Below are positions 1 through 64,000 of a DNA stretch of 64,000 nt, piece by piece. The position numbers were made by a program, and so were the translations under genes. Below the pieces are notes generated by a model. It worked only from the letters and a program-made list of their open reading frames with translations, was not told the origin of the DNA and did no database searches. Source of the DNA: Candidatus Marinacidobacterium sp. (GTDB lineage Bacteria; Acidobacteriota; Vicinamibacteria; Marinacidobacterales; Marinacidobacteraceae); NCBI GenBank assembly GCA_965204755.1, contig OZ242011.1:2368001-2432000 (forward strand), written 5' to 3'. Each line of letters begins with the position of its first letter. Within the stretch, counting starts at the first letter, position 1.

Positions 1-469
1 AGGCGCCGGGCACCGGGATGCCCAGGAGCCGGTAGTACACGCTCAACTGGCCCCGGTGGTGGATCAGGTGGCTGATGATGAAACCGCGGAGCGCGGCGAC
101 CCGCGGCCCCTCGAAGATCACCTTCTCGCCCATGAGCAGCCGCCAGTCGGCGACGAAGGCCCCGTCGGGAGTCGCCCGCAGTTCCTTCAGGAAGTCGGCG
201 ATGACCCGCTCGTGGTTCTCCGTCAACTCGGCTGCCGTCCGCCAGTCGGGCGACTTGTAGTCGGAGGTCGCGAAGTCGAACGAGTCGGCGCGGAGGATGC
301 TGAGCGCCCAGATCGGCGTCTCGACGATGTGGCTCGCGAGTTTCGCGGCGGTCATCGACTTCTCGTGGGGCCGGAAGTCTGCGCGGGAGTCGTCGAACCG
401 CTCCAGGAAGCGGGCGGTGGTCTTGGCCTCGATTTCGACTTCGGTAGCGATGCCTTCGGCGATGGTCAT
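1..469 (-). CDS. DinB family protein (3' end runs off window)
   Basis: Not in ORF track. Manual minus-strand translation from ATG at 469: MTIAEGIATEVEIEAKTTARFLERF...FRPHEKSMT...LASHI...ISHLIHHRGQLSVYYRLLGIPVPG; the HHRGQL motif is typical of DinB; purine-rich RBS (GGAGAAGGAGAG) upstream. Confidence 0.85.
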   Translation of the reverse strand, partial: MTIAEGIATEVEIEAKTTARFLERFDDSRADFRPHEKSMTAAKLASHIVETPIWALSILRADSFDFATSDYKSPDWRTAAELTENHERVIADFLKELRATPDGAFVADWRLLMGEKVIFEGPRVAALRGFIISHLIHHRGQLSVYYRLLGIPVPGA

Positions 470-596
470 GCGGATGCTCTCCTTCTCCGGCGGAGGTTTC
501 GGGTTTCGGGGGCGGTGGGGGGAGGATGCTAACGGCGCGGACACCTTCGACGGCTAGCATCCCCGGCCCCTGCGCCTCGCCCTTTTTCTGCTCGTC

Positions 597-1505
597 TTGA
601 CTGCCGCCGACCTTCGGGGCGCCCGCCTCGCGGCGGCCGCCGACTCCCTCCCGGCTTCGCCGCCGGTCGCGCCCGTCGAGAGGGTGATTCCCGAGGCGGC
701 GCGGCGCGGCGAAGCCGAAACCGGCGCCGAGAGCCCGGAGAACGGCCGGGCGCCCGAAGTCGCCGCCGAAGACGGGCGGTTCGAGTTCCGGACCACTGAG
801 ATCCAAGGCCGCTCCTACCGCTGGCAAGTGTTCGTTCCCGGGGCCGTGGCCGCCGGCGAGGACCCGAACCCGGCGGTCATCCTGTTCCTCCACGGCGCCG
901 GCCAGCGCGGGAGCGACGGCGAGCGGCAGACCGAGATCGGGTTGCCGGCGGTGCTCCGCGAACGCCCCGACTTCCCGGCGGTGGTGGTGATGCCGCAGTC
1001 GCCGCGCAGCGCCTGGTGGGGCAATCCGCGGATTGAGGCGCTGGCCCTCGCCGCGCTCGACAGCGCGGTCGCCGAGTTCGGCGGCGACCCCGACCGCATC
1101 TACCTGACCGGGCTCTCTCTCGGCGGCTACGGAACCTGGGCCTTCGCCTACCGCTACCCGGACCGGTTCGCCGCGCTCATCCCGGTCTGCGGCGGGGTCA
1201 CGCCGAGGAATTCGCGGCTGCCGACGCCGGACTGGCATCCCGGCGCGGTGCGGCCGGAAGACCCGTTCGGCGAGACCGCCGGCGCCATCGCCGGAATCCC
1301 GGTCTGGATCTTCCACGGCGAACGGGACCGCCGCATTCCGGTCACGGAATCGCGCCGGATGGCGAAGGCGCTGCGGGCGGCCGGCGGCTCGCCCCGCTAC
1401 ACGGAGTACCCGGGAGTCGGCCACGACTCGTGGACCCCGGCGTACCGGGAGGAGGGCCTCTACGAGTGGCTCTTCGCCCAACGCCTCTCCGACCGCTCGC
1501 CGTAG
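597..1505 (+). CDS. alpha/beta hydrolase (phospholipase/carboxylesterase or prolyl oligopeptidase-like)
   Basis: LFLHGAG, nucleophile elbow GLSLGG, WIFHGERD, EYPGVGHDSW; start uncertain. Confidence 0.85.
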   Translation: MTAADLRGARLAAAADSLPASPPVAPVERVIPEAARRGEAETGAESPENGRAPEVAAEDGRFEFRTTEIQGRSYRWQVFVPGAVAAGEDPNPAVILFLHGAGQRGSDGERQTEIGLPAVLRERPDFPAVVVMPQSPRSAWWGNPRIEALALAALDSAVAEFGGDPDRIYLTGLSLGGYGTWAFAYRYPDRFAALIPVCGGVTPRNSRLPTPDWHPGAVRPEDPFGETAGAIAGIPVWIFHGERDRRIPVTESRRMAKALRAAGGSPRYTEYPGVGHDSWTPAYREEGLYEWLFAQRLSDRSP

Positions 1506-1514
1506 TCCGCCGCC

Positions 1515-2183
1515 ATGGCGCGGGGGCACCTGCGGCGCCGGCCCGATGCCCGTCCGGACGGGTTCGGTCTCGAACTGGACGACCTGGAGCAGCCGCTCGA
1601 TCCGGGACGGTTGTTCGGCGAGGCGGGGGAACCCGCCCGCCGACTGGAAGTCGAGATCGGCTCCGGCCGGGGTTCCTTCCTGATCGCCGAAGGAGAGGCG
1701 CGCCCGGAGACCCGGTTCCTGGGGGTCGAGCGGGCGCGGCGGTATTGGCGCTTCGCCGCCGACCGGCTGCGGCGGCGCGAGCGAACGAACGCCCGGATAC
1801 TCCGCGCCGACGCCCTCGAAGTCTTCCGGGCGCTGCCGGCGGGCTCGGTCGCCGCGGTCTGGGCGTTCTTCCCGGACCCGTGGCCGAAGCGCCGCCACGC
1901 GCACCGGCGCCTGCTGGCGCAGGACGCCTTCTACGAGGCCGCGGAGCCCGCGCTGGCCCCCGGCGCGGCGATCCGGGTGGTCACCGACGCCGAGTCGTAC
2001 TTCGCGGAGATCGAGTCCGCCGTGGCGCGACGCACCGCTCTCGTTCGTTGCCCGTACGAACCGCCGACCTCCGCCGAGCCCGGTGAGTTCGCCGGCACGA
2101 ATTTCGAGCGCAAGTACCGCCGGGAAGGACGCCCGATCCACGCGGCCGCCGCGCGCCGCGCCGACGAAGCCGGACCGCCGTAG
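1515..2183 (+). CDS. trmB: tRNA (guanine-N7)-methyltransferase
   Basis: VEIGSGRG SAM motif, FPDPWPKRRHAHRRL, TD, TNFERKY. Confidence 0.93.
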   Translation: MARGHLRRRPDARPDGFGLELDDLEQPLDPGRLFGEAGEPARRLEVEIGSGRGSFLIAEGEARPETRFLGVERARRYWRFAADRLRRRERTNARILRADALEVFRALPAGSVAAVWAFFPDPWPKRRHAHRRLLAQDAFYEAAEPALAPGAAIRVVTDAESYFAEIESAVARRTALVRCPYEPPTSAEPGEFAGTNFERKYRREGRPIHAAAARRADEAGPP

Positions 2184-2210
2184 CGCCCGGCGGCGCCGGC
2201 GAATCGCGGG

Positions 2211-3374
2211 CTACCGGACGAAGACGACGCTTTCCCGGACGAAGAGCCGGGAGCCGAAGCGCAGCAGCCCGTAGGCGCCGAGCAGCGCGATCGCCCCGGC
2301 GAGGGCGATCTGCCAGATGGCCGCGGGTTCGCCGGCGACGATGTCCAGGATCATCAGGTGCTGGCCCAGGATGGGCAGGAACGAAGTCCAGGTCCCCGAC
2401 TCCACCCAGTTGAAGGTCACCGCGAAGAAGGGAACCATCGGGGCGAACGAGAGATACCCGAAGTAGGTCTGGGCTTCCTTGTAGGACTTCGCGTAGGTCG
2501 CCACCACGACCTGCAGCGCCGAGCAGAAGAGCGCGAGCGGCAGCGCGGTGGCCGCCACCAGCGCCCAGTCGCCGGCCGTCGGCGTGATGTTCATCGCGCC
2601 GGGCATGAACCGGAGGACGGCGACGATCGTGACCAATCCCAGCGCGGTCAGGAAACAGGCGAACACCGCGGCGGCGGCCCACTTCCCCACCACCAGCCGC
2701 GCCGCCGGCACCGCGTTCAGCAGGAGCGCTTCGATGGAGCCGCGCTCGCGTTCTCCGGCCACCGCGTCGGCGGAGATCTGCATTCCCCCGAAGAAGGCGT
2801 TCATCAGCAGGAACATGGGAATGAACCCGAGTACGGAGAACACCCGCCGCCGCCGCTCGCTGAACACCTCGCGCCGGCTCACTTCGACCGGCCGCACCAC
2901 CAGCGGGCTGATCCCCCGGGCGACCAGGCGCAGCGACGCCACTTCCTGTCCGTACTGCTCGAGCAGCGCGGAGGCGCGCCGCGCCTTCGCCGAGGCGGCC
3001 GCGCGGGTGCTGTCGGCGACGACCTCCACTCCCGCCGGCCGCGCTTCCCGGAACTCGCTGCGGTAGTCCTCCGGGATGCGGAGCACCAGGTCCGCTTCGC
3101 GGTCACGCACCGCGGCCTCCGGTTCTTCCGGGCCGGCGACGACTTCCACGCCCGGCTGACGGGACAGCCAGTCGGTCAGGTCGGGGGCGTGCTCCCCGCC
3201 GACCACCGGGATCTCCATCTGCCGGACTTCGTCGCGAACGCCCTCGGCGAACCGGCCCATGAACAGCACCAGGATCGGGAAGATGCTGATCGAGATGAAC
3301 ACCGCCACCAGCGCCCGGCGGTCGCGCGCGCCCTCGAGCAGTTCCTTGCGGAAGACGACTCCGGCGGCGCCCAT
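2211..3374 (-). CDS. ABC-2 type permease, NatB-like
   Basis: KELLEGARDRR N-terminus, AGERERGSIEALL motif, several TM segments; directly downstream of the ATPase gene. Confidence 0.88.
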   Translation of the reverse strand: MGAAGVVFRKELLEGARDRRALVAVFISISIFPILVLFMGRFAEGVRDEVRQMEIPVVGGEHAPDLTDWLSRQPGVEVVAGPEEPEAAVRDREADLVLRIPEDYRSEFREARPAGVEVVADSTRAAASAKARRASALLEQYGQEVASLRLVARGISPLVVRPVEVSRREVFSERRRRVFSVLGFIPMFLLMNAFFGGMQISADAVAGERERGSIEALLLNAVPAARLVVGKWAAAAVFACFLTALGLVTIVAVLRFMPGAMNITPTAGDWALVAATALPLALFCSALQVVVATYAKSYKEAQTYFGYLSFAPMVPFFAVTFNWVESGTWTSFLPILGQHLMILDIVAGEPAAIWQIALAGAIALLGAYGLLRFGSRLFVRESVVFVR

Positions 3375-3390
3375 GCGAAGCGGTCCCCGT

Positions 3391-4155
3391 TCAGGCCGCC
3401 GGCGCCGCCGCGCCGCTTCCGCCGGCCGCGGCTTCCGAGTCCGGGCCGGTGAGCGCGACGAAGGCGTCTTCGAGGCTCCCGGTTCCGGCGGCTTCGCGGA
3501 TGCGGTCCGGGGTTCCGTCGGCGGCCACCCGCCCGGCGGCGATGATCACGATCCGGTCGCAGAGCAGCGAGACCTCGTTCATCGCGTGGCTGGAGAACAG
3601 CACCGCGCATCCGCGGTCGCGGAGTTCCCGGATCATCTCCCGCATCCGCCGCGTGCTCATCACATCCAGCCCGTTGGTCGGCTCGTCGAGCAGCACATTC
3701 TGCGGACGGTGGACCAGCGCCCGGGCGAGCAGCACGCGCGAGCGCTCGCCGTGGGAATACCCCTTCGCCCGCCGCTCCACGAACTCCTCCATGTCGAGAA
3801 GCCGGATGAACTCGTCCAGCCGCGCGTCCGCCTCCGCCTCGGGCACCGCCCGCAGCCGGGCGAAGTAGCGGATGTTCTCGCGCCCGGTGAGCCGGGGATA
3901 GAGCGCGTGGGTGTCCGGCAGCGCGCCGATCCGCGCCTGCGCCGCCACGGTCTCCTCGCGGACATCGTGACCGTCCACCCGCACCCGCCCCGCTTCCGGG
4001 GCCATGAGCCCGTACATCATCCGGAGCGCGGTGGACTTGCCGGCGCCGTTGGGCCCGAGCAGGCCGGTGATCTGCCCGTCCTCGGCGGTGAAACTCACTT
4101 CGTCCACGGCGACCACCTGCCCGAAGGTCTTGCGGAGGCCGGTGACTTCGATCAC
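3391..4155 (-). CDS. ABC transporter ATP-binding protein, NatA-like
   Basis: Walker A GPNGAGKST, YSHGE signature, LLDEPTNGLD Walker B; GTG start at 4155 overlaps the upstream TGA (GTGA). Confidence 0.92.
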   Translation of the reverse strand: MIEVTGLRKTFGQVVAVDEVSFTAEDGQITGLLGPNGAGKSTALRMMYGLMAPEAGRVRVDGHDVREETVAAQARIGALPDTHALYPRLTGRENIRYFARLRAVPEAEADARLDEFIRLLDMEEFVERRAKGYSHGERSRVLLARALVHRPQNVLLDEPTNGLDVMSTRRMREMIRELRDRGCAVLFSSHAMNEVSLLCDRIVIIAAGRVAADGTPDRIREAAGTGSLEDAFVALTGPDSEAAAGGSGAAAPAA

Positions 4156-5747
4156 TCGGCGCCCCCGTCCTCTTCGCGGTCCCGCCCGCCCTCTTCGCCG
4201 GTCGGCGGCAGGTCGGGCCCGGTGGCGGACCTCCAGAACGCCGGCCGGTCGAGGTCCGCGAGACACGACGCGTCCAGCGCGTCCGGGTCGGCGGTGTCGA
4301 AGAACTCGGCGACCAGCCGGGGCGCGCATCCCGAGCCGAGGGTCCCGTGGGCCGCACCGGGTACCACCAGGTGGCGCGAGCGGCTCAGCGTCTTCGCGGC
4401 GTGTTCTCCCCAGCGGGGGGGCGTCACCGGGTCGAGTTCGCCGGACAGGATGAGCACCGGCGCGTCGGAGACCACCGGCTCCCGGTAGCCGGGCGGCAGT
4501 TCGCCCCGCGGCCAGACGCGGCAGGCCTCGCGCATTCCTTCCACCATGAAGGCGCCGAAGACGGTTTCCTCCGCGGCGGCTTCGGCTTCGTCCTCGCCGA
4601 CGAAGGGGAGGTCCTCGGCGCAGAGCACGGAGAGGAACATGCCGGGCGCGATCCGCGGGCCGCTCGCCGGGTCGGCGAAGACCAGCAGCGGGCCGAAGTC
4701 CCCGTCGAGCGCGCTCTCCACGATCAACGGGGTGAGCGACGCGGTGGAGGGGTTGTAGAGCAGCGCCCGGAGGATGCCGGCCACTTCCTCCCGGCGGAGC
4801 GGCCGCTCCTCCCACTCGCCGGTGCGGGCGTGGCGGACCCGGAACCGGCGCGGCGGATCGCGGTCGAGGCTGGCGAGCAACTCGTCCACCATCTCCGGCA
4901 GCCGGGGGAATCGCGCTGCGCAGTCGGCGTCCTCGGCGCAGCCGGCGAGGAGCAGGTTCAGCGCCCGCTGTCCGTCCGCGGCGAAGGAGAGCGGGATGCG
5001 CATGTCCACCGGGGCGACGCCGTCGAGGACCACCGCGCGCACGCTTTCCGGGTGGCGCCGCAGGTACACCAGCGCGGCGCGGGTGCCGTAGGAGCCGCCC
5101 CAGAGGTTGATCCGGCCGTAGCCGAGGGCTCGGCGCACGGTCTCCAGGTCGTCCATGGCCACCGGGGTGGTGTAGTGCTCGGGCGCGGCGTCGAGTTCGG
5201 CCAAGCACTCCCGCCAGTCCGCTTCCGGGATTTCCGGCAGCCCGGTCTCCGAGGAGATCGAGGGTTCCTCTTCGAACAGGCTGCAGGTCAACTGGTTGGA
5301 GGCGCCCGTGCCGCGCTGGTCCACCAGCACGATGTCGCGGGTCCGGACCACCTCCGGGAGCCGGGCGCCCACCGGCATCGCCAGGTCGGTCGCCGCCTGC
5401 CCGGGGCCGCCGGCGAGGATGAAGACCGGGTCGTCCGCCGCGCCTTCCTCATCCGCGGGAAGCACCATCACCCGGAGCGGGATCGTCCGGCCCTCGGGGT
5501 CGTCCGGGTCCTCCGGGACTTCCACCACGCGGCAAAGCGCCCCTTCGGGCCCGTCACCGGCTGGACAGGGGGCGAGACCGGCGCCCGGGGTCTCGTCCGC
5601 CTCGCCGCCCGCGCTCTCCCCGGCGGCGGCGGAATCGGCCTCCAGGCGCGGCGCCTCCTCCGGGCCGCCGCCGAAGAAGCGGAAGAGCGCCAGCGCCGCC
5701 GCGGCAGCCAGGCCGGCGAGCCACCGGCCGCGGCGCGAAGTCCCCAC
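4152..5747 (-). CDS. TAP-like (tripeptidyl peptidase) alpha/beta hydrolase with N-terminal signal/anchor
   Basis: AGGPGQ, DQRGTG, GGSYGT nucleophile, SGELDPVTPP, GAAHG; translationally coupled to the ABC pair. Confidence 0.88.
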   Translation of the reverse strand: MGTSRRGRWLAGLAAAAALALFRFFGGGPEEAPRLEADSAAAGESAGGEADETPGAGLAPCPAGDGPEGALCRVVEVPEDPDDPEGRTIPLRVMVLPADEEGAADDPVFILAGGPGQAATDLAMPVGARLPEVVRTRDIVLVDQRGTGASNQLTCSLFEEEPSISSETGLPEIPEADWRECLAELDAAPEHYTTPVAMDDLETVRRALGYGRINLWGGSYGTRAALVYLRRHPESVRAVVLDGVAPVDMRIPLSFAADGQRALNLLLAGCAEDADCAARFPRLPEMVDELLASLDRDPPRRFRVRHARTGEWEERPLRREEVAGILRALLYNPSTASLTPLIVESALDGDFGPLLVFADPASGPRIAPGMFLSVLCAEDLPFVGEDEAEAAAEETVFGAFMVEGMREACRVWPRGELPPGYREPVVSDAPVLILSGELDPVTPPRWGEHAAKTLSRSRHLVVPGAAHGTLGSGCAPRLVAEFFDTADPDALDASCLADLDRPAFWRSATGPDLPPTGEEGGRDREEDGGAE

Positions 5748-6028
5748 GACCGGAAGGATAGAGGCCGCCGGCGCGCTTGCCCGCCGCGGCGGCGGGAACG
5801 GCCGGGCGGTTATCGCATTCCGCCGGAACGCGCCCGAATCAGGCGAGGAGCGCCTTGTGGACGGCCGTTCTCGGGCGGTACGCGGGGGGTCGGTCGCAGG
5901 CGCCCCGGGAACCCGGCCGCCCCGCAGCGGTTCCGGCGCCGGCGCGAAGAGGCCGCCCGTGAAGTCCGGCGACCGGCGCGGTCAGCCCCTGGATCCGACG
6001 GCCGCGCGGCTACCCCGGCGGCGCGACA

Positions 6029-6068
6029 GGGGTTCAGCGCGACCGGGGTTCAGCGCGACGGGGGTTCA
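6029..6068. repeat. short direct repeat GGGGTTCAGCGCGAC, 16-nt period, about 2.5 copies
   Basis: Copies at 6029 and 6045, partial at 6061 overlapping the stop codon of the lipoprotein gene. Confidence 0.7.
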
Positions 6069-6656
6069 CTCGGGCGGGGCGCACACCGGGTCGTCGAACA
6101 CCGCGCTCCCGACTGCCCCGTCGTCGGTCAGCGCGATGCTCCACGATCCGTCCCCTCGCGACGCCAGGAGGGAACGGGCCGCATCCGGGAGGAGGTACGG
6201 CTCCCCCTCCGCGCCGACGGACATCCGGAAGGGGTAAACGGTCGCGCCCGCCGGACGGAGCGCCACCTGGAGGTCCCCCGGATTTCGCAATACCGGTTCG
6301 AGTTCCGAGCCGCGGCGGATTCGTTCTCCGTCCCGGACCGCGCCGAACCGGGTCGCCGCCTGGTCGGGCTTCCACACGACCGAGTTCCAGGTGGGCGTTC
6401 CTCCGTCGAGGCTTTCCGTGGTGAACAGGGACGCCGGAAGCGTCCTCGCTTCCACCGCGAGGGTCAGGTAGGTCCTGAGGAACCGGACCCCGTTCGGGTT
6501 CCGGGTCGGGGTGATGTCGGTGACGCACCCGAACACCCGGGCCGGGGGCGGAGGCGGCGGAGGCGCCGCCGGCGCCGCCGGGGCCGGTGTGGTGGAGGTT
6601 CCGCTCCCGCCGCACGAAGCGAGCAGCAGGAGGGCGATCAACAGGAGCAGCGGCAT
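6066..6656 (-). CDS. hypothetical lipoprotein
   Basis: MPLLLLIALLLLASC lipobox, Pro/Ala linker, then a small globular domain with two Cys. Confidence 0.7.
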   Translation of the reverse strand: MPLLLLIALLLLASCGGSGTSTTPAPAAPAAPPPPPPPARVFGCVTDITPTRNPNGVRFLRTYLTLAVEARTLPASLFTTESLDGGTPTWNSVVWKPDQAATRFGAVRDGERIRRGSELEPVLRNPGDLQVALRPAGATVYPFRMSVGAEGEPYLLPDAARSLLASRGDGSWSIALTDDGAVGSAVFDDPVCAPPE

Positions 6657-6988
6657 GGAACGAATCCGGTTTCCGGGACGGGGGATCGCCGGTGGCGCGG
6701 AGGCCGCCGGAGACGCGGCCGTCCCATCGGCGATACGGGGCGGGTGGCGGGTCGCGAAGCGCCGCGGGAGAAATCGAAAGGCGATGGCGCCTTCCGCAGT
6801 CGCCCGCGGGAAACCCTTCGCCGAAGGGTAGCCGTATCGAGAGGACGCCGGACGGTCGGGGCGTCGACCGGCGCTCCGCGCCCCGGCCGCCGCGGTGCTG
6901 GCGCCGTGAAGTCCGCCGGTGAAGCCCGTTCGGCCCCGCTCCGGTCCGGGAGAGCGGCGGCCGGCTCACCCGCGTCGCGGGTGTCGGA

Positions 6989-9463
6989 TCAGGTGCGGAG
7001 CGCCTCGCGGATGTCCAGGCGCGAAGCCTGCGCCGCGGGCTGCAAACTCGCCGCGAACACCGCCGCGAGCAGGCCGATCGGCGCGAGCGCGAACACCGCA
7101 GGGTCGAACGGCTCGACGGCGAAGAGGAACGGGCTGAGGTCGCTTCCCGCCACGCGGGTGAGCAGCCAGGACAGGAACAACCCCGGCAGGAGCCCGAAGA
7201 GCGCGATCCGCGCTCCGTCCCGCAACACCAGCGACCGGATGTCCGCCGGCCGGGCGCCGAAGGCCATCCGCACCCCGTGCGCCGGAACCGCGGCGTTCGC
7301 CCGCCAGCCGACGACGCCGAACACGCCGAACGCGGCCAGCAGGGCCGCGGCGCCGGAGAAGCCGCCGAGCAGCAGCGCGTAGAGCCGGGGCTGGGCCACC
7401 GACTCGCCGACGCGGGCCTCCAGGGTCGTCAGGTCGAGCGCCCGGAGTTCGGGGTCCACCTCCCGGACGCGCGCCGCCGCCGCTTCCGCCACCGCAGCGC
7501 CGGGGGCGTGCCGGGCCACCACGCTCAGGTTGGGGAACGCCCCGCCGCCGCCCGGCCGCGGCGCCGGAATCCCCGACTCCCGGATCAACAGGTAGAGGAT
7601 CGGCTCCGTCGGCGTGTCCACGCCCTCTTCGTGGACATCGCCCACGACCCCGACGATTCGTCCCAGGCCCGCGAGTTCCAGTCCGACCGGCTCGTCCTCG
7701 AGGTAGCGGCTCACCAAACTGGCGTTCACGATCGCGATCGGGTCGGCGCTCGTCCGGTCGGTCTCCTCGTACGCCCGGCCGGCCTGCAGCGGGATGCCCA
7801 TCGCCCGGAAGTAACCGGGCGAGACTCGTCTCAGCAGCGCCCGGGGCACTTCGTTCGGGTCGGTGGACGGTTCGTCGCCGATCCGCCGGAACCCGATGAC
7901 CGCCCGTTCGCCGGTCAGCGGGAGCGTGTCCACGATCCCGACTTCGAGGACTCCGGGCACGGCCGCGACCGATTCCCGGATCCGTTCCAGCGCCGCGATC
8001 TGAGAGGCGGTCTCCGGGTAGCGCGCCTCCGGCAGGCGGACATCGAAGACGACGGTGTTCTCCGGCTGGTAACCCGGGGGCGCGGCGACCTGCGCCAGGA
8101 AACTGCGGACGAAGAGCCCGGCGCCGACGAGGAGCGGCAAGCAGAGGGCGACCTGCACCGAAGCGAAGAGTCCCCGGTGTCCGGCGCTGCGCGAGCCGCC
8201 GCCGAGGGCGGTGGCGTCGCCGCGTTCCGAAGCGCCGAGGGCGCTCGCCGGAGTGCGGGAGGCCGCCCCGAGCGACGGGACTGCTCCGAAGACCACGGAA
8301 GCGAGGGCCGCGGCCCCGAAACAGAAGACCAGCACCGGCCACTCGACGCGGGCCTCGGCGAGTTGCGGCAGGTCGAGCGCGGTCAGCGAGCGCAGCAGTC
8401 CGGCGCCCTGGACGGAGAGCAGCGCGCCGACCGCGCCGGCGGCGAGCGCGAGAACCACGCTCTCCGCGAACAGCCGTCGGAAGAGACGCCCCCGACCCGC
8501 GCCGAGCGCGCTTCGCACCGCGAGTTCGCGCTCGCGCCCGGCGGCGCGGGTGAGCAGCAGGTTCGCCACATTGCCGCAGGCGATCAGCAGCACCAGGACC
8601 GCGACGCCGAGAAGTGCGAGGAGCGGTTCCCGGATGCGCCGCGTCGAACGCTCGACGAACGAAGCGAGGTGCACGCTGACACCTTCGTTCAGCATTCGTT
8701 CGATCTCGCTCTGCGCGCTCAGCCGTTCGAGGAGCGCGGTGGCTTCCGCTTCGGCCTGTTCATAGGAGGCCTCCGGGCGAAGTCGGGCGACGACCTGCGC
8801 CAACTCGAGCCGCACCTGGCCGGGCTGGAGGGATTCGTCGGCGGCTCGGGGGTAAGGGAGGTAGAGGTCGATTCGGGGGTTGGGGAAGCCGAAACCGTCG
8901 GGCATGACCCCGATCACCTCATAGGGGCGCTCGTCGAGCAGCAGCGAACGCCCGACCACGCCGGGGTCGCCGCCGAACTCGCGGTTCCAGAAGGCGTGGC
9001 TCAGGACGACGACGCCGTCCCGCCCGGGAATCTCTTCCTCCGGGCGGAACCCGCGGCCGAGCGCCGGTCGGGTTCCGAGAACCTCGAACAGGTTGGGCGA
9101 GACCTGCTCGGCGAACACCTGCCGGGGCTCTCCCGGTGCGTTCGCGAGCCCGGCGTAGGAGGCCGCCCGGTCGCCGTACATCGCCATGCCCTCGAATACG
9201 GTGTTCGCGTCGCGCCACTGGCGGAAGTGGTCGGTCGAGAGCGCGGCCACCTCGTCCGGCATCGGGAGGCGGGGGCGGCGCTCCCAGACCTGGGCGAGCC
9301 GATCCGGCTCGGCGTAGGGCGGGGGCTTCAGCAGGACCCCGTACACGCCGGAGAAGGCGGTGGTTACCGCGCCGATTCCGAACCCGAGCGGCAGGCAGAC
9401 GAGAAGGGCGAACCCCGGCCGCTTGGCGACGGTGCGCAGCGCTTCGACGATTTCCTGGATCAC
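6989..9463 (-). CDS. ADOP-family duplicated ABC permease (MacB/FtsX)
   Basis: KRPGFA...LGIGA, LLIACGNVANLLL, RERELAVRSALGAGR, duplicated MacB/FtsX architecture, 824 aa. Confidence 0.92.
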   Translation of the reverse strand: MIQEIVEALRTVAKRPGFALLVCLPLGFGIGAVTTAFSGVYGVLLKPPPYAEPDRLAQVWERRPRLPMPDEVAALSTDHFRQWRDANTVFEGMAMYGDRAASYAGLANAPGEPRQVFAEQVSPNLFEVLGTRPALGRGFRPEEEIPGRDGVVVLSHAFWNREFGGDPGVVGRSLLLDERPYEVIGVMPDGFGFPNPRIDLYLPYPRAADESLQPGQVRLELAQVVARLRPEASYEQAEAEATALLERLSAQSEIERMLNEGVSVHLASFVERSTRRIREPLLALLGVAVLVLLIACGNVANLLLTRAAGRERELAVRSALGAGRGRLFRRLFAESVVLALAAGAVGALLSVQGAGLLRSLTALDLPQLAEARVEWPVLVFCFGAAALASVVFGAVPSLGAASRTPASALGASERGDATALGGGSRSAGHRGLFASVQVALCLPLLVGAGLFVRSFLAQVAAPPGYQPENTVVFDVRLPEARYPETASQIAALERIRESVAAVPGVLEVGIVDTLPLTGERAVIGFRRIGDEPSTDPNEVPRALLRRVSPGYFRAMGIPLQAGRAYEETDRTSADPIAIVNASLVSRYLEDEPVGLELAGLGRIVGVVGDVHEEGVDTPTEPILYLLIRESGIPAPRPGGGGAFPNLSVVARHAPGAAVAEAAAARVREVDPELRALDLTTLEARVGESVAQPRLYALLLGGFSGAAALLAAFGVFGVVGWRANAAVPAHGVRMAFGARPADIRSLVLRDGARIALFGLLPGLFLSWLLTRVAGSDLSPFLFAVEPFDPAVFALAPIGLLAAVFAASLQPAAQASRLDIREALRT

Positions 9464-9589
9464 TGGACTGCTCTCCCCGGTGCGGCGCTCTCGAGGCGTT
9501 CCCCTCGTTCCTCGCGGACGCCGGCAACGAACCTCCGCGCGGCGTTTTCGTTCCCGGCGGGCGCCGGGTCTCTGCCGGAACCGGGCAGC

Positions 9590-11143
9590 CTATCGCCGAT
9601 CCGCCACCGGGGGCCTCGCCGCGTCCCCTCGGGAAGGGGCGGGCGGGGGCTGTCGTTCCGATTCCGGGCTCGGGTAGCGGTCGAGGATCCCCTCTTCGCT
9701 CATGAGCGCTTCGATGTCGTCCGGCTCCAGAGGGACGAAGTCCGAGAGGTTCTCCGCGCCGTCCTCGGTGATCAGGATCACATCTTCCAGGCGGATGTAG
9801 ATGCGCTCCTCCGGCACCCGGAACTGCGGCTCGATGGTGAACACCATTCCGGGAGCGAGCGTTCCGTCCGCATCCCCCACATCGTGGACCGCCATACCCA
9901 CGCCGTGCCCCATCGAGTTCGGCCGGCCGGCGGCGCGCCGCGCGTAGGCGCCGACGAAGGCCTCCGCGGCGGTTCGGTAATGCGGCTTGGTGAACGGCCA
10001 CTCCGCGGCGATCCGTTCCATCCGGCGCGCCGCTTCCCCCATCACGCGGGCAGTGTCTCCGGGGCGGATCGCGTCCAGGATGGCGCGGTAGCAGGCGAGG
10101 TAGAAGCCGTAGAGGTCGCGCTGCCATTCGTTCCAGGTCCCGTTCACCGGCCACATCCGGGTGACATCGCTGGTGTAGTAGCCGAGGTCCGGCGCGTAGT
10201 CCATGAGGACCAGGTCGCCGTCCTCCAGCCGGCTGGCTCCCCGGTGGTAGTGCGGATACCAGGCGTTCGTCCCGGCGGCGACCAGCGAGTAGTAGCCGTC
10301 GGACTGCGCGCCGTCGCGGAAGAACAGGAACTTGCCCACGGCGTCGAGTTCGCGTTCGTAGAGGCCGGGCCGCGTGGACCGCATCGCTTCCATCAGCGCG
10401 AGCCCGGACAGTCCGGTGGCCCGGCGGATGAGCGCGATCTCGCGTTCGCTCTTGATCAACCGGAGGCGGTCCAGCACCGGGGAGAGATCTTCGATCGCCA
10501 GACGCGGGAATCGGTCGCGCAACCGGGCCACGAAGTTCGCTTCGCGCGAAACCCGTCCGTCCCAAGGATCGTTGGCGATGTCCGAGTTGCCGCGGGTGGC
10601 CAAGTCCCGGCTCATCGCCGCGAGTTCGGCCGGCGCGAACGGCGTATGGACGACCGGGGGCCGGTTGCTCCCGGCGAGCCGCGCCAGGTCGCCGCCCAAC
10701 GCGTCCGTTCCCCGCGCGGCGTCCACCCCGGTGAGTTCCCGGGCGAGGGCCGCGTCGTCCGCGGTGAGCAGCCGCCCTTCCGAAGCCTCGCGCCGCGGGT
10801 TCCGATGCGGCAGGTAGAGCGTGGACCGGAGAGTCGCGGCCTCCAGCAGCAGGTAGGCGTGCGGCGTCTCCACCCCGGTCAGGTAGTAGAACGAGTTCGT
10901 CTGCCGAAACCGCACATACCCGAGCGGCGACGCCGCGCCCTGCAGCACGGCGACTCCGTCCGGCCCGATCGCCTCCATCACCCGCTCTCGCCGCTCGTGG
11001 AACTCCGCCGCCGGAAAGTCTGCGGTGAAGATCGGCCCGTCCTGCCCCGCCGCCGCCCCCGGTGCGAGCGCAGCCGCCAGACAGAGGCCGAGAAGGCCCC
11101 GCGGAGCCGACGAGGCGAGAACTCGAGATCGTTCGTGGTTCAT
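9590..11143 (-). CDS. Xaa-Pro aminopeptidase (M24) with signal peptide
   Basis: FRQTNSFYYLTG, RLIKSERE, YTSDVTR, GHGVGMAVHDVG, TIEP, IRLED. Confidence 0.9.
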   Translation of the reverse strand: MNHERSRVLASSAPRGLLGLCLAAALAPGAAAGQDGPIFTADFPAAEFHERRERVMEAIGPDGVAVLQGAASPLGYVRFRQTNSFYYLTGVETPHAYLLLEAATLRSTLYLPHRNPRREASEGRLLTADDAALARELTGVDAARGTDALGGDLARLAGSNRPPVVHTPFAPAELAAMSRDLATRGNSDIANDPWDGRVSREANFVARLRDRFPRLAIEDLSPVLDRLRLIKSEREIALIRRATGLSGLALMEAMRSTRPGLYERELDAVGKFLFFRDGAQSDGYYSLVAAGTNAWYPHYHRGASRLEDGDLVLMDYAPDLGYYTSDVTRMWPVNGTWNEWQRDLYGFYLACYRAILDAIRPGDTARVMGEAARRMERIAAEWPFTKPHYRTAAEAFVGAYARRAAGRPNSMGHGVGMAVHDVGDADGTLAPGMVFTIEPQFRVPEERIYIRLEDVILITEDGAENLSDFVPLEPDDIEALMSEEGILDRYPSPESERQPPPAPSRGDAARPPVADRR

Positions 11144-11805
11144 CCGTCGCGCTCCCCGGCGTGAACTGTTCGCCGGAACTTCTCACGGAGACCGGGAACC
11201 GAGAAACTGGCCCAGCAACTCCGGGAGAGGCCGGCGGCCTTCGGGGGAAAGGCAGCGTGCACGATCTTGCGGTTCTGTGCGTTGAGCGCCTCGGCCATCG
11301 GCACGAAGTCCCCGTCCGAGGAAACGAGCACCGCGATGTCGTACTGGCCGGACCAAGCGAGGCCGATCAGGTCGGTCGCGATGCGAACATCCACGCCCTT
11401 CTCCTTGAACCCGGCGAGTCGGTGCCCGCAGTGGGGGCACGCTTCGACCTTGCGCCGGCAACGCGAGCAGGTGACGCTGATCGGACCGGCCCTCCTGGGC
11501 AGCGTTCGCACGGAAACGCCGGGGAATCCGCTGATCGTCTCGAACCAGCGGCGGAGCGCCGCGTCGTTCTCTCCGTCTTGGTACGAACCGTAAACGGTCA
11601 TGCCCTCGTAGTCGAGACGTGCGCCGGCGTGGACGGTCGCAAGGGCGGCGCGGGCGAGAACCGCGCCGAGTTGCCGGTAGTCCGTCTCGAATCCGCGGTC
11701 CACGCCCTTCATCGAGAGCGTGAAGTTCCAGAAGTCCAGGAAGACCTTGACGCGAAGGCCCCCGCTCGGCGACGGAGATCCGTTCCCGGGAAGGAAGTTG
11801 CTCAA
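11140..11805 (-). CDS. NYN (LabA/DUF88, PIN-like) domain protein with zinc-ribbon insertion
   Basis: VFLDFWNF, EKGVDVRIATDL, LVSSDGDFVP acidic catalytic motifs; CSRC...CPHC insertion. Confidence 0.88.
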   Translation of the reverse strand: MSNFLPGNGSPSPSGGLRVKVFLDFWNFTLSMKGVDRGFETDYRQLGAVLARAALATVHAGARLDYEGMTVYGSYQDGENDAALRRWFETISGFPGVSVRTLPRRAGPISVTCSRCRRKVEACPHCGHRLAGFKEKGVDVRIATDLIGLAWSGQYDIAVLVSSDGDFVPMAEALNAQNRKIVHAAFPPKAAGLSRSCWASFSVPGLREKFRRTVHAGERDG

Positions 11806-11934
11806 CGCGAGACCTCCTGAGGATGGCGATGAGGATCCGGAGAGAACTACCGGAAGAGGGGTTCGTAGAGAGGGAGTGAGGATGTGCCGTGAGGCGAAGA
11901 GACACCGGTGGCCGAGAGGCGCAAGGTGAATTAG

Positions 11935-12051
11935 CAGGGGCGCCGGGAGGCGCCCCTGGCGTTCTCATGGCCGGGCGCCACTCGCCCCCTTGTTGGGGAT
12001 TGGAGCGGGAAGCCAGTTGGGCGCCCGGGGGTCGTCTTGGTGGGAAGAATA
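11935..12051 (-). promoter_or_regulatory. extended -10 promoter and structured leader upstream of the NYN gene
   Basis: TGcTATTCT on minus strand (hexamer 12046-12051); 9-bp inverted repeat 11971-11979/12020-12028; 10-bp stem hairpin 11935-11958. Confidence 0.5.
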
Positions 12052-12287
12052 GCACGACCATCGAGGCCACTGCGGAGGGGCTTTGCTGCGGGCGGAGGCC
12101 GATCGTTGCGGGGCGCGCCGGTCCTCTCGGGCGCATGGACTCCCGCGGGCGGGTCCGCCGAAGGAGTGGCAGCAGTTCTCGCCGCGTGCGCGATGCGCGG
12201 CGCCCACGAACGGCCGGGCGCGCGGCGCGCGGCCCGCAGGGCGCATCCCGCTGCCGCCGCCGCACTAGGCTTCCGCCGCCCCCCGTA

Positions 12288-13178
12288 ATGGCCGACGACG
12301 CCCAGCCGCAGCCCGGGATCCTCGCCGAGATCCCGGCGCACGCCCGCTTCCTGACCTTCCGGCGGCGTCCCTCCGGGCCGATGCCGCGGGAGCCGCTCGC
12401 GCGGCTCGGCGACGCGGCCGCCGACCTCGGCGCTGTCGTGGGGATCGGCCTCTCGCTCGTTCGGGAATGCGGCGCCGAGATCCCGGGGCTCCGGACCCTG
12501 CCCGCAGTGGACGGCCCGGGGTTCTCCGTCCCCTCGACTCCGGCGGCGCTCTGGGTGTGGCTCCGGGCGGACGAGCCGGGGCCGCTCGTCCACCGGACCG
12601 GAGAAACGACCGGATTGCTGGGAGAGGCATTCCGGTTGGAGTCGGCTGTCTCCGCTTTCCGCTACGGGACAGGCCTCGACCTCACCGGCTACGAGGACGG
12701 CACGGAGAACCCGGTCGGTGACGCGGCGAAGGCGGCGGCGGTGGTGTCCGGCGCCGGGCCGGGTCTCGACGGCTCCTCCTTCGTCGCCGCGCAGCAGTGG
12801 GTCCACGACCTCGACCGGTTCTCCGCGTTCCCTCCCGAGGTGCAGGATCGGATCATCGGCCGTCGGAGGAGCGACAACGAGGAACTGCGCGACGGCCCGG
12901 ACGCGGCCCATGTGAAGCGGACGGAACAGGAGGCGCCCGACCCGCCGGCGTTCCTGCTCCGCCGCTCCATGCCGTGGGCCGACGGCGAGCGCGCCGGACT
13001 GGTCTTCGTCGCCTTCGGGAGCAGCCTCGCGCCGTTCTCCTACCATCTCGACCGCATGACCGGCGCGGAGGACGGGATCGTGGACCACCTGTTCCGCTTC
13101 ACCCGCCCGTCCACCGGCGCCTTCTTCTGGTGCCCGCCGCTCGCGGACGGACGCCTCGACTTCTCCCGCCTCCGCTGA
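12288..13178 (+). CDS. Dyp-type peroxidase
   Basis: GYEDGTEN (GXXDG), QQWVHDL, IIGR, AHVKR, LLRRSMPW, FFWCPP; start moved to ATG 12288. Confidence 0.92.
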   Translation: MADDAQPQPGILAEIPAHARFLTFRRRPSGPMPREPLARLGDAAADLGAVVGIGLSLVRECGAEIPGLRTLPAVDGPGFSVPSTPAALWVWLRADEPGPLVHRTGETTGLLGEAFRLESAVSAFRYGTGLDLTGYEDGTENPVGDAAKAAAVVSGAGPGLDGSSFVAAQQWVHDLDRFSAFPPEVQDRIIGRRRSDNEELRDGPDAAHVKRTEQEAPDPPAFLLRRSMPWADGERAGLVFVAFGSSLAPFSYHLDRMTGAEDGIVDHLFRFTRPSTGAFFWCPPLADGRLDFSRLR

Positions 13179-13197
13179 ACGAGCGCCCCCTCGCAGA

Positions 13198-13689
13198 GTG
13201 CCCGCAGCCAGGAGGCTGACCGCCGCCGCCGTCTTCGCCGGCGCCCTCTTCGCGCTCCCCGAACCGGCTGCCGCCCAGACCGGCTGCGAACTGCTCTACC
13301 TGCAGTGGGAGGGCTGCGCGACCGAGTGCGAGTCCTACTACGAAAACCGCGTGGCGCGGGCGGTCTGCCGCGCCTGGTGCCTGGTCGAGTATGTCCGCGA
13401 CTATTGGACCTGCGAGTCCAATGTGGAGGCTTCCGAGGAGTCGGAAGCAGCGCCCGCGGAGGAGGGCGCCCGGGAGCCGGACGAGGAGCGCGGCGCGTCC
13501 CGGATCGGCCGGCCGGGTGACCGGGGCGGCGGCCCATCGTCCGGGGCGGCCCCCGGCGTGGTCAGCCGCCGGCCGGTCGGCGCCGGCCGCGCCGCCTTCC
13601 GTCGAGCGCCGGGGAAGGCCCCGCGCTGCGGAAGGTTGACCAGGTCCCTCATCTCGAGCGCCACATCCCGGTCCGCCGGCGGCGCCTGA
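13198..13689 (+). CDS. hypothetical secreted cysteine-rich protein
   Basis: Signal peptide ending AAA-Q, then six Cys spaced C-x9-C-x3-C-x12-C-x3-C-x10-C; low-complexity C-terminal part. Confidence 0.55.
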   Translation: MPAARRLTAAAVFAGALFALPEPAAAQTGCELLYLQWEGCATECESYYENRVARAVCRAWCLVEYVRDYWTCESNVEASEESEAAPAEEGAREPDEERGASRIGRPGDRGGGPSSGAAPGVVSRRPVGAGRAAFRRAPGKAPRCGRLTRSLISSATSRSAGGA

Positions 13690-13754
13690 GCGGCGTCCCG
13701 GCCGTCTCCCGACCCTCTCGACACACCCGGGCGAACGCCTCGGCCGCGCGCCTC

Positions 13755-14453
13755 GTGAGCGAATCCCGCGCCCGCCGGCTGGCGGCGGAGTTCCTCGGAA
13801 CCGCCGGCCTCCTCGCCGCGATCATCGGCTCCGGCATCATGGCCGAGACGCTCTCCGGCGGCAACGACGGCGTGGCGCTCATCGGCTGCACCGCCGCCAT
13901 CGGCGCCGCCTTGGTCGTCCTGATCTGGCTGTTCCTCCCGGTATCCGGCTGCCACATCAACCCGGCGGTCACGCTGGCCCTGCTGCTCCGCCGCCGCATC
14001 GCCCCGGCGGACGCCGCCGCCTATGTGGCGGTCCAAGCCGCCGGCGCCGTCGCCGGGATGCTGGCCACCCACGCCATGTTCGACCTGCCGCTGCTGCAGG
14101 CAGCCACCACCGTCCGCACCGGCCCGGGCCAGTGGTTTTCCGAGTTCGTTGCCACCGTCGGCCTCCTCGCCACCATCTTCGGCGCCGCCCGCTTCCGTCC
14201 CCAAGCCCTCGCCCCGGCGGTCGGCCTCTACATCTTCGCCGCCTGCTGGTTCACCGCTTCCACTTCCTTCGCCAACCCGGCGGTCACCCTCGCCCGCAGT
14301 TTCACGGACACTTTCTGCGGCATCCGCCCCGCCGACGCCCCGCCGTTCGTCCTGATGCAGATCTTCGGCGCGACCGCCGCCGCCCCCCTCTCCGCCTGGT
14401 TGTGGCCGGACGCAGCGGCTACTCTCCGTTCTTCCCCGGCCCGCGCCGACTGA
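13755..14453 (+). CDS. MIP/aquaporin family channel (AqpS-like)
   Basis: AEFLGT, SGCHINPAVT and FTASTSFANPAVTLAR (two NPA boxes). Confidence 0.9.
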   Translation: MSESRARRLAAEFLGTAGLLAAIIGSGIMAETLSGGNDGVALIGCTAAIGAALVVLIWLFLPVSGCHINPAVTLALLLRRRIAPADAAAYVAVQAAGAVAGMLATHAMFDLPLLQAATTVRTGPGQWFSEFVATVGLLATIFGAARFRPQALAPAVGLYIFAACWFTASTSFANPAVTLARSFTDTFCGIRPADAPPFVLMQIFGATAAAPLSAWLWPDAAATLRSSPARAD

Positions 14454-14467
14454 CCCGCGACACCAGC

Positions 14468-17400
14468 ATGGCATCCCCTTCGGCCTCGACACTCGCTGCC
14501 GTCGCTCTTTCTCATCCTCTCGTCCTTCGAGCCGCCTGGATGAGAATCGACAGGTGGTACCGCGCCGGCAACATCGCACCGGAGCCGGAACTTTCCCGCT
14601 GGCGGCTCCATCCGGAGGCGGAACTTCGGTCACTTGGCGAGGCCCTGCGCAACGGAATTTGGGCGCCATCCGCATGGCAGCAACTGCCGTACCCGAAGAA
14701 GGGCAAGCGTCTCCGCCATTTCGTCTGGCCAACGGTGAGAGATCAAGTCGCGTTCATGGCGCATATGGTGTTGCTCGGCCCACTGATCGATAGCCGGCTC
14801 AATCCGTTCGTCTTCGGAAATCGGTGGTATCGGTCGATCATTTGGGACCGGTCCCAATCGTCTCGCTCCAGATGGACACCCCTCGGGTACCCGCTGCTTA
14901 CCTCTCGTAGTTACTTGCCGTACGCCCGTGATCACGGCTTGTACCGACGAGTCGCGCACTGGACGGTTTCTCGCATGACTGGCGCACCGGTCGAAGAGAA
15001 CGACTACGGCGGACGCGTTCACCATCCGGATGACTACAATGAGGACTTCCTTCCCGAATGGACCCGCCGAGAGTGGTGGGCGGGGGGGTTGGAGGGCAAA
15101 CACCGTGCGTACTGGGCGGCCCTCGATATCGAGATGGCGTACCCGTCCGTCAATCTAGATTACCTCCGCAACTGTCTTCTTCAGGCGCTGGCCGCGGATC
15201 CTCTCGACGAAAACATCTTCAGGGGATATCCGGATGTCACACTTGCCGCTCTTCGGGATGAAGAGTCTCCTCGATCGATCGCCCGGCGACTCATCGTCGC
15301 ACTTCAGAAAGTGCGCGTGCGGCACGGGGACATCCTCAACGCTTCGTGGAAACCCTCCCACATCCGAGCAAGGCTGCCGTCGCTTGATGAGGATATAGGT
15401 ATTCCTACGGGTCTGGCGATTTCTGGTGTTCTTCTGAATGTGGCACTTGCCCCTACGGACAAGAGCATCTACCGCTATTTGAAGACGACGACGGGTGCCT
15501 ACCGTGGTGCGGTTCTGCGATTCGCCGACGACACGTACGTCTTCTCACGATCGCTTGACGGTCTCTTGACATTGATGGAGGTTGTAGCACGGGACACGGC
15601 TCATCCCAAAGAAGCGTCGTGGCTTCCTGATCGGCCGGACGGGCGTGGCGATTCCGAAAGCGCACTCTTGCGTTCGCGGTCAACATTGGGGACGAATCTC
15701 TATCTCAACTTGGAGAAGATCCGGCCCGATGCCGTGAAGCGCCTCGTCGAAAGAGTGTGTCGGAGCGAAGGTTGGTCCAAGTGCGACGACTGTGAGGCGT
15801 TGAAACCTGATGATTCAATGACGAAGACGACTCCAGTGGATCGGTGGTGGCGCACAAACGAGGACAGCGTCGACCGTCAACTGCGGAATGCGCTTTTCCG
15901 CGCGAGTGTCGGACCGGAATCCGCAGGGCCATTCGTCACGGCGCTCGTTGAGAGAATGAGCGAGATCGGATGGGGAGGCCTTCGTGAGCGCTTCGGGGAG
16001 GGGGCGCGGGAGCGGCTTGGTCGGCTCCACGAGTTGGCGCGCTTCGACATCGCGGACGAGCAGGTGCGTGCCGATACTCGAAGAGTGTTCGCAGCAAATC
16101 GGTTGGTGGCGGCATGGCTGTCGGACGAAGGCGGCACCGCCGTCGCAGAGATCCGCCACATTCGAGACTCGCTGGCGCACGTGCTGGATCGCACGCCGTG
16201 GAAGTTCGCGCTCTGGACAGCCGTAGTTCGAGCCGCCGCGCGACTGTCCTATGTCGGCGCTGAACGAACGGAAAATGCCAAGGAAGATGACCGCAACGGG
16301 GGCGTTTGGCTCGAATCTCAGCTGCGGCGCATTGCGCGACCGCCCTCTGCAGACGACCATCTGTCGTGGGCCAAGCGGTGGCCTGAGGATCTCCATGACT
16401 CCCACGATCGAGGTGAGGGTTGGGCGGATCTCTATCTCTCATTCCATCGCGCAGCCTTCTGGCAAGGATTGCGGACCGTTCTCATCGAACTCTGGGAGCA
16501 TTTGCGACGGACCGGCGGCGGAGAGGCTGAGGCGGCCCACGAGTCGGGGCCATCGCCGGATTCGTGGTGTTTCAGGGCCATCCCGGAGGGTCGCCATCGG
16601 GAAACACTTGACCTTCTGGGTACGACAGACAGATGGGCCCGCGTGCTGTACGGAGCGGACGCAGAGGCGAGTGATCGATTGGCGCACCGATGGGAGATGG
16701 ATCAGTTCGTGGCGGCTGTTCTATCGACGGTGCCTCGATCCCGAGCGGCGGTGGCATGGCTCAGGTGCCAGCCGCCGGGAGAGATCTTGCGCGTTCCGTC
16801 AGCCCATCCAGGACTCGGGACTCTAACGGAGAGAATCCTCCGGCGTGCGAATCGATTGAGCGTCCGAGGTGGTCAGGTCGCGGGCCTCTCTGCTGGCGCT
16901 CTCGCTCATCTTGGTCTTGCGGGCACGGATCGCAAGACGGGGAGAGTTCTCTATCGGAAGGGTGTGCCACGAATCCACGACTGGAGTCGTGATCGAGACA
17001 GGATTGTCCGGATGAGCCAAGTACTGGGCTGCTCCGATGCCATCAGTGCTGCGCAGATGGAATTGGAGGTTGACACTCCGTCGGAGTTGATCCAGAAGAT
17101 CGGCGACGCGCCGTTTCGACTTGATGCCTATGGTGCGGTGCGTCGGACCCTACTTGGAGGTGAGAGCAAGTCGACTCAGGCTGTCGAGTCGCTACATCGG
17201 CTCTTGTGGGGCAGGCCAGGAGATTCGAGGGACTTGTCGTCTTGGCCGCTCTGTCCGTGGGACATGCCCGCTGTCGGTCTTCCCTATCAGATCGCCGTTG
17301 GTCTTTTCCTCAATGCGCCGAATCCGACTCCAGAATGGCGACCGGTCCACGGGCCGCTATCGTGGTTCTTCCACAAGGGCAGTGCGATCCTCGCGGCTGG

Positions 17401-18979
17401 ACGACAACTGCAGTTTCGTTCAGTGTCGGAGGCACCGCCATCAGTCGCTTCCCCCTCAACGAATCGCGACAGCAGAGTCGGTGTGGGCAAGACTCGTACA
17501 TGGGACGTGCCCCCGCACGCCGCCTTTTTTCGCCCCTTCCTTCATGACGCTCCGACCGAAATTGACTCGATTGGGTACGACACGTACTGTGACGTTCTCC
17601 TTCTTCTGACGGCCCTGGATGGTAGCGAAGGAATTCTGGACGTGATCCAAGAGAGTGGCACCGGAAGTCTTCCTTTCAGGGAACGCTGGGCATGGCGGTC
17701 GCGCATTCATCTGAGTAACTGCGCATGGAACGCGATAGAGAGTGCGATTCGGTGGTCAGAGAAACCGGCAGCGGAACCGGTGGACAAGGAAGGAGGATCA
17801 CTCGATGTCAAGGGCGCCCTGCGGAACTCGATACCCGATGGCGTTGCTACTCTGTCGTCGGATGCCTTCGCCGTGGAACGCGTAGACCTGCATGTTGATT
17901 CGGGCGCGGGAGTTGAGATCTCAAGGGCGATACGGACGGGGTCGTGGCCGGACCAGACGCTACCAGACGAGTTGAGAATCGCCACATCGCCCGACTCTGA
18001 CAAGGTGCGAGTGAGACTCGGGCAAGTCATCGCTAAGGTTGAGAAGCAGGCACGCAACTCGCTTAGCGTAACGACGGCGACCCGGAACGCGACCATGGAG
18101 CAAGTCTTTAGGGCCTTCTTGGCGCCAAGTTACGGAGGAGCATCTTCATCGCCGGACTTGGTTGTATTGCCGGAACTCACGGTACCGAACGAGGAAGTTC
18201 GGTCTCTGCGCAGCTGTGTCATGGAGACCGGGATGGCCGCATTGACCGGGCTCTACTGGCGTACCTTGGCACCGGTGTATCCGGCGAGTGGAAGCGTACG
18301 GAGTCAGAGACACTGGATCGTGAATGAGGCGGAACTTGCCGTGCCGGTCGGCTACCACGATCGCGGGCCGACGAGTATCCGTTGGTACCGCGTACGAAAA
18401 CCCCTCCCCTCACACATGGAAGACGGTCGGGCTCAGGCGTTGCAGGCGGAGTACGGAGGCGCTTGGAAGATGTTGCCCGGTCGACGTTGGTATCGTTTCG
18501 TGCATTCTCAGTGGGGCGATTTCGCCGTCGCCATCTGTTCCGACCTCATCGACGCGTCGCCATGGCGGACGTTGCGAGGTGAGATCCTCCATCTGTTCGT
18601 CGTTGCGTACAATCGGGATGTGAACCTCTACGAAGTACTGACTTGGGCTCGCGCGTACGAGAATTACGCCAATCTGGTGGCTGTCAACAGCGGGGACTAC
18701 GGTGGCTCAGTGGCGTGGACTCCACGGCGTCGGCTCGGTCGCGAGTTGGCGCAACTAAGGGGTCGAAAGATGAGTGTGCTGGCCGATGTGTCGCTTCCGG
18801 TGACGGAGCTCCTGATGGAACAGTTGCGCGGTGTCAGGAAGGCAGTTTGTCGGACCGCAGCGGAGTGGGAGACGGGAGAGACGACCGAGGCGGGAGGATA
18901 CAAATCGCCGCCGCCCGGTTTCAAGCGCCGCGCCGTTCAAACGAGCGACAGTCTGAAAGACGAGTCCCCAGACGAGTGA
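14468..18979 (+). CDS. reverse transcriptase-nitrilase fusion, 1503 aa (DRT type 1 / UG1-like defence RT)
   Basis: RT motifs: PYPKKGKRLR, VRDQVA, FGNR, LDIEMAYPSV (D220), GIPTGL (G311), RFADD (352-355). C-terminal carbon-nitrogen hydrolase triad LPEL (E1236), RVRK (K1311), AICSD (C1357); ends KSPPPGF. Start placed at ATG 14468, after the aquaporin stop. Confidence 0.9.
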   Translation: MASPSASTLAAVALSHPLVLRAAWMRIDRWYRAGNIAPEPELSRWRLHPEAELRSLGEALRNGIWAPSAWQQLPYPKKGKRLRHFVWPTVRDQVAFMAHMVLLGPLIDSRLNPFVFGNRWYRSIIWDRSQSSRSRWTPLGYPLLTSRSYLPYARDHGLYRRVAHWTVSRMTGAPVEENDYGGRVHHPDDYNEDFLPEWTRREWWAGGLEGKHRAYWAALDIEMAYPSVNLDYLRNCLLQALAADPLDENIFRGYPDVTLAALRDEESPRSIARRLIVALQKVRVRHGDILNASWKPSHIRARLPSLDEDIGIPTGLAISGVLLNVALAPTDKSIYRYLKTTTGAYRGAVLRFADDTYVFSRSLDGLLTLMEVVARDTAHPKEASWLPDRPDGRGDSESALLRSRSTLGTNLYLNLEKIRPDAVKRLVERVCRSEGWSKCDDCEALKPDDSMTKTTPVDRWWRTNEDSVDRQLRNALFRASVGPESAGPFVTALVERMSEIGWGGLRERFGEGARERLGRLHELARFDIADEQVRADTRRVFAANRLVAAWLSDEGGTAVAEIRHIRDSLAHVLDRTPWKFALWTAVVRAAARLSYVGAERTENAKEDDRNGGVWLESQLRRIARPPSADDHLSWAKRWPEDLHDSHDRGEGWADLYLSFHRAAFWQGLRTVLIELWEHLRRTGGGEAEAAHESGPSPDSWCFRAIPEGRHRETLDLLGTTDRWARVLYGADAEASDRLAHRWEMDQFVAAVLSTVPRSRAAVAWLRCQPPGEILRVPSAHPGLGTLTERILRRANRLSVRGGQVAGLSAGALAHLGLAGTDRKTGRVLYRKGVPRIHDWSRDRDRIVRMSQVLGCSDAISAAQMELEVDTPSELIQKIGDAPFRLDAYGAVRRTLLGGESKSTQAVESLHRLLWGRPGDSRDLSSWPLCPWDMPAVGLPYQIAVGLFLNAPNPTPEWRPVHGPLSWFFHKGSAILAAGRQLQFRSVSEAPPSVASPSTNRDSRVGVGKTRTWDVPPHAAFFRPFLHDAPTEIDSIGYDTYCDVLLLLTALDGSEGILDVIQESGTGSLPFRERWAWRSRIHLSNCAWNAIESAIRWSEKPAAEPVDKEGGSLDVKGALRNSIPDGVATLSSDAFAVERVDLHVDSGAGVEISRAIRTGSWPDQTLPDELRIATSPDSDKVRVRLGQVIAKVEKQARNSLSVTTATRNATMEQVFRAFLAPSYGGASSSPDLVVLPELTVPNEEVRSLRSCVMETGMAALTGLYWRTLAPVYPASGSVRSQRHWIVNEAELAVPVGYHDRGPTSIRWYRVRKPLPSHMEDGRAQALQAEYGGAWKMLPGRRWYRFVHSQWGDFAVAICSDLIDASPWRTLRGEILHLFVVAYNRDVNLYEVLTWARAYENYANLVAVNSGDYGGSVAWTPRRRLGRELAQLRGRKMSVLADVSLPVTELLMEQLRGVRKAVCRTAAEWETGETTEAGGYKSPPPGFKRRAVQTSDSLKDESPDE

Positions 18980-19036
18980 GGAGAGGTGCCTTCTCGGCCC
19001 AGACTCTGCCGCTGGTGCTTCGCTTTGGCCCGTGGC

Positions 19037-20464
19037 TCAGCCGGCCGAGGCGGCGGGAACGCGCTGAGCCCGGTCCTCCACCAAGTGGCGGATGGTGTTG
19101 GCGTAGTAGTCCACGAAGTCGCGGCGGGGGGCGAGGACGCGGAGGCGGCCGTCTTCGCTGGCGACCATCTTCCGTTGGACGAGTAACGCCAGGCCCTGCT
19201 CCACGGCGGTCTTCCAGTCCGGGCGGGCGATGTCCGGTTCGCCGGGGCGCCGCGCCACGGACTCCAGGATCCGGAAGGCGCGGGCTTCGGCTTCGGGGGG
19301 CGTGATCCCGTCGGGATCGTGTTCGCGGATGACCGCGGCCATGAGCGGCACCGGGAGGATCGGCATGATCGCGGCGATTCGTTCCATGAGCGCGCCCGCC
19401 AACTCTTCGACCGCGGTGAAACGCGCCTCGCGACTCGCCGTCCGCGGATCGAGGGCGGCGGCGGCGAGCCAATCGCGCAGCGAAACCGGGGCGCCCACGC
19501 TGATCGTCGCCCGCCCGAACGGGCGCCAGCGGCGGCGCAGGTAGAGCCACGACTGCTGGAGGAAGAAGCCGAGGCTCGCCCGCCAGGTGCGGATGCGGGT
19601 GGGAGACCGCCCTTTCACTTTCAGCAGGTGGAGGTTCTTGTCCTCCATGACGCGGTCGTAGTTGACGGCCACCGGGACGAGCGCCACATCGCGTTCGGCG
19701 TCGGGATCGAAGGCGCGCACCGTGTAGTCGAGCAAGCCGAGGCGCGGCCGGCGCAGCGCGCCGTCTTCGCTGAACCGGCCTTCGATGAAGAACGCCTGCG
19801 GGACGCCGCCGCGGGCGGCGTGTTTGACATGGGCGGCCAGCACCGCGCGGTAGAGCGGGTTTCCCGAGCCGCGCCGCACGAAGAACCCGCCGAGGCCGCG
19901 CAGCATCGGCTCGAGCGGCCAGTAGCGCGCCCATTCCCCGACCGCGAACGAGAGGACCGCGCGGTCGGCGAGCGAAGTGGCGGCGATCAGGTAATCCAAG
20001 TTGCTCCGGTGGTTGAGCACGAACACCGGGGTCGAGTCCTTCGCCGCCCGGGAGAGCGCCGCTTCGTCGGCGTAACGGACCCGCACCGAGAACACGCGGC
20101 TCAGCGCGCGCCGCACCGGGCCGTGGAGGAAACGGAAGACGAAACCGGAACTCAGCGAGGGGACGATTTCGCGGGCGTAACCGCGGGCTTCGTGGAGCAC
20201 CTCGCACTGCTCGATGCCGGTCTCCTTCGCCCTTCGGACGACCGCCGCCTGCACTTCGGGCTCCACCATGAGCAGGTCCGCCGCGGCGACCGGCGAGATC
20301 AACTGGAACGCCGAGGGTTGGATCGCCGACCGCGCCCGGTGGAACCCGTGGGGGTTCTGCCGTTCCAGCCTCCGCCTCAGCAGCGGCCGGAGGACCAGTC
20401 CGTAGGCGCAGCCCAAGACGAGCAGCGCCAGCACGAAGGCCGGAACCGGAACGGTCTGGAACAT
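19037..20464 (-). CDS. glycerol-3-phosphate / 1-acyl-glycerol-3-phosphate acyltransferase (PlsB-like)
   Basis: NHRSNLD (HxxxxD), GGFFVRR, FFIEGRFS, VPVAVNYDRV. Confidence 0.85.
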   Translation of the reverse strand: MFQTVPVPAFVLALLVLGCAYGLVLRPLLRRRLERQNPHGFHRARSAIQPSAFQLISPVAAADLLMVEPEVQAAVVRRAKETGIEQCEVLHEARGYAREIVPSLSSGFVFRFLHGPVRRALSRVFSVRVRYADEAALSRAAKDSTPVFVLNHRSNLDYLIAATSLADRAVLSFAVGEWARYWPLEPMLRGLGGFFVRRGSGNPLYRAVLAAHVKHAARGGVPQAFFIEGRFSEDGALRRPRLGLLDYTVRAFDPDAERDVALVPVAVNYDRVMEDKNLHLLKVKGRSPTRIRTWRASLGFFLQQSWLYLRRRWRPFGRATISVGAPVSLRDWLAAAALDPRTASREARFTAVEELAGALMERIAAIMPILPVPLMAAVIREHDPDGITPPEAEARAFRILESVARRPGEPDIARPDWKTAVEQGLALLVQRKMVASEDGRLRVLAPRRDFVDYYANTIRHLVEDRAQRVPAASAG

Positions 20465-20496
20465 CGGGGCGCCGCGCGCTCAGGCCCGGGTCGGGG

Positions 20497-22266
20497 TCAG
20501 CGGAACTCCGGGACCCGCACCTCCGCCTCGATCCCGGCGAGCAGTCGCGAACGGCGCTCCCCGAGCGACTCCGACAAACGCTCTGCGGGAACGATCTCGT
20601 CGGCGTCTTCCCCGCGGATGCGAACTTCCACGCCGCCCCGTTCCAGCGCCCGACGGGACACCACGACCCGCAGCGGAATGCCGATCAGGTCGGCGTCCGA
20701 GAACTTGACGCCGGCGCGGTCGCCGCGGTCGTCGTAGAGCACCTCCAGACCGTCCGCCCGAAGCCGCTCGTAGATCCGGTCCGCTTCGCGCGCGGCGTCG
20801 TCGTCCGCCGCCGACTTCCCGCCCAGCGCGATCAGGTGCACCTCGAAGGGAGCGACGCTCATCGGCCAGACCAGGCCGCGCTCGTCGTGGTGCTCTTCGG
20901 CGACGCAGGCCAGCAGCCGACCGGAGCCGATCCCGTAGGACCCCATCCAGATCGGCCGCTGCTCCCCGTCCTCGGCGATGTAGCGGGCGCCGGCGGCGTC
21001 GCCGTAACGCGTGCCCAACTGGAAGATGTTCCCGACTTCCACGCCGCGCGAAGTCCGGAGCGGCTCGCCGCACCGGGCGCAGGCATCCCCGTCCCCGGCC
21101 GCGGCGATGTCGCCGGTGTGCTGCGGCCGGTAGTCGCGTCCGGCGTTGACCCCGCGGAGGTGGAAGCCGGCTTCGTTCGCGCCGCTGACCAGGTTCGGGG
21201 AGGACACCGCCGACTCGTCGCAGACCACGATCCCGGCGGTCATCCCCACCGGCGAGGCATACCCCGGAACCGCGCCGGCCGCCCGGATCGCTTCGTCTTC
21301 GGCGGGTCGCAGCCAAGCCGCGCCGACCGTGTTCGCCACCTTGGTCTCGTTCACTTCCAGGTCGCCGCGCACGACGGCGACCACCAACTCTTCGCGTTTC
21401 CCGCCGTCGAGTCCGGCGGTGAAGAAGACCGCCTTCGCGGTCCGGCTCTCCGGGACTTCCAGCAACTTCGCGAGCGCCGCGATCGTGGAAGCGCCGGGCG
21501 TTTCGACCCGCTCCATCGGGAGCGGTTCTTCCGACTCCGCCGGCGGCCGGGCGAACTCCGCCACCTGGCGGTTCGCCGCGTAACCGCAGCAGTCGCAGAG
21601 CACCAGGGTGTCTTCGCCCACCGGCGTCAGGTACATGAACTCGTGCGCCCGGCTGCCGCCCATCATTCCCACATCGGAACCGACTGCCACGGTGGGGACG
21701 CCGCAGCGCCCGAAGATGCGGAAGTAGGCCTCGTAGTGCGCCCGGTACTGGCGCTCCAAACCCTCGGCGTCCCGGTCGAGCGTGTACGAGTCCTTCATCG
21801 TGAACTCGCGGACGCGGATCAGCCCGGCGCGCGGGCGGGCGTCGTCCCGGAACTTGGTCTGGATGTGATAGACGAGTTGCGGCAGTTGCCGCCAGGAACG
21901 GATCTCCGTCCGGCAGAGGTCGCCGACGACCTCTTCGTGCGTCATGGCGAGCACCAGGTCGCTCGCCTTCCGATCCCGGAACCGGGCCATCTCCGGGCCG
22001 ACCGCGTCGTACCGGCCGGACCGCTTCCAGATCTCGGCCGGGTGCACCACCGGCATGGTCATCTCCTGACCGCCGATCCGGTTCATCTCCTCGCGCAGGA
22101 TGTTTTCGATCTTGGTGATCGAGCGGTGCGCGAGCGGCAAGTAGGAATAGAGCCCCTGTCCGAGTTGGCGGATGAACCCGGCGCGGGTCAGCAGCGCGTG
22201 ACTGGCCGCCTGGGCACCGGCCGGGGCTTCGCGCAGGGTGCCGCCGAAATGGGTGGAATAGCGCAT
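20497..22266 (-). CDS. proS: proline--tRNA ligase
   Basis: LAMTHEE, QTKFRDDARPRAGLIRVREFTMKDSY, editing (INS) domain, EVGNIFQLGT, MGSYGIG, DDRGDRAGVKF. Confidence 0.97.
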   Translation of the reverse strand: MRYSTHFGGTLREAPAGAQAASHALLTRAGFIRQLGQGLYSYLPLAHRSITKIENILREEMNRIGGQEMTMPVVHPAEIWKRSGRYDAVGPEMARFRDRKASDLVLAMTHEEVVGDLCRTEIRSWRQLPQLVYHIQTKFRDDARPRAGLIRVREFTMKDSYTLDRDAEGLERQYRAHYEAYFRIFGRCGVPTVAVGSDVGMMGGSRAHEFMYLTPVGEDTLVLCDCCGYAANRQVAEFARPPAESEEPLPMERVETPGASTIAALAKLLEVPESRTAKAVFFTAGLDGGKREELVVAVVRGDLEVNETKVANTVGAAWLRPAEDEAIRAAGAVPGYASPVGMTAGIVVCDESAVSSPNLVSGANEAGFHLRGVNAGRDYRPQHTGDIAAAGDGDACARCGEPLRTSRGVEVGNIFQLGTRYGDAAGARYIAEDGEQRPIWMGSYGIGSGRLLACVAEEHHDERGLVWPMSVAPFEVHLIALGGKSAADDDAAREADRIYERLRADGLEVLYDDRGDRAGVKFSDADLIGIPLRVVVSRRALERGGVEVRIRGEDADEIVPAERLSESLGERRSRLLAGIEAEVRVPEFR

Positions 22267-22387
22267 GGGTCGGGACTCCGGCGGGCGGCGGGGCGCGGAG
22301 TCTATCCACCGATCCCGGCGATTCCCGCCGGGCCGGAGGCGCCGGTTCTTCGCCGACGCCGGTGGCGGGCCGGCCCCCGGCGGTCGG

Positions 22388-23821
22388 CTACGCGGCGGGG
22401 CTTCGGCGCGCCGGTTCGCGATGTTCGCCGCCGATCCGAGCCGGCTCTCCGTGGACGGGCGCGGTCCGGTCGGCAGGGATCGGCCACTCGGCGTCTGCGC
22501 CGTTCGTGTCCACCGGGGCCAGGCGTTGCCGGCTGCGGAGCACTTCCCCGAGCAGGAAGATGGATCCGGCGACGACGACCTCTCCCCCGGGGCCCGCCCA
22601 CCGCTCCGCCCCTTCGACCGCCGCCTCCGCGCCCGGCGCGGTCTCCACGGCGGCGCCGTCGAGCGCCGGCGCCGCGGCCGCGGCGAGTTCCTCGGCGGAC
22701 AGCGCCCGCCGGCTCTCCGCCGCGGTGAGGACGATGCGGTCGCAATGCGGCCGGAGCGAGGAGAGCATCTCGTCCACGCGCTTGTCGCGCATCGCGCCGA
22801 ACACCAGCGCCCGCCGCCGCGCCGGGCGGAGCGAGTCGAGGAACTCCGCCAGCCGGGCCGCGCCGCTCGGGTTGTGCGCCGCGTCGAGCAGCAGGGGCGG
22901 CCCCCCGTTCCTCGGGGGCAGCCACTCCAGTCGCCCCGGCCAGCGCGCGGCGGCCACGCCCTCCCGAACGCGGGCCGGATCGAGCGCGCCGAGTGCGGAG
23001 AGCGCCAGGAACCGCTCCGCGCCGAGCAGCGCCAGCGCCAGGTTGTCGTGCTGGTGGGGGCCGGGGAGCGGCAGCGTCAGCCCTTCATAGACGCGGGCGC
23101 CGACGGACAGCGAGCCGCGCGACCCGGCGCGGAAGGAGTCGAGCCGAACCTCGGTCTCGTCCTCGGCGCTGCGGAAGACGGCACCGGCCTCGGCGGCGCG
23201 CGCCTCGAGTGATTTCCGCGCCTCCGGCTGCTGGCGGGCGACGATGAGTTCCCGCCGGGAACGGGCGATGGCGCCCTTCTCGGCGGCGATGGCGGAGACG
23301 GTGTCTCCCAGGAACCGTTCGTGGTCGAGCGCGATCCGGCTCACCAGCCCCACCGGCCCCTCCGCGATGGTGGAGGCGTCCCACCGTCCGCCCATCCCCA
23401 CCTCGAACACCGCGGCGTCCACCGGGCGGCTCTCGAAGGCGAGGAAGGCGGCGGCGGTGATCGTCTCGAAGAAGGAGGGCTGGTATTCCCGGGCGAAGCC
23501 GGCCGAAGCGGCGGCCACTTCGCCGACGAACCCCGCGAAGTCGTCCGGCGGCAGGGGCTCACCGTCGAGGACGATCCGCTCCTCCACCGAGACAAGGTGC
23601 GGCGAAGTGAACCGCCCCACCCGCAGGCCGTGCGCCCGGAGCACGGAGTCCAGGATCGCGACCGTGGAGCCCTTGCCGTTCGTCCCCGCGACCACCACCG
23701 CCGGGATCCGCCGCTGGGGATTCCCCAGGCGCTCCGCCAAGTGGCGGATGTTCCGCAGCCCGACCTTGACCCGAAACTGCTCGCGGCCCCTCAGGAAATC
23801 CAGCGCTTCCCGGTAACGCAT
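22388..23821 (-). CDS. folC: folylpolyglutamate synthase / dihydrofolate synthase
   Basis: VAGTNGKGS, FTSPHL, FEVGMGGRWDA, LDH, WPGRLE, LDAAHNP, GSIFLLG. Confidence 0.95.
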   Translation of the reverse strand: MRYREALDFLRGREQFRVKVGLRNIRHLAERLGNPQRRIPAVVVAGTNGKGSTVAILDSVLRAHGLRVGRFTSPHLVSVEERIVLDGEPLPPDDFAGFVGEVAAASAGFAREYQPSFFETITAAAFLAFESRPVDAAVFEVGMGGRWDASTIAEGPVGLVSRIALDHERFLGDTVSAIAAEKGAIARSRRELIVARQQPEARKSLEARAAEAGAVFRSAEDETEVRLDSFRAGSRGSLSVGARVYEGLTLPLPGPHQHDNLALALLGAERFLALSALGALDPARVREGVAAARWPGRLEWLPPRNGGPPLLLDAAHNPSGAARLAEFLDSLRPARRRALVFGAMRDKRVDEMLSSLRPHCDRIVLTAAESRRALSAEELAAAAAPALDGAAVETAPGAEAAVEGAERWAGPGGEVVVAGSIFLLGEVLRSRQRLAPVDTNGADAEWPIPADRTAPVHGEPARIGGEHREPARRSPAA

Positions 23822-23911
23822 GGAGCCGGGAGCGCGCTGGCCGGATCGCGTTCGGGTGCTTCCAGCCGAGCGGAACCGACCGGAGCGGGAACCGCGCGGC
23901 GAGCCGGGGCG

Positions 23912-24841
<930 letters not shown>

Positions 24842-25064
24842 GAAGCGCGGGATCGTAACAGAGCCCCGCCGAGGCTCCGGCTCGAATTCGGTAGCGGCGC
24901 CCGCCTTGGTTGGTTAGAATCAGACCCTAGATGTGGGTGTCTGGTGTGCGTCCCGTGGGTGCTTGGTGGTCGTGTTCCGAGCCGGGTTCGCCCCGCTCCG
25001 CGCCGCACCCCTCGGGCACTGCGCACGAGGCCAGCCACGCGCCGATTCAGGTGAGGAAGCCGCG

Positions 25065-26102
25065 ATGATCAAGGCCATCGATTTCTTCTGCGGAGCGGGA
25101 GGCCTGACGCGGGGGCTTCTCGACGCGAAAGTCTCCGTGGTGGCGGGAGTCGACAACGACCCACGCCTCCGCTTGACCTATGAGCGCAATAACCGACCGA
25201 GCCGTTTCGTCTGTGAGGACATCGCAGAGGTCGACATCGCCGCCCTCCGAGCGGACTTGGCCATCGAGCGTGGTGACGCGACACTCTACGCCGCCTGCAC
25301 GCCGTGCCAGCCGTTCTCATCCCTGAACATATCCAAACGCCCCGATGGCAGGAAATCACTCTTGCTGGAGTTCGCCCGGGTCGTAGCGAACAGCCCTCCC
25401 GACTTCGTCATCGTGGAGAATGTCCCGGGGCTTCACAGCGCTGTCGGGCGCGAAATCTACGCTCAATTCATGAGTGTCCTGTCGAAATACGGCTTCCGGG
25501 AGTCCTCCGATCTGCTGGATGCGAAGGACTACCGCGTACCGCAGACCCGCAAGCGTTTCATCTTGGTGGCATCGCGACACGGTCGCCCGGATTTGCCCGC
25601 GCCGACGACAAGAACCTGTCCGGAGACCGTCGCCCGCCATATCGGGCGTTACCCGCGGATCGCTGACGGCGAACGATCTACGGTGGTCCCCAACCACCAC
25701 GCGAGACGATTGCCTCCGCACCACAAGCGGATCGTGGAGGCCGTTCCACTCGATGGGGGAAGCCGTCGCGATGTGACAGACACCTCGATTCTGCTCAAAT
25801 GCCACCGGCGTCGACCAGCCGCCCACAAGGATGTTTTCGGCCGGATGGCGTGGCAGGCGCCGGCCCCGACATTGACCTGTCGATGCACCGATGTCTATTG
25901 TGGCCGCTTCATCCACCCGGAGCAGCACCGGGGAATCTCTCATCGCGAAGCGGCCGCGCTTCAGACTTTCCGTGACGACTACGAGTTCTACGGCGAGTCG
26001 TTTCACGAGAGGTCGCGACAGATCGGAAACGCTGTGCCGGTCAGACTCGCCGCAGCCTTGGGTGCGGTATCTCTACAGTTCTTGGACGGATGTCGCCACT
26101 GA
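25065..26102 (+). CDS. DNA (cytosine-5)-methyltransferase
   Basis: DFFCGAGG (motif I), PCQPFS (IV), ENVPG (VI), PQTRKR (VIII), REAAALQTF (IX), QIGNAVP (X); RBS GAGGA before ATG 25065. Confidence 0.93.
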   Translation: MIKAIDFFCGAGGLTRGLLDAKVSVVAGVDNDPRLRLTYERNNRPSRFVCEDIAEVDIAALRADLAIERGDATLYAACTPCQPFSSLNISKRPDGRKSLLLEFARVVANSPPDFVIVENVPGLHSAVGREIYAQFMSVLSKYGFRESSDLLDAKDYRVPQTRKRFILVASRHGRPDLPAPTTRTCPETVARHIGRYPRIADGERSTVVPNHHARRLPPHHKRIVEAVPLDGGSRRDVTDTSILLKCHRRRPAAHKDVFGRMAWQAPAPTLTCRCTDVYCGRFIHPEQHRGISHREAAALQTFRDDYEFYGESFHERSRQIGNAVPVRLAAALGAVSLQFLDGCRH

Positions 26103-26119
26103 CCCGTGACCCGAGCGCC

Positions 26120-28051
26120 ATGAGCAGCAGGAAGCCCTTCGAGATGGAATTCGACATCTCGACGATCAAGCATCTGGGTCTCCAGATGTATTCCACGCTC
26201 CCACCCGTTATCGGCGAACTGATCGCCAACGCTTGGGACGCGAACGCCAAGAGGGTCGAGATCACGATTCCGGAGACCGCCATCGGCGACGACGACACGG
26301 AGATCGTCCTCTCGGACGACGGTTTGGGGATGTCGGACAGTGACATACGCGACAAATACCTCATCGTCGGACGAGATCGACGTGAGGCCGAGAGTTGCGA
26401 AGCATCGCCATCTCCGTTCTGCCGGAAAATCATGGGCAGAAAGGGCATCGGCAAGTTCTCTGCGTTCGGAATAGCGCGCGAAATCGAGATCGAGAGCATC
26501 CGAGACGGCGATCACAGCCGGTTCGTAATGGACTACGACAAGATGCTTGAAGCCGTCAACGACCGGCGGGCCAGTTTCGAGCCTTTGCCCCCGACTGACC
26601 AGGTACGGACCGGCACCCGGATCGCACTCCGGAAACTGACGAAGTTCCGAAAGCGCGGCATCGCAGTGGATGCGTTGCGTCGCGGCATCGCCAGGCGCTT
26701 TTCGGTCGTCGCGGCCAAGAACGACTTCGAAGTCGTAGTAAATGAGCAAGCGATCACTGTGGAGGAACGTGACCTGAAGCGACTCCTGGATGTCGACATG
26801 GCGGGAAAGCAGTTCCTGTGGTCGTATGACAACGAGGAGATCGAACCAGAGACAGGGTGGACGGTATCGGGGTGGATTGGCGCCTTGAAGGGTACGACTC
26901 GTTCTGGCGACAGTGTTGACCGTGGAGTCTCCGTCATGGCGAGGGGTAAACTCGTTCAAGAGCCGTTCTGGTTCAAGGCGGAAGTAGGCCAACAGTTCGC
27001 ACTGTCCTATCTCGTCGGCGAACTTCACGCGGAGTTCGTCGACGGCGACGATGACACGATTGGCACGAGCAGGAACACGCTGGTGTGGGACGCCGAGCCC
27101 AACCAGAGACTGATGGAGTGGGGTCAGAAGGAAATGAAGAAGATCGCCCGCGAGTGGTCCGATCGGCGCAGCCGAGACCAAGAGCAACGGCTTGAAGACA
27201 ACGAGCACTACCGGCAGTTCAAGAATCGCGCCACCGACATGACCAACCGGAGGGGTTTCAAGTTGGCGGATAAACTCGTACGCGAAGCGATCCGAAGGAA
27301 TCCGACAGCGGAAGTCAAGGAGGTGGAACCCGTCATCAAGATGGCGGTGGACTTCGTGGAGTTCGACTCATTCTTGGCGATCGCCCATGACTTGGTTGAT
27401 TCCGACTTGTCGGACATCGGGAGGTTGGTCGAACTGTTTCGGGAGTGGGAAGTTGTGGAGGCACTGGAAATGGCGCGCGTGACGGAAGGTCGAATCAGCA
27501 CGATCGGCCTTCTGGATCGTATGATCGAGGAGAACGCCCTTGAAACGCCGAGACTACACAAGTTCCTGAAGAGGTTCCCTTGGGTCATCGATCCCAAATG
27601 GACCTTGGTGGCCGACGAAGTGTCGTACACGAAACTTCTTCGTGACAAGTTTCCTGACAATGCCGAAATTGACAGGAATAGACGGATTGACTTCCTCTGT
27701 GTTCATGAGGGTACGAACTTGGTCGTCGTTGAAATCAAGCGTCCCGCCTCCAAGGTGTCGAACAAGGAGTTGGAACAGATTGAGGAGTACGTGAACTTCG
27801 CGCGTAGCCGAACGGAAGAGACGACCGACCCGGACAGTCGCTACGAAGATGTCGTTGGCTATCTCCTCTGTGGAGGTGTAGCGGACACGTGGAATGCGCG
27901 GCAGAAGGTGAAGAATCTTCGATCAGCGCGTATCTATGTGCGGAAGTACGGGGAACTTCTGGACATGGTGAAGGAATTGCATTCCGATTTCCTCAAGAAA
28001 TATAAGGACCTGAGGGGCGAACGCGGAGGGGAGCAGAGTGCGAGGAGTTGA
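26120..28051 (+). CDS. MORC/GHKL ATPase fused to a C-terminal PD-(D/E)XK nuclease (putative restriction component)
   Basis: ELIANAWDA, DDGLGM, GRKGIGKFS, GT GHKL motifs; C-terminal RRIDFL...VVVEIKRP; alternative start at 26090. Confidence 0.85.
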   Translation: MSSRKPFEMEFDISTIKHLGLQMYSTLPPVIGELIANAWDANAKRVEITIPETAIGDDDTEIVLSDDGLGMSDSDIRDKYLIVGRDRREAESCEASPSPFCRKIMGRKGIGKFSAFGIAREIEIESIRDGDHSRFVMDYDKMLEAVNDRRASFEPLPPTDQVRTGTRIALRKLTKFRKRGIAVDALRRGIARRFSVVAAKNDFEVVVNEQAITVEERDLKRLLDVDMAGKQFLWSYDNEEIEPETGWTVSGWIGALKGTTRSGDSVDRGVSVMARGKLVQEPFWFKAEVGQQFALSYLVGELHAEFVDGDDDTIGTSRNTLVWDAEPNQRLMEWGQKEMKKIAREWSDRRSRDQEQRLEDNEHYRQFKNRATDMTNRRGFKLADKLVREAIRRNPTAEVKEVEPVIKMAVDFVEFDSFLAIAHDLVDSDLSDIGRLVELFREWEVVEALEMARVTEGRISTIGLLDRMIEENALETPRLHKFLKRFPWVIDPKWTLVADEVSYTKLLRDKFPDNAEIDRNRRIDFLCVHEGTNLVVVEIKRPASKVSNKELEQIEEYVNFARSRTEETTDPDSRYEDVVGYLLCGGVADTWNARQKVKNLRSARIYVRKYGELLDMVKELHSDFLKKYKDLRGERGGEQSARS

Positions 28052-28102
28052 GAGACCGGCGCGCGGCTCAGTCTTCTGGGCGGAGTTGCATCTAGGAGAG
28101 CC

Positions 28103-29809
28103 TCAGCGCCAGTCGGCGTGGTCCGGGCCCTTCCAGATTCCGAGGGCCTCGTCCGCGAGTCTTGTTCCGCGATCCGCGATCTCCTTCGGGCCCCAGGTGG
28201 CGTAGCGGTTGAAGTCCTCGTTGAGGCAGATCTTTGCCTTCGTGAGGAGTTTCTTCTTTTCCTCGTACGGGGCGTTGCCGAGGGCAGCGTTCACTTTGCC
28301 GGCGAGGAGCGCGAGGTTGCCGGGAGTGTTCACCCACTGACGGTGGAGAGCCTCCCAGTTGTCTCCGAGCACCTTCTGCCAAGCGAAGCACCTGGGGTTC
28401 TTCGCATCGGAGATGGACTTTGGCATCACATGCTCGACATGGATTCCCGGGGGTCCGTCTTGGACGGTGTAGCCGGCGGCTGTTTGGCGTGCACGCTCCA
28501 AGCCGCGCACAACGGCGTCCATGAAACTCGCCTTGGCGAACGAGTGCTCGACGAAGCGGTCACGAAACTCGTCATCCTCGGGCCAGTCTTCGGTGGCCAA
28601 ACGGCCTCGCAGCCAGCCGACGACCTGCGCATCTACCTTGAAGCCGAGATCGCAGAGTCCCGGGAGAGTGCGCCATTGGCGCCTGGAGTCGTGGTTACAG
28701 AGGTGCCCTCGAACCAAGTAACTGGCCAGCATGTCCAGGGCTCGGTCACGGTCGCTCTCAGAGATGAGGCCGGTTCCCTCCGCGTAGGCGTCCAAGACCG
28801 CCAGGGCGACGGGGAAGACGGCAGAAACGCCCGGTCGCCGGACGCGATCCAGCACATCGCGAAGCGATGGGTCCGCGGTCGTTCGACGCCCGCGGACCAA
28901 GAGATACCGCTCCTTGCGGGGTCGGAGGAGATCGGTAACTTCGGTGCCGGAGCGCTCGTCCATGGCCTTCTTGAATCGGCGATAGACCTTGGTCTTCGGG
29001 ATGTTTTTCTGTTCGTCGCAGGTCAGAAGATGCTGGAAGAAGGAATCGAACAGTGGCATGTCGAGAGTATTCGATCCCTTCTTCTCGAAGCCGCTCTCGA
29101 TGATCTGCCAATGGTCTTGATGGAACTGGTCTTGCGATTCCGGGCGCTCCTTCGCAAAGACATGGCTTCGGATCAGATCGGACTGACTCAACTGGACGCG
29201 CTTGGCGTTCAGATCTTCGAAGGCCTGAGTGATGGCGTCCGGAGTGTCGAGGACGACCCAGACGACCTGCAGCCTACGGAGAACCGCGCGGCCGATTTCG
29301 GTCGGCGAGAGAGTGTCGAGTCCCTTCAACTGTCGCAAGAAGTAGCGGTAGGCGCGGAGCATGTTGCTCGTGGTTCCGCGCACGCGCTCTCTGCGGGCGA
29401 TGTCCCGGTAGATGTGCGCATCGGTGTACCGCGGCACAAGTCGAGGCACATTGAACTCGGTGTTCCACACATTGGGGTGGAACTCTCGGCAGGCCTCCTC
29501 GTCCTCCTTGGCGATCGTGTCCCGTACGGCGCAGAGCAGGAGCGACAGGGTTGTCAAGCGCTGCTGGCCGTCCACGATCAGATAGGTGGGCAGTCCGGGG
29601 CGCAGGCTCTTGATCAGCGTGATGACGCCGATGAAGTGGAGGTCCCGATGATCGCGCTCGCAGGCTTTGACGACATCCTCCCAGATGCCTTCCCAATGCC
29701 CAGGCGTCCAGACGTACTCCCGCTGGTGCGGCGGAGTCTCGAAGTGCGCGTTCGTGGTCAACAAGCCGTCCACGGGCGTCGTGTGGGCATAGGTACCGAA
29801 GCCAGTCAT
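28103..29809 (-). CDS. GmrSD-type (DUF262 + DUF1524/HNH) restriction protein
   Basis: PPHQREYVW, IVDGQQRLTT, FEDLNAK; C-terminal VEHVMPK, GNLALL...N HNH-like motif. Confidence 0.9.
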   Translation of the reverse strand: MTGFGTYAHTTPVDGLLTTNAHFETPPHQREYVWTPGHWEGIWEDVVKACERDHRDLHFIGVITLIKSLRPGLPTYLIVDGQQRLTTLSLLLCAVRDTIAKEDEEACREFHPNVWNTEFNVPRLVPRYTDAHIYRDIARRERVRGTTSNMLRAYRYFLRQLKGLDTLSPTEIGRAVLRRLQVVWVVLDTPDAITQAFEDLNAKRVQLSQSDLIRSHVFAKERPESQDQFHQDHWQIIESGFEKKGSNTLDMPLFDSFFQHLLTCDEQKNIPKTKVYRRFKKAMDERSGTEVTDLLRPRKERYLLVRGRRTTADPSLRDVLDRVRRPGVSAVFPVALAVLDAYAEGTGLISESDRDRALDMLASYLVRGHLCNHDSRRQWRTLPGLCDLGFKVDAQVVGWLRGRLATEDWPEDDEFRDRFVEHSFAKASFMDAVVRGLERARQTAAGYTVQDGPPGIHVEHVMPKSISDAKNPRCFAWQKVLGDNWEALHRQWVNTPGNLALLAGKVNAALGNAPYEEKKKLLTKAKICLNEDFNRYATWGPKEIADRGTRLADEALGIWKGPDHADWR

Positions 29810-29818
29810 GTGTGTTCC

Positions 29819-30820
29819 TTACGATGTGTTGTCTGATCGGAGGGGTTCTGAGAAGAGCGCTGCCGGGCGCCGAATGTCGGCTAGCCGCCGACCGGCGAAG
29901 GCGCAGTAGTCGGAGTGCTGCTCGATGCCGACCGACAGGCGGCCAGCGGACAAGGCCGCGGCGAGCGTCGTGCCGGATCCGGCGAAGGGATCGAGCACGA
30001 TGTCGCCGGGGAGCGAGAAGAGGTGGATGAACCAAGTCGGAAGGGCGAGTGGAAATGCGGCGGGATGTCCGGTGTTGGAGCACTCCGAGGCCAAGTGGAG
30101 GACATTCGTCGGATTGACTTGGCGCTTGCCCTGCCAGTTCTGGACACGGACGCCGGTTCCGCTCCCCGTGTTGGAGGTGCGGCGGGTCCGATCGTTCGTT
30201 CCGAGTTTCTCGAGGCGACTCGACGCCCATTCACCTATCGGTTGCTGCACGGCCTCCTGATACATCGAAAACGTGGGGCGGCAGTTGAATTGGAGGAGGC
30301 GTTCCCAACTATCGCGGAAGCGGTTCGGCCAGTGGCCCGGAGTGGAGTTCTTCTTGTGCCAGATGAATTCCTCCGTCCAGCACCAGCCGTCCTCCTGCAG
30401 GGCGAGGATGAGCCGGAGAACATAGGTGTGCCGCTGACGAGCGACGACACGCTCCTTGATGTTGAGGATGAAGGTGCCGTCGTTCCTCAGGACGCGCCGC
30501 AGATGGCGCGCCACCGGTACGAACCACTCCACATAGTCGTCCGGGTGCAGTCCGCCGTACTGCCGCCTCCGCGCGTCCGCGTAGGGCGGCGAGGTGACGA
30601 TCAACTGGACCGACCCGTCCGGGAGGTGCGGAAGCACCTCCTCACATTTACCCTCGATCAGCCACCAGCGGGTGGCTGCGAGGGCGTCCCTCAGGTCATC
30701 GTGGGAGACGGCGGTCGCGCGGCCATTCCACCGGCGCGTTCCGGCACGCGATCTGCTGGGGGGGGGGGGGGGGGGGGGGGGGGCACTTCGGGAGGCTGCG
30801 AGGGGGTTGGGACCATACAC
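29819..30820 (-). CDS. site-specific DNA methyltransferase (N4-C/N6-A, beta class)
   Basis: TSPPY precedes HPAAFP and DPFAGSGTT; start uncertain (in-frame GTG 30820 or TTG 30853, both upstream of a poly-C tract). Confidence 0.88.
   Translation of the reverse strand: MYGPNPLAASRSAPPPPPPPPSRSRAGTRRWNGRATAVSHDDLRDALAATRWWLIEGKCEEVLPHLPDGSVQLIVTSPPYADARRRQYGGLHPDDYVEWFVPVARHLRRVLRNDGTFILNIKERVVARQRHTYVLRLILALQEDGWCWTEEFIWHKKNSTPGHWPNRFRDSWERLLQFNCRPTFSMYQEAVQQPIGEWASSRLEKLGTNDRTRRTSNTGSGTGVRVQNWQGKRQVNPTNVLHLASECSNTGHPAAFPLALPTWFIHLFSLPGDIVLDPFAGSGTTLAAALSAGRLSVGIEQHSDYCAFAGRRLADIRRPAALFSEPLRSDNTS
30758..30783. repeat. 26-nt poly-G/C homopolymer in the 5' region of the methyltransferase
   Basis: G run counted directly, 30758-30783; reads as Ala-Pro8 in the minus-strand ORF. 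Confidence 0.9.
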
Positions 30821-31036
30821 CCGCGACGCGCCGAAGGAGCAGAAGTCATCCAAGCGGAGGAGCGGGTGCTGCCGCGCTGTCCGCCGAAGCCGTCGGGCGC
30901 GCCCGCAATATGGGTCAGAGCGAGCCCCTGGCTACACCCCTGGAGGGCGGCGTCGCATTGGGGAGCCGGCGAAAGGCTGGCTAGCGTTTTTCGGCGGGTC
31001 CTGTGAGAATGGACCGCATCGCGAGGAGGCCCGCCA

Positions 31037-31480
31037 ATGTGGGAGTTCGGTAATGGAAAGTGCGACGGGATCGGCCGGTTCGCCCCGAGGGCCGAGGGGG
31101 AACGGCCGACCGGCCCTCCCTACGGGTGGCGTTGCTATGAGTCCCCGGTTCGGGAATGGTGCGGGCGCCGCCTGTGCCAGGCGCACTGGGAGCGGGTGAC
31201 CGTTGACCTGCTCTACGCGGCCTATCTCGCGCTTCACTGGGCGTCGAGAGCACTGCAGGACGGCGCTGCCGACGCGGCTCAGCATGTCTACGACTCCTTG
31301 GACGACGATCCGGAGTACCAACTGCTCATGACGGAGGGAACCGCCGCCACCGACGCCGTGGCCCATGTCAACTACGAGTTGCGCCGGATCGAGCGTGAGC
31401 GGGAGGGCGAACCCCGGGCGACGAGCGACTCTCTCGGTGGATCGGAGCGGCCGGCCGGCGACGGAGACCGCGACCCGTAG
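31037..31480 (+). CDS. hypothetical protein
   Basis: Strong RBS GAGGAGG before ATG; normal-complexity sequence with Cys/His cluster (C...C...CGRRLCQAHW); no family recognised. Confidence 0.55.
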   Translation: MWEFGNGKCDGIGRFAPRAEGERPTGPPYGWRCYESPVREWCGRRLCQAHWERVTVDLLYAAYLALHWASRALQDGAADAAQHVYDSLDDDPEYQLLMTEGTAATDAVAHVNYELRRIEREREGEPRATSDSLGGSERPAGDGDRDP

Positions 31481-31541
31481 GAGGCGCAAGGTCCCGCCGC
31501 CCTATGGCGCGAGCGAGGATGCGGGCCGACATCCCCCTTCC

Positions 31542-33104
31542 ATGACCCTCACCGACGGTGTGCTCACCGCCTACTTCGTCGTCCTCCTGCTGCTCGCCGG
31601 GTACGGCTCGCACCGGTTCCGGCTGCTGTTCGCCCTCCGCCGGCGGGCGCAGGCGGCGGCCGAGGCCGTGCGCCAGGCCGGCGAACGCGGCCTCCCGGAG
31701 TTCGAGGCGGATCCCCCGACCGTCCTCGTCCAACTCCCCGTCTTCAACGAGCGGCATGTGGTGGCGCGGCTGGTCCGGGCGGCGGCGGCGCTGGACTACC
31801 CGCGGGACCGGCTCTCCATCCAGGTCCTCGACGACTCCACCGACGACACCGGAGAAATCGCCGAAGCGGCCCTCCGCGAAGCGGCCGCCGCCGGGGTCGC
31901 CATCGAGCGGGTCCACCGCGACCGGCGCGACGGGTTCAAGGCGGGGGCGCTGGCCGCCGGGCTCGACGCCTCGCCCGCCGCCGCCAATGCCCGTTTCGTC
32001 GCCATCTTCGACGCGGACTTCGTGCCCCGGCCCGACTTCCTCCGCCGGACGATCCCGGCCCTCCTCGCCCACCCCCGCCACGGCATGGCCCAGGCGAGAT
32101 GGGAGCACCTGAACCGCTCCTACTCGGTCCTGACCGAGGTGCAGGCGATCCTGCTCGACGGGCACTTCGTCGGCGAACACGGCGGCCGCCACGCCGCCGG
32201 GTGCTTCTTCAACTTCAACGGCACCGCCGGGGTCTGGCGGCGGGAAGCCATCCTCGACGCCGGCGGCTGGGCCGGGGACACGCTCACCGAGGACCTCGAC
32301 CTCTCCTACCGGGCCCAACTCCGGGGCTGGAAGTTCCTGTTCCTGCCCGAAGTGGGCGCCCCGGCGGAACTCCCGGTGTCCATGACCGCGTTCAAGGCGC
32401 AGCAGCGGCGCTGGGCGAAGGGCTCCTTCGAGACCGCGCGGAAACTGCTGCCGCAGGTGCTCGCCTCCCCGCTACCCTTGCGCGTGCGCGCCGAAGCGTT
32501 GTTCCACCTGAGCGGCAACCTCGCCTATCCGCTGATGGCGCTGCTGAGCCTGCTCCTGATCCCGGCGCTCGCGGCCCGCGCGGCCACCGGGCTGCGGGAG
32601 ACCGCGCTCCTCGACATCCCGGTGTTCGTCGCCGCCACCGTGTCCGTGATCTCGTTCTACGCCGCCACCCAGCGCCGCCTGTTCCGGTGGGAGCCGCCGG
32701 CCGAGCGCGGCGGGTTCTGGTGGCGGGTGCGGCACATCCCCACGGCGCTGGCGGTGGGGATCGGCCTCTCCTTCTCCAACGGCGCGGCGGTGCTCGAAGG
32801 GGCGTTCGGACGGCGGACGCCCTTCGTCCGCACGCCCAAGTTCGGCGTGGCCGGCGGGGCGCGGTCGCGGACCGACCGGGGGTGGCGGCGAAGCGGCTAC
32901 CGGACGCCGGAAGGCGCGGTGATGGCGCTGGAACTCGCGGTCGGTCTCGCCTTGGCGCTGGCGGCGGCGTGGGCCGCGGCGTCCGGGGTCGCGGCCTCCG
33001 CGCCGTTCCTGCTCCTCTTCGCGGTGGGCTACCTCTATGTCGGGGGGCGCTCGCTGGTGGAGTCGGGCGCGGTGCGCCGCGCTTCCAACCGGCGGCCGGC
33101 ATGA
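31542..33104 (+). CDS. GT2 processive glycosyltransferase (cellulose-synthase-like)
   Basis: VQLPVFNE, VLDDSTD, GFKAGAL, FDADF, TEDLD, QQRRW, FVRTPK, flanking TM helices. Confidence 0.92.
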   Translation: MTLTDGVLTAYFVVLLLLAGYGSHRFRLLFALRRRAQAAAEAVRQAGERGLPEFEADPPTVLVQLPVFNERHVVARLVRAAAALDYPRDRLSIQVLDDSTDDTGEIAEAALREAAAAGVAIERVHRDRRDGFKAGALAAGLDASPAAANARFVAIFDADFVPRPDFLRRTIPALLAHPRHGMAQARWEHLNRSYSVLTEVQAILLDGHFVGEHGGRHAAGCFFNFNGTAGVWRREAILDAGGWAGDTLTEDLDLSYRAQLRGWKFLFLPEVGAPAELPVSMTAFKAQQRRWAKGSFETARKLLPQVLASPLPLRVRAEALFHLSGNLAYPLMALLSLLLIPALAARAATGLRETALLDIPVFVAATVSVISFYAATQRRLFRWEPPAERGGFWWRVRHIPTALAVGIGLSFSNGAAVLEGAFGRRTPFVRTPKFGVAGGARSRTDRGWRRSGYRTPEGAVMALELAVGLALALAAAWAAASGVAASAPFLLLFAVGYLYVGGRSLVESGAVRRASNRRPA

Positions 33105-33709
33105 CTCCGCTGGCGCAGCGCCTCCTGTTCTTCGGGGCCGGGCTGGCGTTCGGGGGCCTGGTCGGCTGGCTCGCCGGGCGGTCGGCGCCGGGGGTCGGCG
33201 TGACTCCGGGCGCGCCGATGGTCTCCGGCGCTCCCGCCGCGGCGGCGACGCCGCCTCCGCCGGTCGCCGAGCCGCCCGCGCCGGTGGACGAGGGGCGCCT
33301 CGAAGCGCTGCTCGCCGAGGTCGAGACCCGGCCGGAGGATCCCGCCGCCCGCGCCGCTGTCGGCGGCCTCTACCTGGAGGCCCGGAACTTCGGCGAAGCG
33401 GCCTATTGGTTCCAACAGGCTCGGAATCTCGCGCCTGCGGACCTCGAGAGCCGCGCTTCGCTCGGGCTGGCGCTCCTCGGGATGGGCGATGTCCGAGGGG
33501 CGGCCGCGGAGTACGAGGCCGTCCTCGCCGAAGATCCGGCGCACGGCGGGGCGCTGCTGGCGCTCGGGCGGTTGCGGCTCTATGCGCTCCAGGACATGAC
33601 CGGCGGGATCGAACTCTGGGAGCGGTTCCTCGCCGCCCACCCGGACGCGCCGGAGGCGGGGGAGTTGCGCGAGGCGGTCCGGGCGCTCCGTTCGGCGCAC
33701 CCCGAGTAG
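33101..33709 (+). CDS. membrane-anchored TPR protein
   Basis: ATG overlaps the GT2 stop (ATGA); N-terminal TM helix, TPR-like helices, WERFLAAHPD. Confidence 0.8.
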   Translation: MTPLAQRLLFFGAGLAFGGLVGWLAGRSAPGVGVTPGAPMVSGAPAAAATPPPPVAEPPAPVDEGRLEALLAEVETRPEDPAARAAVGGLYLEARNFGEAAYWFQQARNLAPADLESRASLGLALLGMGDVRGAAAEYEAVLAEDPAHGGALLALGRLRLYALQDMTGGIELWERFLAAHPDAPEAGELREAVRALRSAHPE

Positions 33710-33747
33710 GCTCGGAAGCGGACATTCGGCGGCGAGAGGGGCGGAAG

Positions 33748-34017
33748 TTGGTTCGGTTTCTCCTGCTCCTGCTGGGGCTGTTCTTCGCGCGGCTCCTCTG
33801 GGGGGCGGCGCGCCTCCTCTTGGCCGGCCGCCGGGCGGAGCGGGTCGCCGGCGGCGCGGCGGGGGCCTCCCCGGGTTCGGCGCCGTCGGGAACGGAGTTT
33901 CGGGGGGCGGTCGTCCGCTGCGAGCAGTGCGACCTCCATGTGCCGGAGCAGCGGGCGGTGACCGACGGGGGGCGGACTTTCTGTTCGGAGGCCTGCCGCG
34001 CCGCGGCGGGCTCCTGA
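33748..34017 (+). CDS. small membrane-anchored Cys-motif protein (PP0621/TRASH-like)
   Basis: N-terminal TM helix, VRCEQCDLHVP...FCSEAC; TTG start inferred. Confidence 0.7.
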   Translation: MVRFLLLLLGLFFARLLWGAARLLLAGRRAERVAGGAAGASPGSAPSGTEFRGAVVRCEQCDLHVPEQRAVTDGGRTFCSEACRAAAGS

Positions 34018-34025
34018 TCGGTTCG

Positions 34026-34670
34026 GTGGAGAGCGATCGGGCCGCGGCCGCGCTCGCCGCGGAACTGTGCGAAGTGACGCGGCGGCTGGCCGAGCGCGGG
34101 TTCATCGTCGCCCGCGAAGGCAACGCCAGCGCGCTGTTGCCCGGCGGGGCGGAAGTGCTCGGGACGGCCGCCGGGACGCGGAAGGGCGACGCGGCGCCGG
34201 AGGGCTTGGTGCGCTGCGACCGCCACGGGCGGAAGACGGCCGGCGACAGCGGCGTGTCCAGCGAGATCCTGGTGCACCTGGCCGTCTACGACCGTCGTCC
34301 GGACATCCGCTCGGTGGTGCACGCCCATCCGAAGACCGCGACCGGGTTCGCCGCCGCCGGGGTGGCGCTCGACCCGCCGGCGCTGGCGGAGACGGTGGTC
34401 GTCCTCGGCCGGATCGGCATGGCCGACTACCACCCGCCGGGGTCGCCCGCGCTCGCCGCAGCGGTGGCCGAGCAGGCGGCGGCCGCGGATGCGGTGCTGC
34501 TCCGCAACCACGGCGCGCTCACCGTGGGCCGGACGCCGACGGAGGCGTTCGAGCGGATGGAGACCCTGGAGCGCTGCGCGGAGATCGTGCTCGCAGCTCG
34601 CGCGCTGGGCGGCGCGGAGGCGCTTCCCGAAGCGGAGACCGCCCGCCTTCTCGCCGCGCGCCGGCGCTGA
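34026..34670 (+). CDS. class II aldolase/adducin family protein
   Basis: EGNAS, SSEILVH, VVHAHP, LLRNHG. Confidence 0.9.
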   Translation: MESDRAAAALAAELCEVTRRLAERGFIVAREGNASALLPGGAEVLGTAAGTRKGDAAPEGLVRCDRHGRKTAGDSGVSSEILVHLAVYDRRPDIRSVVHAHPKTATGFAAAGVALDPPALAETVVVLGRIGMADYHPPGSPALAAAVAEQAAAADAVLLRNHGALTVGRTPTEAFERMETLERCAEIVLAARALGGAEALPEAETARLLAARRR

Positions 34671-34706
34671 CGGCCCGCGCTGCCGACGGGGCGGTCACCG
34701 AGCGCC

Positions 34707-36521
34707 GTGATGCCGCAACCGGGCGGTTGGGGCGCGCGGCCGCCGAGGGCCGGGGCGGCCGGGCTCCCGATGTCGTTGAAGCAGGCCGGGGGCGCACCGG
34801 CGCTCGGGCTGCTGCTCGCGGCGGGCCTGCCGCCCGCCGGCGTTTCGTCCGCGGCCGAGCAGGACTTCCGACTCGAGGAGTCGGCGGCGGAGGCCGGAAT
34901 CCGGTTCCGCCACCTGCGCGGCGCTCGCGGGGAACGCCACCCGGTGGAGACGATGGGCTCCGGTGTGGCGGTGCTCGACTACGACGGCGACGGCGCGCCG
35001 GACCTGTTCTTCGTCCGGGGCGGCGAAGTTCCGGGGAGCGGGGCGCCGTCCGCTCCGCCGGGGGCGCTCTTCCGGAACGACGGCAGCGGCGGGTTCACCG
35101 AGGTGAGCGCCGCGGCGGGATTCGGCCGCCCGCCGCCCGGCGTTCCGCCCGGATTCGGCATGGGCGCCGCCGCCGCCGACTACGACGATGACGGCGACCC
35201 CGACCTGTTGGTCACCCGCGCCGGGCCGGACCTCCTCTACGAGAACCGGGGAGACGGTTCGTTCCGTCTCCATCCCGACGGCCCGCTCGCCGCTCCCGCC
35301 GTGCGCGGGCTCCCCGGCGGCTGGAGCGCGAGCGCGGCGTTCTTCGACGCCGACCACGACGGCGACCTCGACCTCTTCGTCACCCGCTACCTCGACTGGA
35401 GCGTGGAGAACAACCCGGAGTGCGCCCGCCGGATCCGCGGCGAGCGCATTCGCTCCTACTGCCTCCCGGACGCCTTCTCCGGCGTCCCCGACCTGCTCTA
35501 CGAGAACCGCGGCGGCTCGTTCGTCCCGGTCCCCGAATCCGCCGGTATCGCGCTGCCGACGGGCAAGGGACTGGGCGTCGTCGCCGCCGACCTCATCGGC
35601 GACCCGCTGCCCGATCTCTATGTGGCGAACGACACGGTTCCGAACTTCCTCTTCGAGAACCTGGGCGGCTGGCGCTTCCGCGAAGTCGGGCTGCCCGCCG
35701 GAGTCGCCTACGACGGCGACGGCAACGCGCTCGCCGGGATGGGTATCGCCCTCGCCGACCTCGAACCGGACGGCGACCCGGACCTGTTCGTCACCAACTT
35801 CTCCGGCGAAGCGAACACGCTCTACGCGATGCGCCGGCGGGGCGTGTTCCGCGATATGTCCTTCCCCTCGGGAGCGGGACGCCCTTCCATCCCGCTCCTC
35901 GGTTTCGGCGCCGTGTTCGCCGACCTGGACAACGACGGCGACCCCGACCTCTGCGTGACCAACGGGCATGTGCTCGACAACGCGGAACTCCTGTTCGCCG
36001 ACGCGTCCTACCGGCAGCCGGACGGCTGCTTCGCGAACCGGGGCGGCGGCCGCTTCGAGCCGGCGTGGACGGCGGCGGCGCCCGCGGTCGGCCGGGGCCT
36101 CGCCGCCGGCGACTTCGACGGCGACGGGCGGGTGGACCTGGCGGCGTCCCGCTCCGGCGAACCCGCGGCGCTGTTCCGGAACGAGACTCCCGGTGGCGGG
36201 AGCGCCCGCCTGCTGCTCGTGGGCCGCGAGTCCAACCGGGACGCGGTCGGCGCGGTCGTCCGGGTCCGCCGGGGGGAGGCGGAGCAGGTCTTCGTCGCGA
36301 CCGCCGGCGACAGTTACCTCTCCACTTCGTCCCGGGTCGCGTGGATCGGCCTCGGCGCCGCCGACAGCCCGCTCCCGGACGCCGCCTCCGTCCGCTGGCC
36401 GTCGGGCCGGGAGGACGCGCTCGGCCCCCTCGCTCCCGGCGCGGTCGCGGTCATCGAAGGCGTCGGCGCGACGGAGATCGGCGCGGGGAGGCGCGGCCCC
36501 GCCCGGCCCGGAACCCCCTGA
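34707..36521 (+). CDS. CRTAC1 / ASPIC-UnbV family FG-GAP repeat protein
   Basis: ETMGSGVAVLDYDGDG, repeated DxDxDGxxDL motifs, GKGLGV, GRGLAAGDFDGDG, SNRDAVGA; start may be ATG 34770. Confidence 0.9.
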   Translation: MMPQPGGWGARPPRAGAAGLPMSLKQAGGAPALGLLLAAGLPPAGVSSAAEQDFRLEESAAEAGIRFRHLRGARGERHPVETMGSGVAVLDYDGDGAPDLFFVRGGEVPGSGAPSAPPGALFRNDGSGGFTEVSAAAGFGRPPPGVPPGFGMGAAAADYDDDGDPDLLVTRAGPDLLYENRGDGSFRLHPDGPLAAPAVRGLPGGWSASAAFFDADHDGDLDLFVTRYLDWSVENNPECARRIRGERIRSYCLPDAFSGVPDLLYENRGGSFVPVPESAGIALPTGKGLGVVAADLIGDPLPDLYVANDTVPNFLFENLGGWRFREVGLPAGVAYDGDGNALAGMGIALADLEPDGDPDLFVTNFSGEANTLYAMRRRGVFRDMSFPSGAGRPSIPLLGFGAVFADLDNDGDPDLCVTNGHVLDNAELLFADASYRQPDGCFANRGGGRFEPAWTAAAPAVGRGLAAGDFDGDGRVDLAASRSGEPAALFRNETPGGGSARLLLVGRESNRDAVGAVVRVRRGEAEQVFVATAGDSYLSTSSRVAWIGLGAADSPLPDAASVRWPSGREDALGPLAPGAVAVIEGVGATEIGAGRRGPARPGTP

Positions 36522-36559
36522 CGATTTCTGGCGCGGCTCTTGGTTACGATCCTTCGGAC

Positions 36560-39753
<3,194 letters not shown>

Positions 39754-39757
<4 letters not shown>

Positions 39758-42700
39758 GACGAGCGCGGCGCCCACCGCCGGTGAGACTGCGGAAGATCCT
39801 CGCGCTCCTGCCCTTCCTGTGTCTGGAGTTCGGGTTCGAGAAGATCGGACGGATCCTCCGGGTGCTGCGGGGCGTGGAAGGCGAACTCGGCGGCGAGCCC
39901 GGCGATGCCGTCCCGGAGGCTCTGTGGAGAGGCGGCGCTTGGGGCGCGGCGGCCCGGAGGGTGTCGGAGGACGATCTGCTCGAATACCACGCGAACATCA
40001 CGACGCTCAGCGAGCGACTGCGCATGACCGCGGCGCGCGGGCGCACCTGGAAACCCCACCAGTACTTGGCGCTGTTGTTCGCGGAGCGTTACTTCGATCG
40101 GTACTTCGGAGACCGGGAAGCCCTCCTGCGGGACCTGAATCGGTTCGCCCCCGGTTCGTGGAACGAGCCGACCTATCGGGACGCGGACCTGCGCCTCCTG
40201 GCGATCCAGAGCGCCACCGGATCGGGCAAGACCCTGCTCATGCACGCGAACATCCTCCAGTACCGGCGCTGCCTCCGCCGGACCGGCGGGCGGCTGAACA
40301 ACATCGTGCTGCTCACGCCGAACGAGCGCATGTCCGAGCAGCACGAGCGCGAATTGCGGGTGAGCGGCCTCCACGCCCGTATTTTCTCGCCCGACGCCCC
40401 GAAGGACCTCTTCCGCCCGGTCGAGATCCTGGACATCAACAAACTGGCGGAGAAGAAGGGCGTAAAGCGGGTCGCGGTGAGCGACTTCGGGGACGACAAC
40501 CTGGTCCTCGTGGACGAAGGACACCTCGGCGCGTCCGGAAAGACCTGGCGGCAGCGGCGGGCAGAACTCGCTCGAGGCGGGTTCACGATCGAGTACTCGG
40601 CCACTTTCGACCAGGTGACCCGGCGTGACGACGATCTTCGCCGGGCCTACGCCAAGTGTCTGCTGTTCGACTACGGGTACCACGACTTCCACGCCGACGG
40701 GTACGGCAAGGACTACACCATCTCCAACCTGCCGCAAGGGATGGAGGACGCCAACAGCGACATGTACCTGCTCGGCTGCCTCCTGACTTTCTACCAGCAG
40801 TGCAGTCTGTACGGGAAGTTGACCGGGGAGCGGCGCCCGTTCCACCTGTCGAGACCCCTGTGGGTGTTCCTGGGCAAGACCGTCCGGGGATCGAGCCGCG
40901 TGGACGAGGAGGCGAAATCCGATGTCCTTCGCATCCTGGACTTCCTCGGCTTCTTCCTCGCGCGGGACGAAGTCGTGACGCCGATGCTCGGCCGCCTTCT
41001 CGAGGGCCGCTCCGGGCTGGCGCACCCGGTGGGCGGCGGCGACTACTTCGCCGGCCGGTTCCGGCATCTCTCCGGGCAAGGCCCGGCTCAACTCTATCGG
41101 GACATCTGCGAAACCCTCTTCCACGCCGCCGGGCGGCTCCGCGTGGTGTACCTGGCGACCGGCGACGGGGAATTGCACCTCCGGGTCGGCGACGCCGACC
41201 CGTTCGGCGTGGTGAATGTGGGGGATTCGGCGGGCCTCTACAAGTTGCTTTCCGGGCGGGAGAATCCGGACTTCGACCTGGAACGGAATCCGGGCTTCTC
41301 GGACCGGCTCTTCCACGAGGTGGATCGGCCCGATTCCCCGGTGACCGTCGTCGTGGGCGCGCGGCGCTTCATCGCCGGCTGGAACAGTTGGCGGGTGAGC
41401 ACGATGGGGCTCATGCATGTCGGCGTCGGGGAAGGCCCCGAAATCATCCAGATGTTCGGTCGGGGAGTGCGCCTGAAGGGTTGGAACCTGACCTTGAAGC
41501 GGCATCGGGAAAGCGGCGGTCCGCCGCCGAGCGACGCCGCGGGTCTCGCGGAACTGGAAACGCTCCACATCTTCGGTCTGCGGGCGAACTACATGGAGGC
41601 ATTCGAACAGATCCTCCGGGAGGAGGGGATCGCCTTCGAACCCGTGGCGCTTCCCGTAACCTGGAACTTCGCCAAGAAGACGGATCTCAAGTTGATCCGT
41701 CGGAAAAGGGATCTCGACTACGAGCAGTCACGCGAGCGCCCCCGTCTGCCCGGCCCGCGGGAACCGCTGCGGCCGAAGGTGGACTTGGATCTGTATTCGC
41801 GTCTCCAGGCGACGGAGTCGGCCGGCGCTTCGACCGAGGCTTCGACCGATGCGGGCCGGAAGGCGCTGAAGTCCCCGCCGACGGAGAAGAATCGCGTCTT
41901 CCTGCCGGATTTCGCCGGCTTCTTCCGCCGCGACCGGGTGTATGCGACCCTGCTCGACCGCAAGCGGCGCCGCGGCTGGCACAACCTGGTCATCGACCGC
42001 GGGACGGTGGACGCCCTGCTCGAGGACGAGGACTGGTACGACCTCCGGATTCCCCCGGCGGCACTCCGCAAGAAGGGTTTCGCTCGAATCCGGCAGTTGG
42101 AGGACATCGCGGTGGCGCTGCTGGCCGAGTACGCGGAGGTCTTCTGGAGGCTGAAGCGGCGGGCTTGGGATCACGAGCGGCTCGAAGTCGTGAGACTGAC
42201 CGCGAACGACCCGAACCACATTCGCGAATACCGGCTCTCCGCGCGCGCCGGGGAGACCGAATTGGTGGAGCAGGTTCGCGCTCTGGCGAAGGATGTGGCG
42301 GCGAATGATGTCCCCGGTCTCTGGACGCTGTGGTACGAGGAACACGCTTACCGGCCGCTTCTCCGGACCGACGAGAAATGCCGCGTAACGGTGCAGCCGG
42401 CCGCCCTGGACAAGAACGAGGCGAAAGTCGTCGACCGGCTCGTGGGCTTGGTTGGGCTACGGCGGTCGTCGGTTCTCGAAGGCCGGGAACTCTTCCTGAT
42501 CCGGAACCTGACCGGAGGCAGGGGCGTCTCCTTCTTCGATGACTTCCACTACTACCCGGACTTCATCGTCTGGCTGAAGGGCGAAGCGGACCAGCATGTC
42601 GTGTTCCTCGACCCGAAGGGCCTCACGAGATTCGGTCGCCGGGAACGGAGCAAGGTCGGTCTCCACGCACAAATCCGCGAGGTCGAGGCGAAGGCGCGCG

Positions 42701-42894
42701 AGTCCGACCCGGATCTCTTCCTCCATTCCTATGTGCTTTCGGTGACGCCGCCGGAAGAGATCGGCGAGGAGGGGCGCTCCCGCGCCGAGTGGGAACGGGA
42801 CGGCGTGTACTTCCTGGACCGGCCGGACTGTCTCCAGCGCGTGATCGCGCACGCGCTGGCCTCCCGGGGCAGCGGGAACGGAGACGGCCCATGA
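39754..42894 (+). CDS. res: Type III restriction endonuclease subunit (Res, SF2 helicase + nuclease)
   Basis: ATGSGKT Walker A, VDEGH, EYSATF, IQMFGRGVRL, C-terminal YPDFIVW...LDPKG; ATGA overlap with mod. Confidence 0.9.
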
Positions 42895-43943
42895 AGGCGA
42901 AACGCGTGGTCCAGGCGGTGGACCTGCATGCGGCGGGGGAGCCCGGGCGGGTGATCGTGGGCGGGGTGCTCGATGTGCCCGGGGACACGATGTTCCGGAA
43001 GATGCAGCACCTCGAGCGGCACGGGGACTCGCTGCGCAAGTGGATGCTGCGGGAGCCGCGCGGGTATCCGGCGGCGAACTGCAACCTGGTGCTCCCGCCG
43101 ACGCATCCGGACGCGGACGCCGGGTTCGTCATCATGGAGCAGACGGAATACCCGCCGATGTCGGGGACGAACACCATGTGCGTCGTCACCGCGCTGCTCG
43201 AGACCGGGATGCTGCCGCCGAAAGAGCCGGTGACGGAGTTGACCCTGGAAACCCCCGCCGGGCTCGTCGAAGTCGAGGCGCGGGTCGAGGGCGGGAAAGT
43301 GACCCGGGTGACCTTCGAGAATGTGCCGGCGTTCGCGGTGCATCTCGATGCCGCGGTGGAAATCCCCACGGTCGGGGAAGTGCGGGTGGACTTGGCCTGG
43401 GGCGGGATGTTCTACGCCATCGCGGACGCCTCCCGGTTCGGGCTGGCCATCGCCCCGGAGCACGGGAAGGAACTCGCGCGGTTCGGGTCGATGGTGAAGC
43501 AGGCGGCGCGGGAGCAACTCGAAGCGGTCCACCCGGAGAACCCGGAGATCTCCCGCGCCAGCATCGGCCAACTCGCCGGGCCCTGGGACCCCGAAACGCG
43601 CACGGCATCGAACGCCGTTTCCGTGGCGACCGGCGACCTGGACTGGGAGCGGCCGGAGACCTGGACCGGCGCGCTCGACCGCTCTCCCTGCGGGACGGGC
43701 ACCTGCGCCCGGATGGCGGCGCTCCACGCGAAGGGCGAACTGGGGATCGGCGAGGACTTCCGCAACCGCGGCCCGGTGGGGACCGAGTTCCTGGGGCGGC
43801 TGCTCCGCGAGACCGAAGTGGGCGGGGTCCCGGCCGTGGTCCCGCAGATCAGCGGCCAGGCCTGGATCACCGGCGCGGCCTCCTACTCGCTCGACCCCTC
43901 CGACCCCTTCCCGGAGGGCTTCACGCTCGGCGACATCTGGTAG
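42891..43943 (+). CDS. proline racemase family protein (Ser/Cys type)
   Basis: HAAGEPGR, LREPRG, PPMSGTN, DRSPCGTG, DPFPEGF. Confidence 0.9.
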   Translation: MKAKRVVQAVDLHAAGEPGRVIVGGVLDVPGDTMFRKMQHLERHGDSLRKWMLREPRGYPAANCNLVLPPTHPDADAGFVIMEQTEYPPMSGTNTMCVVTALLETGMLPPKEPVTELTLETPAGLVEVEARVEGGKVTRVTFENVPAFAVHLDAAVEIPTVGEVRVDLAWGGMFYAIADASRFGLAIAPEHGKELARFGSMVKQAAREQLEAVHPENPEISRASIGQLAGPWDPETRTASNAVSVATGDLDWERPETWTGALDRSPCGTGTCARMAALHAKGELGIGEDFRNRGPVGTEFLGRLLRETEVGGVPAVVPQISGQAWITGAASYSLDPSDPFPEGFTLGDIW

Positions 43944-44102
43944 CCGCCCCGGCCTCGGCCCGAGGCCCGCCGGGGGCGCGGCCGCCGGGACCGCCCCGGC
44001 GCCGGACGCCCGCCCCGGCCCGCCGCGGGAGCCTGACCGGCCGGCGGAATAGAATTACCGGTTCCCCGCTGCGCGGGGCTCATCAGGAGGGTTCTCCCGA
44101 TC

Positions 44103-46199
44103 ATGCTGCACTTTGCTCCTCCGTTCCTTTCGGCGGGCCGGCGTTCGCGGCCCGCCGCCGGTTCGCCGCTCCGCCGCCCCCGCGGCCTCGCGGTCCCGGT
44201 CAGCGCGCCGGCTCTCGCCGCGTCGCTCCTCGCCGGGGCGGCGTTCGCCCAGGAGCCGGCGGAACTGGTGGTGGATCCGCCCGAACTCACGCTCGAAGTG
44301 GGCGACACCGCCCAACTCTCGGCGACCGTGAAGGACGCCGACGGGAACGAGATGGACCGCGGCGTGATCTTCTTCTCCCGCGCCCGCCGGTTCGTCGGCG
44401 TGAACCCGGCGGGGATGGTCGAGGCGCACCGCCCCGGCGAGCACACGCTGGTGGCCATGACGCCCCGCGAGCCGGGGGTCATGAACCGGCGCGCGGACAT
44501 GGCCCTGATGGTCGAGATCCCGGTTACGGTGGCGTTCCCGCCCCTCGAGCGGATCACCATCGCCCCGCTGCCGGCGAACCTCTACGCCGGGACTTCGCTG
44601 CCGGTCGGCGCGCTCGCCGTGGACGCCTCCGGCGCCGAGCGGAAACCGGACTTCGAGTGGGCGTCGTCGGACTCCGGGGTCGCCGGCGTGAGTGAACACG
44701 GCGTCCTGATGCTGCATCGCGAAGGCCGGACGACGCTCTCGGCGAGCGCCGAGTCGGTCGCCGGGGAAGTGGAACTCACCGTCCGGGCGAACCCGGCGGC
44801 GCGGCTCGAACTCACCGCGGACACGGAAGAAGCGCGCACCGGCGATGTGGTGTGGTTCGAGGCCCGCGCGCTCGACGAGGGCGGCAGCGAAGTCCCGGAC
44901 TTCCCGCTCGCGTTCGCCGCCTTCACCCGGACGCCGGACAACCTGGTGGCGCCGGGCGCGGCCGCCTTCGTGGAGCCGGACGGGGCCTTCGTCGCCGAGC
45001 GCCCCGGCCTCCACACCGTCGTGGTCTCCGGCGGCGGCCTGACCGCCCGGCGCGCGATCCGCGCGGTCCCCCGCAATGTGCGGAAGGACTGGGAGATCGT
45101 GGGCCGGGGGCCGGTGCGCGACCGCCATACCTCCGACCTGTGGGTCTGGGAGGGGCTCGACGGGCGCGACTACGCGATCACCGGCACCTGGGGCGCGGAC
45201 GGACACGCCTACTTCTGGGATGTGACCGATCCGGCGAGCATCCACTTGGTGGACACCGTGCGGGTGGACGCGCGCACGGTGAACGATGTGAAGGTGTCCG
45301 CCGACGGGAAGTTCGCGGTCATCAGCCGGGAGGGCGCTTCGAACCGCAAGAACGGGCTGGTCATCCTCGATGTGGCGAACCCGACCGACGGCGTCCGCAT
45401 CCTCGCGAGATACGACGACCAACTCAGCGGCGGCGTCCACAATGTCTTCGTGGCGGAGGAACACATCCTCGCGCTCTCCGCCGGCCGCAGGTACGACATC
45501 CTGAACGCCGAAGACCCGGCGAATCCCTACCGGGTGGGCCGCTTCGAACTCGACACGCCCGGCCACGGGATCCACGATGTCTGGGTCGAGGACGGCATCG
45601 CCTACTCGTCGAACTGGGCCGACGGCGTGGTGGCGGTGGACATCGGCGGGGGCGGCAAGGGCGGCGCGCCGAACAACCCGGTGATGATGGGCAGTTTCCG
45701 GTATCCCAACGGCTGGAACCACGCCGGATTCCCCTACCGCAGCCAGTCCACCGGCAAGATGCTGGTCTTCGCCGGCGACGAGAACTTCCCGTATTCCTTC
45801 GAGCCGGAAGGCGACCTGCCGGACCGGGCCGCCGGCTGGGTCCACATCGGGGAATGGGACGAGTCGGGAGACGCCCGGGAAGTGGCGCGGTACCAGGTGC
45901 CCGAGGCGGGCAGCCACAACCTCTGGGTGGAGGACGACATCCTCTATGTGGGCTACTACAACGGCGGCCTGCGCGTGGTGGATGTTTCCGGCGACCTGCG
46001 GGGCGACCTCTACCGGCAGGGGCGGGAGATCGCGTTCTTCGAACCGGCCGATCCGCAGGGCTACAAGAAGAACGCCCCCTTCGTCTGGGGGCCGCAGCCG
46101 TTCAAGGGGCACATCTTCTTCTCCGACTGGAACTCCGGGCTCTGGGCCGTGAAACTGGTGGACCCGGAGACGCCGCGCAACATGGGAGAACCGAATTGA
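44103..46199 (+). CDS. secreted Ig-like (Big_2) + LVIVD-repeat beta-propeller protein, copy 1
   Basis: Signal peptide, Ig-like repeats (LEVGDTAQLSATVKDADG; WASSD), LVILDV/LRVVDV repeats, HN/HD motifs. Confidence 0.8.
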   Translation: MLHFAPPFLSAGRRSRPAAGSPLRRPRGLAVPVSAPALAASLLAGAAFAQEPAELVVDPPELTLEVGDTAQLSATVKDADGNEMDRGVIFFSRARRFVGVNPAGMVEAHRPGEHTLVAMTPREPGVMNRRADMALMVEIPVTVAFPPLERITIAPLPANLYAGTSLPVGALAVDASGAERKPDFEWASSDSGVAGVSEHGVLMLHREGRTTLSASAESVAGEVELTVRANPAARLELTADTEEARTGDVVWFEARALDEGGSEVPDFPLAFAAFTRTPDNLVAPGAAAFVEPDGAFVAERPGLHTVVVSGGGLTARRAIRAVPRNVRKDWEIVGRGPVRDRHTSDLWVWEGLDGRDYAITGTWGADGHAYFWDVTDPASIHLVDTVRVDARTVNDVKVSADGKFAVISREGASNRKNGLVILDVANPTDGVRILARYDDQLSGGVHNVFVAEEHILALSAGRRYDILNAEDPANPYRVGRFELDTPGHGIHDVWVEDGIAYSSNWADGVVAVDIGGGGKGGAPNNPVMMGSFRYPNGWNHAGFPYRSQSTGKMLVFAGDENFPYSFEPEGDLPDRAAGWVHIGEWDESGDAREVARYQVPEAGSHNLWVEDDILYVGYYNGGLRVVDVSGDLRGDLYRQGREIAFFEPADPQGYKKNAPFVWGPQPFKGHIFFSDWNSGLWAVKLVDPETPRNMGEPN

Positions 46200-47371
46200 C
46201 GCTGTTTCCCGCGGGCTTCCCCGCCCGCTTCTTCGCCCGCCTGCTCACGCCGGCGCTGTCGGCTGCGTTCGCCTTCGCGCCCGCGGCGCCGGCCTTCTCG
46301 GAAGACCCGGCGCCGCCGAAGCGGAACTACTTCGTCTATGTCTGCGCCGAGTCCGACGACACGGTGCACCTGCTTCGCTACGGCCCCGGCGGCCTCGACG
46401 AAGTCGACGAGATCACCGTCGGCAGTTTCCCGACGGAGACGGAAGGGCCGCACGGGATCCGCATCTCCCCGGACGGCCGCCACTGGTATCTCTCCATCGC
46501 GCACGGAATGCCGTTCGGCTCGCTCCACAAGTACGAGACCGGAACGAACGAATGGCTCGGGGACGCCACGCTCGGGATGTTCCCGGCGACGATGGACATT
46601 TCGCCGAGCACCGGGCTCCTCTATGTGGTGAACTTCAACCTCCACGGCGACATGGAGCCGAGCACGATCTCGGTGGTGGAGACCGGCACCATGATCGAAG
46701 TGGCGACCATCGCCACCGGGGTCATGCCGCACGGCGCGCGCGCCGACCGCAGCGGCAGCCGGATCTACTCGGTGAACATGATGGACGACGAACTCGTCGA
46801 AGTGGATACCGCGCGGTTCGAGATCGCCCGCCGGCTCCCGCTCGGAACGGATCCGCACGCCGGTCACACCGGCATGGCCCATTCGGCCATGGACGACGGC
46901 GGAGACATGGGCGGCATGAGGATGCCGGTCGTGAAACCCACCTGGGCGACGAGCCCGACGCCCGCCGGCAAGGTCTATGTGGCCGGGAACGGCGACAGCG
47001 CGATCTACGAAGTGGATCTCGACGACTGGAACATCTCCCGCCGTTTCGACGCCGGCCCGGGCGAAAACCCCTACAACCTGGAAGCGACTTCCGACGGGGG
47101 GGTGCTGGTCGCCACCAACAAGTCCGGCTCGAAGGTCGTCTTCTGGGACCTCGACTCCGGCGAAGTGATCGCCGCTCCCGAGACCACCCGGCGCGTGCCG
47201 CACGGCGTGGTCGTTTCCGACGACGACCGCTACGCCTTCGTGACCCTGGAAGGCGTAGGCGGCGAGCCGGGAACGCTCGAGGTCTATGACATCGGCGCCG
47301 CGACGCGGGTCGCCGACATCGCCGTGGGCAAACAGGCCGGCGGCATCGCCTTCTGGAAGGCCGAGCCGTGA
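46196..47371 (+). CDS. YncE/YVTN-type beta-propeller protein
   Basis: YFVYVCAESDD, GPHGIRISPDG, LYVVNFNLHG, TGVMPHG, PHGVVVSDDDRYAFVT; TTG start overlaps the upstream stop. Confidence 0.8.
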   Translation: MTLFPAGFPARFFARLLTPALSAAFAFAPAAPAFSEDPAPPKRNYFVYVCAESDDTVHLLRYGPGGLDEVDEITVGSFPTETEGPHGIRISPDGRHWYLSIAHGMPFGSLHKYETGTNEWLGDATLGMFPATMDISPSTGLLYVVNFNLHGDMEPSTISVVETGTMIEVATIATGVMPHGARADRSGSRIYSVNMMDDELVEVDTARFEIARRLPLGTDPHAGHTGMAHSAMDDGGDMGGMRMPVVKPTWATSPTPAGKVYVAGNGDSAIYEVDLDDWNISRRFDAGPGENPYNLEATSDGGVLVATNKSGSKVVFWDLDSGEVIAAPETTRRVPHGVVVSDDDRYAFVTLEGVGGEPGTLEVYDIGAATRVADIAVGKQAGGIAFWKAEP

Positions 47372-47445
47372 CCCGCAGCGCGAATCCCCCATCCCGCGAG
47401 GCGACTTCGCCCGCTTCCGGGCGCACCCCGCCCGAGGAGGAACCC

Positions 47446-49548
47446 ATGCTCCCGACGCGAAACCCCAAGCGAAACCCCAGGCGAAACACCTGCCGCCGCC
47501 CGGCGCGGCGCCTCCTGCCGCTGGCCGTCCTCCTGCTCCTCGCGCCCGGACTCGCCGCCGCGCAGGAAGAGGAAGAGGGAGAACCGGCCGGCCCGCAGCC
47601 GACCGAACTGGTGGTCACCCCCTCCGAAGTCGAACTCGAAGTCGGGGACACGCTGACGCTCGCGGCGGAAGTGCTCGACGAGAACGGGGAGGCGATGGAC
47701 CGCACGGTGGTCTTCTACTCGCGCCGCCGCCGTTCCGTCGGGGTGAACCCGGCCGGAATCGTCGAGGCGTACCGGCCGGGAGAACACACGCTGATCGCCA
47801 TGGTGCCGCGGGATCCGGAAGACACGGACCGCCGCGCCGAGCCGGCGGTAGTCGTCGAGATCCCGGTGACGATCCCGAATCCGCCGGTCGCTTCCGTTTC
47901 GGTGACGAACCTTCCCGGCCACCTCTACGCCGGCACCGAGATCGCGCTGGCGACCGAGGTCGAAGACATCTCCGGGGCGAAGCGCAACGATGTGGAAGTT
48001 TCCTTCTCCGCCGTGGACGGATCGGTTGCGGAAGTGAACGCCCTCGGCGTCCTCACGCTGACCGGCGAAGGCGCCACCACGCTGACGGTCATGGCGGAAG
48101 ACGCCTCCAGCGAGGTGGAGATCACGGTAACCGCGAACCCCGTCGCGGAGATCACCCTCTCCGCGAGCGAGAGCGGGCCCGCGCGCACCGGTGATGTCGT
48201 CTTCTTCACCGCGGAGGCGAAGGACGCGAGCGGCAACCCGGTTCCGGAGTACCCGATCCAGTTCGCCACCTTCGGCGTTCCGGCCGACGGCATCGTCGCT
48301 CCCGGGGCGATCGGCCAGGTCGGGGCGGACGGCGCGTTCGTCGCCGAGCGCTCCGGCACGCATACCGTCGTCGCCGACGGCTTCACCCGCTCGGCCACCG
48401 CCACGCTCGGCGTCGTCTCCCGGAATGTCCGGAAGGGAGTGGAAGTCGTCGGGCAGGCGCCGGTGCGCGACCGGCATACCTCCGACCTCTGGATCTGGGA
48501 AGGCGCGGACGGGCGCGACTACGCGGTCACCGGCACCTGGGGCGCCGACGGACACGCCTACTTCTGGGATGTGACCGATCCGGCGGCGATGAGCCTCATC
48601 GACACGGTGCGCGTGGATGCCCGCACGGTGAACGATGTCAAGATCTCCGAAGACGGCAAGTTCTGCGTCATCAGCCGCGAAGGCGCTTCGAACCGGAAGA
48701 ACGGCTTGGTCATCCTCGATGTGAGCGATCCGCAGACCGGGGTGCAGGTCATCGCCCGGTACGACGATCAACTCACCGGCGGCGTCCACAATGTGTTCAT
48801 CGCCGAGGACCACATCTACGCGCTCTCCGCCGGCCGGCGCTACGACATCATCAACGCCGAGGACCCGACGAATCCCTACCGCGTCGGGCGTTTCGAGTTG
48901 GATACCCCCGGGCACTCCATCCACGATGTGTGGGTCGAGGACGGCATCGCCTACTCCTCGAACTGGACCGACGGCGTGGTGGCCGTGGATGTCGGCGGCG
49001 GCGGCATGGGCGGCGCGCCGAACAACCCGGTGCTGCTCGGCAGCACGCCGTACCCGAGCGGCTGGAACCACGCGGCCTATCCCTACCGCAGCCAGTCCAC
49101 CGGGAAGTTCCTGATGATCGGCGGCGACGAGGCGTTCCCCTACCAGACGATGGAGGGAGACGACACGCCGGGCCGGGCCGCCGGCTGGATCCACATCTTC
49201 GAGTGGGACGACTGGGACAACCCGAAGGAAGTGGCGCGCTACCAGGTGCCGGAAGCGGGGACGCACAACCTCTGGGTGGAGGACGACATCCTCTACATCG
49301 CTTACTACAACGCCGGCCTCCGCGTGGTGGACATCTCCGGCGAGTTGCGCGGCGACCTCTACCGGCAGGGGCGCGAGATCGCCATGTTCCTCCCGCAGGA
49401 CCCGGAGAGTTTCATCCCGAACGCGCCGATGGCCTGGGGGCCGCAGCCCTACAAGGGGCACATCTTCGTGGCCGACCACAACTCCGGGCTGTGGGCGGTG
49501 AAACTGGTGGACGCCGAGCCGATCGATCTCGGCGAGCCGCAGGACTGA
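47446..49548 (+). CDS. secreted Ig-like + LVIVD-repeat protein, copy 2 (paralog of 44103-46199)
   Basis: RBS GAGGAGG; long identical stretches with copy 1 (GTWGADGHAYFWDVTDP, ISREGASNRKNGLVILDV, LRGDLYRQGREIA). Confidence 0.8.
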   Translation: MLPTRNPKRNPRRNTCRRPARRLLPLAVLLLLAPGLAAAQEEEEGEPAGPQPTELVVTPSEVELEVGDTLTLAAEVLDENGEAMDRTVVFYSRRRRSVGVNPAGIVEAYRPGEHTLIAMVPRDPEDTDRRAEPAVVVEIPVTIPNPPVASVSVTNLPGHLYAGTEIALATEVEDISGAKRNDVEVSFSAVDGSVAEVNALGVLTLTGEGATTLTVMAEDASSEVEITVTANPVAEITLSASESGPARTGDVVFFTAEAKDASGNPVPEYPIQFATFGVPADGIVAPGAIGQVGADGAFVAERSGTHTVVADGFTRSATATLGVVSRNVRKGVEVVGQAPVRDRHTSDLWIWEGADGRDYAVTGTWGADGHAYFWDVTDPAAMSLIDTVRVDARTVNDVKISEDGKFCVISREGASNRKNGLVILDVSDPQTGVQVIARYDDQLTGGVHNVFIAEDHIYALSAGRRYDIINAEDPTNPYRVGRFELDTPGHSIHDVWVEDGIAYSSNWTDGVVAVDVGGGGMGGAPNNPVLLGSTPYPSGWNHAAYPYRSQSTGKFLMIGGDEAFPYQTMEGDDTPGRAAGWIHIFEWDDWDNPKEVARYQVPEAGTHNLWVEDDILYIAYYNAGLRVVDISGELRGDLYRQGREIAMFLPQDPESFIPNAPMAWGPQPYKGHIFVADHNSGLWAVKLVDAEPIDLGEPQD

Positions 49549-49581
49549 CGGCGGGCCACCGGCGGCGACGGGCGTAATCCG

Positions 49582-50037
49582 ATGAAACTCGCGCACACGC
49601 TCAGTTGGGCGGTCTTCGCGCTGCTCGGCGCGGTGACGCTCGCGGCTTCGCTCGGCTCGGTTTTCGCCGCCTATCTCGACCCGAGCGGCGACCTGATCGC
49701 CGGGAAGTACACACCCGGCGAGGTCGCCGACGGGGATGCGGAGATCGCCACCGCCCTCTCCGCCCGCCGGGGCACCGCCGCGGCGTTCGGCGTTTCCTAC
49801 GGAATCCTCCTCCTGGGCGTCGCGCTCGGGCCGTACCGGAAGCGCCGCCAGGCGCGCGCGGCGTTCGTCCTGCTCCTGCTCGCCACCGTGGCGAACGCCG
49901 CGGTCATCCTGCTGCGCGTGCCGCTGCTCGCGGTGAACTTCGGCGTGGGGCCGGCCATCATCCCGCTGCTGCTCGTGACGGCGGCGGCGGTCACCGGCGT
50001 ACTCGCGAAGAACCACGCTCCCGCCGGGAGCGCCTGA
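49582..50037 (+). CDS. hypothetical membrane protein (about 4 TM)
   Basis: Four hydrophobic segments, ATG start, co-oriented with neighbours. Confidence 0.65.
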   Translation: MKLAHTLSWAVFALLGAVTLAASLGSVFAAYLDPSGDLIAGKYTPGEVADGDAEIATALSARRGTAAAFGVSYGILLLGVALGPYRKRRQARAAFVLLLLATVANAAVILLRVPLLAVNFGVGPAIIPLLLVTAAAVTGVLAKNHAPAGSA

Positions 50038-50096
50038 AGACCGATTCGCTGATGGGCTCGGGCGCCGACGCCGCTTCCGGCGGCGCCCGGCCCCCG

Positions 50097-50579
50097 ATGA
50101 AGCGCCATCCGAGTCTGGTCCCCCTCTCCCGGGACCACCACCACGGGCTGGTGATGGCCCGGCGGCTGATCCTGGGAGGGCCGTCCACTCCGCGGGACGA
50201 TTGGCCGCGCGCCCCCGAGGAGCAGGCGAGCCGCCTGATCGCGTTCTACGAGTCCGCGTTGCGGCCGCACTTCGAAGCCGAAGAAGCGCAGGTCTTCCCT
50301 CTCGCCGCCGAGCGGCTGGCCGACGGGCCGGCCCGCGTCGAGGCCCTGGTCGCCCAGCACCGGATGATGACCGGGATGATCGAAGACCTGCGCGCCGACC
50401 TGCGGTCGGGGATCGAAAAACGCCTGGCCGCCTTCGGCGAGTTGCTGCGCGACCACATCCACGACGAGGAGCGGATCCTCTTCGAACGGATGCAGGCCGA
50501 GTGCGGCGAGGAAGAGATGGAGGCCCTCGGTTCCCGCCTCGCCGCCGGCGCGGCGTCCGCGCCCGCCTGCGCGCGCTGA
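50097..50579 (+). CDS. hemerythrin (HHE) domain protein
   Basis: MKRHPSLVPLSRDHHHGL, HFEAEE, QH, HIHDEERILF. Confidence 0.85.
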   Translation: MKRHPSLVPLSRDHHHGLVMARRLILGGPSTPRDDWPRAPEEQASRLIAFYESALRPHFEAEEAQVFPLAAERLADGPARVEALVAQHRMMTGMIEDLRADLRSGIEKRLAAFGELLRDHIHDEERILFERMQAECGEEEMEALGSRLAAGAASAPACAR

Positions 50580-50781
50580 AGTCGCGGGTCGGGGGACGAG
50601 GGAACGGAAGTTCGATCGGGACTTCGAACCGGCGAGCAGGCAGGGGCGCCGGCCTGCTGCGGGTCGGCGCCCGTCCGCCGAGGCGGGGCGGAGAGCGCGG
50701 GAGCGCCGCCGGGCGGACCGGGCGCGACGGGTCCCGGGGCGCCTCGCGCCCGGCGCTGAGGAGCGCTCGACGCCCCGCGGG

Positions 50782-53520
50782 TCAGGTGGCGTTCGTGCGG
50801 ATGTGGGCCGGCATGGAGGCCACGATCGCCTGGTTCCGGGCGCTGTCCCAGAAGTAGTAGATCCGCAGGCACCGCTTCGGGTCGTGGGTGGAGCCGCCGC
50901 TCTTCAGGTGCCAGTCCACCCGGCGGTTCTTGCCCCGCCATTTCACCGAGAAGGCGTCGCCGCCGCAGCGGGCGTTGTGGACCCCGTTCTCGACGGTCTC
51001 CCGCCGATCCTCGGGCCGGCGCCCCATCCGGCGGTCGCGGAAGTCGTTCGCCAGCCAGAGCAGACACCGAGCGGCGAGCGGCACATCCGCGAACTGCGCC
51101 CGCTTGACCTCCCGGTGGGCGCGGGGAGTGAGCAGCACTCGCCCGGCCAGTTGCGTCTCGCACCAGTCGTTGAACTGCGCCCACTCGGTGGGGAGCGGGG
51201 CTTCGGGTTCCGGGTCTTCCCCGAGGTCGCGCAGCCGGTCGGCGAGCGCCTGCTGCTGTGAGATGGAGAGGTCGAACCGCCGCTCCGCGTCGTCGGCGCG
51301 CTCCCGCGCGTCGTCGAGTTCGTCGGAGTACTTCGTCTTCTCCTGCTCGGCGCGGTCGAGCAGCCGCTCCAGATCGGCCGCCCGGACTCCGAGCGCGCGC
51401 TTGTCCTTCTCCAGCCGCGCGAGTTCCGCCGGGTCCGGCGGCGCCGGCTCCGGCGCGGGCGGCGGTTCGGGCTCCGGGAGGGCGGGGCGCGGTTCCGGCA
51501 GCGCCGCGGGCGCCTTCTTCGGCCCACCGAAGAAGAGGTAGCGGAGCCGCGCGAAGAACCCCGCCGGCGGCGGCAGCGCGGGAGTGGCCGGGATCCCTTC
51601 CGGCGCCGGCTCGGCCGAAGTCGGCGGCGGCGCGGCCGTCGGTGGAGCCGCCGTCGGCGCCGGGGCGGGGGCCGGAGCCGGTCGGAGCGCCGGTGTTGGG
51701 GGTGGCGCGGCCGGTGGCCCCGGGGTCGCCGGAATCGCGGCCGGCGGCGGCGCGGGGGCCGGAGCGGGGGCGCCGTCCGGATAGGCGGCCGGCGGGTAGC
51801 CGACCGGCGGGTCGGCGCTCGATCGGGCGGCGGGAGGGTAGGGATCGGCCGCCTCGAACTCGGGGCGCCGACTGCGGTGCGGCGGGCGGGTCGGACGCGG
51901 CGGCCCTTCCGCCGGTCGGGTGGCGCCGGCCCGCGGGTAAGGCCGCGGTTCCCGGTAGATGCGGGAGCGTTCGGGCGGCTCCGGGGAAGGGATCGTCGGC
52001 GGACGGGCCTCGGAAGTCGGGCGCCGCGCGGGCGCGCTTCTCACGGACCGCGCCCAGAAGGGTTGTTCCTCCGGAGTCTCCTCCGCCTCCGCCGGGACTC
52101 CGCCCGGGCGTCCGGCTGCGGGTTCGAGCCGCGCGGTCGAGGGGGTCTCGACCGGCCCGAGCGGCAGCGGGGGAGCGGCCTCCGCGGGCTGCTCCTCGGG
52201 TGGGCGGGCCGCCGCCGCGATCGGGGGCGGGGCGCCGGCGGGCGCGGTCGCTTCGGGTTGCGGGGGGGCCACCGCCTGCGGGGGTGCCACCGGCTGCCGG
52301 GGGGCAACCGGCTGCGGCGGGACGACCGGCTGCGCCTGGGCCACCGGCTGCGGCGGGACGACCGGCTGCGCCTGGGCCACCGGCTGCGGGGGGACAACCG
52401 GCTGCGCCTGGGCCACCGGCTGCGGGGGGACAACCGGCTGCGCCTGGGCCACCGGCGGCTGCTGCGCCATCGGGGGCGCCGCCGCAGCCGGCGGAGCGGC
52501 GGGAGGCGGCGCCGCCGGAGCGGGATCGGCGGCGGGCGCGGGCGCCTCCGCCTCGACCGCCGCCCGGGCGGTCCGGTACTCGTTCGCGAGCCGCTGCACT
52601 TCCTCGAACGGCATCTCCGCCTGCCGTTCCAAACTCATCTGCGCCACCGTCTCCAGGATCTGGTTCGTGGTGAGTTCGATCCCGCTCGGGTTCGAGAGGC
52701 TGAGCCCGAGGAACAGCCGGTGGTCCCACTCGCTCGAGTTCGGGTGGAACCCGGGGTTGTAGATGCGCACCGCCCCTTGGTACACCGAGTGCCGCCGCCC
52801 GAAGCGGTCCGTGAGCCGCCAGGCGAATTCGGCCGGGATCACCACCACCGTGGCGAGGCCGATGCAGGCGCGGGCGAGCGCGTCCGGCTCGATGAGGGGG
52901 CCGTGCGGGTCGTCGGCGTCGTCCGGCACGGAGAGCGCGACGATGGGCAGCCCCCGCGCGGAGTCCGTGAGCCGGGCGCAGAGCCAGTCGGCGTCCGCGT
53001 TGGAGCCCACGGTCCACGCGGTTCCGGTCACCGGCTCGCCGAACTGCCGGAGTTCGAGCACGGAAGCGAGCCGCGTGGCCACATCGGGAACCTTCGGGGT
53101 GAGCGGCCGGAGCCCCGCCCCGTTCGACGACCGCAGCAGGCGCAGGTGGAACACCGGCGGGCTCCCCGGCATCCAGCCGACCCCGGTCTCGGTGACCCAC
53201 GCCTCGGCGGGCGCGCTCGGGTCCGGCGTCCTCAGCCGGACCGCCCAGAAATCGTTGTCCTCCCGCAGCACCCGCACCGCCTGGCACCGGATCGCGCCGT
53301 GCCGGATATCGAAGGTGCCGTGATCGGTGGCCTCCTCGGGCAATTTGCCCGGCACCCGCGAAGCGATCCACTCGTGGATGGTCGTTCGGCAGGTATGCGC
53401 CGCTATCCGGTCGTCGTCCGCCTCGATCTGGGCGGCGAACCGGAGAACGCCCTCCTCGCGCGCCTCCCGGGTGGCGGCGATGGAATCGTGCAATGCCTTG
53501 AATGAATCGAAACGAGCCAT
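50782..53520 (-). CDS. hypothetical 912-aa protein: globular N-domain, Pro/Ala-rich repeat linker, coiled coil, possible RelE-like C-domain
   Basis: RBS GGAGAG before ATG 53520; globular N-terminal part (SVYQGAVRIYNPGF), low-complexity middle, C-terminal WHLKSGGSTHDPKRCLRIYYFWD...IVASMPAHI. Confidence 0.75.
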   Translation of the reverse strand: MARFDSFKALHDSIAATREAREEGVLRFAAQIEADDDRIAAHTCRTTIHEWIASRVPGKLPEEATDHGTFDIRHGAIRCQAVRVLREDNDFWAVRLRTPDPSAPAEAWVTETGVGWMPGSPPVFHLRLLRSSNGAGLRPLTPKVPDVATRLASVLELRQFGEPVTGTAWTVGSNADADWLCARLTDSARGLPIVALSVPDDADDPHGPLIEPDALARACIGLATVVVIPAEFAWRLTDRFGRRHSVYQGAVRIYNPGFHPNSSEWDHRLFLGLSLSNPSGIELTTNQILETVAQMSLERQAEMPFEEVQRLANEYRTARAAVEAEAPAPAADPAPAAPPPAAPPAAAAPPMAQQPPVAQAQPVVPPQPVAQAQPVVPPQPVAQAQPVVPPQPVAQAQPVVPPQPVAPRQPVAPPQAVAPPQPEATAPAGAPPPIAAAARPPEEQPAEAAPPLPLGPVETPSTARLEPAAGRPGGVPAEAEETPEEQPFWARSVRSAPARRPTSEARPPTIPSPEPPERSRIYREPRPYPRAGATRPAEGPPRPTRPPHRSRRPEFEAADPYPPAARSSADPPVGYPPAAYPDGAPAPAPAPPPAAIPATPGPPAAPPPTPALRPAPAPAPAPTAAPPTAAPPPTSAEPAPEGIPATPALPPPAGFFARLRYLFFGGPKKAPAALPEPRPALPEPEPPPAPEPAPPDPAELARLEKDKRALGVRAADLERLLDRAEQEKTKYSDELDDARERADDAERRFDLSISQQQALADRLRDLGEDPEPEAPLPTEWAQFNDWCETQLAGRVLLTPRAHREVKRAQFADVPLAARCLLWLANDFRDRRMGRRPEDRRETVENGVHNARCGGDAFSVKWRGKNRRVDWHLKSGGSTHDPKRCLRIYYFWDSARNQAIVASMPAHIRTNAT
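52307..52450. repeat. coding tandem repeat, 4 x 36 bp (QPVAQAQPVVPP), with degenerate 18-bp units adjacent
   Basis: Unit ACCGGCTGCGGSGGGACRACCGGCTGCGCCTGGGCC at 52307, 52343, 52379 and 52415. Confidence 0.9.
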
Positions 53521-53710
53521 GAAACGGTCTCTCCAATGTCCTCCAGAATCCAACCCTCCGGCAATTAATAGCAACAGCCGGGCGATCGCCCTCCCCGGCC
53601 GGCCGCCGGAACACCGGCGGGGCGGCTCCCGGTCGGGCTGCCCGCCGCGCCGAAGCGGTGCCGCCGGGGGCGCGGGAACGACCGCTCCCGCTTGGTATTC
53701 TCGGCGGCGC

Positions 53711-56698
53711 ATGGCCGCGCGCGGGGGCGAACTGGCGCGCGCGCTCGCCTCCCGGATCGAGGGCCGGGTCCGCTTCGACCGGGCCTCGCGGCTCCTCTAC
53801 TCGACGGACGCGAGCATCTACCAGATCGAGCCGCTGGGGGTGGTGGTCCCCCGCCACCGAGGCGATGTGGCGGAGGCGGTGCGGACCGCGGCCGAGGCCG
53901 GCGCGCCGGTGCTCCCCCGCGGCGGCGGCACTTCGCTCGCCGGGCAGGCGGTGGGCGAAGCGGTGGTCCTCGACCTCTCCACCGACTTCCGGCGGGTCCT
54001 GGAAGTGAACCGCGAAGAACTCCGGGCGCGGGTCCAGCCCGGCGTGGTGCAGGACGCCCTGGGCGCCGCTCTCGCGCCGCTGGGACTCCGGTTCGGCCCG
54101 GAGACCTCCACCTCCAACCGGGCGAACCTGGGCGGGATGATCGGCAACAACTCCGCCGGCGCCCGGTCGCTGGTGTACGGGAAGACCGTCGAGAACCTGC
54201 TCGAGGCCTCGGTGGTCTTCCCGGACGGCTCCTGCGAGCGCCTCGGCTGGATGCGCTGGGAGGAGATCCGCCGGCGAGCCGCCGCCTTCGCCCGCGGGAA
54301 CGGCGCCGCCGGGGACCCGGTGTCGCGCGTCTGCGCCGCGGTCGCTTCCATCCGCGACGAGTACCGGGAGGACATCCGGGAGAGGTTCCCCCGCATCCCG
54401 CGCCGCGTCTCCGGCTACAACCTGGATGTCCTGCTCGACCCCGCGGGCGTCAACCTGGCGCACCTGGTGGTCGGCTCGGAGGGGACGCTCGGCGTCGTGG
54501 TCGAGGCGACGGTCCGCCTCCACCGGCTGCCGCCGGCGGTGGGGTTGGCCGTCCTCCACTTCGACGGCCTCCTGCCGGCGCTGGAAGCGGGGGTCGAAGC
54601 GCTCGAACTCCGGCCGAGCGCGGTGGAATTGGTGGACGGGACCGTCCTGCGCATGGCGCGGGAGTCGCTCGAGTACTCCCGGCGGCTGGGGTTCGTGAGC
54701 GGCGAGCCGGAGGCGCTCATCCTGGTGGAGTTCTCCGGGCCGAGCCGCGGCGAAGTCGCTTCCCGGATGGCGCGGCTGGAGCGGCGGCTCGGGCGGCGCG
54801 GCCAGCCGATGCTGCGGCTCCTCGACCCGGCGGCGCAGGCCAATGTGTGGAAAGTGCGGAAGGCGGCGCTCCCGCTGCTGCTCAGCCTCCCCGGCGACGA
54901 GAAGCCCATCGCCTTCGTCGAGGACACCGCGGTGGAACCGGCGCGCCTCCCGGAGTTCATCGCCCGGTTCGAGGAGATCCTCGCCGGGCGGGCCACGAAG
55001 GGCAGTTTCTACGCCCACGCCGGCGCCGGCTGCCTCCACATCCGCCCGCTCATCAACCTCAAGGATCCGCGGGAAGTCCGCAAGATGGAGGAGTTGGCGA
55101 GGGAGGTCTGCGACCTCGTCCTCGACTTCGGCGGTTCCATGAGCGGCGAGCACGGGGACGGGCTGGCGCGCAGCCACTTCAACGAGAAGGTGTTCGGCCC
55201 CCGCGTGTACGAGGCGTTCCGCCGGCTGAAGGCCGCCTTCGACCCGCAGGGGATCATGAACCCGGGGAAGGTGGTGGACGCCCCGGCGATGACCGACAAC
55301 CTCCGCTACGGCGAGTGGATGAAGCCGGTGGAGTTGCCGGTGGTGTTCCCCTACCGCCGCCAGCAAGGGTTCACCGGCGCGGTGGAACTGTGCAACGGCG
55401 CCGGCGTCTGCCGGAAGGAACTCAGCGGGACGATGTGCCCGTCGTTCATGGCGACCCGCGAGGAGGAACACTCGACCCGCGGCCGGGCGAACCTGATGCG
55501 GGCGCTGCTCGACGGCCGGCTCGCCCCCGGCGCGGAGTCCGAGGAGCGCGTCCTGGGGGCGCTCGACCTGTGCCTTTCGTGCAAGGCCTGCAAGGCGGAG
55601 TGCCCGTCCGGCGTGGACCTCGCCCGGCTGAAGTCGGACTTCCTGTTCCACTACTACCGGAACCGCCGCCGTCCGCTGGCCGACCGGGTCTTCGGCGCGC
55701 CGGACGCGCTGGCCCGGTTCGCGTCCCGGTTGGGGCCGGTGGCCGGTTGGCTCGCCTCCCGCGCCGGCCTCGGGGCCGCTTCCGGGTCGGGCCCGGGAGA
55801 CTCCGGGCGGAACGGGCCCGGGGGCGCCGCGGCGCGGCTGGTCGGCGGCGCGCTGCGCCGGACGCTGGGACTCGATCCCCGCCGCAGCCTGCCGGCGCTC
55901 GCCCGCGAGCCGTTCACCCGGTGGTTCGCGGCGAACGCCGCCGCCGGACAGCCCTCTTCCCCGCGTGGCGCCGTGGCGCTCTACCCGGACACCTTCACCA
56001 ACTACTTCGAACCGGAGGTGGGCGTGGCCGCCTGCCGGGTGCTCCAAGCGCTCGGCTACCGGGTTCGGCTGGCGCCGGCGGTCTGTTGCGGCCGCCCGGC
56101 GATCTCCCGGGGGATGCTCGACCGCGCCCGGCGGCTGGCCGCGGCGAGCGTTACCGCGCTCTCCGAGTTCGTGGATTCCGGGACGCCGGTGGTCGGGCTG
56201 GAACCGTCCTGCATCTTCACTTTCCGCGACGAGACGCCGGAACTCGTCCCCGAAGAACAGCAGCGCACCGCGGCGGCGCTCGCCGGGCAGACGCTGCTCT
56301 TCGACGAGTTCGTCTCCCGCGACGCGGCCCAGGTGCGGCAGTTGGCCGCCGGCCGGGCGGCCGAGACCCGCGCCGTGGCGCACGGCCACTGCCACCAGAA
56401 GGCGTTCTGCGGCGCCGGCCCCCTGAGCGCCGCCCTCGAAGCCACCGGCGCCGAAGTCACCGTCCTCGATTCCGGCTGCTGCGGCATGGCCGGCAGTTTC
56501 GGCTACACCGAGGCCCACTACGACCTCTCCTTGGACATCGGCGAACGCCGCCTCTTCCCCGCCGTCCGCGAGTTGGCCCCCCGGGACGCCCTGGTCGCCG
56601 CCGGCACCTCCTGCCGCCACCAGATCCGCGACGCCGTAGGCCGGGATGCGGAGCACCCGGCGCAGTTCCTGGCGCGGTTCGTGGGGCCGGGGGACTGA
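53711..56698 (+). CDS. FAD-binding and Fe-S-binding oxidoreductase (GlcD/GlcF fusion, YdiJ-like)
   Basis: YSTDASIYQ, PRGGGTSLAGQ, GSEGTLG, SGEHGDG, CNGAGVC, CLSCKACKAECP, CCG motifs, HGHCHQK. Confidence 0.92.
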   Translation: MAARGGELARALASRIEGRVRFDRASRLLYSTDASIYQIEPLGVVVPRHRGDVAEAVRTAAEAGAPVLPRGGGTSLAGQAVGEAVVLDLSTDFRRVLEVNREELRARVQPGVVQDALGAALAPLGLRFGPETSTSNRANLGGMIGNNSAGARSLVYGKTVENLLEASVVFPDGSCERLGWMRWEEIRRRAAAFARGNGAAGDPVSRVCAAVASIRDEYREDIRERFPRIPRRVSGYNLDVLLDPAGVNLAHLVVGSEGTLGVVVEATVRLHRLPPAVGLAVLHFDGLLPALEAGVEALELRPSAVELVDGTVLRMARESLEYSRRLGFVSGEPEALILVEFSGPSRGEVASRMARLERRLGRRGQPMLRLLDPAAQANVWKVRKAALPLLLSLPGDEKPIAFVEDTAVEPARLPEFIARFEEILAGRATKGSFYAHAGAGCLHIRPLINLKDPREVRKMEELAREVCDLVLDFGGSMSGEHGDGLARSHFNEKVFGPRVYEAFRRLKAAFDPQGIMNPGKVVDAPAMTDNLRYGEWMKPVELPVVFPYRRQQGFTGAVELCNGAGVCRKELSGTMCPSFMATREEEHSTRGRANLMRALLDGRLAPGAESEERVLGALDLCLSCKACKAECPSGVDLARLKSDFLFHYYRNRRRPLADRVFGAPDALARFASRLGPVAGWLASRAGLGAASGSGPGDSGRNGPGGAAARLVGGALRRTLGLDPRRSLPALAREPFTRWFAANAAAGQPSSPRGAVALYPDTFTNYFEPEVGVAACRVLQALGYRVRLAPAVCCGRPAISRGMLDRARRLAAASVTALSEFVDSGTPVVGLEPSCIFTFRDETPELVPEEQQRTAAALAGQTLLFDEFVSRDAAQVRQLAAGRAAETRAVAHGHCHQKAFCGAGPLSAALEATGAEVTVLDSGCCGMAGSFGYTEAHYDLSLDIGERRLFPAVRELAPRDALVAAGTSCRHQIRDAVGRDAEHPAQFLARFVGPGD

Positions 56699-56799
56699 CG
56701 ACTTCCGCCGGGGGCGCGGCGACCCCGGCAGCGGACACCCGCTGCTGCGCGACGGCGTTGCCGATGAGGGCGAGGGCGAGCGGTAATCTGCAGGTCGAG

Positions 56800-57483
56800 A
56801 TGTCCGACGCGCTGCCCGACCGGCGCCGCTCCATAGCCCGATCCGAGGTGGTCCTCTCGGCGATGGCGGCCGGCGGCGCCGGGACGCTCTTCGAACCGGC
56901 CCGAATCCGGACCCTGCTGTTCCTGATCGACCGGGAGATCCCCGAGCCGTTCGGGGGTCCCCACTTCGACTTCCGTCCGAACGACTACGGCCCGTTCGAC
57001 CGGGCGGTCCATGACGAGTTGGACACCTTGAACCGGAGCGGACAAGTCTGCATCGCGGACGGCCCCGACCGGAGAACCTACGCGTTGACGAAAACGGGAC
57101 TGAACAAGGGAAGGCGAGACCTGAGCCGGCTTCCGAACGAAGTCCGCCAGTACCTGCGCGAACTGGCGAGGTGGGCGCTCTCCCTTCGTTTCGGACGACT
57201 GCTCGCGGCCATCTACTGCCGGTACCCGGAGATGGCGACGAACAACCCGGCGCCGGGTGCGGAGCGCCCTTCTTCGTCGAGTGCGCGACGATCCGACTTG
57301 TCGCCGTTCTCGGAAGGTCTCGTGAGTGCTTTCGACATGACCGGCACATTCCTGACTCCGCTCCCGCGCCAGACCGGGTTCCCACGGGACGCCGAGGCGC
57401 TGCGGGCTGACTGGCGCGCGGTAGGGGACGACCTCCGCGCCGCCATGGCCGAATACGCCACGGAAGAAACGGAAAGTGTCTGA
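56800..57483 (+). CDS. SocA/Panacea-like (wHTH) protein with an extra C-terminal segment
   Basis: LLFLIDRE...FDFRPNDYGPFD...ELDTL...YALT...G...LLAAIYCRYPEM; tail GLVSAFDMTG...DAEALRADWRAVGDDLRAAM. Confidence 0.65.
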   Translation: MSDALPDRRRSIARSEVVLSAMAAGGAGTLFEPARIRTLLFLIDREIPEPFGGPHFDFRPNDYGPFDRAVHDELDTLNRSGQVCIADGPDRRTYALTKTGLNKGRRDLSRLPNEVRQYLRELARWALSLRFGRLLAAIYCRYPEMATNNPAPGAERPSSSSARRSDLSPFSEGLVSAFDMTGTFLTPLPRQTGFPRDAEALRADWRAVGDDLRAAMAEYATEETESV

Positions 57484-58306
57484 TCCCGACGAGCGCCGCA
57501 GGCCCATCCTGCTCAAGGACATCTGGCCCATGGCTGACCTGCGCGAGTACAAACTCCACTTCGCCGTGTACAACGGCAAACACCAGCCTCTGGATGTCTG
57601 GGTCCGAAACCCGGAGGATTGGCACGGATGGCAGGCCTATCGCCCGCACCGTAACGAGTTCAACCGACCCTACATCTTCTCAGTCATGGATTTCTATCGG
57701 GAAAGGGACATCTGGCTCTTTGGCGGTATCTTCCGGGTCGTTGCTCGCCACGCGGATCGCTACGAAGTGGAGTTGACTTCGCGCGGCGCACCCCTCATCG
57801 GCCGACTGAAACTCAAGTCCGACTACCGGGAGCGGCTCAGGCGAGTCAAGTTCGAGAACCACTACGAATCTCTCGAAGTTGCCGAGGTTCTCCGGGAGCC
57901 CTTCTCCGGGAGAGTTTTTCCGGGGTACGAGAGCATCGATCTCACTTTTCCGGAACTTGAGAATCTGGTGGCCCGCCAACGGCCCGATTGGAGATCTGCG
58001 CTATCTCATGTGAACGGCGTGTATCTCGTCACTGACACGGCGACAGGTAAGCGTTATGTCGGATCCGCTTACGGCAACGACGGGATCTGGGGGCGTTGGG
58101 CCGCGTACGCGCAGTCCGGTCACGGCGGGAACAAACAACTCCGCGAGTTGGTTGGGCGAGACCTGACCTATCCCCGGGCGCACTTCCGCTACACGCTGCT
58201 GGAGTTCTTCCCGTTCGGGACGCCGGATGCGGTGGTGATCGGCCGCGAGGGATTCTGGAAGGATGTCCTGTTGACGCGGGGGAAGTTCGGCCTCAACAGC
58301 AACTGA
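57476..58306 (+). CDS. GIY-YIG nuclease family protein
   Basis: GVYLVTD...KRYVGSA, GIWGRW, GHGGN, REGFWKDVL...GLN; overlaps the upstream gene by 8 nt. Confidence 0.88.
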   Translation: MSDPDERRRPILLKDIWPMADLREYKLHFAVYNGKHQPLDVWVRNPEDWHGWQAYRPHRNEFNRPYIFSVMDFYRERDIWLFGGIFRVVARHADRYEVELTSRGAPLIGRLKLKSDYRERLRRVKFENHYESLEVAEVLREPFSGRVFPGYESIDLTFPELENLVARQRPDWRSALSHVNGVYLVTDTATGKRYVGSAYGNDGIWGRWAAYAQSGHGGNKQLRELVGRDLTYPRAHFRYTLLEFFPFGTPDAVVIGREGFWKDVLLTRGKFGLNSN

Positions 58307-58389
58307 CCTCCCCGACAACTCGGAGGCCGGCGAACGAGCGGTTCGCTTCTCGGGGCTGCGGGGGCGGTCCGCCGGCCCGCCCCGCAGAG

Positions 58390-58995
58390 TCAGCGCGGGC
58401 GGGTGCCGCCGGTGGAGGTGGCTTCGAAGCGCCAGTCGGAGTAGCGGCGGGCGCCCTGGTAGACGCGGAAACTGAGGAGGCCGCTCTCGCTGGCGACGCC
58501 GATGATGCCGGAGGGGGTGGCGGCGGCCTCGGACGGGCCTTCTTCGCGGGCCTCGGTCGGCAGGGCTTCGGTGAGGCCGGGGCGTTCCATGAGGAGGGTC
58601 GGGTCTCCTTCCGCCGGGTTGGGGGGCGGCAGGGGGCGCGCGCCCGGCCCCGTGCCGCCGGCGGAGGCGCCGCCCTCCCGGCGCAGGAGGCGGAAGGGGC
58701 GGCCGGTGAACGGGTCGAGCCAGGCGCGGCGCAGGTACTTCTCTTCCACGAGTTGCTCCAGACTCTCGGGGAGCGTTCCGGGGCGGGTTTCGGAAAACCT
58801 TTCGATGGCCCGCACCACGGCTTCGCCCCGGAACAGCAACTCCGCTTCGCGTTCGCGCTGCAGGACCCGGCTCCACAGCGTGTTCGCGACCAACAGGCCG
58901 ATGCCGACCAAGTTCACGCCGACCAGCACGCCGAAGAGGACGAAACCGGCCGCGCCGCCGCCGGCGTTCTGCGCGCTCGCGGCGCGGCTCACCAT
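58390..58995 (-). CDS. type II secretion pseudopilin-like protein
   Basis: G|FVL hydrophobic N-terminal helix, REREAELLFRG, PESLEQLV, YLRRAWLDPFTG, YSDWRF. Confidence 0.8.
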   Translation of the reverse strand: MVSRAASAQNAGGGAAGFVLFGVLVGVNLVGIGLLVANTLWSRVLQREREAELLFRGEAVVRAIERFSETRPGTLPESLEQLVEEKYLRRAWLDPFTGRPFRLLRREGGASAGGTGPGARPLPPPNPAEGDPTLLMERPGLTEALPTEAREEGPSEAAATPSGIIGVASESGLLSFRVYQGARRYSDWRFEATSTGGTRPR

Positions 58996-59435
58996 TCTCG
59001 GTAGGGGCGGCCGTCGGTGCCGACTTCGGTGGATCTGCTCCGGACATCGGAGACGCCGGAGACCGCGCTCGGGAACAGCGGGTCGTAGTCGTCGCGGACT
59101 TCTTCCCAGAGGATCGAATCCGTCATCGGGTCTTCGGGCACTTCCCGCAAGTACCCGGTGACCACGAGTTCCGCGAGACTGTCCGGGTACTGGTCCCGGT
59201 CCGCCCGGTATTGGTCCAGCCGCTCGCGCAGCACCGCCAAGTTGTGCTGAAGCACGGCTTCCTTCGCCTTCACGATCTGCGCCTGGTAGCGGGGAAGGGC
59301 GATCCCGAACAGGACGCCGAGCACCAGCAGCACCAGCACCATCTCGAGGAAACTGAACCCGGCGGCGGGTTTCGCCGCGGACGGCCGGCCGGACCTTCCG
59401 GCGGGTTTCCGGGCGGGGAGCGGCGTTGTCACCAT
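58989..59435 (-). CDS. GspG-like pseudopilin
   Basis: GFSFLEMV prepilin motif, AKEAVL, YPDSLAELV, PEDPMT, DGRPYREW. Confidence 0.88.
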   Translation of the reverse strand: MVTTPLPARKPAGRSGRPSAAKPAAGFSFLEMVLVLLVLGVLFGIALPRYQAQIVKAKEAVLQHNLAVLRERLDQYRADRDQYPDSLAELVVTGYLREVPEDPMTDSILWEEVRDDYDPLFPSAVSGVSDVRSRSTEVGTDGRPYREW

Positions 59436-59941
59436 GAGCGGTATCTCGTTCCGTCGAGCGCGATTCCCGGAGAAGCGGAGCGGAGGTCGTACACATTCTC
59501 GCCGCCCCAGGAGAGTCGGCCCGGGTCGTCCTGGTGCGACCGCAACAGCCAGTCCGCTCTCCCGGTGATCGGGTCCACCGGCACGCGGCGAAGGAAACGC
59601 AGCACCGTCGGCCGTCCGTACTCGTCGTCCGGCCCGGGCGCGCCCTCCACCAGCGTGTCCAGGTCGGGCGGGTAGTTCCGGTGCTCCGGCTCGAGGAAGT
59701 CGGCAGAGATCTCGCCGGCTTCCGCCGCTCGGTGGTACCCGTCTATCGCGGAGCGCACCGACCGCAGCGTGCGCCGGAGTTCCACTTCCTTCACGCGCAC
59801 CGAAGTCACTTTCGCCACCGGCACGATGGCGAGCGCCAGCACGGCGAGGATCCCGGCGGCGACGACGAGTTCGACCAGCGTGAACCCCGCCGACCGGCCC
59901 GGCGCCGGTCGGTTCGGGGACGGACGGAAGCGCGGCGGCAC
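59429..59941 (-). CDS. GspG-like pseudopilin
   Basis: GFTLVELV prepilin motif, KEVELR, YPPDLDTLVEG, FLRRVPVDPITG, DGTRYRSW. Confidence 0.88.
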   Translation of the reverse strand: MPPRFRPSPNRPAPGRSAGFTLVELVVAAGILAVLALAIVPVAKVTSVRVKEVELRRTLRSVRSAIDGYHRAAEAGEISADFLEPEHRNYPPDLDTLVEGAPGPDDEYGRPTVLRFLRRVPVDPITGRADWLLRSHQDDPGRLSWGGENVYDLRSASPGIALDGTRYRSW

Positions 59942-59944
59942 GAC

Positions 59945-61213
59945 TCAGAACTGGGGCACGGAGGCCAAACCGAACAGCGGCAGGTAGATCGCTAGCAGCA
60001 CCAGCGCCACGAATCCGCCAAGGATCACGAGCACTACGGGCGTGAGCAGGCTGAGCAGCACGGCGACCCGGTTCTCCACCACCTCGTCGTTGAAGTCGCT
60101 GACCGAGAGCACCATCCGCGCGAGGTCCCCGGTGCTCTCGCCGACCCGCACCATCTGCAGCGCGAAACCGGGGACTTCACCGGAGCCGTCGAGCGTGTCG
60201 GCCAGCGACCGGCCCTGCCGGATCTCGTCCGCGGTCGGCGCCATCGCGGCGCGGAAGTGGCGGTTCGAGACCGCTCCCGCGGCGACCGGCAGCGCGCCGG
60301 CGAGCGGCATTCCCCCGGCGAGGAGCGTGCCGAGCGCACGGCAGAACTGGGAGACCGAGTAGAGCCGGAGGACTTCCCCCACGGCCGGGAGCGAGAGCGC
60401 GAACCGGTCGCGGAGCCGCGCGGCGCCGTCGGTGCGCGAGAAGAAGTAGGCCGCGAGCGCCGCGGCCGCGACTGCGCCGGCCACCCAGGCCAGGCGGTCG
60501 CGCAGGAACTCGGCGGCGCCGAGGAGCGCCCGGGTCAGCGGCGGCAACTGCTGGTCGAAGCCGGCGAAGAAGGGGATGAAACTCGGCACGACGCCCAGCA
60601 GCAGGAAGCCGGCGGTGCCGAGCAGGGCCGCGAGCAGGAACGCCGGATACACCAGCGCCGCCGCCAGGTTCGACCGCGCCTTGACCGCCACCCTCATCGC
60701 CGCCGTGAACCGCTCGATCATCCCGGCGAGGTCGCCGCTCGACTCGCCGGCGCGGAGGCAGGCGGAATAGACGCCGGGGAAGAAGCGGTGGCGGGCGGCG
60801 GCCTCGCTCAGCGGCGCTCCGGCGCGCACCTCGGCGAGCATCGCGGAAACGGCGGCGCGGAGCGTGGGGTGGTCCATCCGCTCCACCATGATGGCGAGCG
60901 ACTCGGCGAGCGGGAGGCCGGCGCGGAGCAGCGCCGCGAGTTCCTGGTTGAACAGCAGGACCTCCCGGGGCTTGACCCGGCGCCGGCGGAAGCGGAATCC
61001 CGGAGCGCTTCCCGCCGCTTCGGCCGGGCGCGCGGCGGCCCGGTCGCGCGTTCGCCGGAAGAGTCTCTCGAACCGGCCGAGGCGGACGACGGACAGGACG
61101 CGATGGCCCCGCTCGGCCAGCCGGGCGCGGGCTTCGTCGGCGCTGCGCGCGGCCACGCGCAGCCGCGCCAACTCCCCGCCGGGGTCGCCGATCTGGCAGA
61201 GGTACTCGGGCAT
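59945..61213 (-). CDS. type II secretion system F / PilC family inner-membrane platform protein
   Basis: FNQELAALLRAGLPL, AGESSG, LVYP, MVRVGESTG, LAIYLPLF. Confidence 0.92.
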   Translation of the reverse strand: MPEYLCQIGDPGGELARLRVAARSADEARARLAERGHRVLSVVRLGRFERLFRRTRDRAAARPAEAAGSAPGFRFRRRRVKPREVLLFNQELAALLRAGLPLAESLAIMVERMDHPTLRAAVSAMLAEVRAGAPLSEAAARHRFFPGVYSACLRAGESSGDLAGMIERFTAAMRVAVKARSNLAAALVYPAFLLAALLGTAGFLLLGVVPSFIPFFAGFDQQLPPLTRALLGAAEFLRDRLAWVAGAVAAAALAAYFFSRTDGAARLRDRFALSLPAVGEVLRLYSVSQFCRALGTLLAGGMPLAGALPVAAGAVSNRHFRAAMAPTADEIRQGRSLADTLDGSGEVPGFALQMVRVGESTGDLARMVLSVSDFNDEVVENRVAVLLSLLTPVVLVILGGFVALVLLAIYLPLFGLASVPQF

Positions 61214-61272
61214 CGGAACCGGGAAGGGATGGTACGCGCCGGTTACACTCGCGCGGACGCCGAACCGCCGCC

Positions 61273-61785
61273 GTGAGCCGCAAGAAGACGACCCGCCGCA
61301 AACGCCGCAGCCGGGGCGCCGGGGCGCGCGGGGCCTCCGCCGCGCCGGGGCAGGTCCTCGCGGAGAACCGCCGCGCCCGGCGGCTGTTCACCGTGCTGGA
61401 GCGGTTCGAAGCGGGGATCGCGCTCACCGGCGCCGAAGTGAAGTCCTGCCGGATGGGCGGCGCCAACCTGAAGGACTCCTACGGACGGGAGCGGAACGGG
61501 GAACTGTTCCTGGTGAATTGCCACATCGCCCCCTACGCCCACGCGGCGGCGAACCGGGACGACCCGGACCGGAACCGCAAACTGCTCCTCCACGCGGCCG
61601 AGATGAAGCGCATCGCCGGGCAACTGGCGACCGCGGGGCTGACCTTGGTCCCGCTCCGCATCTATGTGCGGAACGGGTGGATCAAGGTGCAGGTGGCGCT
61701 GGCGAAGGGCCGCAGCGTGCGCGACCGTCGCGAGGCGGTTCGCGAACGCGAGGCGCAGCGGGAGGTCCGGGAAGCGCTCGGTTGA
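61273..61785 (+). CDS. smpB: SsrA-binding protein
   Basis: ENRRAR, FEAGIALTGAEVKS, HIAPY, RNRKLLLH, GLTLVPL, LAKG...DRRE. Confidence 0.95.
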   Translation: MSRKKTTRRKRRSRGAGARGASAAPGQVLAENRRARRLFTVLERFEAGIALTGAEVKSCRMGGANLKDSYGRERNGELFLVNCHIAPYAHAAANRDDPDRNRKLLLHAAEMKRIAGQLATAGLTLVPLRIYVRNGWIKVQVALAKGRSVRDRREAVREREAQREVREALG

Positions 61786-61935
61786 CGCCGCGCGCGGGAC
61801 TCGGGCGTCCGGGGCGGCGGCGGAACCGCCGGTCTCCGGCGGCCTTCGGCGGGCGCGGCAGGTTCCCGGCCTCCTCCATCGAGTCGCCGCGCCGCGCATC
61901 GGCGGGCCGGGCCGTCGGCCGCTATATTGGTTGCG

Positions 61936-62943
61936 ATGGCCGAACCTCCGGGCCCGAAACCCTACGGCGCTCGCTGGCGCCGAGTCGCCGACCTGCCGAC
62001 TGCCGCCGAGACTTGGGGTGTATCCACTTATCGGGAGGTGGTCGAGGAATGGCGCGAAGTCCGGCGGAACTTGGAAGATCGGAAGGTCGGCCGTGAACTC
62101 ATGGACATCTGGCTCCGGGAGCGGAAGCGCGCCTTCGCCATCGAGACGGGACAGATCGAGGATCTCTACCTCCTCCGCCGCGGCGTGGCGGAACATCTCA
62201 TCGCCGAGGGTTTCGAAGGAGTGCGGGGCGCCCACAGCGTCACGGGAGAACTCGACGACGACACGCTTCGCGGGCTCCTCGAAGACCAGGAAGAGACGCT
62301 CGAGATCGTCTTCGACATGGCCAAAGGCGGAACCCCGCTGAGCCACACGACGATCAAGGGGCTTCACGCGATCCTGACGCGGCATCAGGAGACGGCGGCG
62401 GGCATTCACGGTCTCACCGGCGAACGGATCCAGATTCCGCTGAGGAAGGGCGACTACAAGATCCGGCCGAACAACCCGCGCCGCCACGACGGCTTCGTCC
62501 ATGAGTATTGCCCGCCGGAGCAAGTGGACTCCGAGATGGATGCGTTCCTCGAGTTCCACCGTTCTCACGCGAAGAGCGATCTGCCGACGGAAGTGGAGGC
62601 GGCGTGGATGCATCACGCCTTCGTCCGCATCCACCCGTTTCAGGACGGCAACGGGCGCATTTCCCGGCTCTTGGTGGCCTATGTCTTCGTGCGGAACGGC
62701 GAGTTCCCACCGGTGGTTCCGTCGGAGGGAAAGCCGATCTACATCCGCACGCTGGAAGCGGCGGACGACGGGAACCTGCAGCCGTTCATCGAGTACTTGG
62801 CTTTGCGTTCCCAAGAGAGCACTCGGGACGCCGCTCTCGTAGGCCGACAGATCCTCGAGGGACATAACCACCTGCGGCATGGCAACGGCGGGATCACGGT
62901 CAACGGGAAGTACTACCCGCCCCTGGAAGGACTTCCGGTCTGA
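61936..62943 (+). CDS. Fic family protein, copy 1
   Basis: HPFQDGNGRISR catalytic motif; AIETGQIED. Confidence 0.92.
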   Translation: MAEPPGPKPYGARWRRVADLPTAAETWGVSTYREVVEEWREVRRNLEDRKVGRELMDIWLRERKRAFAIETGQIEDLYLLRRGVAEHLIAEGFEGVRGAHSVTGELDDDTLRGLLEDQEETLEIVFDMAKGGTPLSHTTIKGLHAILTRHQETAAGIHGLTGERIQIPLRKGDYKIRPNNPRRHDGFVHEYCPPEQVDSEMDAFLEFHRSHAKSDLPTEVEAAWMHHAFVRIHPFQDGNGRISRLLVAYVFVRNGEFPPVVPSEGKPIYIRTLEAADDGNLQPFIEYLALRSQESTRDAALVGRQILEGHNHLRHGNGGITVNGKYYPPLEGLPV

Positions 62944-63063
62944 TTCGACCGGTCCTCCCCGGCGATCGCTCGACACGGGCGCGGCCCCGGGGAGGCCGCA
63001 CGCAGCGGATCGAGTGCTGCCCGCCCGTTGGCGGGTTCGGCGACGGGCGGCTATATTGGTTCG

Positions 63064-64000
63064 ATGGCTGAACCTCCGGGCCCGAAGCCCTACGGAGCCC
63101 GCTGGCGCCCGGTCGCCGATTTGCCGGCCGATGCCGAGGGATGGGGCTCGCGTGGGTATCGAGAGGCCCTCGAGGAATGGGGTGCTGTCCGCCGCGAAAT
63201 GGAAGACCGGAAGACGAACCGATACCTCCTGGACATTCGGCGGAAGGAGCGCGCTCGGGCCCTCGCCATCGAGACCGGTCAGATCGAAGGTCTCTATCTG
63301 CTGCGCCGGGGTGTGACGGAGCGATTGGTTACGGAGGGCTTCGAGAGTGTGCGGGGCGCGAACAACGTCGCCGGAGAACTCGACGACGACACGCTTCGCG
63401 GGCTTCTCGAGGACCAGCAGGAGACCCTCGAGATCGTGTGCGGCATGGCGAAGCGCGGGGCGCCACTGAGCCATACGACGATCAAGGGGCTTCACGCGAT
63501 CTTGACGCGGCGTCAGGAGACGGCGGTGGGCATTCACGGCTTGACGGGCGAGCGCGTCGAGATCCCGCTGCGGAAGGGGGACTACAAGATCCGGCCGAAC
63601 AACCCGCGCCGCCGGGACGGCCATGTCCACGAGTACTGTTCCCCGGAGCAGGTGGACTCGGAGATGGACGCGTTCCTCGCGTTCCATCGTTCGCACGCCG
63701 ATCGGGAATTGCCGACCGAAGTCGAGGCGGCGTGGATCCACCACGAGTTCGTCCGCATCCACCCGTTCCAAGACGGCAACGGCCGGATGTCCCGACTGCT
63801 CGTGGCGTATGTCTTCGCCCGGAACGAGGAGTTAATCCCGTTGATCACCGCGACCGGTCGAGGCCACTACATCGAAATGCTCGAGATCGCTGACGACGGC
63901 GACCTCCGTCCGTTCGTCAAGTATCTGGCCGACCTCGCCATGCTGAACACCCACTATGTGGCCGTGCTGGGACAGCAGATACTCAAGGGCCGCGACCGCC
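63064..64000 (+). CDS. Fic family protein, copy 2 (runs off window)
   Basis: Not in ORF track. Manual translation MAEPPGPKPYGARWRP...AIETGQIEG...HPFQDGNGRMSR; close paralog of copy 1. Confidence 0.9.
   Translation, partial: MAEPPGPKPYGARWRPVADLPADAEGWGSRGYREALEEWGAVRREMEDRKTNRYLLDIRRKERARALAIETGQIEGLYLLRRGVTERLVTEGFESVRGANNVAGELDDDTLRGLLEDQQETLEIVCGMAKRGAPLSHTTIKGLHAILTRRQETAVGIHGLTGERVEIPLRKGDYKIRPNNPRRRDGHVHEYCSPEQVDSEMDAFLAFHRSHADRELPTEVEAAWIHHEFVRIHPFQDGNGRMSRLLVAYVFARNEELIPLITATGRGHYIEMLEIADDGDLRPFVKYLADLAMLNTHYVAVLGQQILKGRDR

Follow-up and report, generated by a model that had tools for sequence, protein, structure and literature searches.

A reverse transcriptase-nitrilase protein with a kinase-like fold in Candidatus Marinacidobacterium, related to known antiphage systems

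Which role does a reverse transcriptase (RT) play when it is joined to a nitrilase in one very long chain, encoded among the housekeeping genes of an acidobacterium? This question is raised by a reading frame of 1503 codons in the window, a stretch of 64,000 nucleotides from contig OZ242011.1 of Candidatus Marinacidobacterium sp. The explanation that we favor, with moderate confidence and by analogy with characterized relatives, is an antiphage protein that consists of one chain and belongs to the class 3 UG/Abi RTs (RT-nitrilase), resembling DRT1, in which DNA made without a template and primed on protein would control the nitrilase.

The gene, its neighbors and its relatives

The gene (14468-18979, forward strand) is translated without a stop into 1503 amino acids, comprising an RT, a helical domain, a kinase-like fold and a nitrilase in a single frame. 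Its GC content in 1-kb windows ranges from 0.587 to 0.639 (about 0.60), compared with 0.70-0.76 in the flanks, while GC at third codon positions is 0.66, compared with 0.85-0.93 in neighboring genes; the initial annotation had likewise described one uninterrupted frame with GC below that of its neighbors. Evidence for the start at 14468 comes from residues 13-32, which agree with the family consensus and have pLDDT 87-98 in the predicted structure, and the start in a database copy (P0002), 24 residues further in, has probably been mis-called. Contigs of an independent run from another study (X3) cover the whole frame at about 96-98% identity without a frameshift, the sole length difference being an in-frame 70-to-73-letter replacement at 18723-18794, and they establish that the RT-nitrilase fusion is real.

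Upstream, a MIP-family channel gene of native GC (13755-14453, forward strand; Pfam MIP, E 2e-25) leaves a gap of 14 nt, and downstream, a convergent acyltransferase gene (19037-20464, reverse strand; Pfam Acyltransferase and GPAT_C) leaves one of 57 nt, both genes lying outside the system. These neighbors are housekeeping genes, not a defense island. A GmrSD and methylase islet is located 6 kb from the gene. Neither an integrase or transposase nor a small membrane gene of the drt1b type adjoins the gene in the window, and the early impression that it has no dedicated partner was upheld, since no constant partner was found.

The family is large, with 412 cluster representatives, and is found mostly in uncultured bacteria; the 46 family loci come from MAGs throughout, distributed over many phyla. 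Full-length relatives are 41-84% identical to the window protein. Two architectures exist, one fused and one split at residue ~900, the latter consisting of an RT protein of ~880 aa followed downstream by a nitrilase protein and accounting for 16 of the 46 loci. A congener (G403) carries a split version, ~47% identical, at the same chromosomal site and between the same flanks, with the MIP gene 88% and the acyltransferase gene 86% identical at the amino acid level. The source genome holds one copy of the gene, and genuine members of the family were matched in 2 of 40 relatives, a patchy distribution. Among 68 flanking ORFs at 34 homologous loci, MmeI/Eco57I-type methylase domains (5), PglZ (4), N6_Mtase (4), ResIII/Helicase_C (3) and SMC_N/AAA_21 (3) were found, and at L011, L014, L016, L018, L027 and L029 the system directly adjoins PglZ, PglX-like or SNF2 genes. 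Homologous loci often lie inside BREX-like or restriction clusters. The gene behaves as an accessory gene, as indicated by its foreign GC, single copy, presence in 2 of 40 relatives and the GmrSD/methylase islet.

A role outside defense, either as a metabolic nitrilase that carries its polymerase domain as a relic or as part of a mobile retroelement, would suit the housekeeping neighbors in the window, and the available text on DRT1 assigns no substrate to the nitrilase even there (PMC13275509). Such a role is nevertheless very improbable: the polymerase domain is not a relic, because its catalytic residues do not vary within the family; the single genomic copy, the lack of an adjoining integrase or transposase and the lack of any Rfam match to intron RNA or retron RNA (searched over 13000-20500) speak against a retroelement or metabolic gene, as do the patchy occurrence and the repeated presence of homologues within BREX-like and restriction clusters.

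Domains of the protein

The RT core, composed of fingers and palm (residues 1-380; 14468-15607, forward strand, as for all features below), is supported by weak profile matches, fold matches and invariant residues. Pfam RVT_1 matches weakly (E 1.6e-4, under its cut-off), as does TIGR04416 over residues 50-123 (E 5.8e-10), and the only PADLOC polymerase models with E below 1e-10 are UG/DRT models, the best being RT_UG6, itself a weak match (55.9 bits, profile positions 2-225 of 925). In structural comparison by VIA, the core aligns with the DGR RT 8ub7_A (Z 20.9, 270 aligned, rmsd 3.0), a group II intron RT (Z 18.7) and DRT2 (9c0i_A, Z 18.2). Across 49 aligned full-length relatives, D220 of motif A (15125-15127) and R351, F352 and D354 of motif C (RFADD, residues 351-355; 15518-15532) are invariant, and D355 is conserved in at least 90%. 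The FADD sequence, which had been regarded as unusual, turns out to be the family norm, with RFADD in 47 of 49 close relatives and in 81 of a wider set of 116, where RFVDD (22) and RYVDD (5) also occur.

The nitrilase-superfamily domain (residues ~1176-1486; 17993-18925) is recognized by PADLOC, with RTasNitrilase as the best model (E 1.3e-38), followed by RT_UG5-nitrilase and Drt1a, as well as by Foldseek (amidase 4izw, E 1.5e-11), VIA (2e11_A, Z 23.6, 229 aligned, rmsd 2.5) and conservation. Its catalytic residues are E1236 (18173-18175), K1311 (18398-18400), E1318 (18419-18421) and C1357 (18536-18538). E1236, K1311 and C1357 are invariant in the 49 full-length relatives, and a wider set of 53 retains E1236 and K1311 in 52 cases, E1318 and C1357 in 51. 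The RT motifs and the E-K-C triad quoted in the initial annotation are therefore present and conserved, and its description of a stand-alone fusion with both active sites stands. The alignment further reveals a conserved C-terminal tail, [FY]-K-[AS]-P-P-P-G-[FY]-x-R (residues 1478-1487; 18899-18928), in which P1483 is invariant and K1479, P1481, P1482 and G1484 each reach at least 90% conservation among the same 49 relatives; similar tails occur in two DRT1 proteins and one UG5-large protein.

The roughly 800 residues between these domains, initially considered unassignable, were subjected to structure prediction and fold search, and both of their parts received predicted folds. The first is a helical domain of UG/Abi type (residues 411-900; 15698-17167), corresponding to the C-terminal part of the RT protein in split relatives and containing an invariant CxxC pair (C439/C442; 15782-15793). 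The AF2 model of residues 1-905 has pLDDT 88.6 and pTM 0.93, and VIA aligns it with AbiA, AbiK, DRT4, DRT6 and Abi-P2 over 393-451 residues (Z 11.9-17.3), in alignments that run from model residue 8 to 745-822 and barely probe residues 583-905. The second is a kinase-like fold of C-lobe type (residues ~905-1135; 17180-17872), predicted from a wide VIA search with model residues 900-1503, in which the listed ranks 25-50 contain nothing but Ser/Thr protein kinase domains (Z 7.9-9.0, 145-167 aligned, rmsd 3.4-4.4). No kinase catalytic motif is recognizable within residues ~905-1135, and Pfam Pkinase yields no match in the window protein at E up to 1. Conserved family-wide in this region are P934, L938, R979, P1016, H1017, G1052, E1054, R1077 and W1087.

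Position among known RT systems

No model in PADLOC 2.0, Pfam or NCBIfam spans the window protein at full length, which makes the earlier suggestion of a new subtype plausible. True UG1 and UG5-large members reach 1034-1890 bits at full length on their own PADLOC models. Identity with DRT1/UG1 was rejected: Drt1a models score 27-53 bits in the nitrilase part only, compared with 1171-1890 in true DRT1, and the label of the initial annotation, DRT1/UG1-like, fails on the same ground (52.7 bits, nitrilase only, versus 1317-1890 in two true DRT1 proteins). UG5-large was likewise rejected, with RT_UG5-nitrilase scoring 96.6 bits and its best stretch lying in the nitrilase, compared with 1034 at full length in true UG5-large; RT_UG5_small is absent among the PADLOC matches.

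Of the sequence relatives, DRT1 (9yfd) alone has a solved structure, and it matches (E 2e-7) in the nitrilase; similarity outside that domain is near nil, with 7.8 bits in the RT by phmmer and alignment of the nitrilase only by hhalign. In architecture, both proteins are single chains that run from an N-terminal RT through a helical region to a C-terminal nitrilase, and they possibly share the ability to work without a partner gene, as far as the available text on DRT1 describes it (9YFD; PMC13275509); both also keep two active sites, a disordered post-palm loop and a similar C-terminal tail. Unlike DRT1, the window protein has 1503 residues instead of 1200-1300, RFADD instead of RYVDD in motif C and an extra kinase-like fold, and its family is often encoded by two genes. 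The word "kinase" has 0 occurrences in the DRT1 paper (PMC13275509), which mentions no counterpart of this domain. With UG5-large (DRT11 of Sinorhizobium meliloti; PMC13436386, in the text available) the protein shares the fusion of RT and nitrilase, with the UG5-small family its split relatives share a separate nitrilase gene after the RT, and by HMM the nitrilase falls within the same RT-associated radiation as that of UG5. The connector is far longer than the small DUF4136 of DRT11 and contains the kinase-like fold. In DRT11, according to the same source, a minimal RT with a fused nitrilase suffices for defense.

It is also conceivable, though unlikely, that the protein is a catalogued UG6 member to which a usually separate nitrilase gene has been fused, the fusion alone being new. 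RT_UG6 is the best polymerase model of the window protein and the best RT model in all six relatives tested, it matches 33 of 36 distant relatives, and split relatives with a separate downstream nitrilase are common (16/46). The accessible part of Mestre 2022 (PMC9226505) reports that UG6 has a kinase-like domain lacking catalytic residues, and the TIGR04416 match parallels the group_II_RT_mat signal that myRT gives UG6 in the accessible description (PMC8934634). Set against this, RT_UG6 scores only 56-87 bits in the window protein and relatives, over at most profile positions 2-364 of 925, far below the scores of true UG1 and UG5-large on their own models; the kinase-like fold goes with the nitrilase when the chain is split, whereas in UG6 it is reported at the end of the RT protein; and a DnaG-type primase partner is absent beside the window gene and among the 25 families listed for the 68 neighboring ORFs. 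None of 401 genomes yielded a true UG6 protein against which RT_UG6 could be calibrated, whether at E<=1e-30 or at E<=1e-40, and we found no tested function of UG6 itself in the literature.

AbiK, Abi-P2, AbiA, DRT4 and DRT6 share the succession of RT and helical domain, and template-independent synthesis is the likely mode, while their ~490-600 aa include neither a nitrilase nor a kinase-like domain and their sequence similarity to the window protein is negligible. AbiK and Abi-P2 are protein-primed. Abstracts describe DRT4 synthesis as template-independent and state that Abi/UG RTs join protein priming with template-independent synthesis. The family of the window protein is related to known antiphage systems and falls outside their current models.

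A proposed mechanism by analogy with DRT1

The idea of template-independent, protein-primed synthesis, proposed at the outset, gains support as the demonstrated mode of the closest class: in the available text, untemplated, protein-primed DNA synthesis is shown for DRT1 and two UG5-type enzymes, and DRT1 depends on the RT, on the nitrilase Cys and on the C-terminal tail, an essential domain-swapped lid (PMC13275509). In the window protein, the palm is followed by a flexible loop (residues 381-410; 15608-15697; pLDDT 52-74) with a 15-residue clade-specific insert (residues 383-397). A hydroxyl residue (S, T or Y) occupies position 409 in all 49 close relatives and in 52 of 68 wider ones, followed by N410 (45/49), K417 (49/49) and P420 (49/49). 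T409 (15692-15694) may provide the priming hydroxyl by analogy with Ser402 of DRT1, which sits within an unresolved loop and, in the same text, is not conserved among other class 3 groups (PMC13275509), and this choice of residue is therefore a guess.

Alternatively, the polymerase might copy an RNA template, as in DRT2, DRT3 and DRT9, with cDNA rather than a random adduct driving defense and with a non-coding RNA or an mRNA segment, within the gene or far off, as the template. The RT core resembles templated RTs (DGR, group II intron, DRT2) in fold as closely as it does template-free ones, which counts against the favored explanation, and its fingers motifs are like those of group II intron RTs. 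Templated synthesis is still rather improbable, given that Rfam matches nothing between 13000 and 20500, that flanking non-coding DNA amounts to 14 and 57 nt, and that no non-coding flank is common to the whole family among the 34 loci and the window; flank similarity occurs within subgroups only (10 pairs upstream, 12 downstream), a pattern that shared neighboring genes would produce. The initial remark that there is almost no intergenic room for a template ncRNA holds.

According to the DRT1-like explanation, the polymerase would synthesize short, untemplated DNA, using a hydroxyl of its own chain as the primer, with T409 as the candidate. The DNA adduct and an oligomerizing nitrilase domain would keep the enzyme poised but closed, and the conserved C-terminal tail would serve as a lid over a neighboring nitrilase site. 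Phage infection would then free the nitrilase, and its activity would halt either the phage or the cell that it infects. For the kinase-shaped domain, which separates the helical domain from the nitrilase, a non-catalytic function as scaffold or sensor is probable, and this domain could change the DRT1-type mechanism in this family.

Reading frame, active sites and predicted folds

The reverse transcriptase (RT)-nitrilase gene runs for 1503 codons without a stop at 14468-18979 on the plus strand, 14 nt after a MIP-family channel gene that ends at 14453 and 57 nt ahead of a convergent acyltransferase gene that ends at 19037. GC content in 1-kb windows is 0.587-0.639 within the gene versus 0.70-0.76 outside it, and GC at third codon positions is 0.66 versus 0.85-0.93 in the neighbours; the initial annotation was therefore right to describe it as visibly lower in GC, and the shift marks the gene as compositionally foreign. 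Contigs from X3, a sequencing run of an independent study, span the whole gene at ~96-98% identity with no frameshift, which shows that the long fused frame is no assembly artefact and agrees with the single uninterrupted ORF first described. The sole length change in these contigs is an in-frame replacement of 70 letters by 73 others at 18723-18794, a variable patch within residues ~1419-1443, shortly ahead of the conserved tail. The correct start is 14468, since residues 13-32 match the family consensus and fold confidently. The public database copy of the protein, P0002, is otherwise identical, but begins at the second methionine, 24 residues later, giving 1479 aa and omitting 14468-14539; because the omitted residues are conserved in the family and confidently folded, the deposited start probably lies too far downstream. 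A scan for promoters and terminators stayed at the level of chance, with 1 promoter-like site versus 0.7 expected and 4 terminator-like sites versus 3.6. Among the sequencing runs listed as holding the gene, none is an RNA run.

In Pfam, the window protein matches RVT_1 alone, below threshold (E 1.6e-4, residues 218-374), with no CN_hydrolase match at E up to 1, and NCBIfam yields no match near its cut-offs. The PADLOC models that respond include RTasNitrilase, at E 1.3e-38 over residues 1208-1487. Domain identity was read from two AlphaFold2 models, both built on family alignments, covering residues 1-905 (pLDDT 88.6, pTM 0.93) and 900-1503 (pLDDT 90.5, pTM 0.92). In the first model, the structure search VIA places the core with RTs, at Z 20.9 to the DGR RT 8ub7_A, 18.7 to a group II intron RT and 18.2 to DRT2, and Foldseek gives the same identity. 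Together with the helical domain that follows, this core aligns with AbiA, AbiK, DRT4, DRT6 and Abi-P2 across 393-451 residues (VIA Z 11.9-17.3). In the second model, a nitrilase-superfamily domain at ~1176-1486 reaches Z 23.6 to 2e11_A (229 aligned residues, rmsd 2.5) and E 1.5e-11 in Foldseek.

Ahead of the nitrilase, the structure matches of a fold at ~905-1135 are Ser/Thr protein kinase domains only. VIA ranks 25-50 for model 900-1503 are all kinases, with 145-167 residues aligned at Z 7.9-9.0, a modest range by VIA's own caution within which the kinase matches are uniform. No kinase motif is detectable in the protein sequence with Pfam, and the domain, as modelled, is kinase-like and probably non-catalytic. 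An ESM Atlas search with residues 900-1180 returned one unnamed cluster at 0.78, which provided no lead. The roughly 800 aa between the two catalytic domains, initially called unassignable, can thus be assigned on the predicted models to a UG/Abi-type helical domain and a kinase-like fold, with residues 583-905 barely probed by the wide fold search and not claimed as a new fold.

Conservation was assessed in 49 full-length relatives that are 41-84% identical, with wider sets used for motif counts. Within the 49, no variation is seen at D220, R351, F352, D354, E1236, K1311 or C1357, and D355 reaches at least 90% conservation. The complete Glu-Lys-Cys triad proposed from the sequence (E1236, K1311, C1357) is accordingly upheld, and E1318, present in 51 of 53 relatives, completes the tetrad; the nitrilase fold and its Glu-Lys-Glu-Cys catalytic residues are both present. 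The FADD motif had been singled out as unusual, but RFADD is the family norm, found in 47 of 49 close relatives and in 81 of the 116 members of a wider set, where RFVDD (22), RYVDD (5), RFADE (5), RFSDD (2) and RYADD (1) also occur. After the palm, a loop at residues 381-410 is modelled with low confidence (pLDDT 52-74); position 409 is S, T or Y in all 49 close relatives and in 52 of 68 wider ones, followed by N410 (45/49), K417 (49/49) and P420 (49/49). The protein terminates in a conserved tail with the pattern [FY]-K-[AS]-P-P-P-G-[FY]-x-R, and visibly similar tails terminate two DRT1 proteins and one UG5-large protein. Separately, the helical domain has a short hairpin with a CxxC pair, C439/C442 (15782-15793), that is invariant in the 49 close relatives, as is W436 ahead of it; just two cysteines are found nearby, so any metal site would need ligands from elsewhere.

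Placement among DRT1, UG5 and UG6

A tblastn search of plasmids returned just 5 nitrilase-level matches, and three of these proteins, two true DRT1 and one true UG5-large, served as controls. The two DRT1 proteins score 1171-1890 bits at full length on the Drt1a models, whereas the window protein scores 52.7 bits on PDLC03745 (E 4.1e-15, best stretch 1220-1434) and 26.8 bits on PDLC02171, with its best stretches in the nitrilase part. The DRT1/UG1-like label of the initial annotation, along with a full-length match to DRT1 profiles, is therefore abandoned. Membership in UG5-large (DRT11) fails likewise: on RT_UG5-nitrilase, the window protein reaches 96.6 bits (E 3.3e-28), its best stretch, 1181-1490, falling in the nitrilase part against profile positions 637-892, while the true member scores 1034 bits over positions 9-901. 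What the window protein shares with DRT1 is an RT fused to a C-terminal nitrilase with a catalytic Cys. DRT1 9yfd is its only solved sequence relative, at E 2.1e-7 in the nitrilase, and when the family alignment is compared with one DRT1 protein by hhalign, the nitrilase alone aligns (probability 95.1%, E 3.1e-8). Nor does the gene show the marks of a group II intron, retron or DGR RT, namely a structured RNA beside it (intron, msr/msd or template repeat) together with either a maturase/X domain or accessory genes: between 13000 and 20500, Rfam gives no match, two hits at E 0.33 and 0.51 being noise, TIGR04416 scores 38.8 bits against a cut-off of 300, and accessory genes are absent.

For the polymerase, RT_UG6 is the best model, both in the window protein and in each of the 6 relatives tested; among distant relatives, 33 of 36 match it. 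In the Mestre 2022 classification, as far as its description of UG6 extends, UG6 is an RT with a C-terminal kinase-like domain devoid of catalytic residues, partnered by a separate nitrilase (cluster 285) and a DnaG-type primase (cluster 192) (PMC9226505). A kinase-like element would be common to UG6 and the window family, and the window protein might be a UG6 enzyme with a nitrilase joined on. We regard such a fused UG6 as less likely, though a live rival. The RT_UG6 match in the window protein is weak (55.9 bits, E 6.8e-16, residues 110-368 against profile positions 2-225 of 925), and in the relatives, E is no better than 2.3e-26 and the profile position does not exceed 364 of 925 in the stretches shown. 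Moreover, the kinase-like domain of UG6 ends the RT protein, while that of the window family (905-1135) lies on the nitrilase side of the split; the UG6 nitrilase is a separate downstream gene, whereas it is fused in the window protein and separate in 16 of 46 related loci, so that a separate nitrilase is common to UG6 and the split members only. No DnaG/Toprim primase partner stands beside the window gene, where the neighbours are the MIP channel and the acyltransferase, and none appears in the 25 families listed for the 68 ORFs neighbouring 34 loci (the longest ORF on each side). A true UG6 protein was sought as a calibration control, and none of 401 genomes matched at E≤1e-30, nor any of 401 at E≤1e-40.

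Class 3 of the UG/Abi RTs is described in the same classification as comprising large RTs (>1000 aa) that carry a long extension and have a C-N hydrolase either as a fused domain or as an associated protein (PMC9226505), and the window protein has this length, extension and hydrolase. In our reading, the window family belongs to class 3 UG/Abi, is nearest to UG6 and lies outside existing models.

Fused and split forms and their genomic setting

The family is large, spread over many phyla and found mostly in uncultured bacteria. A word-indexed search identified 171 relatives among 8000 scored candidates, and an exhaustive search with residues 1-1180 yielded 412 cluster representatives at E≤1e-3, of which 134 at E≤1e-30. 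In species-representative genomes, 46 loci were found, every one labelled MAG, with titles naming Acidobacteria/Terriglobia-type lineages, Gammaproteobacteria, Longimicrobiales and Gemmatimonadetes, Myxococcales and Polyangiaceae, Spirochaetia, Planctomycetota, Bacillota and others. The system is fused in one frame at 18 of these loci, consists of two adjacent or overlapping genes at 16, although some split calls could be sequencing frameshifts, and is partial, interrupted or unclear at 12. In the split form, an RT of ~875-950 aa comes first, followed by a protein of ~560-680 aa; the split point corresponds to residue ~900 of the window protein, which keeps the kinase-like fold together with the nitrilase. 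For the RT part, a FastTree (LG) tree with 140 leaves and 844 retained columns, from which proteins <800 aa and rows with >30% gaps over those columns were left out, places the window protein within a fused clade of 7 (support 0.996) whose sister is a split clade of 4 (support 1.0), and Fitch parsimony counts 11 fused/split changes on it.

Two loci, L026 (8001-13824) and L028 (7968-13612), have the system interrupted by about 1.1-1.3 kb, where an extra ORF of 346-371 aa, possibly an insertion element or else an additional gene, separates the two halves of the match. On a Bradyrhizobium plasmid (L054, 3852-5729), a 625-aa protein matches the RT-associated nitrilase model at E 6.4e-39; it is preceded by a 121-aa ORF, has no RT gene annotated beside it, and may be related to these effector modules while lacking an RT.

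The window gene is a single-gene insert between housekeeping genes, with an NYN-domain gene, a Dyp peroxidase and the MIP channel upstream, and the acyltransferase, ProRS, a Mur-ligase-type gene and AccD downstream. It is present in one copy in the genome. Among 40 relatives, two carry a real family match, a genome of the same genus (G403) and G409, where the match is a contig-end fragment, and three further matches are short and weak (E 1.8e-5 to 7.3e-4). The congener G403 holds a split version (L060, G403:C1:110800-119000, compared with 13000-21000 of the window) at exactly the same site and in the same orientation, between the same two flanking genes. At the protein level, the flanks are 88% and 86% identical to those of the window, against just 48% for the RT part and 46% for the nitrilase part, which suggests that the system diverged much faster than its flanks or that alleles were exchanged at a fixed site. 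In genomes of other genera, this site is occupied by a DUF418 gene or by ~0.6 kb.

Homologous loci often lie within defence clusters, and no neighbour gene is constant across them. Among 68 flanking ORFs at 34 loci, MmeI/Eco57I-type methylase domains occur in 5, PglZ and N6_Mtase in 4 each, ResIII/Helicase_C and SMC_N/AAA_21 in 3 each, and IS66 transposase domains in 2. The system is directly adjoined by PglZ at L011, L014 and L029, by a PglX-like methylase at L018 and L027, by a ~950-aa N6/N4 methylase at L011 and L016, and by a SNF2 helicase at L016. In the BREX-like clusters, it stands between a large AAA-type ATPase and the PglX-like methylase at L001, L018 and L027, or between the ~950-aa methylase and PglZ or the SNF2 helicase at L011, L014, L016 and L029. 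The window itself contains a second low-GC islet, 6 kb downstream of the RT-nitrilase gene (24933-30853), that holds restriction-type genes: a C-5 cytosine DNA methylase (24933-26102, plus strand), a HATPase_c_3 protein with weak SduA_C/HSDR_N-like C-terminal matches (26090-28051, plus strand), a GmrSD type IV restriction enzyme (28103-29809, minus strand) and an N6/N4 DNA methylase (29819-30853, minus strand).

Proposed mechanism and significance for RT-nitrilase defence

RT-nitrilase defence was explained just recently for DRT1, and has been shown working for one UG5 system. According to the DRT1 study, as far as its account goes, DRT1 and two UG5-type enzymes make protein-primed DNA with no template; the priming residue of DRT1 is Ser402, in an unresolved loop after the palm; both the RT and the nitrilase activities are needed; dormant filaments are driven by DNA adducts; the C-terminal tail forms an essential domain-swapped lid; and the nitrilase substrate is not yet known (PMC13275509). 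For UG5, an RT with a fused nitrilase is described as sufficient for defence (PMC13436386). A single-gene, template-free RT-nitrilase is thus an idea already published for DRT1, which makes the window gene less surprising than first proposed.

The window protein possesses every sequence feature of the DRT1 model, namely the two catalytic sites, a conserved hydroxyl residue within a loop, and the tail, although the Ser402 region of DRT1 does not align with it and the conserved S/T/Y at 409 sits in a comparable loop. The flanks offer neither room for nor sign of an RNA, in keeping with the near absence of intergenic space for a template ncRNA pointed out at the outset. These retained features and the lack of flanking RNA favour a DRT1-like mechanism, and we infer, for all biochemical steps, that the window protein fairly probably works like DRT1, with the kinase-like domain serving as an added scaffold or sensor. 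Such a kinase-shaped domain, predicted in the window family, is absent from the description of DRT1.

A broader reading, put forward tentatively, would join these observations. The family may be a separate, unnamed group of class 3 UG/Abi RTs whose effector is a catalytically silent kinase-shaped domain plus a nitrilase; the kinase-shaped domain would sense infection or nucleotide state and couple self-primed DNA to the opening of the nitrilase; this module would be exchangeable, as a fused domain or a second gene, with about 11 state changes on the tree; and turnover of the system would occur both within BREX operons and at fixed sites of the chromosome.

The literature returned, comprising the Mestre classification, a review, myRT, the UG5 paper, and mechanism papers on DRT1 and other DRTs, does not describe the window family or an architecture of RT, kinase-like domain and nitrilase, and its supplementary tables may list members under UG6. 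Since current PADLOC, Pfam and NCBIfam models do not see the family at full length, defence censuses of environmental genomes undercount it. The family is a sizeable blind spot of current defence catalogues, and its additional domain merits testing. The DRT1 features of polymerase, nitrilase and tail are all retained, a kinase-shaped domain is added, and the occurrence of both fused and split forms in nature constitutes a natural dissection of the parts needed in one chain. The family also offers the DNA-adduct model a second test case, distant from DRT1.
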